Source: Mobula hypostoma
Lineage: Eukaryota
DNA: 64,000 nucleotides
Direction: 5' to 3'
Assembly (NCBI RefSeq): GCF_963921235.1
Contig: NC_086097.1
Location: 49,540,001-49,604,000, forward strand
The translations under genes and the position numbers were made by a program. Shown here piece by piece: positions 1-64,000 of this stretch (position 1 is the first letter of the stretch; each line of letters begins with the position of its first letter). The notes below the pieces were generated by a model. It made no database searches. It was not told the origin of the DNA and worked only from the letters and a program-made list of their open reading frames with translations.

Positions 1-541
1 CATCTATAAGAAGAGGTACAGTCGACATTTCAGGCCGAGACCCTTCGTCAGGACTAACTGAAAGAAGAGATAGTAAGAGGCATGAACATTGACTTCTCTA
101 AGTTCTGTTAATACCCCACCTCCCCTTCGTACCCCATCCCTTATTTATTTATTTTTTATTTTTTTTTTTCTCTCACTCTGTCCCTCTCACTATGCTCCTT
201 GCCCATCCTCTGGGCTCCCCTCCCCCTTTCTTTCTCCCTAGGCCTCCCGTCCCATGATCCTCTCCCTTCTCCAGCCTCGTATCCCTTTTGCCAATCAACT
301 TTCCAGCTCTTAGCTCCATCCGTCCCCCTCCTGTATTCTCCCATCATTTCGGATCTCCCCCTCCCCCTCCAACCTTCAAATCTCTTACTATCTGTTCTTT
401 CAGTTAGTCCTGACGAAGGGTCTCGGCCCGAAACGTCGACTGTAGCTCTTCCTATAGATGCTGCCTGGCCTGCTGCATTCACCAGCATTTTTTGTGCGTG
501 TTGCTTGAATTTCCAGCATCTGCAGATTTCCTCGTGTTTGC
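1..541. mobile_element. Penelope-like element termini in inverted arrangement
   Basis: The terminal repeat occurs on the minus strand (1-80) and the plus strand (to 541); GMNIDFS remnant of the endonuclease C-terminus. Confidence 0.75.
406..441 (+). ncRNA. Minimal type I hammerhead ribozyme motif (Penelope-associated)
   Basis: AGTC-CTGACGA-A-GGGT CTCG GCCC-GAAAC-GTC-GACT: helix I AGTC/GACT, CUGANGA and GAAA core, palindromic ACGU helix III. Confidence 0.65.
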
Positions 542-2179
542 ACTATGAAATTATTAATTTGAGTTTAGCTTCTAACTGAATGTATTGACACAATGGAAAT
601 GGTACTGGGTGTTACAGGATATAGGAGTATTAAACCCTGTGCCCATAATATTGTATCTGAATTTAATATTGTAAATGCACCAGGCATTTACCTTGCCTAT
701 ATAATTACTGTGACCTTGTGCACAAGGCATTAAGGCCCGCCAAGCCAGAACTATAAAGCTCCTCAAACAATTACATTGAAATGTTGATAAACTGGACAGA
801 TTCTGAAACAATGTGTGCCAGTGGAAATAGTAAATTCAATGTCATATTAAGTTAGGAAGTGTGGAAAAGAAAGACTGGTTAAAACAGAGAGGAATACAGT
901 GACGGTAAAAAGAGACCTAAGGAAAAATAACTGCTAAAATATGAAGGAAAGAGACTCCAGGTTTATCAAAAACAATTTTCATTGCTAGAAGGTATGGTTA
1001 ATATCGCTGGAGTATGTGAATGCAGTGGGTGGAGGGGGGTCCATGCAGTGAATATGGTTTTCAAGTTAATAAGGAAGAATAGAGCATCTGGGATAAGAGA
1101 CTCCACTTATCATATTAAACCATCACCTTCACTCGAATGAAATTGCTGTATGATGAATGACGGGAGGCACTGTTGGCCTCTTATTTAGTAGTAAATTCTG
1201 ACCATTCAGACGGCATCTAATTACATGCATGTGTGATTTTTACCAGTAATTCTCAAGCCAATCTATAGTCCTGTAGAGTGTGAAGGAAATGATATGAGGA
1301 ATGAGAAGGTTCTTCTAGGTCAGCAGTATATCTAACTGACACTGCAAATAATGTGGTTCATTTCATTAAGTTAGTGTTCCTTGCTGCAAGAAGACCTACT
1401 GTATGGTGTTTGAGTAGCAGTGGATTGTTACCTTTCCCTGCAGCTACATGGCCACTTTCAGAACAGGGTCATTTGTTAATAATAAATATTAATGAACATC
1501 ACACATTTTGCAAACTTTGCATGGTACTTCTTTGTGCATGATACAGCTATCCTTCACACAACTTTAAGCACATAAGGCTGGCTCAGTCCTGATGTAATAT
1601 TTAGTTGATTGTCTCCCACATGAAATTATGTTCCAGTTGTGTAATTAAAATGCAGTTTGAGGTCACATGACAGAATGCATGCCTTTACATAGAGATAGGG
1701 ACCTGCCCTGCACCTGAACTGGTTAAAGAGATCTTAGGCAATTTGCATTTTGCTGCCCTTCAGTCAAGAGGCCCAGTCAGTGCTGCTGGAACTCATCTTC
1801 TACTGCTGGTGAGTGTTGAGCTTCACAGTGGCTGTCTCAGTGGTGGTTAATGGGTGCTCTGGTATGGTTTCTGCTGTTCCTATGGCATGATCAGTCGTCA
1901 GAGCACAAGGATGACTCACCAGAAGAACCCAAAAAAGAAGAGTGCCTATTGCCAGAAGAGCCTAAATGACACAAGGTCTACAGGGAGCAATCTTCTACAG
2001 CGACCTGTAAATCTGGTGGCTAAAGTTTGCTAAGCTACTGGTAGCAGACATATGTCACCTTCTGCAGCTCGATCTCCTCCATGCACCCATGTCCGGACTG
2101 TGCTGCTACCAGAGGTCAAGGTCACTGTCACCCTAAACTGCTCCTTCTCCAAATTATTCTTAGAGAATAATTCTGTTCT

Positions 2180-3756
2180 TTCTTTTCCAATATGTTTATT
2201 GATTTCTATATAGAAGAATACAGAGTTCAAGAGAATACATATTACAAAACAAAAAAATATAATAATACCAGATACAGTATATTGAATCACATTAACAAAC
2301 TCCTTACTCTATATTCATATGGAATAAATTAATTCATATATTAGAATATAAACAATTTTATTTAAAAAAAAGGATCTACACCCACTACCAAAGTCGAAGC
2401 TGTTTGGGGGAGAAAAGGGAAAAAAAAACTTATCAGATAATAAAATATACTAATAACCAACTTCTATATTTTAACAAGAAGTCAAAGATTATGAAAACAA
2501 TTTAAAAATGGCCCCCACGGACTTTGAAAATCTTGGTTAGATTCAGAAATTGAACAACCAATCTTTTCTAAATTTAGGCATGCCATAACATCCCGTAACC
2601 ACTGAGCATGATGAGGCGGGACAGCATCCTTCCATTTAAACAAAAGCGCCATCATAGCCATAAGAGAGATAAAAGCCAGAATGTACAGATCAGATGTCTT
2701 CAAAATGATATCTTTCCTTCCAACAATACCAAATAGGGCAGTCAGAGGATTAGGCTTAAAATTTACTTTAAAGAGTACAGAAAAAGTTTGGAATACTTCC
2801 TTCCAATATTTTCCAAGACTTGGGCACATCCAAAACATTTGAATAAGTGAAGCTTCTCCATTGTTACACCTATCACGGTAGGGAGATATATCCATTTAAA
2901 AACTAGATAATTTATCCTTGGTCATATAAACCCTATGAACCACTTTAAATTGTAGGAGGGAATGACGAGCACAGCGATGAAGTGTTAACCAATTTAAAAA
3001 TCTCATTCCAAGTTTCTTAAGAAATTGAGGTCTGTAAGTCTTGTTCCCAAAGATTTTTAATCTTGTCTAAAGAATCATTTCTCATTCCCAACAACATATC
3101 ATAAATATTGGATATTGAACCAATATTTTATCCTCCTACATATGGAAAAATAAACATCCTCAATTGAATAAAGTCCATCTCTAGAAAGTTAAAAAGAATG
3201 GAGGTTTAGCTTTACCAAATTTTAGATTTTATTACTGGGCAGCTAATATATGGAATCTCATGTTTTGGTTATACTATATTAATCATGAGGACTGTCCCAG
3301 GTGGGTTTCTTTAGAAGCTAACTGGGTTAATACATTTTCTATCATCTCCCTTTTGGAATCTTAACTTCCTTTATCCTTAAGTAAGATAACTGAAAATGTG
3401 GTAGTCAAACATACTTTGAGGATTTGCATACAATTTAGAAAATACTTTGGTTTATTGAGATTCTCCCTTTCTAGTTCCATTTTTTAAAATTATTTTTTTA
3501 AGCCGTCTATGACCGATGTAGTCTTTAAACAATGGGAAAGATTTGGCATTACATGCTTCTGGGATCTGTTTGTGGGAGGAAGTCTTCCTTCGTTTGAACA
3601 ATTGTCAACTAAATATAGTTTACCAAAAACCCATTTTTTTCGGTCCTTACAAATTAGAGATTTTCTGCACTTACAAATTAGAGATTTTCTGCAATCTCAA
3701 TTACATACATTTCCTAATAGACCTGATAAGAATATATTAGATGAAATTCTTAATAT
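2180..3756 (-). mobile_element. L1/Tx1-like LINE 3' fragment with an internal inversion
   Basis: Minus segment 2180-3120 has a C-terminal zinc-knuckle remnant (DRC…MFWMCP) and AATAAA; plus segment 3121-3756 has GGLALPNFRFYYWAA; 15-bp TSD. Confidence 0.85.
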
Positions 3757-5379
3757 GAATAATCCTGTTCTACGGTTATTCTAGAGCTGGCTAATCTTTT
3801 CCATGTTTCCCACTACGTAGCACACTATAGTCACCTGTGGGTGATCTGACCAGAATACAGACTCATCAAGGCTCAGGTTCTCCTTGAGTCACATGGATCT
3901 TTAACTAACTCAAAGTCAAATTTATTGCCATATGCACAGGTGTAATGCAAAAGCTACTTGTAGCAGCATCAGAGGCACATAGCATCACATCAGCACCATT
4001 CACAAGAAAAAGAAATTATACAATTGTTACAAGAAAACATAATTAGAAAACAAGTCTATTTTATTGCAAATGGTTAAAGTGGTCATGGTGTTGCTGATCT
4101 GCAGTGATTATGGTTTTGCTGGTTTATCCATGAATTGTACAATTGAAGGGAAGTAGCTGTTCTTGAAACTTAGGGTGTGGGATTTCAGGGACCTCTGTAC
4201 CTCCTTCCTGATGGTACTTGCAAAAAGATGGCATGGCCTAGATTGTGGAGAACTTTGATGATCGGTTTTGCCACCTTGGTGTGGCGCCTCCTTCAATACC
4301 ACTTTGATACCTTGGTGGAGAGGGATGTGTCCATGACGTATTGGACAGAGACCACTACTCCCTGTAGCTTCTTACATTTCTGCACATGATTTCCCGTACC
4401 AGGCATGATGCGGCCTATCGGGAGAGTTTCATCAGTACTTATGCAAAAGTGCATCAGAGTGTTGAGGACAAGCTTAACATAGTTCATCTCTGAAGAAAGA
4501 TGCTGTCATGCTTCCCTTATGATTGCACCTATGCGCTGGTGATCCATTATATTAGCACCCAGTAATTTAAAACCACTGAATCGCCACCTCCAATACTCAA
4601 TGTGAACTGGTGCATGTTTGTCCTCCTTGGTCAACAATCAGCTGTACACTCTGTGCCCACTTTATTAGGTACCTCCTAAACCTAATGAAGTGGGCACTGA
4701 GTGTAATGTCACTGACACTGAGTTAGAGGTTGCTTTTGTGGCACCAATCAACCAGGAGACTTTTCTCACTCCAATAAGCTGACTTAACGATCATCGTGAG
4801 TATATCTGAGGGCCGACTCCCATTCACAGGCAACCATCTCTTTGCATTGTATTTGTAATTCTGCAGGAACTTGGAGTAGCTACTTCCTCATTTGGAGCTA
4901 GTAGAGTTACTGTGAGTCTATTTAAACAGGTGTGAAGAATTTATGAAATTGCCAGTGAGAATTAATTGAGAAATAAATGTGATATATTATTCAATCTATC
5001 AATTTTTTCTATGAGACCAGAAAGAAAAATCCGAATAGGAAATTTCCCATACAAGAATAGTACATTACTTATTTTTATGGGCAGTTATTTTCCCTTAATA
5101 TTGTCAGCACTGTTTGAATTTAATTTTTCTATTGTACATATACTGGAACTTTGCAGTGCAAGATTTGAAACCATTTATGTTTACCTGTCACATCTTTTAA
5201 GTAGAGAACGCTAGAATTTTTAAAAATAAATCTATAACACAATAATAATTCAGCAATTTAAAAATGTATGAGAAAATACCTGATTGTTTAGCAGATTGCC
5301 ATTTATCAGAATAGCCTGTGCTTAAAATTTTCTTTGTTCTTCAGCAAAAACATTCTGTAATATCCAAATCTTATTTTAG

Positions 5380-5506
5380 GAATATGCTGAACGTATCAGG
5401 CCAATGGTAAGAGATGGTGTTTACTTTATGTATGAAGCTCTTCATGGTCCAGCAAAAAACATTCTTGTGGAAGGTGCCAATGCAGCTTTACTAGATATAG
5501 ATTTTG
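5380..5506 (+). CDS. ADSS1: Adenylosuccinate synthetase 1, internal exon ([42 protein letters not shown])
   Basis: ttttag acceptor and gtaag donor; 127 nt; contains the [13 protein letters not shown] motif. ERIRP/YFMYE residues and SIVA1 adjacency favour ADSS1 over ADSS2. Upstream exons were not seen in the window. Confidence 0.95.
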
Positions 5507-6287
5507 GTAAGTTTTTAAAATAATACACCCTACTATTTAAATAAAAATGTGCGTAGCATATTGAAGAATTTAACCTCAAACCTGATACGAATAATTGAAC
5601 TGACTTTATTTCTTACATTCTTCATATACATGAGGAGTAAAAAGCTATACGTAACATCTCCATCTAAATGTGCAATTTATAGTAATTTGTAATAACTAGT
5701 ACGTACAACAGGACAGTCAATATAGCATAGAAATACAATTGTATCAGTGTGAATTAATCATTCTGATGATCTGACCTGGAGCCCGTTAGTCCTGGCTTTA
5801 ATGCTGCGGTTCTATTTCCCGGATGGTAGCAGCTGGAACAGTTTGTGGTTGGGGTGACGAGCGTACGAATTGTACTAAATTCATATTAAGGAATAGTAAT
5901 AATGGAATTAAATATATTTTAGTGTCATTATTTTTATTACTTCACATTATTGCATCACCAATGAATTGAAGTTAGTTAATGTAAATGATTATTCCAGAAT
6001 ATGTGGTCCCCTTTGTTGCAAATACAGTAAAGCAAGAAAGACTGCCTTTGTCCCTTTGTAGCATTGTTATATCCTCCAGACTAGTAGTGATGAAGAAGCC
6101 AAAAGCTGATTAGCACTGCTCAGGGACAAAATAATCTTGACCATTTTCTGTGAAGAATGATAGCATAAGAATTAACCAGGTACATGTAAAACATAGTATG
6201 ATTAAATACAGCATATGGAACCTGTTACTTGTTTACCTGGTCAGAGCTGTTGTGTAGCTAAAACACAGTTGGTAAAACAAGTTTGTA

Positions 6288-6791
6288 CAGGCAGCCCCCG
6301 AGTTACGAACGTCCGACTTACGAACAACCTCGTACTTACAAACGGCCTGCCATAAGGCATAATATATTAAAAATTTGTCGGCTCGAGGAAGGAGAATGTC
6401 GTCCACCATTGTAAGTTGGATCACGTTGCTGTTAACACTGTGTTGAGTGTGTAACTTTGTATTTGGCTTAAATTTAACCTGGCTCAGTGTGGGTGGACTT
6501 TAGGACCTGGGGGAGCTCAGGACCCGCTGCCCATCGCTGCTGCTGAACCAGCAGTGGTTCTGTTCCATTGATGGAAAACGATCACGATTGAAAATAAAGT
6601 GGAAATAATGAAGAGATGGGTAGAGGTGAAACGCCATCGGTCATTGGAAAAGTGTTAGGCTACAGTCGGTCAACGATCAGAACAATTTTAAAGGAAAAAT
6701 AATACCGAATGTATCTGTTCCGACTTGCCTACAAATCCGACTTAAAGACAGACTTAGGAACGGAACTCGTTCGTAACCCGGGAACTGCCTG
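6288..6791 (+). mobile_element. Tigger/pogo-like non-autonomous DNA transposon
   Basis: TIRs CAGGCAGCCCCCGAGTTACGAAC / GTTCGTAACCCGGGAACTGCCTG flanked by TA; helix-turn-helix remnant TITIENKVEI…LGYSRSTIRTILK. Confidence 0.85.
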
Positions 6792-7824
6792 TATATTGAA
6801 TTTTGAACAAGGTGTTTTCAACCCCTATAATGAAAGAGAGAGAGGTGGCTTATTGGAGCGACATAGGTCATCTGGTTGATCGGTGCCACAAAAACAACCT
6901 TTAACTCAACGTCAGTGACATTACACTCAGTGGCCTATATATTATATATCTTGAAGATTATAATGTTGGCATTCAACGTTATGAGCCTATTTTTGATATG
7001 GAATTTTACCAGCAGGTGGCAGAGTTAAGCAGCAGCTTATCACACAATTCTTTTATTCTATCTAGTTAGAATAAAAGACAAGGCTAATAGGTTTAGGAAA
7101 CCTTGATTTTCAAGGGATATTCAGGTGCTGTTTATGTAGAAGGAAGTACATAGCAAGTATAGGCAACAGGGAACAAATAAGGTGCTTGAGGAGTATAAAA
7201 AATGCAAGAGACCACTTAAGCATTAAAAGAAGGCAATGAGGTTCCTGTAGCTGACAAGGTGAAAGAGAATCCCAAGGGCTTCTACAGACATATTTAGAGC
7301 AAAGGACTAGCAAGGGAGAAAATTGGTCTCTTGAAGGTCAACGTGGTCATCTATGCATGGATCCGAAAGAGATCAGAAGTGACCTTAAATGCAAATTTTG
7401 CATCTGTATTTACCAGGAAATGGACACAAAATCTATAGAGCTGACATGAAACAGCAGAATCAGAATCAGCTTTAATATCACTGGCATATGTCATGAAAGT
7501 TGTTGTTTTGTAGCAGCAATACTTGCGGTACATCATTTTAAAAAATATAAATTACAATAAGAAATAGATACAATGGATTCTGGTTAATTGGGACACATCG
7601 GGACTTAATACATTATGACACAATTAAGCAGCTGCCCCAATTAGCTGAAGTTTCATTGAAATAGTTAAAAGGGTATAAAAAAAGTTAAACTATCATTTAA
7701 CTGAGTAACAAAAATTATGTATTTAAATGAAATACAGAACAAATAAGAACACTATAGAATTATAATATTGTGTATTAGTTCCTAATTGTTATCAGCAGAG
7801 GAATTTATCCAATGTACCTGTGTG

Positions 7825-8565
7825 CTACACACATAAAAATTGCTGGTGAACGCAGTGGGCCAGGCAGCATCTATAGGAACAGGTACAGTCGATGTTTTGG
7901 GCGAAGACCCTTTGTCAGGACTAACGAAGGGAGAAAGAAAGGGGGAGGGGAGCCCAGAGGATGGGCAAGGAGTTATAGTGAGTGGGACAGTGGGAGAAAA
8001 ATAAATAAATAAATAAGGGATGGGGTAGGAAGGGTAGGTGGGGCATTAGCGGAAGTTAGAGAAGTCAATGTACATACTGTGAGGTTGGAGGCTATTCAGA
8101 CGGAATACAAGGTGTTGTTCCTCCAACCTGAGTGTGGCTTCATCTTGACAGTAGAGAAGGCCGTGGATAGACATATCAGAGTGGGAATGGGACGTGGAAT
8201 TAAAATGTGCGGCCACTGGGAAATCCTCTGGGCTCCCCTCCCCCTTTCTTTCTCCCTAGACCTCCTGTCCCATGATCCTCTCCTTTCTCCAGACTCGTAT
8301 CCCTTTTGCCAATGAACTTTCTAGCTCTTAGCTCCATCCCTCCCCTCCTGTCTTCTCCTATCATTTCCGATCTCCCCCTCTCCTTCCCCCTCCAACTTTC
8401 AAATCTCTTACTATCTCTTCTTTCAGTTAGTCGTGACGAAAGGTCTCGGCCCGAAACGTCAACTGTACCTCTTCCTATAGATGCTGCCTGGCCTGTTGCG
8501 TTAACCAGCATTTTTTGTGTGTGTTGCTTGAATTTCCAGCATCTGCAGATTTCCTCGTGTTCGCG
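7825..8565. mobile_element. Penelope-like element fragment with inverted halves
   Basis: Highly similar to 1-541; LEEQHLVFRL-type remnant on the minus strand; orientation switches near 8222. Confidence 0.75.
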
Positions 8566-8908
8566 CTAGAACTAAAGATCATAGGTTTTGGGTGAAAGGT
8601 GAAGTATTTAAGGAGAACCTGAGAGGGAACTTCTTCACTCAGAGGGTGGTGCAGGCGGAGAATGAGCTGCCAGTTGAAATGGTGGATGCAGGTTCAGTTG
8701 CAGAAGAGAGTTTGGATAAGTACACGGATGGGAGAAGCGCGGAGGGTTATAGTCCAGGTGCAGATCGATGGGGCTGGGCAGAAAAGCTGTTTGGCATGGA
8801 TTAAATGGGCTGAAGGGCCTGTTTCTGTGCTGTAGTGCTCTGAGTCTGACAAGTATGCTACTGTCACTTCTCTACCACACATCTTGGCCCAAAAATTGGT
8901 TTGATAGT

Positions 8909-9929
8909 CAGTCAGTGGGTGCCATCCGGAATCTCGGCATAACTCAACACAGTCCATTGCCTCACATTATAGTACCAAGTGGTTCACTGCCTTCCTCTTT
9001 CCCTCTTTCCTTCTATCATCCCTTCCAATAACAATTTCTGCAGTCCACCACCTCTTAACAAGTGCCCGGCATATTCCAGCTTCCTTTTCCGCACATTCTT
9101 CAGCAACTCCTTTTCTCTCCTCGCTCTCTTCAGCACTTCCATATTACTGACCTTCATCACCCATCTAATTTTCTGCATTCTCCTTAAACACCACATTTCA
9201 AATGCCTCCAGTCGTCGTTGCGCTTCCTTGCACAAGGTCCACGATTTGACTCCATACAACAGACTGCTCCAGACGTAGCATTTCCAAATTCTACAACGCA
9301 GCCCAAAGTCCAACCTCTTGCCACACAGCACGTCACTCAGGCTCCAGAACATTGATCTTGCAATCTCAATTTTTCGTCTAATTTCTGTATCATGTTTCCC
9401 ATCCTCTGTGACCATCTGTCCCAAGTACACAAACTTCTTGACTTGCTCTATGCCTACGCCGTTAATTTTGATACTGATTTTGGGGACTTCTTTCTTTCGT
9501 GATACTATCATCATCTTCGTCTTTGCTGCATTTATTTTCATTCCAAATCATTCACCTTCAGCATTTATCTTATCTACTATTATGAGTAACTCGTCCTCAG
9601 TCTCGGCTAACACCACTGAATCATCTGCATACCTCAAGTTGTTCACCGTCACTCCACTAATTTGGACACCAACTTCATCGTTCAACACCCTGAAGATTAC
9701 CTCTGAGTAAATGTTAAATAATAAAGGGGAGATAATGCAGCCCTGGCAAACCCCTTTTTGGATCTCAGCTTCCGGTGAATTCCCACCACTAGTTCTTATT
9801 ACTGTCTTCTGATGCCAGTACAGACTCGCAATCAGTCGAACATCTTTCCCATCCAGCCGCAATGAGTTCAGGCAATTGACCAGCTGTTCATGATTGACTC
9901 AGTCAAAAGCTGAACAGCTGGTCAATTGA
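8909..9929 (-). mobile_element. RTE-clade LINE, 5'-truncated RT fragment
   Basis: GVCQGCIISPLLFN, LRYADD, RRLEAFEMWCLRR and EGKRERGR; one stop at 9548-9550; TSD TTTGATAGT (8900-8908 / 9930-9938). Confidence 0.88.
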
Positions 9930-11875
9930 TTTGATAGTACCTATTTCTTAAGTATTAATCAAACAAAATTCTGTTTTACTTGGAATAAATCATTGCTGGC
10001 AATCACTTTCAGGTAAAATGCACAAATTACAAAATTGGAAAAGACCATAAGGCATAGGAATAGAATTAGGTCATTCAGTCTATCGAGTCTACCATTCCAT
10101 CATGGTTGATGTATTACCCTCGCAACCCTATCCTCCTGTCTTCTTTCTGTAACCTTCAATGCCCTGACTCATCAAGAACCTATCAATCTCTGTTTTAAAT
10201 ATCCCCAATGACATGACCTCCACAGTCATCTGTAGTAATGAATTACACAGATTCACTATTCTGAGGCTGTGCCCTCTGGTCCTAAGCTTCTCCACTATAG
10301 GGAATACCGTCTCTACATCCACTCTATTCAGTAGGTTTCAATGAGATCTCCCCTTCATTCTTCTAAATTCTAGAAAGTACAGGCCTAGAGCCTTGAAACA
10401 CTCCTTATATGAGGCCCTTCATTGGTCGGAGTCAACTATGGATATTATGTCGACGTGATAAGCAAGCTGGTATGCAGGACAGGACAGTTGAATATGAATG
10501 GCAGGTTGTTGCCCATGCAGCAAGCTCACACTCTCCACGCAGCTGATGAATCAAAAGGAACGGCAGAGACTGATACAGTTTGGCACCAGCAGTGTGACAG
10601 GAGTTGTCAGACAGTGCTGAACTCAATGTTCGACAACCTTAGGGACTCCAGCTCCAGATGTTTCCTTGGGATTTACTCCAGAAGCCTTCCCCATGAGTGG
10701 ATATTGCTGCATGACAGCAGAGGTTTGAGATCAGTGTTTTCCTTCTAGATGAGCTGCCAACCACAGCTGATGAGCGCCTTCTGCCTGAAGCTGCTGGTTT
10801 TAAGGCGCCAGTAACCCACCTTTACTGCTTCTCCTGTCAGTAAAAATGGTTCCACTGGGCTTAGTAGCTAAGTCACACGTGAAGGCCAGGAGCTGGACTT
10901 GGTTGTCAGAGGCTATTTGAGAAGTACGCCATTAGGAGCGTTTAATAGGAGTTTTCTCCCAGTACACCACCCACTGCCCAGCTATGGCAACCTTAATGCT
11001 CCTCATACATTAACCCTTTCAGAAGAAGTAATTCTGTGTGTGTAACTCCATAGAACCAGACACATCATTTGTTTTCCTAATTGTTTGTACTGAATACCTG
11101 CATATTAGTGTCTACTTACATTGATAGTCTGCCTGTTGTCTCCTGACTGAAGAAAACGTGCTGGTAATACAAAGGTAGGTAGCTAGCCGAGCTATGCTGT
11201 GAAGAGGATTTAAGGAAACTAGAACAAGCTAAGATAGACTAAGTAACTGGTCAAAGGTCTGCCAAATTGAGTATAATATGGAAGATGTGAAATTGTTCAT
11301 TTGTTAGGAAAAACAGGAAAAGCATATAACTAAAAATTAAACATTACTGGAGCACAGTCCCATAGTGGCTAACATAACACTGTTACAGCACCAGCAAGCC
11401 AGGTTCAATTCTGCCACTGTCTGTAACAAGCTAGTACATTCTCCCCGTGACCACATGGGTTTCCTCCTTTTTGAAAACTACTGTCCAGTAGTTTTCTGTA
11501 GGAGTTTTGCTGTTAACTCAGTGGGGGAGAAAACCACCTAATTTTGGCAAAGGATCACAAATGCTTTGCTTGTACCATTTGTTATCCAAAAATTTTAGTT
11601 ACTTAAGACCAGTGTCCTGTCTACCCTCCATCCGCTTACGTGTAATTGGCAATTATTCCTTCCTTCATTAACAAACTTGAAGAGTGTTTGGAAACTCATT
11701 AAAGTGAATCACGAAATGGCAAGTTGATCAAAAGAAAAGTTCTGACATAATGACTAGATGACATTTTTTGTTTTATAATAATCTTATAATAAAGATCTTG
11801 AAAATTTTTCAGTTATGTGTTAAAGCCGATTAAAAGATATTTATAGAATCTGTTTTTTACCTTGTCTTATAAAAG

Positions 11876-12030
11876 GAACATACCCATTTGTGACATCCTC
11901 AAACTGTACTGCGGGAGGTGTATGCACTGGACTGGGAATACCTCCATCGAATATTGGAGCAGTGTATGGCATTTTCAAAGCCTATACCACTAGGGTGGGA
12001 ATTGGAGCATTCCCAACTGAACAAAAAAAT
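11876..12030 (+). CDS. ADSS1: ADSS1 exon ([24 protein letters not shown]...[18 protein letters not shown])
   Basis: AG and GTAAGT boundaries; 155 nt; phase matches the flanking exons; hallmark GTYPFVTSS and KAYTTRVG motifs. Confidence 0.96.
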
Positions 12031-12118
12031 GTAAGTCTGGATTATTCACGCTAACAGATTAGAAATTTTTGAAGCACATTGAAAGTTGTATTAACAAACA
12101 CCACTCTGCAAAGTCAAT

Positions 12119-12252
12119 TCCCCCCCCCACCTCCTCCACCTCTCCCCCTCCCTCCTCCACCCCTCCCCCTCTCTCCCCCCTCCCTCTGTCCCCTCCACAC
12201 CCCTCTTCCTTCCCCCTCTCCCTCCACCATCCCCCTTCCTCCCTCCCGCTCC
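12119..12252. repeat. C-rich low-complexity tract
   Basis: About 130 nt of mostly C and T, about 90 nt downstream of an ADSS1 donor site. Confidence 0.85.
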
Positions 12253-13214
12253 TAGTTGATATCTGTACCCGGCTGGAGGCCCAAGAAGAGTTTATTCATC
12301 ATATACGCCAGAAAGCACTAGGTTCTTCTACCAGTGAATAGAGTGGACACTTCAAAGGTACAGTGTTGGTCAACTGACAGGAGCACATTACAAGCTTTGC
12401 CACTGTTGAATTGGCTGATAAACACTGAGAGCTTTTATTTCTTCTCCTCACCAGCGAAGGTGGAGAAAGCTTGGAGACTGGGGAGTTCCATATGCAGTAT
12501 GTTGCACTATTGTTGTGTCGTCTCCTCAGTCAAACGAAGCCTGGTGACACTGCCCTCTGCTGGCTGCAGCCTGGCCGGGAGCATGCTTTGACGTGGCTGC
12601 AGCCTTACAACATGCAAAATGGGAGAAAGGAGACGAGTGGTTCCCACAAGCACATCCACACCCTAACGGTCAGACATAGGTCCTAAACATTTCAGATAGG
12701 TCATGGTATTCTATTGACAAAACATTGTTTCCTTCAACTTATACCAAATAACATTAATACCTTGTTGACTTTCTTAGTAGTCTCTACAATGGATATAAAC
12801 CTTTAATGATCTATTAAAATAATATCAAGATCTTTCTCTCTGTCTCCTCCGACAGTTTTGGTATAAAGTACAAGCTGTAGCTCAGATGGGGCATTCCTGG
12901 AAAACAGTCCTTATAATGTTATAATGATTTTTTGTAACGTGAAGGTGTGTCCATGTACTACAAAACACAACAAAAATGATATTTGCATCTATTCAGTTTA
13001 GTCTCACAAAACGAATGATTATTTTCCATTTCTAAAACTTTAGGCTAGTGACTTGTAAATTCTGTAAGGACAAATTTCAATTACCCTAACAGCTGTAACC
13101 TGGGAATACCTGTATCCGGAAATCAAAAGGAAGAAAATGTCCTAAACCCCACCTACCAAAATTACATTGTTACAAACTGAAGACTTTTTACCAAAATAAG
13201 GGATATGGATTTAT

Positions 13215-13518
13215 TTTTATGGATTTTATTTAGCGATACAGAGTGGAACAGGCCATTCTGACCCACTGAGCTGTGCCACCCAGCAACCCACCGATTCAAT
13301 CCTAGCCTAATCACAGGACAATTTACAGTGACCAGTTAACCTATTAACTGGTATGTCTGTGGACTGTGGGAGGAAACCAGAGCACTTGGAGGAAACACAT
13401 GTACAACACGGGAAGAATGCACAAACTTTCTTACAGAGGACTCTGAAGTTGAACTCCGAACTCCAACACCCCGAACTGTAATAGCACCATGCTAACCGCT
13501 ATGCCACTGTGTTGCCTA
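13215..13518 (-). mobile_element. V-SINE (HE1-like); other copies at about 25702-25920 (minus) and 11360-11468 (plus, partial)
   Basis: V-domain-like GTTTCCTCC…TGCTC…GGTTTCCTCCCACA and a tRNA-like head. Confidence 0.7.
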
Positions 13519-13762
13519 AATGAAGATATGATGGTGATTGGACTTCCAAATCCACAGTGGTAGTGAAAGTCCTGTAATTCAATTACTGCTCTAATTGTGG
13601 TTGTTGCTATCCTCCATCTGTTGTTTAATATCAGGCTGACATCATGCAGTAACAGAAATCATTCATTGCAATCTATTTACGTGCATAGTTTCTAAATGAT
13701 GTTGTGCCTCAAATATAAATAGTTCATGTATCAGTTTCTGAAATTGAATTACAATGTTTCAG

Positions 13763-13887
13763 GAAATTGGTGAACTGCTACAGTCGCAAGGCAATGAAGT
13801 GGGTGTAACGACAGGAAGGAAGAGGCGCTGTGGCTGGTTAGATCTAGTTATACTGAAATATGCTAATATGATCAATGGATTCACTGC
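13763..13887 (+). CDS. ADSS1: ADSS1 exon ([41 protein letters not shown])
   Basis: tttcag and gtaagt boundaries; 125 nt; contains the [14 protein letters not shown] aspartate-binding loop. Confidence 0.96.
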
Positions 13888-14978
13888 GTAAGTACATTGG
13901 CACAAATTCCATTTTAAATACTGCATTTTCAGTGATGAAACATTTATATTTCGCATCTCAAAACATTCCAAAGAGTTCATAGCCAAATAATTCTTTTCAC
14001 ACTTTTTTATAGTTTTGCAGACAGATTCAGCAAGGCCCCTGCACCCCTTGCCAATCCCAATAAAAAGCAAATGATTTTTAATCTGAAGCTGGAACACACA
14101 GTTCATTAGCCTATTGAAGTTTGATTTGCCAAGTCTGAGAGATCGGTAATTGGCTGACTTGATGACTTTTCAGAAAAAGGCAATGGTGTCAGCCTGAGCC
14201 ATTCAGGGTATGGCAATCCCAAATGTAATTCTTAATATCTACTGAGCCAACTGGTCTTGATAAAAGCAATGTTAGGTGTTGTATTTGCCTTCAAGTGATA
14301 TGTCAGTATTTTTATTTTTGAACTCTTTCTCTTGATCCCAGCTGGTGTGTAGATCCTGTGTGAAATGAAGCTTTGCTGTGATTTCCCCTACCTTTCCCAC
14401 TTACTTCCCCCTTTAATATCCATCAGCTTTTACTGTTGTGTTTCATGAATGAGAACATGTAAAATTACCTCTCAGCACACAGCATAAATACTCTAAAATG
14501 GATAAACATTGAGTTTTTAATATAAAATACATCAAGAGTGATGAAGTGGACTGACAAATTATGATCACCAATTTACACTATTGGGAAATGTCAAAATGTA
14601 CATCACTCTACTGCCTCAAATCTGAAACTTCTAACTTATTTTAGTTAGAAACCGAAGAAATTCCCGTACTTTCCAGAATATTTTACAGTCAAGTAAGAAA
14701 CAATAGCTTTTATCTTATATAAAATAATTTCCCCAAACAAAGGTCAGGAATCCTAACATTATAACCAACGTACCTAATAGTTGCTCAATAACTTGGAAAA
14801 TTATAAAAATATACGTGTCAAAATATCTGTGTTTCACATTAAATTATTAAATTAATGATTCCGGACACAGTGGTGCAATGGTATTAAAGGTCAGAAAAGA
14901 TCTTGCAACTTTTTATAGCTAATGAAAAGTTTAATTTCTCATTCAATTTTAACAGTGACATTATTTCTAAACCCACAG

Positions 14979-15076
14979 CTTGGCACTAATGAAGTTGGAT
15001 ATCTTGGAGACATTTGATGAGATAAAAATTGGCTTAGCTTATAAACTCAATGGGAAGAAAATCCCGTACTTTCCAG
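14979..15076 (+). CDS. ADSS1: ADSS1 exon ([33 protein letters not shown])
   Basis: cacag and gtacag boundaries; 98 nt; KLD guanine-binding motif; IPYFP is ADSS1-type. Confidence 0.94.
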
Positions 15077-15534
15077 GTACAGTATGAAACCATCTATTTT
15101 AAGGTAATAATTTATAATCTTCAGTTATTTTCAAAGGTAGCTTTCCTGCAAAGTATGAAAATTTGCTCTTCCATCAAGAAAATATGCTGAGTTTGCAATA
15201 TCCACATCTCTGACCTCTTCGTATGGAATTGTTGAGAACAAGCATGTTCAAAATAATGACTTGCTTATAAAAACAGAAATGATTATCAAAATACAAATCA
15301 CAAAAACAGTAGTATTCAGTGCATATGACCAATTTTGCTGGGTTTCTGCAGTAAAGGAAGACCTATCAAATATACACTTAAAGTTACTTTAATTATCTAC
15401 ATAACTGTTGCATCATTTGATAGAATGAATATGCTTTTCTTCATATAACCATCTTTTATAATATTCTCATGAATTTGTTTTGTTTTAGCCATCAAATCTC
15501 TGTTAAGTGGGTAGGGCATCTTTAGTACCCAACA

Positions 15535-16300
15535 AGTTCAAGTTTTAACTGTCATTCAATCATACATAAATACAAACAAACAAGCGAAACAGCATTACTC
15601 CAGGGCCAAAGTGCAAAACACAGTACCAACAGTCATAAACAGCAAAAGGTTCTTATAACACATATATGACAGCAGTAAAAAAGTCCCACATGAAAAAATA
15701 TAGTCCAAGTCCTCGAGACCATGTATGTTGCAGCAGTCTGCAGTTGAACACAATACATATTGTTTTCTGCTGAGCAACCATGGAGGGGGGGGTCAGGACC
15801 AACTCCAGCTTAGATGTTGCACCACATCGCCTCCGGCACTCCAGTGGAGCACCGACTCTGTCTCCCCCGGGCGGCTGCAAACAGGCGACACCACGGCTTG
15901 AGGCCAAGACCTCACGATGACTGAGGCCGGGCAGCTCTCCCACTGTTCGCCAATAAACCAATGAATTGTACTTGTAGCATTCTTCACCACCAATGTCAAA
16001 CAGGATCTTGCAATGACAAGAAAAGTCACTCAGATGATCACTCACTGTTAGACTGCACACCTCCTTCACACACCAATGTCTCTCTGCCACAGGCAGCTTC
16101 ACGGTCTGCACCAAGTCCACCTCCTTCAGTTTCTCTGCCAACGAGTAACTTGCTGATGGGGTAGACCCATAGTACTTGAAGTTTTTAATGTCCAGCAGGG
16201 TCTTGTAATTGTAAAAAAAAAAATGATTAAAAAGACAATAATACCTTTGGTTGACCCTGTAAAAGCCATTGCGTCTGAGTACATCAGCATCTTATGGAAG
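15535..16300 (-). repeat. About 750-bp interspersed repeat (LINE-derived, non-autonomous); second copy at about 32860-33600
   Basis: The two copies are colinear and give similar spurious ORFs (15653..16141 and 33210..33530). Confidence 0.7.
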
Positions 16301-19300
16301 TTATGTCACAAACCATGCTGAGTTCACACCAGCGTTAAATATACTTAAAGGTTTTAGCCATACTAGTTATAGCCAGTTTGTTCATGGAGTGATATAATTG
16401 CAGGCAGACTGTCACTATTTATATGCGCCTTTCAAAAAAAATTAAGATTTAATTATTTATCATGCGCACATCAAAATTAACAACCAAAACAACGTAAGGA
16501 TGTGCTGGGAGCAGCCGGCAAGTATCACCACGCATTTCATTGCCAATATAGCACACCTACAAAGTTCAGCAGAACAACACAAGCAACAATAGAACAACAG
16601 CAAAGCTTGCATTTTCTTCCTTCCCACCCGCCTCCTTGCACACACAGGCAGTCTTCCAGCCCCAGGACAAGCTGCCTCTAGACCTCCAGCCTCTAGTGGA
16701 GTCATGGATTCACAGACATCGGGTCTCCGACTTCCATTGGACTCACAGACTTGCTGACCCAGGGTTTTGGCCATTCAGGCCTTGACTTCCAGGCTATCAA
16801 TCAACATTCGCTCTTTGGTATCCACCTCAAGACTTGCTGATGACAGGACCCCAACTCCAGGACTCCACTCTGGGCTCAACAGTTTTAGGATCCTTAGTTC
16901 CAGGCCTTGAATGCCAGTCCAGCCAATTTGCATACATAGTGGGTCACTGACCCCCGTACCTCTGGCCTGCACAGATCTCTGACTGAGACCTGACAACCTG
17001 AGGAGATTCATTAACCTAGGGGAGGCCACTGTTTCTTGTCCTTGTTTGTCTTCATCCTCAGCACTTGTTACGGATGTCCTTCATTACACGTCCACATTGT
17101 TGGCCTTTGCAGAGCAAAGGCCTAGATACCAGCCTGGCTTTTAACTCCAACACATCCCTGTTCCTAAACCACAACTTGACAACCACTGTAAGTCTGAGCC
17201 ACTGCCTTGACGAAAAACACAGCTCACAGCCACCTTGACCAATATTTTACTCATGCTTCAAACTAAAAAGTAAGATAACCTAACAGTCTGATATCAGAAC
17301 TCCATAATTTGTAAGCAATAGATATTTTTTTCAGAGGAGGGTTTTAGAAGGAAACTGATTCCAATTGAAGGATGAACATTGTCAAGGACAGCAGTACACT
17401 GTACACTGGTGCTATGTAGAGACGGTGGAATAAATTAATTCCCTTGCATTGTGTCCACAATCCGGCAAGAAATATTGAAAAGAATTATAATGATTTGACC
17501 AGAATGCCAAGATAAAGCTCTTTATTTACATCCCTCAGTCTTTGCTCTGCCCCGTGACCCCATCATTCTTAATTAAGCACAGAATCATTTTTCATTCTGC
17601 TGTTTAAACAAACTCTGCCCACTGTTCTCTCAGTTACAGTCCTCAGCACTTCACATCGCTGCCAACTTTTGCATATTAACTAAACTGTTTTTCTCTGACA
17701 CAGTTTCCCTACCCAACAGAAGACTACATATGAGCACAACCCTTGAATCAGGATAAGCATACACTGCAATATCTAGCAGATGTGCACGAAACAGCCATGA
17801 TAAATTCAAGTATTGTTCATGTTGCTTAAGCCTTGATTGATGCAGAGGCCAGAAAGCTGGCAGTACTTCCTCATATTGATCTGCGTTCCTGTCACGCTCA
17901 GCAGAGTACTGACCGCTGGTCTGAGGTGTCATATACCTGTTTCTGGCTGTTTCCAGCTGAACTGTCTCTCTTTATTTTTCAGGGTTCAATGACAAGGCCT
18001 CAACATGGTGCTTCTCACAATGATTCACTGTCACTCTGTTATTTTCAAATCCTTCAATTCTCTATTCAGTGATTTACCCAACACACGTGTACAGGGCGGG
18101 AGCTTATAAGACAAAAAAGCCGTTTGTTAGTCAGGTAGCAAACACTATAGATAAAAGACATTTGGAGCCAGATTAATGGCTATAACTACCAATTATCCAA
18201 TGCCTACATGGTAACGTAAAAACACACCTTGTGTGAAGGAGTTTATTTTCAAATTTTCAGAAGTTATTGCACAAGCTATTAAATCAATGGAATCAGAGGT
18301 GAAGCACATGGTCACTTGTATCTACAACATAGGAATGACCCTCAGTTATAAATACTGCAGTGTTCACCCTGACAAGTTTGATGGATGTTACAACAGATGA
18401 GTTTAAGGCTCTGGTTACCAGCAGTTCCAGACCAAGTATGAATAAAAGCATGGATGGCGTGCCAAACCTTGTGTGTGGTAGCTGGAATGCTGAGACATAA
18501 TCCCAAGTGAGAGGCAATAGCATCACCGGAGAGGTGCATGCTGTTCTCTGTCAGGGTGTCGGCTCACGTGCGCCCCACCAGCTGATCACCCAGTGCGGAT
18601 GTTGGTGTGGAAAAGACACCTGGCCAGGCTGGCACTTGCCAAAGCGTTACAGTCTGCAGTTACACTCTCCTTTGCTGTAACCTTGTGGTTGCCCACAGCC
18701 ATCAGTGTTCAGCAACTATCCATGTGCCCCAGCTATTTAAATTGTGTCTCCAATGTGCACGGAGTTAGATACAAAAACACCCAAATCAAAATGGATGTCA
18801 GACTTCCTATATTACAGAGTACCACGCTTGTGCTCTTTTCCTCAAAGCTGCCTGGCCTGCTGAGTTCCTCCAGCATTTTGTGTGTGCTGCTCGGATTTCC
18901 AGCATCTGCAGATTGTCTCTTGTTCATGTTTGGACAATTCAAAAGTGCGTTATTTTGCTGTGAAGCACTTTAGAATGTCTTGAATATGTGAAAGGAATAT
19001 AAATACAGTACTTGATCTTTTACTACCATTCACCCTTCAACAAACATTTCCTCCCTTCTGTTCTCCTGCCTGTGCTTGTTTAACATTAGTTGTATCTCTA
19101 ACTATTACCAATTCAACTGAAGATCACGAATCAAAAATGTCAGCTATTCCTCCTTTTACAAAAGTTGCTTGAGCAGCATAGAACATTTCTGCTGATTTGT
19201 CATTTCATTTCAAATCTGCATGGTCCATGATATTTCCTATTTATTTGAGCTTAAGCTGCATGCTTTAAAATCACTATATGGCACATCCTTTCATTTCTCC

Positions 19301-20839
19301 TCTATTTAATAAAGTAAACATTTGGAATCCTAAACCAGTCAGGAGATAATTTTCAGTGGTGCATTTTATGTGCTTAAGATGGGGTGTGGAATCTGTCCAG
19401 TCATCATTTAATAGAACTCTTACAAGGAAAAGTCACCTAGTAGTTTGCTAAAGAGCCAGTTGATACTTTGTCTATTTGCTCTACTTAAAAAGTCTGCATC
19501 GCATTTTGATAAATAACATTTGTCCTTATTCATTCTTGGACATTACCAGGACAAGCATCGATTCTTCAGAGAGATTGTCTATTTCCTTTCCTCAGTCCCT
19601 GAGCCATCAAGAAATCTATCACCGAATATCAGCTAGAAACAACTACATGGAACCCATGTGAACTGCTCCATAATTTTTATGTCTAATCAGTATGTTTACT
19701 AATTGCTTGGGGGAGTCACTGTTTTAGCAGATCCAAGTAAGATGAAACCAATTAGCTACAATTTTGAGCCTGTTTTCATCCTTCAAAGTAACCACTTTAT
19801 AATTGTACTAACCAACTCCTGTCATTCAGTAATTCTGACCAGGAAGTAAATAGTCTTTTCCAGTATTTAAGATATAATTTCCTACAAAGTCATTGCTAGT
19901 CAATGGTACAAATATGTTCTGTCTCCAAATTCAACATTCAATTGAAGACAAAAGGAATTTCAGATATGGAGTACAATATCTGATGCCATTAGCACATCTA
20001 CTGTTACTATCAAGGGGAGGATTTCTAGGAAAACTTTGTTTCAATTTTTCTACCTTGTACTCCAATAGAATTTTGAACCTGTTTTTCATCCTTCAACCTA
20101 AGTATCACCTTTTTAATTAACACCTGCACATTCTCTTCCTCTATCATCACCATTCAGGGCCCCAAATAGTTGTTCCAGGTAAGGCAGTGCTTCACCTGCA
20201 AGTCTGTTGGGGTCAACTACAGTATCCAGTGCTACTGGTGCAGCCTGTTCTACATCGGTGAGACCTGACAAAAGGTCCGCTTTGTTGGGCACTTTTGCTC
20301 TGTCTGCTACAAGCAGAATTTCATAGTGGCCAACCATTTTAATACCACTGCCAATTTCCATTCCAACATGTCGGTGCATGATCTCCACTGCTGCCATGAT
20401 GAGGCCATTCTCAGGTTGGAGGAGCAGCAGCTCATATTCTGAGAAAGCCTGGATCCTCGTTTAGTTATATTATGTGTTAATAAATAATGTTAATAGAAGT
20501 GAACTTGGTAGCAACATATGGGGGAGGTGAGAACAAATATTGTAGGTTTAGAAAGTGTTTAAGAACAAAACTAAAAGAAACACACAAAATGCTGGAAGAA
20601 CTCACGAGGTCAGGCTGCACCCATGGAAAGATTGGGGAGGACAAGATCTTTACAAATAAAGAGTTGACATTTTGGATCAGTGCAAAAGGTGACGTCATAG
20701 TTAGCCTTTGCTTTTGTTTTCATTCTTTTGCTCTTTTACAACTGAAATTCTTGATTTTAACACTTGAACTTATATTAATTTTTATGTCTTGTACTGTATT
20801 GCTGCTACAAAACAAAAACAATTCATGGCATATCTGGTT

Positions 20840-21478
20840 AACTTGCGGGTAGAGACGGTGGTGAGGAAGGCAAATGCAATGTTAGCACTCATTTCAAGAG
20901 GTCTGAAATATAAGAGCAGGGATGTGATGCTGAGGCTTTATAACACACACTGTTGAGGCCTCACCTTGAGTATCGTGAACAATTTTGGGCTCCTCATGTA
21001 AGAAAAGATGTGCTGACATAGGATGATTCTGGGAATGAAAGGGTTATCATACGAAGAACGCTTGATGGCTCTGGGTCTGTACTCACTGAAATTTAGAAGG
21101 ATGGGGGGGGGAATCTCATTGCAACCTTTTGAATGTTGAAAGGTCTAGACAGAGTAGATGTGGAAGGATGTTTTCCGTGGTGGGGGAGTCTAGGTCAAGT
21201 GGGCACAACCTCAGGATAAAGGGGTGTCCATTTAAAACAGGGCTGCGGAGAAATTTCCTTAGCCAGAGGGTGGTAAATTTGTGGAATTTGTTACCACAGG
21301 CAGCTGTGGAGGCCAGGTCGTTGGGTGTATTTAAGGCAGAGCTTGATAGGCTCTGATTGGACATGGCAATAAAGGTTATGGGGAGTGGGGCTGAGGAGGT
21401 GAAGAAAGGAACAGCCATGATTGAATAGCAGAGCAGACTCGATGGGTCAAATTGCCTAATTCAGCTCCTATGTCTTAT
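20840..21478 (+). mobile_element. CR1-like LINE 3' fragment; similar pieces at about 8570-8840, 10045-10410, 30925-31260, 32165-32760, 42550-42770 and 46410-46830
   Basis: GHNLRIKG…RNFLSQRVVNLWN C-terminal signature shared with the full-length element. Confidence 0.8.
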
Positions 21479-21479
21479 T

Positions 21480-22465
21480 CTATCTGTGTAGCGCCCAACC
21501 TGACACATTAACATCGATTTCTTTAACTTCTGGTAATTCCTCCCACCTCTCCTCCTCTCTTTTTCCATTTCCCATTCTGGCTTCCCTCTTAACCCTTCTC
21601 TTCACCTGCATGTCACCTCCCTCTGGTGCCCCTCCTCCTTCCCTTTCACCCATGATGTGCTCTACTCTCCTATCAGATTCTTTCTTCTTCAGCACTTGAC
21701 CTTTTCCACCTTTCATATCCCAGTTTCTCATTTCACCCCCCTTCACCTGATTTCACTTATCACCTTCAAACTTTCTCCACCAGAAAAAGTGGGATCACCC
21801 ATTTCAATTCTACTTCCCATTCCTATTCCAACATGTTAGACCATGGCCTCCTGTACTGCAGTGGTGATGCCCACTTAGGTTGGTGGAGCAACACCTTATA
21901 TTCAGTCTGGGTAGCCTCCAACCTGAAGGCATGAACATCAATTTCTTGAACTTCTGCCCCCCCCCACCCCTTCACCATTCCTTATCCCCATTTCCCTATC
22001 TCACCTTATCTCCTTTCCTGTCCACCGTCTCCCTCTAGTGCTGCTCCCCCTTCCTTTCTTCCATGGATTTCTGCCCTATCAGATTCCCCCTTCTCCAGCT
22101 CTTCATCTCTTTCACTAATCAACTTACTAGTTCTTTACTTCACCCCTCCCCATCTTCCAGTTTCACCAATCATCTCTCCTCCCCCATCTTCTTATCTAAT
22201 CTCTTCTTTCCAGTCCTGATGAAGGGTCTCGGCCCAAAACATCACCCATTTACTCTTTTCCATAGATGCTGCCTGGCCTGCTCAGTACCTCCAGTATTTT
22301 ATGTGTATTGTCTTCTAGCTCATACTCCTTCCCCTCCCCCACCTTCATATTCTGGCATTTCCCCCTTCCTTTCTAGTCCTGATGAAAGGTCTCAGGCCGA
22401 AATGTCGGCTCTTTATTCTTCTCCATAATTGCTGCCTGTCCTGCTGAGTTGCTCCAGCATTTTCA
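21480..22465 (+). mobile_element. Tandem Penelope-like 3' fragments
   Basis: EQHLIFSLGSLQPEGMNI remnant and two terminal repeats. Confidence 0.7.
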
Positions 22466-22559
22466 ATGTGCTACTCTTTTCTAATTGCCCTAGTTTGCTT
22501 CTGTCATTCAGAAGATATTGTAATGTTTTTCATTTATTATTGTGATTTATCTATTTCAG

Positions 22560-22709
22560 CAAACCAGGAAATTCTGAATCAAGTAGAGGTTGAGTATGAA
22601 ACACTTCCTGGCTGGAAGAGCAGCATTACCAATGCTCGGACATGGGATGATCTTCCTCCAAAGGCTCAAAATTACATCAGATTCATTGAAAATCATGTGG
22701 CTGTTCCAA
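22560..22709 (+). CDS. ADSS1: ADSS1 penultimate exon ([21 protein letters not shown]...[13 protein letters not shown])
   Basis: tttcag and gtgagt boundaries; 150 nt; lies inside ORF-track entry 22466..22825. Confidence 0.95.
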
Positions 22710-24380
22710 GTGAGTTTTCTAAGGAAGTGCTCCAGAAAATGTTATTAAGACTACCTGACAATCAAATGTCAGATTCATATTTAAAAAAGAAAGGGAAGCA
22801 TTGTTGGACCTGGTTCTGGGAATGACAAGAACCAAATAAATCTGCTATTAATGGGAGAAATGATGAATGAATCCTAGTGTTCGATTATTAATGGAGAAAG
22901 CAAATAGAAATGTAAAGTAGAACTTCTTAACAGGCAGAATGCTAAATTCAATAGGCTGGGAAAGAATCTGGCCAGGATACAAACTGGTAGGTTAAACTAT
23001 AATGTGACCTTTAAAGCACAGATGTGTCAGGTAAAGGCCTGTGTATTCCTTCAAGGGAATTGGGGATGGAGATAAGGGAGCCAAAGTTAGAATGATAAAG
23101 ACAGATAAATAAATGATTGAACAATTAAAAGAAATGTATAATAAACTTGTCAACTGAAAGAAAAACAAATGACAGCCAGACTGAATCTAGTAAACTGACA
23201 GCAGGGTGAAAAGGAAAATAAGATAGAGATTAAAAGGAAATCCCAAGTGGGCAGTACAAAGAGGAATGGGGAAAATTGTAAATAAAGATGATCTTTGTAT
23301 TGAGGCAGAAGGCATTGATGAAAAGCTAAATGAGAATTTGTTTCAGTCTTTACCAAGGAAGAGCATGCTGCCAGAATTCCAGTAGAAAGGCATTTAATAA
23401 AGATGAGGTAAAAGTTGAGGACGAGATTCTAAAGAGGTGGCACACATTTGTTGCTGGTTATATTTGATTAACCTAAATAATTATTTTAGTGAAGTAGCAG
23501 AAAAGTTTGGTGAAGGTAGTGCAGTAGACGTTGATTTTAGGGATTTTAAGTAATAAAAGTCCAACACAAAAGACTATTAGGTAAAACAAAGTGGTTTGAT
23601 AGTTCCAAGAGCATGGCTAGGGAAGTGGCTTAAGGTAAAACTGATGAACAACACACACAAATTGATGGGAAACTCAGCAGGTCAGGCAGCATCTACGGAG
23701 GGAAATAAACAGTCGATGTTTCATGCCAAGGACTTGAAGGTTTTGGCGTGAAACATTGACTGTTTATTTCCCTCTGTGCATGCTGACCTCCTCCAGCATT
23801 GTGTGTGTTGCTCAAGATTTCCAGCATCTGTAGAATCTCTTGTGTCTCTGAAAAATGGTGAATGGGTATTTATGGACAGGAGTAGACAGTCATGTTTCCC
23901 AGAGTCAAGTGTGGGTTTCTTTTATTTTAGTACATTAATAACTTAAGTATTCACTTGTAGAATAACATTTCCAAATTGTGGAAGATAAAAAGATTTGAAG
24001 AGAGATAAATGGTGGGGAAATATTAATTGACTGTATGAGGACAGGTTATCAGAATAGACAGACAAATGGCAGGTTAAATTTAATACACCGAAGTAGAAAT
24101 ACTTGCAAAGAGAAGAGCAAGCAGAGACAATCTGGTGAGAAAGATGTGCAGTAATTATATAAACTTAATAAAAGGCTATGGGAAAGAATGGGGGAATGTG
24201 TTTAATAGCAGGGAGCCAGAACAGACTTGAATCATCAAAGGTTAAGAATTATGTGACACTTAAGTATCCGATTTTCACAACGTCATTATAAATATTTACC
24301 AAAAGTTATTTAATTGTGATAAAGTTGCAGTCCTTTTTTTTGTTCTATACCACCTGAATTTTCTCTGTGCTTTCTTTCAG

Positions 24381-24433
24381 TTAAATGGATTGGTGTTGGA
24401 AAATCAAGGGAGTCTATGATTCAACTTTTCTAA
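24381..24433 (+). CDS. ADSS1: ADSS1 last coding exon (IKWIGVGKSRESMIQLF*)
   Basis: Polypyrimidine tract ending tttcag; the C-terminus KWIGVGKSRESMIQLF is typical of vertebrate ADSS; TAA at 24431-24433. Confidence 0.96.
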
Positions 24434-25429
24434 GTACATAACTGGACACCATTGGATAATTTGAACAACTATTGTATTTAAAGGAATGTAACTGATTGCT
24501 TTATTGTTACAATAATCCTGATACTGTGTAAAATATAATTATTTCACAATTTCAATTGTGTATATATAACCAATAATGAGTCTTTATAATTGCAGAAAGA
24601 AAATACCTAAAATACTATTCTTACTGTTTATGTTCATTTTAAAACAAAGTATGGCATTGAATGCAATTTCCTTTAAAAGTTGAATGAAAGACATGTAACA
24701 CTCATGATTGGAGCAATATCATTAAAACCAGTGCACAATTTATGTTCTGATGAAGGGTCTTGGCCCGAAATGTCGACTGTACTCTTTTTCCATAGACGCT
24801 GCCTAGCCTGCTGAGTTCCTCCAGCAGTTTGTGTGTGTTACTTGGATTTCCAGCATCTGCAGATTTTCTCTTGTTCACAATTTATGTTTTTAATAGTTTA
24901 TTCTTAAATCATACATTTGTATCTACCTTTTAAAATAGTGAACTAATATGGGATAAAAACGCATGATTTGCAGTGTTGGATTTGTGTACTGTTAGTGCTG
25001 CTTGCAATGACTTGCACAGAAAATCATCATGATACCAGTCTTGTGGGATGAAAATTCTACACAGATCATTACTTTTTTTTAAAAGTGAACCTATAGAATG
25101 ACATTTTTGTAGTTTACCATAATGAAAAGAAAATGTTTAATATAAATAATAATAGCTTCATAATTATTTGCAATAGGTAATCATTCACATGAAAATGTAA
25201 AATATTTAACTGATGAAAAATTAGTCTATGGGTGTTAAGTTGAACTTTTTATTAGACACAAATTAGTCAGAAACATTGATACTCGTCTTTTTGCGGAAGC
25301 TGTTGATCTTTCTGAAGTACAGAGATGGTGCTGTTATTTCCAAGTGCCCTGTAAGATATGTTAAGCAAAGGCAGAAATGTATGACTTGAGATTATGTAAC
25401 ACCTCAGTGAATCAAGTTTCACTTGTCTG

Positions 25430-25613
25430 CTAGTTCTTACTTACGTCTGGGTTAATGTTGTATGATGAATCATATTCTGTCTTCCAGCGATAAGTATCGG
25501 GTTCCCCATATACATCTTTAGGAATTCTTTTAGGTGTCTCACTTGATAGTTGCAAATTACTGTAAGGGCTAACTTTACAATTTAATTCTTCAATTTTTCT
25601 TGCATAATCTTCA
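25430..25613 (-). CDS. Unknown gene, last exon with repeat copy 2 (…RIPKDVYGEPDTYRWKTEYDSSYNINPDVSKN*)
   Basis: ttatag acceptor; phase 2; TAG at 25432-25430; minus-strand AATAAA near 25253-25248. Confidence 0.75.
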
Positions 25614-26235
25614 CTATAATGTTTATTAAACAAACAGTAATTAATGAACAAATTTTGTCCTAATAATTTAAGTATTAGTACATTTCTGAATAACTTGTTC
25701 ATTTATTTAACGATAATCACAGGGCAATTTACAATGACCAATTAACCTACCTGGTACAGCTTTGGACTGTGGGAGGAAACCTGAGTACCCAAGGAAAACC
25801 CATGTATTCCACGGGGAGGACGTACAGAGACTCCTAACAGTGCCAGAATTGTACCCCGAACTCCAGAAGACCCCCAGCTGTAATCGTGTCTCACTAACCA
25901 CTATGCCACCATGCAGCCCATTATATTTTCCAATTGTTTTTAAGGCTTCAGGATTCAATTATTGCAAACCTAAACATAATTATCAGGCTTTGAATAGAAG
26001 GTATGTTCAAAATCAAAATATGATTTTGAATCTGCTGCAAATGACAACTATGATGTTGTATTTGTTAAATCTCATCTGCTGATATCAGTGGTAACACTGG
26101 CAGATATTCACCAGAGATGTATACGTTAATCTTCTCAATTAGTGCTGACATTTCTTCATCAGAAATATAAAGAACCTATTCCAGAATAATGAAAATTTTC
26201 CAGATGAAATATGCAACTGAACCAAAATCTCTTAC

Positions 26236-26282
26236 TTGGACATGGAAGAACATGTGGCAAGGTTTGAAAGAAATGGAGTACT
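26236..26282 (-). CDS. Unknown gene, exon E (STPFLSNLATCSSMS)
   Basis: ttgtag and gtaaga boundaries; 47 nt; phase 0-2, exactly bridging exon D to the last exon. Confidence 0.6.
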
Positions 26283-27377
26283 CTACAATGTAAATTCTAA
26301 TAAATATTTCACCTATTCTCATTATGTGCAGTATATAATACAAACTCAAACCACACAAATAAAAGTAACTGCAATTCAGTTAATGAATTCAGGTGATAAA
26401 TCCTTCAACATAAACATCTGGAACTGTGTCTGAATTGAGAGAACTATTCCCAGTATGTTCCCAAATGCCCCGGTGGCATCCATGGGATTTCCTGTCCCAC
26501 CAATAGTTCAGATTCTCCCAGAGGAAATTAGAGTAATTTACCACCAAAATAAATAGTGGTAATCATTGACGTTGACCTTAAACCCCATAAGGGCCGGTAG
26601 TACCAGAGCAGACACAAAGAAACATTCATTACTACTCACATTTGGGTGCAAAATCAGTGCTCCTCCATGCTGAATATGGATGGATAGCAAAGGCACTTGA
26701 TGTACTCTGGGTATGGGACTCCAATGTTTATTGACAAGGGATATTTTAAAAGTCAATCCTGGAATGTGAGCTAAGCTTGAGGAGTCACGTATAATTTTTT
26801 TTAAGAAATTCCTTTCTCTCTCTCTCTCACACCTTATTAATTCTCCCCTACGCACCTGTCCCCCTTACTGCCAAGAACACTTCCACCGCCAAATATTACT
26901 CTTCCAGTAGTTTAGGTAGTTCCTTTGGAACTCATCAAAATCCTGTTCCCACCCATCAAGTAACTGTTGCTTCCTGTCAAGTTTGACTGGAAGATTAATA
27001 AAATTCCTGGAATCAAATAGTTTATTACTCATTTCAGTGCTCACCAGAGGTCTATTAGTTAAAGCTTCAAACACATTTTAAATTCTACAAAAAGTGGCAT
27101 CAATGCAGCCTACCTGACAGTAATTTTACCTCCACAAAGTTCAATGGTCCCTAGGGGTGGCACTATAGGAGTCTGTAGAAAGGAAGTTTCAACAAAGGTT
27201 CTTCTAATGCTATTGAAATTGCCCAAATCACTCACTCTATTGTACTTCAGTACTTTCCAAAGCCACCTTCATACCTTTATAAATGTTCTTTAATCTCAAG
27301 ATCATTAATCAGTGTTTATGTTTTAAATATGTGATGTTCTCATTCATTTAAAAGCTCCTTAAATGCATCAACAATTA

Positions 27378-28922
27378 TAGCAATACACAACAGAATGCTG
27401 GAGGAGCTCAGCAGGTCAGGCAGCATCCATGGAAGTGAACAAACTGTCAATATTTCAGGCTGAGACCCTTCTTCAGGGCTGGAAAGGAAGATGCCAGAAT
27501 GAAGAGGAGTGGGGAGGGGAAGGAGGACAGTTCCAAGCCTCCCCCCAACTCTTCCTCCACTATATTGGTGCTGCTTCATCCCTCATGCTGAGCTCATTAA
27601 TTTAATTACTTTTGCCACCAACTTCCAACCTGCCCTTAAATTCACTTGGTCCATTTCTGACACCTCCTTTCCCTATCTCAATCTCTCTGAATCCATCTCT
27701 AGAGACAAACTGTCAATCGACATATCATAACCCTACCGACTACCACAGCTTTCTTGACTATACCTCTTCCACCCTATTTCCTGTAAAAATGTTATTCCCT
27801 TTTCTCAGTTCCTTCCTCTCTACCACTTCTGTTCCAGGATGAGGTTTTCTTTTCCAGGACATCAGGGATGTCCTTCTCCAAAGAACAGGGTTTCCCTTTC
27901 TCCACCACTGATGCTGCCTTCACCCACATCTCCTACATTTCCTGAATATCTACACTCACACCATCTTTCTAGTGATAGAGTTCCTCTTGGCCTTACCTAC
28001 CATCCCATGAGCCTCCACATCCAAAACATCATCCTCTGCAACTTCTGCCCTCTCCAAAGGGATCCTACTACCAAGCACATCTCTACCTACCCCTGCCTTC
28101 TCTGGTTTCCACAGGGATTGCTCCTTCCATGATTCCTTTATCCATTCGTTCCTCAACACTAATCTCCCTCCTGGCATTTATTCCCGCAAGCAGCCAAAGT
28201 GTTAAACCAGCCCATTCACCTCCTCCCTCACCTCCAATCAGGGTCCAAAACAGTCCTTCCAGGTGAGGCAACACTTCACCTGAAAAATCTGCTGGGGTCA
28301 TCTATTGTGTCTGCTGCTGTCGATGCGGCCTCCTCTATATTGGTGAGATCCATCGTAAATTGGGGGACCGTTTCATGAACAACTATGCTCCATCTGCCAA
28401 AAGTGGAACTTCCCCGGTGGCCAAAAATTTTAATTCCGATTTTCATTCCCATTCCAACCTGCCGATCCATGGCCGTCTCTTGGGCTATGATCACCTTATA
28501 TCCCATCTGGGTAGCCCCCACTGAAGGCATGGATATCAATTTCTCCTTCTCATAAAAATAAATTTCCCTTGCCCTCTGCTCTTCTCCCATTCCCCACTCT
28601 GGCCCTCATTCCCCTCTTCTCAACTGCCTATCACCTCCCCAATGCCCTTCCTCCTATGATCCACTCTCTTCTCCTATTAGATTCCCTCTTCTCCAGCCCT
28701 TTATCTTTCCCACCCACCAGACTTCACCTGTCACCTTCTACTATCCTTCCCCTCCCCCCACCATTTTATTCTAGCATCTTCTCCTTCCTTTCAAGTCCTG
28801 AAGAAGAGTCTCGGCCTGAAATATTGCTTGTTCATTTCCATAGATGCTGCCTGATCTGCTGAGTTCCTCCAGCATTTTGTGTGTTGCTTTGGATTTCCAG
28901 CATCTGCAGAATCTCGTGTGTT
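27378..28922 (+). mobile_element. Degraded Penelope-like element (RT C-terminus plus GIY-YIG endonuclease) with an inverted 5' terminal repeat
   Basis: VIYCV…CGLLYIGE GIY-YIG remnant at about 28296-28348; terminal repeat inverted at 27380-27500. Confidence 0.8.
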
Positions 28923-31900
28923 TAACATAAAAATTAGTTTAAAAAAAAGCTTTATTGTTCCATGTATGTCGACATATACAGTGAGATGCATCCGTTGCAT
29001 CAAATCTAATCAGCAAGCATTGTGCTGGGCAGTCTGCAAGTGTCCCCATGCTTCCAGTGCCAACATGCCATCCCCACAAATCCCTACATTTTGAAGTACG
29101 TTAGGGGTATTAGTAAATCTAATAACTGCACTGTCTTGATGCTGAATGGGGCAGAGGAGCCACAATGGTGCTTAACAGTGACTCCTTTGAGCTCATCTAT
29201 GGAAACTACCTCTTTTTCCTTTTCAAGGTGGATGGGGTTCTGTTAGAGACCCCAACCTGGAGTTACACACTGTTCTCGGTTCTTTGCAGTGTTGGGACCC
29301 ACTCCCGGGACTTACGACCGGCTGCTTTCCAAAATCCCAAGGACGCAGCCTAGAAGATGAGGGCACCTTCAGGGTTCTGAGGCTTCGTGGCCCCGTGGAC
29401 AAGCTGATTGTATGCTGGTACCACTAATTGAAGCATTGCAGGAGAAAACAAAACATTGGGACAGTGGCTCTGTACCCGGCAAATCTCCCTCTCTCGTTGG
29501 TTGGGGAGAGTTTGTAGCTGATTCTTGAGTCGAAGAACTCGGAGAAAAGAAACGTTGTGATAGACTTTATCACTGCAAATCAACAAGTTGTTTTATTATG
29601 CCTCCCCTCTTGCTGTGGAAGGGGGACACCTCCCTTTCCCTTTATTAGGGAGCGAAAGCACCTGTTGTAAGTCAAATTCTCAGGTGGACGATTAGTTTTT
29701 GTTGTTCTGCAGATCACGATCTTTATTGGGGGCTTTGCAATTGCTTGCTTGGTGAGTGGAGGGTGCTGATGCTTTTTGCTGATGTGGGGGTAAGGAAGTT
29801 GTTGCTTTGCTGCTGCTTGTGCAAGGGTATGGGGGGGCTTTGAGATTCTGATGGTTTTACTGTCACTCATTCTTTGGGGCACTCTTCTGTTTTCATGGAT
29901 GTCTGCAAAGAACCAGAACTTCAGGCTGTATATTGCATACTCTGATATTAAATGGAACTAATGGACTGTATATCTAAGATAACACCTAATCATAAATATA
30001 AAAAATACTTGGATACAACACAAAACACGGAATGATTTTTTTAACGTCAAGCAAACAATAGAATAAACTGTTGAAACCATGTTTGCCATCAGTCAATCCC
30101 ACTTCAGATTCACTCCAGTGCATATTTGTTGATTTATCTGAGATGCAAACTTGGCTCCAAACACTCTTAGGTGGGATATAACAAATTCCTTCAAACTATT
30201 CCAGTGGGGGAGAAATCTGGAAGTCATCCATCACGGCCCAGCCAATATTTATCTCTCAACGAAAATAACTGAGAACAGATTTCTGGCTGCAAATCGGCAG
30301 CTGTATTTCCAAAGTTGTGTTTAAAAAGTGTTTCATTGGGTGCAAAACACTGTAGGACAATCTAATAGTGAAGTGAAATTTGAGGCATAAATGCAGAGTT
30401 AAAGTAGTCCACTAAACTTGATAAACAATACCTGGAGATCTGGCACTAAGTTTTTGCAGACCAATTGAAAAGAAGGCAGAATAGCTTTTGGGGTCATCAA
30501 AAAGATATATCGCCACTACCCCACAGCACTCCCCTTGGTGGCAAAACCTAATTAAAAGTGCAGGAGTAAAAATATATTTACAACTTCCTGCATCTGCAAT
30601 TTTATTTTAAGTTTTATTTTCACTGAATATGCAGGGGCATGCATGCTCAAGATAGGAATAGGAAAACAGGAAAATGCAGCTTAGTGCTAGAACTAAATGC
30701 CTACCAAAACAGATCCAACATCAAGGAAGGTAGAGGAAGACACTTAAAATAGCAGAGGAGCAGAGTCTGCTGTAATCAAAGATTTTCACAACATGCCACA
30801 GAGCCTACCCTGATAGAAACAGATATTTAGAGATAGATCAAAGCTGATGGTATCAAAGGAAGACTTAGAAAAGGGTGTATGAATGAAGATGGTTCAGGCA
30901 ACATTCTTTCAATTCATCCTAGATAGGGTGGATGTGGAGTGAATGTCTTGTATAGTAGGGGAGTCTAGGACCAAAGAGCACAGTCTCAGAATCGAGGGAT
31001 GTCCATTTAGACAAAGATGAAGAGAAATTTGTTTAACCAGAAGGTGGTGAATCTGTGGAATTCATTGCCACAGTTGGCTGTGGAGGCCAATTCACTTGGT
31101 ATACAGAGGTTGATGGTTCTTGATTACACAGAGTGTCAAAGGTTATAGGAGACTGCAGGAGAATGGAGTCAAGAGTGATAATAAATCTGCCATGATAGAC
31201 TGGTGGAACAGACTCGATGAACCAAATGGCATAATTCCGTTCCTATGTCGTATGGTCTTATCCCTTGCCATCATCTTGATTAGTAAGGGCTATCTTACTT
31301 GGCAAATACAGCAATCCCAGGAAGATCTAGGCTTCAAAATAAATTGCTTGAAATGATGAAACAGCAGGGCTGACTGTATTCTTTCGCCACCATTACCAAC
31401 CTTTTCCACATACCTTCTTTCACTTCCTGACACCAAACTATGATAGTATTTAAGTAATAGGTGGGAATATTGGTACATGGTCTACATATGAATCCACTGC
31501 CAAAATGGAATGTCGACAGAGAGATTAAGTCAGTGAGAGAATAAATGACTTAAGGAAAACTGTGGGACTGTTCTATGACAGAAGAAGTTTAGAGTGCTTA
31601 GAGTTAAGAAGAATCTGATGTGAAGTTTTTATTGTACTTAATCCTCTGAGTAAATTGCAAGATCAGTGGCAGTGCCTCTTTCAGAAGTCGACTTGTTAAG
31701 TCCAGGTCTTTCCCAGAAATGCTGCCCAAGCTCACTAGCTCAAATGAATGAAAATGTTCTATAAGTATCTTCTGTCTACCCACTCAGGAGACATTAATTA
31801 CTACATATCAGAAGGAGAAGTTCAGATCTAAAATCAAATGGACAAAATGGAAATGATCCTATCCTGACCCCAGTGCTAATGCTGGGACTTCCCTAGTTAT

Positions 31901-33889
31901 CCAACGATAGCTTAAGCCTATGTCAGCCATGGCATCTTCTATTCTATCCTGTTTCCCCTGGCTCCAGCTGCCCTTGTGCTACTCCAGTGACTCACAGAGT
32001 CAAGCTGGGTAGTGCAAATTTCCACAGGATTCCCAGTTGGAAAGCTGGGAAATCTGCCCGAGAGGCTGCACGCTACTACTACATTTTAACTCACTGCTCC
32101 ACAGAGCAGGGCAGGTGAATCGCTTAGTTACTTATCCAGCACAGCACACTTTCAGTGCACACTAGTTTCTCCCACTGTAGGAAACAATCACTCCACATCC
32201 ATTCTTTCTAGGCCTTTTAATATTCGATGGGCTTCAAAGCGATCCTCCCATATTCTTCTAAACTCCAGCAAATAGAGGCTCTGAGCCATCAAACGCTCCT
32301 CATATGTTAACACTTTCATTCCTGGGATCATTCTCCTGAATCTCCTCTACACCCTCTCCAATGCCAGCACATCTTTTTCTTAGATAAGGGGCCCAAAACT
32401 GTTCACAATACTCCAAGTGTGGTTTGACCAATGCCTTATAAATTCTCAGCATTATATCCTTGCTTTTGTATTCAAAATGAATGCTAACACTATATTTGCC
32501 TTCCTTACCACAGACTTAACCCTGCACAAGGACTCCCAAGACACTTAGCATCTCTGATTTTTGAATTTTCTCCCCATTTAGAAAATAGTTCACACCTTTA
32601 TTCCTGCTACCAAAGTGCATGACCATACACTTCCCTATAGTATATTCCATCTGCCACTTTGTCCATTCTCCCAATCTAAGTCCTTATGCAGACACCTTGT
32701 TTCCTCAACACTACTACCCCTCCATCTATCTTTGTATTGTCCACAAATTTAGCCACAAAGACATCAACTACTTAATTAAAGCCCACATCCCTTGAATGAA
32801 TTAAAAACAAGGGAATAAAGGGTTATATGATTAGTGCAGGAAACTGGTGCTGAATTAACAGTTAAGTTCAAGTTCAAGTTTAGTGGTCATTCAACCATAC
32901 ATGAATGAGCCAAACAAAACAGTATTCTTCTAGGGCCAAGGTACAAAACAATACCAACAGTCACACACAGCACAGGGCACACTTAGCACATAAAGGATAG
33001 TAGTTCGATACAGTCACACAGAAAATATGTAGTCCAAGTCCCTGCGTCCATCAATGTTTCAGCAGTCTACAGTTGAACACAGTATAGTTTGTCTTCTGCT
33101 GAATGAACAGTAGAGGGCAGCACTGATGCCATCAGCATGAATGCATGCCTTACTGACTCTAAGCCCCGCTCTTGGATGGTTGCAAACAGGCAGCAGCGTG
33201 GCTTGATGCCTAGTCCTCACTACAACTAAGGCCACGCAGCTCCCTCGCCATCAGTGACACCAGTGAACCAGACTTGCAGCATTCCACATTACCAATGTCC
33301 AACAGGGTCTTGCGATCACAAGAAAAATGACTAAGATGATCACTCACTGTTAGACTGCACACCTTCTTCGCACACAAACTCCGGCACCTCTCTGTTGCAG
33401 GTAGCAACATGGTCGGCACCAAGTCCAGCTCCTGCAGTTTCTCCACCAAAAAGCAACTCACTGATGGGGTAGACCTGCAGCACTTCACATTCTTAATGTC
33501 CAGCAGGGTCTTGTGATTGTAAAAATACATTTAAAAAAGACAATAACACCTTTGTTTGTCCCCACAGAAGCCACTGCATCCAAGTGTGCCGCCATCTTAC
33601 CAGAAGACCAGATTAGCCATGATCTTACAGAATGGAAAATTAGACACGGTAGGGGTGGGGGGAATGGCTTACTCTTACATCTGTTTCCTATGTTCTTAAT
33701 GAGGGAGACTAATCCAAAATGCAGCAAGAGCTGGACAATATTAAGATGGACAGAATAGTAATTCATCCTAATATGAAAGTTCAGTTTTGTAGACAAAATT
33801 ATGTGATCTACGTTTGCCTATTTCTCAAATAACTGACATGTTTTTCATTGTTATTGCATTTTGAACATACATATTAGTCTTCTACTTAC

Positions 33890-33970
33890 AGCTGGACTAT
33901 GCTGGCACCCAATGCACGTTGCTTTTTCTTGTTTTTGTTCTTCTTCCGTTTTCCAATTAAAAGTAATACC
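33890..33970 (-). CDS. Unknown gene, exon D (GITFNWKTEEEQKQEKATCIGCQHSPA)
   Basis: ttgcag and gtaagt boundaries; 81 nt; phase 0-0; WKTE echoes the repeat. Confidence 0.62.
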
Positions 33971-35243
33971 CTGCAACATACATATGAAATAATATTAATC
34001 ATCCAAAGAGTTGGTATATGTCCAATTAGTGCTTCTAGTTCAGCTCTCTACATACAATTAGCAGTACCAGGGTGTGAGGCAGGGGGAATGGGAGCTAAAA
34101 TGGTGCAATCCACTGGATTTGTAATATGCTGTAAAATAAAAAAAAATTAAATTAATTTACTGCTATCACACAACAAGCATCTTTGAGGTATAGATCTAGA
34201 AAATTGATTCTTGAATTTTTACACTGTGGAGGCTATAATCCGGAGCAAAGAATAGTCTTGATATGGGGGTTCGATCTGAAAGGTCGACCATCCTTCTACT
34301 TCCACAAATACCTCCTACGTTCCTCCAGCAGTTTTCCTTTCTGGTAAATTTTTTAAATTAGTTGTACCACAATAGGCAGGTGAATTCAGGCTCTTTCCTT
34401 AGGGACACAGAAAAATCAAACACAATCAATTCATTGTCCATGTACACCATTCAATAGAGACATTTTTTTTAAAGCAGCCAGAATATTCAATCATGGTCTA
34501 TCCAAATATTTTTGTTTTACGTACATCTAGAAACAGGTTCCTACATTTTATGTGCAATTTTAATCACCTTTTTAAATTTAGCATTACAACTATTTATGTG
34601 CTGTTATCTCAATGTGCTGCTTAGTTTCTCAAGTCCCAGCTCTTGTTTAGACATAGTGAACAGAATTTTCCAAATTATTGTCCCGTCCCCGCAAAACTCT
34701 TTATGTCTTCTTATATTCTGTTATCAGCATTAACAGCTTAACCACTGAACTTGATCCTTGATGCAAATTTTAACTCTATTCCTCCAACTGCTGAACGCAT
34801 AGAGTGTAACACACTTGTAAAGAAAATCCCTTCATTTCAGATTATTTGTTAATGAATCTTCCTATTTAATGATTCATCTGGTAGTAAACTGTCCTTTATC
34901 CAAAACAAATCATTCTCAGCAGATGTCCCTTTTTGGACTCCAATGATCATCTATTGATGGCATATGTAAATACTAGTAGGAGGAGCTGATTTTATAATAA
35001 ACAATAAATTGGCTTTGTTCCTGTTTATTCTATAAATATTCATGTAATTAAAACTGGACTGAATTTTAAGTACACCAATTTACATTTAAATTCTGTGCAA
35101 AAATTATTAATATAATCATTATAATGGCAACCATCACACTGCTTAGAAAAGCAGCCCAAATGAATATCTAGTCACGTAATTGCAAGAAAAAATGTATAGC
35201 TAATCATACACCTTGTGTGTAGAGAATAGTTAATTGAATTCGG

Positions 35244-35927
35244 AGCCTCCATTGGTCCGGGTCATCTATGAATAGCTGTCTACGTGATGCCCAAGCCGCT
35301 ACGCACGCCAGAGCAGTATGATATGGAGAGTAGGCTGTTGTCCATACAGCAGGCCCACCTTCTCCACATAGCTGAAGAATTCAAAGGAATGGCAGAGACC
35401 AATACGGTTTGGCACTAGTAGTGTTGCAGGATTTGCCAGTCAGCATTGAACTCAACATGGGACTGCCTTTGGGACTCCAGCTCCAGATTTTTCTTCAAAG
35501 TTTACTCACGAAGCCTGACGAAGGGTTCCAGCCCGAAACGTTGACTGATTGTTTCCACAGATGCTGTCCGACCTGCTGAGTTCCTCTAGCGTGTTGTGAG
35601 TGTTACTCACGAAGCCTTCCCCAGGAGTGGGTATAGCAGCAAGACAGCGAAGGTTTGAGATCAGAGTTTTCCTTCTCCTAACTGAGCTGCCAACTGTAAC
35701 CGATGAGCCCATCTGCCCAAAGCAACTGGTTTTAAAGCACTACTAACCCGCCGTTTCCCCTTCTTCTGTCAATGTAAACAGTTCCATTGGACTTAGGAGC
35801 TAAGCTACATGTGAATACCAGGAGCTGGACATGGTTGTCAGAGGCTATTTGAGATGCTCGCCATTGGGAGCTTTTAATAGGTAGTGGGAGCTTATCCCCA
35901 CTACCTCACCTGGCTATAACAATCTTA
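35244..35927 (-). repeat. About 600-bp repeat resembling an RTE 5' leader; other copies at about 10410-10996 and 39728-40310
   Basis: Three colinear copies; the minus strand has GGCAGCTCA…TAGGAGAAGGAAAACTC, which I associate with RTE 5' UTRs (inference). Confidence 0.6.
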
Positions 35928-35980
35928 AAGAACCTTAAATTCAGTGCATTATTCTCACTTAAAAAGTGCACTTCACTTAC

Positions 35981-36176
35981 ATCCCTTGGATCGTGATATG
36001 TGTTGTAGTCCCCATGATATGTAGTCATCCAACGATTGATGTCTGGTCTGCCATATGCATCTAATGGAACCAGCTTTTGAGGTCCAGCTGATGTTGAGAC
36101 ACAGCATAAATTGGATGGAGTATTTGAGTGCACTTCAAAGTTATTCAATTGTTCTGTAGTTCCCATACATTGCCCT
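35981..36176 (-). CDS. Unknown gene, exon C with repeat copy 1 (…VPLDAYGRPDINRWMTTYHGDYN…)
   Basis: ttacag and gtaagt boundaries; 196 nt; phase 2-0; inside ORF 35906..36274; the motif recurs in the last exon. Confidence 0.75.
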
Positions 36177-36834
36177 CTGTAATAATTATTAATACTGTAT
36201 ATCAGATAGCATGCAGACATGGTCAACACTCCCCATCCCCAACATGGATTCATCTGGCCATCCCATCCCTTCATTTGGTTCTACCAATCACTAAACCAGC
36301 TTGCACCTCACCCCTCTCTTTCACTTCTATATACTGGCTATCTTCCCTCTACATTCCCGGTACTGAAGCTGCTTGACCAACTGAATTATTCCAGCAGTTT
36401 ATTTTTTACTGCTGGTGTGTCTGACCAATACGTGGCATCACATATGCTTGCAATGATGTCCCACAGTCAGCATTGCAGTTTTGAATGCATGACTGTCACA
36501 AAATACCAGGGCTACAAACCACTGAAATTCTCAATCAGGCACAAATTATAGGGTCTTGGTTATGATTTCAATATTTTGATCACAATATCTAACAACTCAC
36601 ACTCACACTCCAATGGTAAAAATACTTCTAGCATCATTTTCCCTTTGTTACATTACTGTTTTCAACTTCCTTGTTACAACATCACTTCCTCAGTGATAAT
36701 TCTGCATCCTTCTGTTAGGTCATGGAGCTGGGGCTTGATAAAGGCACCAGATCATGTACAGAGAGTGACCAAACACTCGGAAGATCATTGTGTTCCTTCC
36801 TTTCCCAAGTTTCCCTTCCCCTTCGTAGCGTTAC

Positions 36835-36900
36835 TTTATGCAGTTAGTCAATGGGGGATGTATCCGTTCATCAGTTTTGGAATGGTTTTGGAACTTGTGT
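36835..36900 (-). CDS. Unknown gene, exon B (HKFQNHSKTDERIHPPLTNCIK), possibly optional
   Basis: ttacag and gtaacg boundaries; 66 nt; phase 2-2, so it preserves the frame whether included or skipped; weak pyrimidine tract. Confidence 0.45.
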
Positions 36901-37278
36901 CTGTAACATGACACTCAGGACTTCCAAACTCTTTTGTGCAAGGGCTATTTTGTGATTTTATTTTGCAATAAAAAAATGAAAAAAAGTTCCAGTGTATATG
37001 ATGAATAATCTCTTATCGGGCTTCCTGCCAGGTACAGGTATTGATTTTAACTGATGTTTCCAAAGGTGGCAGAGTTTGCATCAAAACGTCAGTTAAAATT
37101 GATACTTGCACTTGGCTGAAAGCCCGACAAGAGTTTACTCACTAATATGTTTTTAGCGCACCTAAATGGCTCCAGTTCTACTTCTAGCCAGTCTTACGCC
37201 AAATGTTTTGTTACACAGATAAACCAATTGACCTATTCACAAAAAGATATTGTCAGAAAGTATTGCATTGAAGAAATG

Positions 37279-37822
37279 CACCCAGTGGCTACTTTATTAG
37301 ATACATCTGTATACCTGCTCGTTAAAGCAAATATCTAAGCAGTCAATTATATGGCAGCAACTCAATGCATAAAGGAATGCAGACATGGTCAAGAGGTTCA
37401 GTTGTTGTTCAGAACAAACATCAGAATGGGGAAGAAGTGTGATCTAAGTGACTTTAGCCATGGAGTGATTGCTGGTACCAGTCGGTGATTTGGGTATCTC
37501 AAAAACTGCTGATCTCCTGGGATTTTCACGCACAACTTCTCTAGAGTTTACAGAGATTGGTGTAAAACACTAAAAACATCCAGTTCTGTGGGTGAAAATG
37601 TCTTATTAATGAGAGAGGCAGAGAATGGCCAGACTGGTTCAAACAGATGGGAAGGTGGAAGTAACTTAAATAACCACCGTGTAACAACAGTTGCAGGTGG
37701 AAGAGCATCTCTGAATGCACAACACATTGAACCTTGAAGTGGATATGCTACAGCAGCAGAAGACCATGAACATACACACTCAGTAGCCACTTTATTTGGT
37801 ACAGGTTGTACCTAATAAAATG
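37279..37822 (+). mobile_element. Tc1-family non-autonomous repeat; related pieces at 4647-4703 and about 41115-41470 (minus)
   Basis: Recurrent CACTCAGTGGCCACTTTATTAGGTAC-like terminal motif. Family assignment is inferred. Confidence 0.6.
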
Positions 37823-37880
37823 TATATCTTTCCAGAATCCCAAAAATCTATTGAAATTACATTAAGTTCTTCGTACTTAC

Positions 37881-37948
37881 CCCGCAGTATACACGTTTGC
37901 AATTGAGGGACAGGAAAAATCCATCTTTTCTATTGTCACGTTAGCAGA
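37881..37948 (-). CDS. Unknown Mn-motif-like gene, exon A (SANVTIEKMDFSCPSIANVYTAG; candidate ATG at 37924)
   Basis: Minus-strand ttttccacctag acceptor and GG|gtaagt donor; open frame; ATG in a good Kozak context (AAGATGG). Confidence 0.6.
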
Positions 37949-40900
37949 CTAGGTGGAAAATCAGAAAAGTACTTTTACTCGCAGATGATTGGATATATTA
38001 GTTTTTGTACAGCTGATATTTAACTATTTTGTCAAACTTACAAAATAACCAAGTCTTTGCTGTCTGTTCTCTATCTGATGTCATTCTAAATACACACTGA
38101 CAAGCTGAAATTGAAAATTGCAATATTAATAAATATAAAACATTTACTTAAATTTATTTGTTACACCTTAATGATAGAAATAATCAATACAGTTGAGATG
38201 AAGAACAGTATAGCAAAGAATAAAGGCAAATGCCACTGATCAATTGAACAAGATATCGCTATTGTTGAAGTAACTTTTAATTCTTCACTTTCACTTCATA
38301 CAATTCTCACATCTGGTTTCGTATATGTACAATATTGTTCCTGAACCTTCAAATGAACAAAACGAAATCAGACTACAAATGTGTAAAGTAGAAACACGAA
38401 GTTGAACCATTTTTATCCAATAACCAAAAAAATTCAGTTGCCAAATATAAAGATGAATTCTAATTATTGAGTGAATTAGGTATCTTACTCATAATGTTAA
38501 ATCCTAAGATGAATTAAGTTACTTATAACATATTTTACCTCAACAAAATTATAGATTTTGCCTGTTAGTGGTAACCTTCAATTTTCTACCAAAGGATACT
38601 TCTGTATAACTGGGTGATACAATAAAGCTATTGTGACATCAGTCTAGCAAAAGAACATTACAACTGGTGACAGGAGAGGGAAGTATTTTAAAAATAGTAA
38701 GCACAAGAGGTTCTGCAGACACTGGAAATCTTGAACAACACACACAAAATGCTGGAGGAACTCAGCAAACCAGGCAGCATCTATGGAGGGGAATAATCAG
38801 TCAATGTTTTTGATCAAGACCCTTCATCAGGACAGGAAGTATTTAACATTAGTTAATAAAATGTAGGAGTAATTAAAGTCAAAACTAACTTAATGAAAAG
38901 ATTTTTTTAAAGAAGAGAACCAATATAGCTATTTCACAATAAAGTTGCATTTAGCAGGTACAATATCTTGTTGCTGTGTACATGCTAAAATATAAACTTT
39001 TCTGGAAGCAAGCCTTTTTAATTCATGCAATGCATTCATTTGAAAATAAGCTCGATCACAGAAAAAGAAACTGCCTATTCTTAGTTGATTCTTACCAATG
39101 CCAAATCATCATGACAGAACACACTCAGAACTGTTGTTAACTGTTTGAGTAATCCTTCAAACTATGTGGGGTTAGAGAACAAACGGGCCAACCAAAATTC
39201 TGTAGACTCTGCAATGATTCCTGCAGATCAGAGGGTATTAAATGTGCTCAGCCATTTAATAAAGGAGTGAGAACTAATCGAGTAACTATCAAACCATTAG
39301 CTTAACATCACTGAATAAAAATAAAAATTGCAGCTGCTGGAAAATTAAAATAAAAACAGAAATATTAAAAACACTGAGCAGGTTAGGCAGCATTTCATAG
39401 CACAGCACAGAAACAGGTCCAGCTAATCCATGCCAACTAGGATGCCCCATTCAACCTAATCACATTTGCTAGTATTTGGCCCATAACCTTCTAACCTTTT
39501 TCAATCCATGTACCTGTCCAACTGTATGCTAGAAGTTGCTAAAGCAGCTGATTCCACATAAATACCATCCTTTGCGTAGAATTCCTATTAAATCTTTCCC
39601 CTTTCACCTTAAACTTATGCCCTTTAGTTCTTGATTCTCCAACCCTTTGAAAAAGGCAGAGCGCATTCATCCTATCTTTGACCCTCAGATTTTCTATACA
39701 TCTACAAGATCACCTCTCAGTCTCCATGAGGCCCTCCGTTGGTCAGGGACAACGGCCGTCCCATCCTGGTTGCCTACGCGATATACAGGCCAGCACAGTG
39801 CAATATGGGGAGCAAGCTGTTGTCCATGCAGCAAGCTCTCCCCCTCCATGAAGCTGATGAATCCAAACAAATGGCAGAGACCGATACAGTTTGGCACCAG
39901 CGATGTCACAGGAGTTGCCAGTCAGGTCAAACTCAATGTAGGGACTGCATTAGAGACTCCAGCTCTGGATGTTTCCTTGGGGTTTTCTCCCAAAACTTCT
40001 TCCATGACTGAGTATAGCGACAAGGGAGCAGAGCCTTCAGATCAGAGATGTTCTTCTCCTAGGTGAACTGCCAACCACAGCTGACAAGACCCAGCTGCCT
40101 GAAGCAACTGGTTTTCAGGCACCTTTGCCACTTTTCCTGTCAGTAGGAACGGTTCTGCCGGTCTTAGTAGCTAAAGCACACGTGAAGGCCAGGAGCTCGA
40201 CTTGGTTTGCAGAGGCGATTTGAGACGCACAATTTTGGGACCACTTAATAGGTGGTAGGAGTTTATTCCCATGACCTACCTGCTCCTGCCTACAGCAGCC
40301 ATTCCAATCTTAAGGAACGTCATTCTCCCATACTTTAAGTAATAAAGCCCCAGGCTCTCCAATCTCTCCCTAACTCAGCCCCTCAAGACCTGCAACTTCT
40401 ATACTCAATACACTGGCATATGAAAGGCTGCAGGCCAAAGCCTTCTTCACCCTGCTGTCTACTTGTGACTCTACTTTCAGTGGGCAACGTACCTATACTC
40501 CAAGGTCTCCGTGTTCAACAACACTCCCCAGGGCCCTGCTGTTCACTGTGAAAGTCACCCCTGAATTTGACTTACCAAAATGCCGCACCTCATGCTATTC
40601 TGAATTAAACTCCATTTACCTGGCTGATTAAAATTCCCCTTAATTTTTAATAACCTTCTTCATTGTCTACTATATCACCTATTTTAGTGATACCTACAAA
40701 CTGAGTGCTATAGCACCTATTTTAGGATCATCTGCAACCTTACTAACCATGACTCATACACTCTTATCCAAATTGTAGATGTAAATGACCACAATGGGCC
40801 CAGCACTAAGCCCTGAGGCACAGTACTAGTCACAGGTCTCCAATCCGAGAAACAATCTTCCACCATCACCCTCTGCTTTTTACCATCAAGCCCATTGTGT

Positions 40901-41477
40901 ACTCAGTTGTCTCTCTGGACACAATGTGATCTGACCTTCCAGAGCATGTGAAAACCTACCATGTGAAACCTTCTCAATGCCCTTACTGAAGTACGTATAA
41001 ACATGTGTACTGCACTCAACCTTCATCCCCTTTTTTGATCACATCATTAAAAACTCAGTTCAGTTCAGAAGACATGATCTTTCATGCCACGTTGATCTTT
41101 CCAGATGTATATACACTGAGTGTATGTCGTGATGTAGCCCATCCACTTCAAGGTTAGAGGTGTTGTCTATTTAGAGATGCTCTTTTGTACACCACTGTTG
41201 TAGCCTGTGGTTATCTGAGTTACTGTCACCTTCCTGTCAGCTTGAATCATTCTGGACATTCTCCCCTGACCTCTCATTAACAAGGCAATTTCACACACAG
41301 AACTGCAGCTCACTTTTGCTTTTTTTTAATTTTCACACCATTCTCTGTAAACTCTGAACTGCTGTGCATGCAAAACCCAGGAGATTAGCTTGTGACATAC
41401 TCAAACTACCCATTTGGCACCAACACTCATTTCATTTCACAGTTAAAGTCACTTAGGTCACATTTCTTCCTCATAGA

Positions 41478-41889
41478 CAGTAAAGTGAAAAAGTCTCAGG
41501 CACCCTAGATTTTTTACATGGTTTCAGACAGGATGGAGTCCACAAGCCCTGATCTCAACATCATCGAGGCTGTCTGGGATTGCCCAAAGAGACAGAAGCA
41601 AGTGAGACAGCCAAAGCCTGCAGAAGAGCTGTAGAAAGTTCTCCAAGATGCTTGGAGCACCCTACCAAATGATTTTTTTATAAAACTGCATGACAGTGTA
41701 CCTAAGAAAATTGATGCGGTTTTAAAGGCAAAGTGTCGTCACACGAAATATTGATTTGAATTAGTTTTTTACTGTTTACTGCTCCTTATAGTAATTTTTA
41801 GTACAAAGAAACTTAATTTTGAATATTTTGAAAGCATCATCACTTTACAGATTCTTTTCACATGTGCTTAAGACTTTTGTACAGTACTG
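41478..41889 (+). mobile_element. Tc1-like transposon deletion derivative
   Basis: CAGTA…TACTG imperfect TIRs; SPDLNIIEAVWD catalytic-region remnant near 41546. Confidence 0.8.
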
Positions 41890-41904
41890 TATTTAAATAA
41901 ATAC

Positions 41905-42545
41905 ACGGTAGATTCCAGTTAATTGGGACATTGTACATTTTTGCCCAATTAAGTGGCTGTCCCAATTAGCTGAAATTTTATGGAAATAGTTAAAGGGATA
42001 TAAGAAAGGCAAATTACCATTTAACTGAGAAACAAATTACGTATTTAAATGAAATACAGAGCAAATTAGAACACTACCAAAACTACTACAGTATGATAAA
42101 ACTGTGCATAAATTCCTAATAGTTATCAATGGAGGAATTAATCCAGTGTACCCTTCTGTGTTCTTTTGATTGACTATAAATGAGGAAAATCAGCAGACAC
42201 CTAGTACAGATAATCGACTGCCTCAAACAATGCTTTTGACAATTGCATCCTCCAAATCTTCATTTTCATTCAAATCTTCAAGACAGTTGTCGATACCTTC
42301 AAATTCTTCATAGTTCCTAACTTGTTAATTAATGAAATCATTTCATTTTTTACTCCCAGTTGTTTCTGGCATTTTTGAGCCTGAATATTTAAAACAACAA
42401 TGATCAAAACAGTTCTGAATTGTATCAGAGATTATTACTCACTGACTACAAGTGAAAAATGCACTGCTTTTTGAAGACAGACACAAGTGACACTATTTGA
42501 AAACTGTTTTAAGCACGGTGTAGTGTCTAATGGCCACGTGATTTG
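41905..42545. mobile_element. DNA transposon-like repeat, with a second partial copy at about 7571-7815
   Basis: Both loci share GATTC(T/C)(G/A)GTTAATTGGGACA…CCAATTAGCTGAA…AAATGAAATACAGA. Confidence 0.6.
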
Positions 42546-42769
42546 TACAAGGACATCCCATTAGAACAGAGGTAATGAAGAATTTCTTTAGCCAGAGAGT
42601 AGGGAACCTGTGGAACTCATTTCCATGGTTGGCTGTGGAGGCCAAGTCATTGGGTATATTTAAAATGGAGGTTAATATGTTCTTGATTAGTAAGGGCATC
42701 ATAGGTTGCAGGAATGGTACAGCAGACTCAATAGCCAATGGGCCTAATTCTGCTCCTATACCTTATGGT

Positions 42770-42772
<3 letters not shown>

Positions 42773-42804
<32 letters not shown>
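42773..42804. repeat. (GT)n microsatellite
   Basis: Read directly from the sequence. Confidence 0.95.
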
Positions 42805-42806
<2 letters not shown>

Positions 42807-44039
42807 TTTATAATTTATAGTTTATTTTATATATTTCACTTATTGCAACAGCAAATTTCACAACATATATCAGTAATAATAAATCTGACTCTGATTCCGA
42901 CATTGTACATTGTACAGCTTGGGGCTCCTTACCTAGAAAAGGATGTTTGCCATGGAAGCTGCAATGACGTTTTGTTAGGCTAGTTCCTGGAGATATCGGG
43001 TTTACTATGCCAGAAGAGATTGAGAAGAATGAACGGTGATGTCATTGAAATTCATAAAAAAATTATTCCATGCTGGATAGGGAAGATGCAGGAAGAATGT
43101 TTCCCCAGTAATACAATCTTGGTAAGATGAGAGCTGGGACTTTTAGGACTTAATTCAAAGTATGGTGAATCTTTGGAATTCTCCATCCCAAAGGGCTCTG
43201 ACAATTCAGCCGTTGAGTTCAGTATTACAGTAATTTATTATTTTTAATTGGAGATGATTGCTCCGCTATTGATTGATTGCATATCCTTAGGTTATGGTGG
43301 TTGCTAGTGCACGCAATTCACTTCACTGTATGTACATGTGATCACTAAATAATTCTGAATCTACATTTTGGAAATTGCCGGAATCAAATGATACAGGGAT
43401 AGTGCAGTAGAGATAGCTGAGATAGAAAAAGAGCTTGATGAATCGCAAAGCAAGCTCAGTAGACCAGATTCATAGTTTCACTTAATTCTGATAATTTGAA
43501 AATTGCCCCTCAGTTCCAGATGAGAAAATAATCTTACTCATACCTACCTACCCATTCCAATGTTATTTTACCTCTGTGTGCACTCAATTCATCCAATATA
43601 ATTTTGGATGTTAGTCACCAAATCTAGTTCTAAACGCTGTCTACGTAAGTTTCTTAAATTTTTCTTTGCATGTTGTCTTCTCAAGGTTTCGCGAGGGAAT
43701 GGGAGTCATGAATTTGCTCTATTCTGTACCATTCAACAAACTATAGGAAATAATTAACCTATCTTACCTCCTTCTGACTATGTAATACGTACTAACACAA
43801 GGGAGTCTGCAGATGCTGCAAATATTGAGCAACACTCACAAAAAGCTGGAGCAACTCAGCAAGTCGGGCAGCATCTATGGAGGCGACGTTTCGGGCCGAG
43901 AACCTTCATTGTTTGTTTCCTGGTTTCCTACTGCACGTTGTTTGGAATAATACCCAAATTGCATTTTCTTACGCAATTAATAATTTACCTCTTCTGAAGA
44001 CCAACCGCTTTGTGCAGTTGACTAGGTTTATTTCGTCCG

Positions 44040-44520
44040 AAATAGCAACAATTGGCCCGTAAACACTGTCCCTGGGGGAGGCGTCGGGCGGGCGGGGCAA
44101 AGGGGACAAACCCCGCCCCCGTACAAGGGGCGCTCTGTGATCACGTGGTCTCCGTTCTTTAACTTGCTTGCGTTTCGGTGTTAAAGGTCACGTTTCGCGC
44201 GGGAAGGGGGCGCCTGGACTCGGTTTGTGTTAGTATGACGAAGAGAGCCAGCCCGTTCGGGGACATCGCGCCGCTGCAGTGGAAAGTCTACGTGACCCAG
44301 AGAGAGCTGAGTGAAGGCGTGCTTGGGGAGAAGTACAAGCGGGAAGTGTATGGTGAGTAGGTGTTGTGACTCGCGTTATGGAGGCCGGCTCCGGTCCGGT
44401 CCGGCCTTACACCAGGTCGCGGGGAGGTCACCAGCTGGCTCCTGGAAACCGTTCACTGAGGTGAGGATGCTACAGACTGACTCATCTCCCTGGCGGCCTC
44501 GGTCTGCTTGTGGAAGGGAG
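44040..44520. promoter_or_regulatory. CpG-rich promoter of SIVA1, probably bidirectional
   Basis: Sharp local CpG/GC enrichment around SIVA1 exon 1; GGGCGG boxes at about 44085-44120; E-box TCACGTG at 44141-44147. Confidence 0.7.
44235..44352 (+). CDS. SIVA1: SIVA1 apoptosis regulator, exon 1 (MTKRASPFGDIAPLQWKVYVTQRELSEGVLGEKYKREVY)
   Basis: Closely resembles the SIVA N-terminus (human MPKRSCPFADVAPLQLKV…); G|gtgagt donor; 118 nt. Confidence 0.93.
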
Positions 44521-47500
44521 GCCTGCTAACTCAGCACAAGTTGCATTCCAGAAGTGGGGAGTTCAGTAGCATTTTTGTGCTGTTATTGGCGATGAGAGAT
44601 CTTGTCATAACAACGCACATCGTGTTCTTTTTAGGGCTGTTGACCTGCAATTATTGATGGATGCAATTGTGAAGGTGTCATTTTCCGTTTTAAGTTTGGG
44701 AGTTTTCTGCACGGGCCACTGTGAGGTAATGCATTAAGAGAGCTCTGAGTATGGGGCTCCGATATGCTGACGAGTTAAGTAATATTGTGCTGATTTTTTT
44801 TAAGGTCTGGAAAGTTGATGACACTTGTATCTAACTTGGCTTTTGAAAAAGCTGTATCATTCTTTATTTGCTTAGTTTGAAATTCCAATACATTAAGTTC
44901 CAAACAAGCTATTCCAATGACATGAAAATTCTGTTGTCAAGCCCATTCTCCTGTTCCCCCTCCTACATTTTGTTTGCTAGTCCCAAAATATCTTAAACAA
45001 CTTGCGATTGCTGTTTCAAAATGGGAAATGCTAAAGATCCTTATTTTATTTGTTGGGGTAAAATTGGAATAATATTTTAATTGATCAAACTCTCACCTGT
45101 TTTTCCCTGTTTAGCTATCATTGGAATACCTATTATACCTTAAACTGAATCCTGCATGGATCCATAATGCAGAAATAGATTAATTTTGCTTAAGTCCATT
45201 GCATTTGAAATGAGATGAATCTAATGTGGGAGCCTAATTGTTGAGAATTTTTCCTGGATTTCTAAGCTGATCTACATGTGTATGGAAATCCTGAGATTCT
45301 TGTCACTAACCCAATGATATAATTGGGTTTTTATCACTACTCTATCAACTTGGGTCAATATTTCACTTGAACTGAGATTCCTCACTGTCTGAACTTCTGT
45401 TGCATAACATTTTAAGTTATTGGAAATCTGGGAGTTAGAATTGTATTAAGTGTAGTTGCTTTAGCTTTTGAAGGATGATGAAATGTATGTTGTGTATCTT
45501 GTGATTTTAGTTATAGGTATGTTTTTAATACCAATACTTGTGATTTGCCTTTGAATCTCTTAAGGTCAGAATAGTAACTGAAGTTTTTAAATTTACAGGT
45601 AGTTGATTTCTGCTTTCACATATCTGCAATATAATTAAATTTCGTTCTTCAGTAACAAATATGAATTTAAGGGTGTCAAAGGCCCTGTAATTATAGGGCA
45701 GCAGAGTGGTACAGCCTGTAAGACTGCTGTTTGGCAAGTTCAGAAAACTGCTCAATCCTACATTTGGCTGCTGTCCATGCAGTTTGTCTGTTCTTCAACT
45801 GATTTGAGTCTACAGCCCTCTTGCAATCCAGTGCATTTGAGGCTCCATAACCAAGCTGTGATGCAAAAAGTAAGAATGCTCACGGCTGTACATCTATAGA
45901 AATTTGCAAATCTTAGAATTTGAGGTAGAGCTGTAGGTGTGCTGCCTTCATCTTACTCAAGTATGTTGGGCACAGGGTAGATCTTCTAAAATGTTGACAC
46001 CCCAGAGTTTGAATCTGCTGACCCTTTCTACTGCACCCTTCATTCCATGAGGAACAATTCCTCAGTCTTGCTGATATTGAATGCAAGATAGTTGCGATAC
46101 CACTTAACCATCTGATTGCACTCACTCCTGTGTGCTTCCTCAATCCACCACAGGGGATCCAAACCTTTTTTGTTATGGACCAATACCATTAAGCAAGAGA
46201 TCTGTGGATCCCAGGTTAGGAACCCCTAGACTATCATATCCAACTCATGGTCATAGATTGAATAATTGTTTTCCGTTTTTGTAGAACTTGAAATGTTACT
46301 TCTGACAAAGACTCAACTAAAGATTAGCTATTTGTGCTCCAAATCATAATACTAATATTTAATTAGGTTCCTAACATACAGAAGCTGTCCATAAATTTCT
46401 ATCACACCATTCCAGAATTGAAAGGCTTCTCATATGAGAAGTGTTGGATGGCTCTGGACCTCTACTCACTGGAATTCAGAAGAATGCAGGTGACCTCATT
46501 GAAACTATCAGATGTTGAAAGTGGGTGTGGAGAGGATAGTGGAGGAAACAAGAGGGCACAGCCTCAATAGAGGGACATCTTTTTACAACAGATAAGCAAT
46601 TTCTTTAGCCAGAGGATGGTGAATCTGTGGAGATTGTTGCCACAGGTGGCAACAGAGGTCAAGTCTTTGGGTGTATTTAAGGCAGAGGTTGAGATTCTTG
46701 ATCAGTCAGGGCACGAAGAGATACAGGGAGAAGGCAGTTTGTTGGGCCTGAGGAGAAATTGATCCCCATGAAAAGGCAGGTGGACTTGTTGGTCAAAATG
46801 GCCTAATTCTGCTCTTATTTCATAATGGGTCTTATTAAAAAAAACTATCTTGCTGTTCCATTTACTGTAACCATGAAATGGAGAAGTTGCTACATCTTGT
46901 AAGAAAATAGTACTGCACACCTAAGTACATGATTCTGATTGCTTTCAATCAACCTCTGTACAAAATGAATTTGAGTACGTATATCACTTTCTTTCAGATG
47001 CTTTTTGTTAGATTCTAACAACAAACTTCACTTTTTCTTTCTGATTCAGTGTTTTGACAACTGAATTAAACTGTTCTTGCACTGTTGTCAGTTTATGCTT
47101 GTTCCTTGTACTGTTATCTTGCACTCTCAAGCTTATCACAAAGACAGAATGCAGTTTTATCTACTCTCCAAGGAAAAACGTCCTAATAACTTTGGTTGTG
47201 CCTGCCAGATTCTAGTGAGTAGTTCGGATTATGTAGCATCCTTAGTAAAGTGAGTTGGGTTTTCAAATTAGTTTTGAAGAATGAATAATGAATTTCAATG
47301 TTTGTTTAATTAAGTACACCAAGACTTGCTAGTTGAGGTGTAAGTAGACATTTTTAACTAGTTCTTGGAAGATTATTGCCCTTTAGTTATGCTTGGTGTG
47401 CACATCTGAGCTGCTTGTGTGTGATTGTGTGCATCTTTTATACAGCTATTATTTTTGGAGCGAAATGCTACCAGAATGCCTTCATGTATTCCAGTCTATT

Positions 47501-48124
47501 TCTTAAACCAAGTGTCCTCTTCTAGGCTTGACCAGTACTTCTGAAATTCAGTGCTGTTAGTGGATTATATCCTAGAATTTTGCTTCATATCCAAGACTTA
47601 CAGACATTAAGGAGCAGAATGACTTGGTGTTCTGGAATAAATGCAGTGAAATCTTCTGCCTTCTGCCGTCCAAGACAGTTATAAAATTACAGCTATCAAT
47701 TTGTACCACTTAATTTGTGACTCCATCTTTTTACACATATACATCCAATGGTGAACATGCTTTGCATTTCAAAGCTTATAATTAAGAATTTTAGATTAGA
47801 TTATGAGGACAAGCTGTCCTTCTTTATTGTCATTTACTAATTGTATGCATTAAGAAATGATGCAATGTTCTTCCAGAATGATATCACAGAAACACATGAC
47901 AAACCAAGACTGAAAAACTGACAAAACCACATAATTATAACATATAGTTACAACAGTGCACAGCAATACCGTAATTTGATAAGAACAGACCATGGGCACG
48001 GTAAAATTCTCAAGTCTCTCAAGTCCCATCATCTCAGCAGACATTTCAGAAGTTTAGATTTTAGATTTCAGATTTTATTGATATATCAGAACACGAATTA
48101 TTTCAGTCTTGTGCAGTAGCCCCC

Positions 48125-48600
48125 ATGCCTCCCCACAAGACAGTGATACAGCCAGTCAGAATGCTTTCCATGGTACACTTGTAGATGTTTGTTGTAGCTG
48201 AAAAACAATCTCCTCAAACTCGTAATGAAATATAGCTGCTGTCTTGCCCCTTTATAGCTGCATCTATATGTTGCATCCAGATTGGGTCCTCTGATATTGA
48301 CACCCAGGTACTTGAAATTGCTCCCTCTCTACTTCTGATCCCTCTGAGGATTGACATGTGTTCCCTTGCCTTATAATTCCTGAAGTCCACAATCAGTTCT
48401 TTGGTCTTCCTGACCTTGAGTGCAAGGTTGTTGCTGCAACACCACTCAACTAACCGATGTATCTTGCTCCTGTATGCCCTTCTGTCACCATCTGAAATTC
48501 TGCCAACACTGGTTGTATCATCAGCAAATTTATAGATGGCATTTGAGCTATGGCAACCCACGCAGTCATGGGTATAGAGAGAGTAGAGCAGAGGCCTGAG
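48125..48600 (-). mobile_element. Non-LTR retrotransposon RT fragment (clade uncertain)
   Basis: PLLYSLYTHDC…KFADDT…KTKELIVDFR in ORF 48214..48717. Confidence 0.75.
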
Positions 48601-49153
48601 CACATTTCCATGGCCTGAAAAGGCCTTTTTCCGTTCTTGATGTATTCCATTCTTCCTGCACCTCTTCCAGTGTGAGTATTTACCTGTATTGACTTTTTGA
48701 GCAACAGCCCCATACATTGTCTTGCCATGTGCTCATTTCCATGATTTTTCTTCGATCTCCCACCCCTTCATAGTTGAACAGCCCATAATAGCTTCTGGCA
48801 TTTTCTTTAGGATTGTTCCAGAGACTGCTAAATTCCCTGCAGCTCATCATTATTCCTTTCACCCTTTAAGAATATTCTCCTCACTATCAGCAGTGCTTGA
48901 ATTTGCCATTCAAACAAATCACTACTACGTTTAATAATGGAAAAAAAAACCCTGCCTAATCCCTGTGATGTACTGGTTAGAAATTTCGCAAACATTCATA
49001 TCTGGATACAATTGTGATTGAGCTTGTGTGGAAATTGTGCCTGGCCTGTTTCCTACATGAAAAATGTTAATGTGACAGCTAAATCTTTTTGATAACGAGT
49101 AGCTGTTTTGTATTTACTTAAAATTGAACTTGTGTCCTAATTTTTATTTCCAG

Positions 49154-49375
49154 AAAAAACCAAGAGCTTGCTGTTCAATGGAGCCCAGTCTTTTATGGGA
49201 GATTTATGGACTGGTAACTTGGATGAAAAGTATACGCTGAACCCCATACTTGTTGAGGATAACTACATGAAGGAACCTGAAAGTATTTGTAACAGTGATC
49301 ATGACTTGCTCCAAGGGCAGACATTTCTAGGACAAAATGGACAACTTTTAAGGGGTTTATCGTGTTTGCAAAAAT
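49154..49375 (+). CDS. SIVA1: SIVA1 exon 2 (EKTKSLLFNGAQSFM…LLQGQTFLGQNGQLLRG…)
   Basis: ttccag and gtaagt boundaries; 222 nt; SIVA-type motifs KTKxLLFxGAQ and GQxxxGxxGxL. Confidence 0.92.
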
Positions 49376-51213
49376 GTAAGTTTATATGATTTAATTTACA
49401 CGGTTGAGAGTTTCTACATTTTATTGGGGTCTTAATCTAGTTACTGGAGGATATGAATTGGCTGAAGTCAACAATGTTTGTGTTGCAGTTATCTTTGGTA
49501 TTTAAGTCAAAACTTCCCATGCATGCAGTGACCTATGTCAGAAGATTTTGTCCAAGGTCAGCTGTAGCACCTGAACATGAGGCTGGCACCTGTATAGTAT
49601 TGCTGAAAGCTCCCTCTAAATGAGACTTTACACAAATAAGTAGATAAATTTGAGTGAAAGATTTCCTGATAACTGTTTTAAAGATCACTAGCATTATCTC
49701 TGCAATGCTTAACATGTTCTTGGAAGTTCTAAAAATTGGTATTAATGAAGATAGCCTTGTGGGCATTGACCAGTTGGTAAAATGGTGCACGGGCAGATGG
49801 AATTGATCCTCAAGTGTGGTAAATCTCTTTGGAATGTCTTAATGAGAGAAGAGCATAATAGTATGGGTAACTGAGGAACAGAAGACTAGGGTGAAATTGG
49901 CTAGTCTGGCTTTGTCTGCGTTTCAAATGGTTGTACAAGATGGATGTGCATTTATTGTACATTTCTTTCATGAGGTAAAACTAGTTTGAAGCTCAACATC
50001 TGATAATCTAAAGAATTTAGTCAACAGTACTTGGTCATGCTTTAAAAAAGCTTAATATACCATAAACTGAAATTGTGGTATAATTAATGTCAGTTCTTGT
50101 ACTGGTATGGAAATTACTTCTAGTTGATTCATACTGACATTTTTGGAAGGGAGCAAGTTCCTAGAGGTGGAAAATCTTGGCGGTGGTCTCATGAAGGTGC
50201 TTGCTATTACAAGTTCCTGGGTGGGTGGTGATTGTGCTGCTGTAATTACTGTTTTTATTTTCCAACACCTTTTACTACTATCTTTTGGTGGTAATGCCAG
50301 TATTTCAGTGATTACTATTGAGGGGGCACAGAATGCTATGACAGTACTATCTGTAAGATCACAGTTCAATTCCTGCTCAATAAATGTACATTTTGTGGGG
50401 TGGGGGGGAGGAAATGACCTAGTGGGGGGAGCCTCTATGACAGCTAAGGAGTTTGTACATTCTGATACTATGGATTTCCTCCCAATCCAAAGGTCTACAG
50501 TTGGGGTGAATGAGTTATTGGCATACTGTGTTGGCACTGGAAGTGTGGCAACAGGCGGAGCAGTCCTTGCTGATTTAATGTATTGTTTTGATGCACATTG
50601 TTGTTTCTTCCCGTGCCTTTTAACGCATCAGGTGGCAATGTTGCTGTTTGGCATTTACTATTTGAGGCCAAGGTGCTAGCTTTATGCTCAGCCCAGATGG
50701 TGGAAAGCATGAAAGGAACCAGCTGGATTCATACCCAGGACCACTTGGCTTGAAGTCTGGTGTGGATACCAAGACACCGCCAACTAGCTTTGATGGACAT
50801 GCAGTCCATCCGTTTAAACTACATAGGAAAAATTCAAAACAATGTAGCTTTTTCAAGGCAAAATGTCTTTTTTTAATTGGGATGTCGATTGAGTTTCAAA
50901 CTGAAGACAAGTGATGATCTTAGCCCTTCATCCCAACCTCTCCAAAAAAAAAAAATCACAGATGTGGTTTGATGAGCTTATAGTACTACCAACAGGGAGT
51001 TGGGAGGAATGAGCATTTAACTTTGCATATTTAGAATAATGGCTAACCATAGATGTTTTTCAGACAAAATTGATTTTATTTCAAATGGTATCAAAATGCA
51101 GTTTTTTTTTTCCCCCTGCTAAAATGAAGACTAGTTTTTGAGTTAGAATCCACAGCTTTCATTGGGAATGGTTATTTGTTTTTGGCCTAAATTGCTAATT
51201 TTTGTTCACATAG

Positions 51214-51370
51214 CATCCATCAAGACAGCAGTTACAAACTGCTTTATCTGTCTGAAGCCATCCAATTTCAAGAAACCTTGTTCACGGTGTGACCACTTAC
51301 TATGCCAGGATTGCATCAAAGTGTGTGATCACTGCACGAGGAATTTCTGTTCAATATGTTCATTTGCAGA
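51214..51370 (+). CDS. SIVA1: SIVA1 exon 3, Cys-rich zinc-binding region
   Basis: catag and gtgagt boundaries; 157 nt; five CxxC pairs (CFIC, CSRC, CQDC, CDHC, CSIC). Confidence 0.93.
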
Positions 51371-51746
51371 GTGAGTAACGTTTTTGTTTCTTGTTCTTGG
51401 CTTCTGCTTTGCTGTAATCTGTAGTCTTTACAATCTGTGTGCTCCAACTTGAAACCAGCAATCTTAATATTTAATAGCTCAACCAGATTTCTAAATTTAC
51501 TGATGTTAGATCCTGTTCCCATAATTTGATGTAATTTTTTGGGAGATAAATTTTGCATTTATTGCTTTTGTAGCTAGCTGTTGATCTGCTGTCTAGATGC
51601 CAAAATGGGTGCAGTTGACTGGGTGCATATTGTCAGTGGGCTCTGCCTAAGGAAAGATAGAAACATAGAAAATAGGTGCAGGAGTAGGCCATTCGGCCCT
51701 TTGAGCCTGCACCGCCATTTATTATGATCATGGCTGATCATCCAAC

Positions 51747-54700
51747 TCAGAACCCAGCCTTCCCTCCATACCCCCTGACCCCTGTAGCCACAAGGGCCAT
51801 ATCTAACTCCCTCTTAAACATAGCCAATGAACTGGCCTCAACTGTTTGCTGTGGCAGAGAATTCCACAGATTCACCACTCTCTGTGTGAAGAAGTTTTTC
51901 CTAATCTCGGTCCTAAAAGGCTTCCCCTCTATCCTCAAACTGTGACCCCTCGTTCTGGACCTCCCCAACATCGGGAACAATCTTCCCGCATCTAGCCTGT
52001 CCAATCCCTTTAGGATCTTATACATTTCAATCAGATCCCCCCTCAATCTTCTAAATTCCAACGAGTACAAGCCCAGTTCATCCAGTCTTTCATCATATGA
52101 AAGACCTGCCATCCCAGGAATCAATCTGGTGAACCTTCTTTGTACTCCCTCTATGGCAAAGATGTCTTTCCTCAGATTAGGAGACCAAAACTGCACACAA
52201 TACTCCAGGTGTGGTCTCACCAAGGCCTTGTACAACTGCAGTAGTACCTCCCTGCTCCTGTACTCGAATCCTCTCGCTATAAATGCCAGCATACCGTTCG
52301 CCTTTTTCACCGCCTGCTGTACCTGCATGCCCACTTTCAATGACTGGTGTATAATGACACCCAGGTCTCGTTGCACCTCCCCTTTTCCTAATCGGCCACC
52401 ATTCAGATAATAATCTGTTTTCCTATTTTTGCCACCAAAGTGGATAACTTCACATTTATCCACATTAAATTGCATCTGCCATGAGTTTGCCCACTCACCC
52501 AACCTATCCAAGTCACCCTGCATCCTCTTAGCATCCTCCTCACTGCTAACACTGCCACCCAGCTTCGTGTCATCCGCAAACTTGGAGATGCTGCATTTAA
52601 TTCCCTCATCCAAGTCATTAATATATATTGTAAACAACTGGGGTCCCAGCACTGAGCCTTGCGGTACCCCACTAGTCACCGCCTGCCATTCTGAAAAGGT
52701 CCCGTTTATTCCCACTCTTTGCTTCCTGTCTGCTAACCAATTCTCCACCCACACCAATACCTTACCCCCAATACCGTGTGCTTTAAGTTTGCACACTAAT
52801 CTCCTGTGTGGGACCTTGTCAAAAGCCTTTTGAAAATCCAAATATACCACATCCACTGGTTCTCCCCTATCCACTCTACTAGTTACATCCTCAAAAAATT
52901 CTGAGATTCGTTAGACATGATTTTCCTTTCACAAATCCATGCTGACTTTGTCCGATCATTTCACCGCTTTCCAAATGTGCTGTTATCACATCCTTGATAA
53001 CTGACTCCAGCAGTTTCCCCACCACCGACGTTAGGCTAACCGGCCTATAATTCCCCGGTTTCTCTCTCCCTCCTTTTTTAAAAAGTGGGGTTACATTAGC
53101 CACCCTCCAATCCTCAGGAACTAGTCCAGAATCTAACGAGTTTTGAAAAATTATCACTAATGCATCCACTATTTCTTGGGCTACTTCCTTAAGCACTCTG
53201 GGATGCAGACCATCTGGCCCTGGGGATTTATCTGCCTTCAATCCCTTCAATTTACCTAACACCACTTCCCTACTAACATGTATTTCACTCAGTTCCTCCA
53301 TCTCACTGGACCCTCTGTCCCTTACTATTTCTGGAAGATTATTTATGTCCTCCTTAGTGAAGACAGAACCAAAGTAATTATTCAATTGGTCTGCCATGTC
53401 CTTGCTCCCCATAATCAATTCACCTGTTTCTGTCTGCAGGGGACCTACATTTGTCTTTATCAGTCTTTTCCTTTTTACATATCTATAAAAGCTTTTACAG
53501 TCCGTTTTTATGTTCTCTGCCAGTTTTCTCTCATAATCTTTTTTCCCCTTCCTAATTAAGCCCTTTGTCCTCCTCTGCTGAACTCTGAATTTCTCCCAGT
53601 CCTCAGGTGAGCCACTTTCTCTGGATAATTTGTATGCTACTTCTTTGGAATTGATACTATCCCTAATTTCTCTTGTCAGCCACGGGTGCACTACCTTCCT
53701 TGATTTATTCTTTTGCCAAACTGGGATGAACAATTGTTGTAGTTCATCCATGCAACCTTTAAATGCTTGCCATTGCATATCCACCGTCAATCCTTTAAGT
53801 GTCATTTGCCAGTCTATCTTAGCTAATTCACGTCTCATACCTTCAAAGTTACCCCTCTTTAAGTTCAGAACCTTTGTTTCTGAATTAACTATGTCACTCT
53901 CCATGTTAATGAAGAATTCCACCATATTATGGTCACTCTTACCCAAGGGGCCTCTCACGACAAGATCGCTAATTAACCCTTCCTCATTGCTCAAAACCCA
54001 GTCCAGAATAGCCTGCTCTCTAGTCGGTTCCTCGACATGTTGGTTCAAAAAACCATCCCGCATACATTCCAAGAAATCCTCTTCCTCAGCACCTTTACCA
54101 ATTTGGTTCACCCAGTCTACATGTAGATTGAAGTCACCCATTATAACTGCTGTTCCTTTATTGCACACATTTCTAATTTCCTGTTTAATACCATCTCCGA
54201 CCTCACTACTACTGTTAGGTGGCCTGTACACAACTCCCACCAGCGTCTTCTGCCCCTTAGTGTTACGCAGCTCTACCCATATCGATTCCACATCTTCCCG
54301 GCTTATGTCCTTCCTTTCTATTGCGTTAATCTCTTTTTTAACCAGCAACGCCACCCCACCTCCCCTTCCTTCATGTCTATCCCTCCTGAATATTGAATAT
54401 CCCTGAACGTTGAGCTCCCATCCCTGGTCACCCTGGAGCCATGTCTCTGTGATCCCAACTATATCATAATCATTAATAACAATCTGCACTTTCAATTCAT
54501 CCACCTTATTACGAATGCTCCTTGCATTGACACATAAAGCCTTCAGGCGCTCTTTTACAACTCTCTTAGCCCTTTTCAATGCTTGCCCTGGATTTGTCGG
54601 CCTGCCACTTTTACTTTTCTCCTTTGTACTTTTTGCTTCTACGCTCACTTTACACCCCTCTGTCTCTCTGCACTGGTTCCCATCCCTCTGTTGTGAACTA

Positions 54701-54759
54701 ACCTCCTCACGCCTAGCCTCTTTAATTTGATTCCCACCCCCCAACCATTCTAGTTTAAA
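51747..54759 (-). pseudogene. CR1 ORF2 (APE endonuclease plus reverse transcriptase), broken by one frameshift near 52900
   Basis: NARSI, ITETW, YRPP, GDFN and SDH (endonuclease); YRPVSL, LDFQKAFD, GVPQGSVLGP and FADD (RT); split between the 617-aa and 375-aa ORFs. Confidence 0.92.
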
Positions 54760-55685
54760 GTCACCTCAGTAGCCCCCGCTAATCTCCCTGCCAGGATATT
54801 GGTCCCCCTAGGATTCAAGTGTAACCCGTCCTTTTTGTACAGGTCACGCCTGCACCAATAGAGGTCCCAATGATCCAAAAACTTGAATCCCTGCCCCCTG
54901 CTCCAATCCCTCAGCCACGCATTTATCCTCCACCTCATCGCATTCCTACTCTCACTGTCACGTGGCACAGGCAGTAATCCCGAGATTACTACCTTTGCGG
55001 TCCTTTTTCTCAACTCCCTTCCTAGCTCCCTATATTCTTCTTTCAGGACCTCATCCCTTTTCCTACCTATGTCATTGGTACCTATATGTACCACGACCTC
55101 TGGCTCCTCACCCTCCCACTTCAGGATATCTTGGACACGATCAGAAATATCCCGGACCCTGGCACCAGGGAGGCAAACTACCATCCGGGTCTCTGGACTG
55201 CGTCCACAGAATCGTCTATCTGACCCCCTTACTATCGAGTCCCCTATCACAACTGCCCTCCTCTTCCTTGCCCTACCCTTCTGAGCTACAGGGCCAGACT
55301 CTGTGCCGGAGGCAGGGCCACTGTCGCTTCCCCCCGGTAAGCTGTCCCCTCCAACAGTACTCAAACAGGAGTACCTGTTGTTAAGGGGCACAGCCACCGG
55401 GGTACTCCCCATCACCTGCCTTTTCCCCTTCCCCTTCCTAACTGTGACCCACTTGTCTGCCTCCCGTGGCCCCGGCGTGACCACCTGCCTTCCACTCCTC
55501 TCTATCACCTCCTCGCTCTCCCTGACCAGACGAAGGTCATCGAGCTGCAGCTCCAGTTCCGTAACGCGGTCCCTTAGGAGCTGCATCTCGATGCACTTGG
55601 CGCAGATGTAGACGTCCGGGAGGCTTGGAGACTCCAGGGCCTCCCACATCCGACGCCGAGAACAGCAAACTGCCCTCACAGTCAT
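54750..55685 (-). CDS. CR1 ORF1p: zinc finger / leucine zipper plus SGNH esterase domain
   Basis: YICAKC and a leucine-zipper-like LRDRVTELELQL; SGNH blocks GDSIVR, HIGTND and DGLHLN; first ATG at 55685. Confidence 0.88.
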   Translation of the reverse strand: MTVRAVCCSRRRMWEALESPSLPDVYICAKCIEMQLLRDRVTELELQLDDLRLVRESEEVIERSGRQVVTPGPREADKWVTVRKGKGKRQVMGSTPVAVPLNNRYSCLSTVGGDSLPGGSDSGPASGTESGPVAQKGRARKRRAVVIGDSIVRGSDRRFCGRSPETRMVVCLPGARVRDISDRVQDILKWEGEEPEVVVHIGTNDIGRKRDEVLKEEYRELGRELRKRTAKVVISGLLPVPRDSESRNAMRWRINAWLRDWSRGQGFKFLDHWDLYWCRRDLYKKDGLHLNPRGTNILAGRLAGATEVTLN

Positions 55686-56194
55686 AATGCCCCTCTCCTC
55701 AAATAGCAACAGAAAATGAATGTCAAACCTTCCTCGCCTCGCCCGCTTCCGCCTAAGCCCGGTGAGCCGAAGCCCTTAAGTCTTCACTCTGCTCCCGGCT
55801 CACTCCGCCGCCCGCAAACTACGCTGCCCGCTCTATGAGGCTCTGTTCCTTTTAAATCTGCCGCGCTGCACTGCCCGACGTCACACGCCTGCGCAGTCCC
55901 GCCTCTTAGAAAGCCGTTGGAGAAAAAAAAAAACGAAAATTTCAAAAATCTCTTTCTCGGCACTCCCACTCAGACTCTCAGACTCCTTCTTCAAGATGGA
56001 GTGATCTCCTACTGCACTTGTTGGGCCACGGTGGCAAAAGTCCTTGGGCAATGTAGTTCTGAGGGCTCTTTCCATCTGCCTCCCCCTGCCCACATGAATC
56101 TAATACTGTTCAGCAGTAAGAACCTTTCCTCCTGTTAAAGCTTTGCATTTAAATGTATCATGATATGAAGTTAAGAATAATTCATTTTTTGACG

Positions 56195-58200
56195 TGGAGT
56201 GTCTAAGTAGCAGGCTGCACGTACCTGGGTGACTGTTAGGAGAGGGAAAAGAGATGGGCAGCCAGTGCAGAGTAGCCCTATGTCCATTCCCCTCAATAAA
56301 TGTACATTTGTGGGGTCGGGGGAGGAAATGACCTATCAGGGGGAGCCTCTATGACTAGGTGTCTGTTGCTGTCTTGCCCTGAAGGGAAGAGGAGAGAAGA
56401 CTGTGGAAGTGATGGGGATTCCATAGTTCAACTAAACACAAGATTCTGTGGACAAAATAGAGACATTCAGATGCCTCAGATTGGGTGCACGGCATTCAAA
56501 AGGGGGAGGGTGAGCAGCCAGAAATCTTGGTACATATTGGCTACCCATGTCGTTGGTGCCAATAAATATCGGACGATACAAAGTTTCTTCAGATATATAG
56601 AGAGAAGAGTGGATATTGGACTGCTGGAAAATAACACTCTAGATGTAATGGGTGACAACAAAGTGGCAGATGAACTAAGTTTTTTGCATCATTCTTCACT
56701 ATGGAAGACTAGCGGTATGCTGGAAGTTTGAGTGTCGGGTCAGAAGTTGCTCTTGCTAGGAAGAAGGTTCTTGGGAAGCTGAAAAGTCTGAAGATAGATA
56801 TGTGACCCCAGGGTTCTGAAAGGAGAAGCTGAAGAGTTTGTTGAGACATTAGTATTAATCTTTAAAGAATCACTAGATTCTGGAAGACTAGAAAATTGCA
56901 AATGACACTCCATCCTTCAAAAGGGAGGGAGGCAGAACGAAGTTACAAGAGGCAACTTAGCCTGAACTCGCTAGTTGGGAAGAACCAATTATTAAGGATG
57001 AGATTTCAAGGTACTTGGAGGCACATAGTAAAATCTGAGTCAGCAAGGTTTCCTCAAGGGAGAATCTTGTCTGACAAATCTGTTGTGATTCTTTTGAGGA
57101 AATAACAAGCAGGATAGATGAAGAATTGTTGGATGTCATGAACCTGGATTTTCAAAAGGCCTTTGACAGTGTGCCACAAATGAGGCTGCTTAGCGAGATA
57201 AGAGTCCCTGGTATTACAAGAAAGATGCTAGCAAAGATAGAGCATCAGCTGATTGGCAGGAACCAACGAAGGGGGATAAAATGAGCCTTTTGTAATTGGC
57301 TGACAGTGATTCGTGGTGTTCAGCAGAGGTCAGTGTTGGTACTGCTTGTTTGTCAGTGTTTGGATGATGGAATTGATGGCTTTGTGGCCAAGTTTGTGGA
57401 TGATATGAAATGGGTGGAGGGGCAGCTGGTGTTGAGGTAGCAGAGACTTGAGAAGGACTTGAACAGACAAGGAGAATCGGCAAAGAAATAGCTGATGGAA
57501 TACACTGTTAGGAAGTGTATGATCATTCACTTTGGTAGAAGGAATAAAAGCAGTCTGTATTCTGAACACAGGAAATTCAAATCTCGGATACAAGGGGACT
57601 TGCGAGTCCCTGTGCAGGCATCAGTAAAGGTTAACTTGTAGGTTGAGTCAGTGGTGAAGAAGGCAAATGCAATTTTGCCATTCATTGAGAGGACTAGAAA
57701 TGGATGTAATACTGAAGCTCTATGGCAATGGCAAGACCTCACTTGGCGTACTGGGAGCTCTTTTAGGCCCTTAATTTAAAAGAATGGAGAGGATTCAAAG
57801 GGAGTTAATAAATGATTCTAGGAATGAAAGGCTTATATGAAGTGTTTGATGGTTCTGGACCTGTACTTGCTGGAATTTAGAAGAATAAGTGGTGGATCTC
57901 ATTGAAACCTATCAAATATTAAAAGGCCTAGACAGTGGATGTGGAGAGAATGTTTCCCAAGGTGGAGGAGTCTAGGAGGGCAGAACTTGAGAATTTAGAA
58001 CAAATGAGGAGAAATTTTAGCCCAGTGGCTGATGAATCTGTGGAATTTGCTGCCACAGGTGGCTGTGGAGGCCAGGTCATTGGGTAAGGTGGAGGTTGAT
58101 AGTTCCTGATGAAAAGTTGCGAGGAGAATGGATCAGCCATAATGAAATGGCAGAGCAGAACTTGATGTGTTGAATGACCTAATTCTGCTCCTAAGTTTAG
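56195..58200 (+). mobile_element. Old, degraded, internally deleted CR1-like LINE
   Basis: Fragments resembling the neighbouring element: WVTVRRGK and GDSIV (ORF1), LDFQKAFD, KF(V)DD and the 3' UTR; many stops. Confidence 0.8.
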
Positions 58201-58851
58201 TCTTCAGCAAACTAGGAATCCCATTCATATGAATGAGGACTGATCGTTTAGCAAGCTAAGACAGTTCTGCTACTGGTCTCCAGATGAAGTCCAATGTTGA
58301 AACAGGGTGACGCTAGTTTTTCTTTGCTGAAATTTGCATTAAACTTTGAGTAGATTGAAGGTTGATAGTTGAGGCCTTCCTTTTCAGTGACTACTTTAAG
58401 ATTAGCTACTGAACATGCAGAACTCTCCGGTTTAACTTTTCTTGTCTCATGGCATATACTTCAACCTGTTGAGTGAATGCTACCAATAACTTACTACTTC
58501 TAGATTTGATGCCAAGCACTTGCAGGAAGTGCACTATATTAGAATTGGGTTTATTATCACCGGCATGTGATGTGAAATTTGTTAACTTAATAGCAGCAGT
58601 TCAATGAAATACATATTCTAGCAGAAAAAAATTAATAAATAAACAAGTAAATCAGTTGCATATATTGAATAGATTTTTTTTAAGTGCAAAAACAAATACT
58701 ATATATTTAAAAAAAAATGAGGTGTCCAGAGCTTCAATGTCCATTTAAGAATCGGATGGTGTGAATTAGTTGTGGAATATCATGACCGCTAAAAACAAAA
58801 CTGAATAATGAGCGCTTCTCTTGTACTAACTGAATTTTTCTCCACTTTCAG

Positions 58852-58900
58852 TTATAATGATGCTGAGGACAAAGTGTTCTGCTATGACTGTGTCTCGTGA
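58852..58900 (+). CDS. SIVA1: SIVA1 exon 4 (DYNDAEDKVFCYDCVS*)
   Basis: TACTAAC branch point and tttcag acceptor; final CxxC; TGA at 58898-58900; AATAAA at 59025-59030; spliced CDS is 546 nt. Confidence 0.92.
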
Positions 58901-59943
58901 AAGCAACATGTTGGAAGATTTGTGGACTTTTGTATGGGGAATTTATCACATTAAGTGATTTCCACTTGTGTATAAATGGAAGCAATTCTGCAGTGTAATA
59001 TACTGTTTTAATTTTGTATTTTGTAATAAAGTTTTTTAACTGTTTGCAAAACTTTACTGTTAGGTACACACTTGTTCTCTAACAAATGAAGAAAAATATT
59101 CATCAACTTTTACTTTAGTGTTGGTGTTTGCATACAGCAGAATGCATGGGTTGGGGATGGGTATTTCCCTCTAATAGTTAGTCTAATTACTGATCTGGTC
59201 TAACAGGTTCAAAGTAGCTGTGCAGAAAAACTGCCTGGGACTTTGCAGATCTTGTCAGTTTTTTCTGTATTAATGGATATGACAATTAATACTCATTATA
59301 ATTAAAAATGGAATTACAGAGTTGGTTGTTTAAGAGTTGGTTGAATTTCAGACCTGGTGAGTTTCAAGGGGTGCTATTGGTGTTTTTTGAGCAAATTTGT
59401 ACAGTATCAGTCTGCTGTAACAGATGAAAATACTTATTGAAGGATGGAAGTCTTTGACCAAGGTGCAACTGAATGTTGGATAGCTATTGAAATATTCAAA
59501 GTATTCACCAATTACTTCAGTCTTTTTTAATTTGCAAAATGACTGCATTGCCAAATCTCTAGAAACAAAGCAAGTTGTATGAATGAAATTAACCCCACCC
59601 CCACACTTTGCAAGCCCAAATCCATCATCTCCTGCTTTATGGACCTTCAAAACCATCATTGCTTTCAATTTCTGGAGATTGGCTCTGGTCTATCTCATTA
59701 CAAGTGTCAATCAGGAATTTAATGAAATTAGTATAGTACTAAAATTAACTTCAAATTGGTAAAACCGCTTCTCATGCATTCTGCCTTAAACCCATGGTTT
59801 TGTGGTCATTGAGCAAGTTTATGGAGATGGAGTGATGACTCTTTGCAGTTAAAGTATCCTGCAGGTTAAGTCTGCTTCAGTGTTATAAAAGGATGGTCAG
59901 TAATAGGATTTTATTTTGAATGGGTGCTAAAGCACTAAATGCA

Positions 59944-60048
59944 TTCCTTTAGGAAGAGCCATGGAGTTGGGACTAATGTTCCTTAGGAAGAGCCATGGAG
60001 TTGGGACTAATGTTCCTCAGGAAGAGCCATGGAGTTGGGACTAATGTT
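59944..60048. repeat. Minisatellite, 3 x 34 bp (TTCCTTAGGAAGAGCCATGGAGTTGGGACTAATG)
   Basis: Three nearly identical head-to-tail units. Confidence 0.95.
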
Positions 60049-61599
60049 GCTGATGGTAAAGCAGCACTGTTCTCACACCTTTGTGCCTGCTTGGTTCAGG
60101 TGTTTGTTTCTTTACTAGAAAATGTAAATGCCACTTGGAATAATTATCAACATTAATTGTTTTAGTTAATATGAAAACATTTTTTAACCGAGCTGGCCCA
60201 CATCGGTACATAATTTACCCTATCCTCTCTCTGAATTGGTGTAGCATCTGAGTGGGAAAACAATTGCTAAAATGTGAGACGTGAGAGGAGATTCAACAGT
60301 TCAGGTTTTTCAAGCTGCACTTTCTTGCCACTAGAGTGTAGTAGTAAGCTACAAATAACACCTTGAATTGAATTAGAGCTTAAGACACTGATCATTTGCT
60401 ACACGCTAGTTCAAAACTAATGCCTTTAACCTGGCTGTAAGATACTTGGCAACCATAGCAATTCAATTGAGATTTTTTTGGGGGGGTATTTGGTAATATC
60501 TACATGTGAAGCTGCTCATATGTATTGACATGATTGGGAGATGAACAGCCTAAAAGGATTAAGGCTACTTAACCCTCTGTTTTAGTGATATTTTGACTTG
60601 GATCCAGTGCCGATTTTGTCAAATGTGCAGATTTGAATATTGTAGACTTAAAGTAATGAAATGTTGCAACATATTAATAGCTTTTTTAGTGTTTAAATGC
60701 AAATTTAACATTACTGTATTTATTTTGTAAGTAATTTTAAATTGGACATTTAATTCATCTAAGCCACTTTATAAATGAGCTAAAAATTCAATCTGTTATG
60801 AACTTGTAATCTCTGAATTCAGTGTAATTGTAGGAAACTAACTTTATGTTTGTTAAATAAGTAGCAGATTAAGGAATAACATTGTCTCAATTTTAGACTG
60901 AGTAAGGTTAGACTTCATCCTTCTGAACTTCTACTGTTTTTTATCTTGATTTTAAGTCTGCTGTCCTAAATGACCATATGAGTTGGAACACATCTATGCA
61001 CTGAATATCTTGACTATTGTTTACTTTAATTGGCTTTTTAAATTCTTAGATTCTTTTAATAAAGTAAACTTTTACCTATAGAGTACTGACTTTTGCAATT
61101 ACAACCCCTCTTTAAAGGGGAATTGTATCTGAGATTTCAATAAAGCACTTTTATTATACTGGTAAATGTTGAGGGCAGTTACAGACTTGTGCTTCAAATA
61201 GTTCTTGAGTACAATTGATTACTCACTGCCCACTTGAAATAAAGTTCCTGTCAAGTTATTTGAAGATTATCCATTCTATAGTATGCCAAACTGAACTGGT
61301 ACCTCAATATTATATTCCACAATAGCCCTTGTCCTCCATTTTTGGGTAAAGAAAGGGTAAATCACAAGCCTAAAGAAAGCTGACATACAAAGTTAAACAA
61401 TGGTTTTTAGCAAATAAAACAGCAGAGGTGTTTTAAGGGAAACTAACAACTCCTTTATTCTCCACCAAACACAACATTTTTTTAAAAAAACTTTCATCAG
61501 AACAGCCTCTTAAAGTGAACCCAAGTTCAATTTCAATGGTTGTAAATTATGGCTGGCTTGGGTCCTACTTTCTTTGGGTGGAGTAACAGCAGATGCCTC

Positions 61600-64000
61600 T
61601 GGCTAGGCCAGAGATGTGTTGACATTTGGTCATGTCATGATGCTGGGGCATGGTAGTAGAATCCTCCACATCCAGATTTACCCCTCCTATCTATGACAAG
61701 ACTTTTTCCTGTTCTGAAACAGAATAAGGGAATCTGAGGGGATGTTGGAGCCACAGCAGATGATCATGCCTCGTCCATCAGGGAAGCTCTCGGAGCAGCC
61801 TTTAAGGAGCAGTGAAGCAGTGCAGGTGATATGCCATGGTGTGATTATAGCCTAACGGGTTATGGGCCATTGCAACCCAGAGGTCTGATGTGAATTTGGG
61901 ACCATGGTCAGAGGAAATAAGAGATGGGGTGCCAAAGCTAGTAAGCCAGGTGCTGATGATTGTCTGACTATGCCTGTGGCCATCACTGATGCTGAAGGGC
62001 TGACCTTGGGCCACCGTGCTAATTGTGAAACTGCAGGAGGGGGTAGAGTACCAAGCAGGTTCACACTAATGTGGTCAAGCCCAAAGGTGCCTTAGAAAGG
62101 ATGCCAGTGGACAAAAATTAACCATGTTTGGGCAACATTGGCACATAAACTTAGTACAACTGGTTTCCATGAGGCCTTCCAGCCCAGATGCAACAGGCTG
62201 TGAATTAAGTTAAAAACAGTACGTCTCTGGTTAGCAGATACTATGGGACAAGGGCAACTGGTTGAGACATCACGCAGGAGAGAAGTCCCCGCTTCCTTGA
62301 ATTTAATATCAGCCAACTGCAGGCCCATGACTGTTGTTCAGTAAGCCTGCACCTCTAGGGCAGTAGTTTAGTCATATGGCATAGTCAACCCCAAAGTATA
62401 TGCCTCACAGCCAGTCAGTGAGGTCAGTCAGTATTATTCAGTTTTGTGAACCGGTTCCTCCAGCATTTTGTGTGTTAGTCTGATATATAGGCCAGGTGGC
62501 GTTGCTGCCATGCTGACCAAGGATCCGATATTTTGGCCATCATGTACATGAGGGGTTTGTGGTCAACAAATGCTGTGAAATGGCAACCCTCTAGTAGAAA
62601 ACAAAAATGGCAGACAGCCAGATAAAGACTGAGCAGCTCACGGTCAAACGTGCTGTACTTCCTTTCAGGACAGCTGCCAGCTGAAGAAGGTGAACGACTA
62701 CCACAAGCCTCCGACCAATTGTTTGTGCACAGCACCCACAACTTAGTCTGAAGCATCAGTAGTAATGGCTATAGGTGCATTGGGGAGTGGGTGTGGCAGA
62801 AGGGTCACTCTGCAGAGAGCTTGTTTGATGTCATCAAATGCTCTGGTCATGTCTACTGACCAGTCTAGCACGCAGTTAGGGGTATTGCCTTTACAAGAAC
62901 TATACAGCAGCTTGTGGAATGAAGTGGTGATAGAAATTCACCATACCTAAAAACATTTTTGGTAGTGTGGGGCAGTGGGAAATTCATAGTAGTGGAGACT
63001 TTTGATGGGAGGGGTTTCACACCTGCAGAGATGTGATGGCTGAGAAAAGTCAATGGTTGGAAGCCCAAACTGGCATTTAGCAGGATTAATAATCAACCCA
63101 TTTTGGCTTCAATGCTCAAAGTGTGCAGAATGTGATATGTGTTTGGATTTGGATGCACTGGCGACAAGTATGACATCCAGGTAAATTAAAAATATCTATG
63201 TCTTTTAGTACAGAGTCCATCAGCCTTTGGAAAGTCTGTGCTGCATTTTTCAGCCCAAACGGCATGCGCAGAAAATCAGAGGCCAAATGGGGTTATCACA
63301 GCCATTTTGGGAATGTCTTCTGAGCACACAGGAACCTGATGGTAGCCCCTAAGTCAGCTTTGACAACAATTTACTTTCCAGCTGAACATGTCAAAAAGTC
63401 TTGGATATGTGGAACCCGGTAACAATTGGGTGGTGACTTCGTTGAGGTGTCAGTAATCGTTGCATGGGTGGCAACCAACATTAGGCCTGGGGACTATGCG
63501 GAGGGGCAAGGCCCAGGGGCTATTTGATTAGAATACAATGCCAAGCCTTTCCAGTCGGCAAGCTCAGGCTTCGTGGTCGCCAGCTTTTTTGTGTCCAGTC
63601 TATGTGCGTGGGCATGGACCAGCGGGTCGGTTGTGAAACTGTGGTGCTCAAGCCCATGTTTTGTGACTGTAGTGGAGAATGTGGACTGGGTGAGGTTTGG
63701 AAGTTCACCCAGCAGGCAAGTAAACTCATATGGTTGTGAATGCAGTTGACAGAGTTGTTGTGGGGACCTTACTGGGGAAGCAGGGTACCCACCCAAAGTC
63801 CTTGACGTCCACAAGCCGGCAGTTAAGATAAATCAACAGTTCGTGGTCTCACGAGAAATCTGTACCAAGCAGTGGTCTAGCCACTTTAGCCACGTGTAAT
63901 GACACCCACTGAAGCAGAGTGTGTCACCCGTTGTGTCCATGACTCTGGATCCTGCCCCCATTGCCAGCCTCCAGAGAGGTTTCATCACTCTTTGCCTTCT
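61600..64000 (-). mobile_element. Decayed Ty3/Gypsy LTR retrotransposon pol (RT, RNase H, integrase), running off the window end
   Basis: MPFGLKNAAQTFQRLMDSVL and YLDV (about 63170-63265); ERKYSTFDRELLSLYLA and FVDHKPL; FGTPSLISSDHGPKFTS; many frameshifts. Confidence 0.88.

Follow-up and report, generated by a model that had tools for sequence, protein, structure and literature searches.

The Mn motif marks a short helix at the tubulin intradimer interface (PMC8144581; PMC3280300; bioRxiv 10.1101/2022.09.29.510157) and is defined by T/S at position 6 and F/Y at position 12, a spacing of six residues (PMC8144581; PMC3280300). The core of SAXO motif 2 is written [TS][NT]YRS[ED][FY] (PMC3280300), and the NWE-module lumen proteins (CFAP68, CFAP107, CFAP95, SPAG8, CFAP161) carry an NWE consensus, [ILV]-L-I-G-N-W-x-E, N-terminal to two Mn units (PMC10973386).

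Gene structure and transcript contigs of LOC134346664

The window analysed here is a 64,000 nt stretch of the Mobula hypostoma genome (contig NC_086097.1, forward-strand positions 49,540,001 to 49,604,000), and all coordinates below refer to it. An earlier note on this DNA had described an unrecognised spliced coding gene between ADSS1 and SIVA1. Its position and coding nature were borne out by the RefSeq gene LOC134346664 ("uncharacterized protein"), its orthologues and intact splice sites. It had not gone unrecognised: RefSeq carries five isoforms (X1–X5, all mapped on the window), and relatives are deposited as hypothetical proteins. The gene lies on the minus strand, tail-to-tail with ADSS1 (plus strand, last exon 24381-24776) and upstream of SIVA1 (plus strand, beginning at 44235). 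LOC134346664 and the deposited orthologues (LOC122553566 of Chiloscyllium plagiosum, chiPu_0008832, scyTo_0018923, AOXY_G22673/AOXY_G20729 and HHUSO_G17416) are named 'uncharacterized' or 'hypothetical' in every case, and no mention of any of these identifiers was found in the searched literature. The gene is uncharacterised but already modelled by RefSeq, and it is almost certainly a real, protein-coding gene. The features of the locus are as follows.

37881..37924, minus strand: exon A, first coding exon, 44 nt; ATG at 37924-37922, donor GTAAGT; encodes MDFSCPSIANVYTAG
36835..36900, minus strand: exon 2 of the earlier model, outside the conserved gene; in none of the five RefSeq isoforms
35981..36176, minus strand: exon B, 196 nt, start phase 2; module copy R1, motif at 36067-36002
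33890..33970, minus strand: exon C, 81 nt, start phase 0; encodes GITFNWKTEEE...CIGCQHSPA
27114..27172, minus strand: exon A', 59 nt, start phase 0; encodes TPIVPPLGTIELCGGKIT; absent from the earlier six-exon model
26236..26282, minus strand: exon 5 of the earlier model, outside the conserved gene; in none of the five RefSeq isoforms
25445..25613, minus strand: exon B', 169 nt, start phase 2; module copy R2, motif at 25522-25457; donor GTAAGT at 25444
25349..25444, minus strand: last intron, 96 nt; retained in isoform X5 and in the earlier model, giving ...NPDVSKN and a stop
24848..25348, minus strand: exon C' and 3' UTR; coding part 25348-25334 (GTWK, TAA)
15656..16201, minus strand: terminal coding exon (182 aa) of RefSeq isoforms X1–X3; dispersed-repeat copy inside an ADSS1 intron

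The conserved model is isoform X4, which encodes a protein of 187 aa (P0002) in six minus-strand coding exons (37924-37881, 36176-35981, 33970-33890, 27172-27114, 25613-25445 and 25348-25334). Every splice site is canonical, the joined exons give P0002 exactly, and the exon start phases run 0,2,0 and then 0,2,0. Exon A is present in isoforms X1, X4 and X5 and finds its match at the N-terminal end of P0008, a bamboo-shark protein. Exon A' is bordered by the acceptor ctttctacAG and the donor GTaggc, and two AATAAA sequences are found on the minus strand within exon C' and the 3' UTR, at 25253-25248 and 24902-24897.

The earlier model consisted of six minus-strand segments with AG/GT at each internal boundary, joined into 618 nt with an open frame of 205 aa. 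This was confirmed as described (the frame ends in TAG), and four of the six exons stand. Exons 2 and 5 do not, being absent from all five RefSeq isoforms and unmatched in P0004, P0008 and P0012 from sharks: the shark N-terminus spans the junction of exons A and B without the segment 36835..36900, and C. punctatum P0012 lacks the segment 26236..26282 and has exon A' in its place. The earlier model also omits this conserved 59 nt exon (27172-27114), and its stop is an artefact of reading through the GTAAGT donor at 25444, where the conserved form splices to 25348-25334.

Isoforms X1–X3 end differently. A second copy of their terminal exon sequence lies within the window at 32984-33509 (71% identity), and a genome scan with 15656..16201 gave 4605 first-look candidates; 40 were scored and all 40 matched, 39 of them elsewhere in the genome at 74–77% identity. 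Since this exon copies a dispersed repeat and sits inside an ADSS1 intron, it probably does not belong to the true protein, leaving three of the five RefSeq isoforms of LOC134346664 with a transposon-derived end.

All four sequencing runs (labelled X1–X4, not to be confused with the isoforms) yielded a contig joining the last two exons of ADSS1 across a GT..AG intron, as expected of cDNA. Contigs from runs X3 and X4 (24847/8-25348) start exactly at the acceptor of exon C', and those from runs X1 and X2 (24848-25613) run through the last intron and end exactly at the acceptor of exon B'. Contig ends at the two acceptors, 25613 and 25348, across the four runs of one study, are a weak hint of transcription.

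A duplicated unit and its relatives in other fishes

The motif reported in two separate exons is indeed there (R1 at 36067-36002, R2 at 25522-25457), and the duplication behind it is real, but its extent was understated, as the whole halves align over 72 residues. In isoform X4 the halves are residues 1-107 and 108-187, and their alignment over this length has no gaps (E 3e-10, single comparison); the peptides of the two motif exons share 14 of 33 identities by BLASTP (E 5e-09, single comparison). An intron falls between the D and G of the module in both copies of the unit, and exon C is the counterpart of the short exon that closed the ancestral unit. Given the same succession of phases (0,2,0 and 0,2,0) and the ungapped alignment of the halves, the gene therefore very probably arose when a three-exon unit was duplicated in tandem and the copies fused, giving the order A-B-C, A'-B'-C'. 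At the end of each unit stands a module of about 35 aa, P-x-D-x-Y-G-x-P-x-x-x-R-W-x-T-x-Y-x-x-x-Y-N-x-(N)-x-D-G-(x)-T-(x-x)-W-K, within which the Mn-like units begin at residues 66 and 172 of P0002, about 106 aa apart. The similarity had been thought much clearer in protein than in DNA. This did not hold for the 22-codon motif, where 12 of 22 residues are identical against 42 of 66 bases, with 15, 14 and 13 of 22 matches at codon positions 1, 2 and 3. Whatever its function, the locus is a clean case of tandem duplication and in-frame fusion of an entire three-exon unit.

Relatives were found in three sharks (C. plagiosum, C. punctatum and S. torazame) and in sturgeons, where the motif is conserved as protein. 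Both modules and the GTWK end are kept in the sharks. Exons B and C match C. plagiosum P0004 with 62% identity over residues 4-107 (E 2.0e-36), exon C being nearly identical in that species. Exons A', B' and C' have counterparts in C. punctatum P0012, and B' and C' in S. torazame P0013. R2 and the C-terminal GTWK are common to P0012, P0013 and the sturgeon proteins, the last of which match R2 plus GTWK with an E value of 1.4e-06. The sturgeon form is a single unit of 84 aa, while the ray and sharks have the doubled form. The module is nearly invariant between sharks and rays.

When the sturgeon protein P0010 was searched against the whole 3.48 Gb Mobula genome, it matched only exon B' (1.0e-8) and exon B (2.56), and no paralogue was found elsewhere in this genome, the next matches to the query P0001 having E values above 1.6. 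The gene thus combines conservation as an orthologous protein, intact splice sites and a unique reciprocal locus. Among predicted proteins, relatives were confined to cartilaginous fishes and sturgeons, none being found in teleosts or tetrapods, a distribution that fits the earlier proposal of a lineage-restricted or mammal-lost gene.

The Mn-type core and readings of the module

A microtubule-binding or microtubule-lumen role, with the module as an Mn-type element, is our best guess at the function, and is offered tentatively. It draws on a seven-residue core, predicted disorder and a list of language-model neighbours. The pattern [ST]-x-Y-x-x-x-[FY] occurs in all nine module copies of seven proteins, always as T-x-Y-x-x-x-Y and with invariant T, Y and Y columns, and it conforms to the published Mn motif definition. 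This core is not very informative: a six-frame translation of the window, 127,996 residues in all, contains it 60 times, i.e., 0.088 per 187 aa. A looser form, [TS][TS]x4[YF], is expected at 0.35 per 187 aa and fits one of the nine copies. The residues kept most strictly fall outside the core, in D-x-Y-G-x-P, R-W and N-x-D-G-T-W-K, for which the published Mn and NWE expressions have no counterpart.

The protein is predicted to be disordered, with a mean pLDDT of 36.9 and a pTM of 0.18 in an AlphaFold2 monomer model; this low-confidence model shows no helix on the T...Y core. Low-confidence, unstructured predictions are likewise reported for SAXO6, an Mn protein (PMC13087473). No Pfam family, solved chain or significant profile match to a known lumen protein backs the assignment: P0002, P0008, P0010 and P0011 hit no Pfam family at E <= 10, P0002 matched none of the solved chains in the PDB, and PDB searches with profiles A1 and A2 returned no lumen protein. 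The protein is not basic in every species (pI 5.1 in the ray, 8.9 in the sturgeon), and no X-box-like site was seen near exon A.

If the Mn-type reading is correct, the invariant T and Y six residues on would cap a short helix that docks at the alpha/beta-tubulin intradimer interface on the luminal face, in the manner described for SPM1, FAP363 and SAXO1. The N-P-D-G turn after the helix would lead into an aromatic beta-hairpin adding contacts, and the two modules, some 106 residues apart, could bind two separate tubulin sites, thereby stabilising axonemal or other stable microtubules. The module would then be a new and unusually well-defined Mn variant (helix plus hairpin, 35 aa) in a class whose definition is loose.

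A broader proposal, possible but doubtful as a whole, is that the gene founds an ancient, as yet unnamed family of microtubule-lumen proteins in jawed vertebrates, in which the module of about 35 aa would join an Mn-type helix, T-x-Y-x-x-x-Y, to a tryptophan-rich N-P-D-G beta-hairpin. The family would have stayed single-unit in sturgeons, undergone the three-exon tandem duplication and fusion before sharks and rays split, and been lost or diverged beyond recognition in teleosts and tetrapods. If the module does bind the microtubule lumen, early jawed vertebrates would have had components of axonemal or stable microtubules that today's tetrapods and teleosts lack, which would help in interpreting densities not yet assigned to a protein in the sperm doublets of fishes or sharks. 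Should the function lie elsewhere, this is an ordinary uncharacterised small gene.

The same conservation can be read as that of a disordered protein in which each module serves as a short linear motif for a non-tubulin partner, e.g., a phosphotyrosine docking site, with R-W...Y...Y...D-G-T-W forming a small aromatic beta-hairpin or WW-like binding unit. We consider this unlikely, although the best-conserved columns (P, D, Y, G, P, R, W) do stand upstream of the Mn-like core, with D-G-T-W-K downstream, and YxxP is present in every module copy. The invariant [AV]-Y-G-x-P fits the generic YxxP class of SH2-binding and Abl-type substrate motifs, but YxxP is four residues with two fixed positions. 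Strands flank DPRDG and NPDG in the low-confidence AlphaFold2 model, and the profile matches Y-A-I-N-P-D-G-T-E-K hairpins of designed PQQ-type propellers, matches that are summed over repeats and singly insignificant. Pfam returned no WW, SH2-ligand or other family, and no specific partner is indicated.

That the protein is a divergent paralogue of the NWE-Mn seam-binding lumen proteins (CFAP68, CFAP107, CFAP95, SPAG8), with GITFNWKTEEE as a degenerate NWE and T-x-Y-x-x-x-Y as the Mn units, is quite improbable. In its favour stands the ESM Atlas, where 22 of the 30 clusters nearest to P0002 are unnamed and all eight named ones are NWE-Mn lumen proteins (CFAP68 five times at 0.91, CFAP107 at 0.90, SPAG8 at 0.90 and CFAP95 at 0.89). 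These neighbours, at 0.89–0.91, are a lead only: the scores share 141–155 features, against 170 typical of true family members, and shuffled proteins reach 0.9 in 4–10 cases per 100. The sturgeon protein had no named match in the Atlas. The stretch N-W-K-T-E is kept between ray and shark, but it offers NW..E (residue 85) rather than NW.E, in the ray and C. plagiosum only; it stands after the first Mn-like unit and not N-terminal to both, and the sturgeon form has no NW motif. hhalign sets P-D-T-Y-R-W-K-T-E-Y-D-S-S-Y-N-I-N-P-D on the Mn-unit exon of Mobula CFAP107, PHSWYFVSHYDEVINKRPN, yet the alignments to the CFAP107 exons are not significant (probability 0.2–0.3%, E 0.2–0.3). PF22595, PF06608, PF22584 and PF15139 were unmatched at E <= 10, and the genome carries the canonical CFAP107 and CFAP68 genes at other loci.

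That the locus is instead no functional protein-coding gene, its open frame an annotation artefact of a lineage-specific transcript, is scarcely credible, for although isoforms X1–X3 end in a repeat, shark models P0004 and P0008 carry unrelated tails as well and the gene's own junctions are not among the 15 of 267 contig joints listed, exons B, C, A', B' and C' are conserved as protein between the ray and three sharks (the module also in sturgeons) far beyond what unconstrained sequence would show, splice sites and phases are intact, and a sturgeon protein finds this locus alone in 3.48 Gb.

Comparison with known microtubule lumen proteins

Returning to the Mn-type reading, the module resembles those of the MAP6/SAXO group (MAP6, MAP6D1, SAXO1/2, TbSAXO, SPM1, FAP363, SAXO6/MDM1) in having T/S, an aromatic residue six positions later and Y at +2, the last as in the motif 2 core, and the protein, like that group, is predicted to be disordered and is rich in aromatic residues and proline (8%). 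Proteins of the group bind by a short helix at the luminal alpha/beta-tubulin intradimer interface and protect microtubules from cold and nocodazole. It differs in its flanks (D-x-Y-G-x-P, R-W, N-x-D-G-T-W-K), in the acidic pI of the ray protein and in having no Pfam, PDB or profile match. SAXO-type proteins carry 6–12 units with a period of about 32–40 aa, whereas the elasmobranch protein has two units about 106 aa apart and the sturgeon form one Mn-like unit, plus a doubtful N-terminal STLKTAF. The N-terminal cysteine cluster of SAXO proteins (motif 1, PMC3280300) has no C.C..C.C-type equivalent in the seven proteins, the cysteines of the LOC134346664 protein being scattered (C5, LCC at 38-40 and CIGC at 99-102).

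With the NWE-Mn seam-binding proteins (CFAP68, CFAP107, CFAP95, SPAG8/CFAP143) the protein shares a length of 130–190 aa, two Mn-like units and an acidic stretch containing N-W, but it departs from the NWE consensus, has the motifs in the wrong order and is not significantly similar to them in sequence or profile. With the sperm lumen proteins whose chains have been solved, no homology could be detected either, but in being short, disordered, narrowly distributed and equipped with isolated Mn-like units, the protein is like the small, lineage-specific SPMIP sperm microtubule inner proteins of mammals (PMC10973386, Table 1).

Gene model and genomic setting

The gene lying between ADSS1 and Siva is already annotated as LOC134346664, and the model first proposed for it is partly wrong. 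The earlier note had taken the gene as unrecognised, but the peptide of its exon 3 returned a single protein in a word-indexed search, isoform X5 (P0001), at 100% identity under the RefSeq name 'uncharacterized protein LOC134346664 isoform X5'. Isoforms X1–X5 were recovered through cluster look-ups and all five were mapped onto the window. The six segments of the first model have the AG/GT flanks described and an open 618 nt frame of 205 aa, but two of the exons and the stop are not those of RefSeq isoform X4: exons 2 (36900–36835) and 5 (26282–26236) are used by none of the five isoforms. An exon at 27172–27114, present in X4 and X5, had been missed. In X4, a GTAAGT donor at 25444 leads to a last exon starting at 25348 that codes for GTWK and TAA; the stop of the first model is the product of retaining this 96 nt intron, as it is in X5. 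Joining the X4 exons gives the 187 aa protein P0002 exactly, with canonical splice sites.

Exons of isoform X4 and of the neighbouring Siva gene
37924–37881, minus strand, exon A (44 nt, start phase 0)
36176–35981, minus strand, exon B, carrying motif copy R1 (196 nt, phase 2)
33970–33890, minus strand, exon C (81 nt, phase 0)
27172–27114, minus strand, exon A′ (59 nt, phase 0)
25613–25445, minus strand, exon B′, carrying motif copy R2 (169 nt, phase 2)
25348–25334, minus strand, exon C′ (15 nt, phase 0)
44235–44354, plus strand, Siva exon (PF05458, Pfam match)
49153–49359, plus strand, Siva exon (PF05458, Pfam match)

The window corresponds to C1:49540001–49604000 of the 3.48 Gb assembly. LOC134346664 lies on the opposite strand to its neighbours, tail-to-tail with ADSS1, whose adenylosuccinate synthetase exons (PF00709) reach 22708 on the plus strand. 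Library type is not on record for the 21 sequencing-run rows, each marked 'RNA?' or '?' by guess, and contigs were placed from four runs of one study, with 15 of 267 joints listed, the five junctions of LOC134346664 not being among these 15. One contig in each of these four runs joins 22709 to 24381 across the GT..AG intron of ADSS1, spliced as cDNA gives. The exon starting at 24381 codes for a product ending in KWIGVGKSRESMIQLF and contains ATTAAA at 24721; this junction and terminal exon place the end of ADSS1 near 24776. The 3′ ends of the two genes are about 70–100 bp apart (the ADSS1 contig stops at 24776, that of the minus-strand gene at 24848), with a repeat of very high depth between them. 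Three adenylosuccinate synthetase loci were seen in the genome, in this window (C1), at C22:152–153 Mb and at C82:13.7 Mb; the C22 copy has stops within two matches.

Contigs on the 3′ end of LOC134346664 cover 24847/8–25348 in runs X3 and X4, and 24848–25613 in runs X1 and X2. At their upstream ends they stop exactly at the acceptor of exon C′ (25348) or exon B′ (25613), and the other end falls about 50 nt past a minus-strand AATAAA at 24902–24897. These contig ends mark candidate junctions and hint, weakly, at the existence of the terminal exon and of both a spliced and an intron-retaining form. The bins holding the two exons absent from RefSeq are blank rather than evidence: cover of 36600–37263 (exon 2) was 0.33, 0, 0.29 and 0 across the four runs, and that of the exon 5 bin was low and unspliced, with a run X4 contig (26020–26270) crossing the donor.

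In isoforms X1–X3 the splice at 33890 leads to a terminal exon within an ADSS1 intron (16201–15656), and their 182 aa C-terminus derives from a repeat copy.

Repeats in the window
15656–16201, antisense within the ADSS1 intron, dispersed-repeat copy
32984–33509, second dispersed-repeat copy, 71% identical to the first
51750–55775, minus strand, LINE-type retrotransposon with three consecutive open frames

A genome search with 15656–16201 gave 4605 first-look candidates; 40 were scored and all matched, 39 of them at other places in the genome, with 74–77% identity. The terminal exon is a dispersed repeat, and we therefore regard X1–X3 as exonised-repeat models. The only Pfam match to the X1 tail was MANEC (E 0.22), below the cut-off. 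The strong strand skew at 52–56 kb (C>G, T>A) is accounted for by the LINE-type element. Its first frame encodes an ORF1 of GDSL-esterase/OSK-like type, the second an AP-endonuclease and the start of a reverse transcriptase, and the third the remainder of the reverse transcriptase; since the latter is split over two open frames, the second reading frame has been broken at least once.

Probably duplicated units and relatives

The start phases of the X4 exons (0,2,0,0,2,0) divide them into two units of three exons (1–3 and 4–6) with one phase pattern, and in both the intron following the module separates D from G (..DPRD|GITFNWK and ..NPD|GTWK). The two halves of P0002 (residues 1–107 and 108–187) align without gaps over 72 residues (E 3e-10), and the peptides of the motif exons share 14 of 33 residues (E 5e-09, as a single comparison). 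The motif copies had been described as resembling each other far more as protein than as DNA, which is not borne out, since over the 22-codon motif 12/22 residues are identical compared with 42/66 bases, the latter spread as 15, 14 and 13 of 22 over codon positions 1, 2 and 3.

Searching 1.84 billion representatives with X5 by phmmer (E ≤ 0.001) returned four proteins: X5 itself, the X1–X3 cluster, LOC122553566 of the shark Chiloscyllium plagiosum (E 2.0e-36, 62% identity, residues 4–107) and an 84 aa hypothetical protein of sturgeon (E 1.4e-06, 54%, residues 130–168). Besides Acipenser oxyrinchus and Huso huso, the cluster of the sturgeon protein includes a single transcript-assembly ORF. This ORF (P0011, 164 aa) is longer than the 84 aa protein at both ends, with 25 additional residues upstream and a reading that continues beyond ...RETL downstream, which suggests an alternative or unspliced form of the sturgeon transcript.

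A profile (A3) of six rows, namely a shark fragment (P0008, the first row), three sturgeon sequences (P0010, P0009 and P0005) and two Mobula exon translations, was searched against proteins of 18–186 aa and matched four of 96 candidates at E ≤ 10. The matches to P0005, P0001 and P0012 are partly by construction, because the profile holds sturgeon and Mobula sequences and its P0008 fragment is 98% identical to P0012. Two of the four were new. P0012 (C. punctatum chiPu_0008832, 129 aa) has both motif exons, R1 and R2, together with the GTWK end and an equivalent of the 27172–27114 exon; P0013 (Scyliorhinus torazame, partial, 58 aa) contains R2 and GTWK. The block D-V-Y-G-x-P-D-T-Y-R-W-K-T-E-Y-D-S-S-Y-N-[IM]-N-P-D-G-T-W-K is identical in the ray and the two sharks, and P, D, Y, G, P, R, W, T, Y, Y and D are invariant in six aligned units. 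Comparison with P0012 and P0013 also showed a second conserved stretch upstream of R2 in exon 25613–25445, [SH]-E-Y-A-R-x-[IV]-E-E-[LI]-[KN]-C (E-D-Y-A-R-K-I-E-E-L-N-C in the ray), which AlphaFold2 models as helical at low confidence (residues 128–137).

Longer relatives were absent at E ≤ 10 among 161 candidates of a word-indexed search, and no search of predicted proteins gave a teleost, amphibian, bird or mammal protein, a result that does not imply absence from the genomes. Against the whole Mobula genome, the sturgeon protein matched only exons B′ (E 1.0e-8) and B (E 2.56), and no second locus or paralogue was found, the next matches of X5 having E > 1.6. LOC134346664 is almost certainly a real, coding gene.

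The sturgeon protein is collinear with a single unit of LOC134346664, and the architecture of the latter very probably reflects duplication of such a unit. The ancestor would have been a three-exon gene with a product of about 84 aa, which would have undergone tandem duplication and in-frame fusion before the divergence of sharks and rays; the second copy would have retained an ancestral-like module while the first diverged. Six locus identifiers of the gene and its relatives were absent from the full texts of the literature searched. LOC134346664 is an already predicted yet unstudied gene, small, narrowly distributed and deeply conserved, whose module is well defined and whose probable origin by duplication is tidy, a finding of moderate interest.

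Comparison with microtubule lumen proteins

No Pfam family matched P0002, P0008, P0010 or P0011 at E ≤ 10, nor did any match the exon peptides, and phmmer of P0002 against PDB found no solved chain. Profiles A1 and A2 matched no lumen protein in PDB, the rows being at chance level, such as SSU72 (0.011) and designed propellers aligned through Y-A-I-N-P-D-G-T-E-K hairpins. AlphaFold2 modelled X4 from a seven-row alignment with a mean pLDDT of 36.9 and pTM of 0.18, and in the ESM Atlas the sturgeon protein is modelled at a pLDDT of 0.27, at which structure rows are meaningless. By itself, the protein is most likely disordered. A scan of the window for X-boxes (RFX) gave two matches compared with 4.25 expected, none near exon A.

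The earlier note had read the protein as a microtubule inner protein with Mn motifs. As described in PMC8144581 and bioRxiv 10.1101/2022.09.29.510157, the Mn motif has T/S and F/Y six residues apart and marks a short helix seated at the intradimer interface of alpha/beta-tubulin; PMC3280300 gives one MEME core as [TS][NT]YRS[ED][FY], and PMC10973386 a looser Mn-unit signature, [TS]-[TS]-x(4)-[YF], and an NWE consensus, [ILV]-L-I-G-N-W-x-E. All nine module copies carry T-x-Y-x-x-x-Y with its three fixed residues invariant, against a background of 60 occurrences in the 127,996 six-frame residues of the window (0.088 per 187 aa); the looser signature is found in one of nine. Among the 30 ESM Atlas clusters nearest to P0002, 22 are unnamed and all eight named ones are NWE-Mn seam proteins (CFAP68, CFAP107, SPAG8 and CFAP95; scores 0.89–0.91, 141–155 shared features), a striking but weak lead to possible NWE-Mn kinship. 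The sturgeon protein gave no usable named match there.

A microtubule-binding, Mn-like role is the single best guess, held tentatively; other or unknown functions, taken together, are more probable. Membership in either the SAXO/Mn or the NWE-Mn family is not supported by the comparisons with SAXO features, NWE consensus, gene position, hhalign and the sturgeon Atlas search. The NWE consensus is absent from the family, which has only N-W-K-T-E after the first unit, itself lacking in sturgeon, and the canonical CFAP107 and CFAP68 genes lie elsewhere in the Mobula genome. Alignment to the Mobula CFAP107 exons by hhalign was not significant (0.2–0.3% probability), and places the module on the exon of CFAP107 carrying its Mn unit. 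Unlike SAXO proteins, the LOC134346664 family has no cysteine cluster and only one or two units per protein, spaced by about 106 aa, and its pI of 5.1 (ray) and 8.9 (sturgeon) also departs from the SAXO features. LOC134346664 may work in a similar manner to SAXO/Mn or NWE-Mn proteins.
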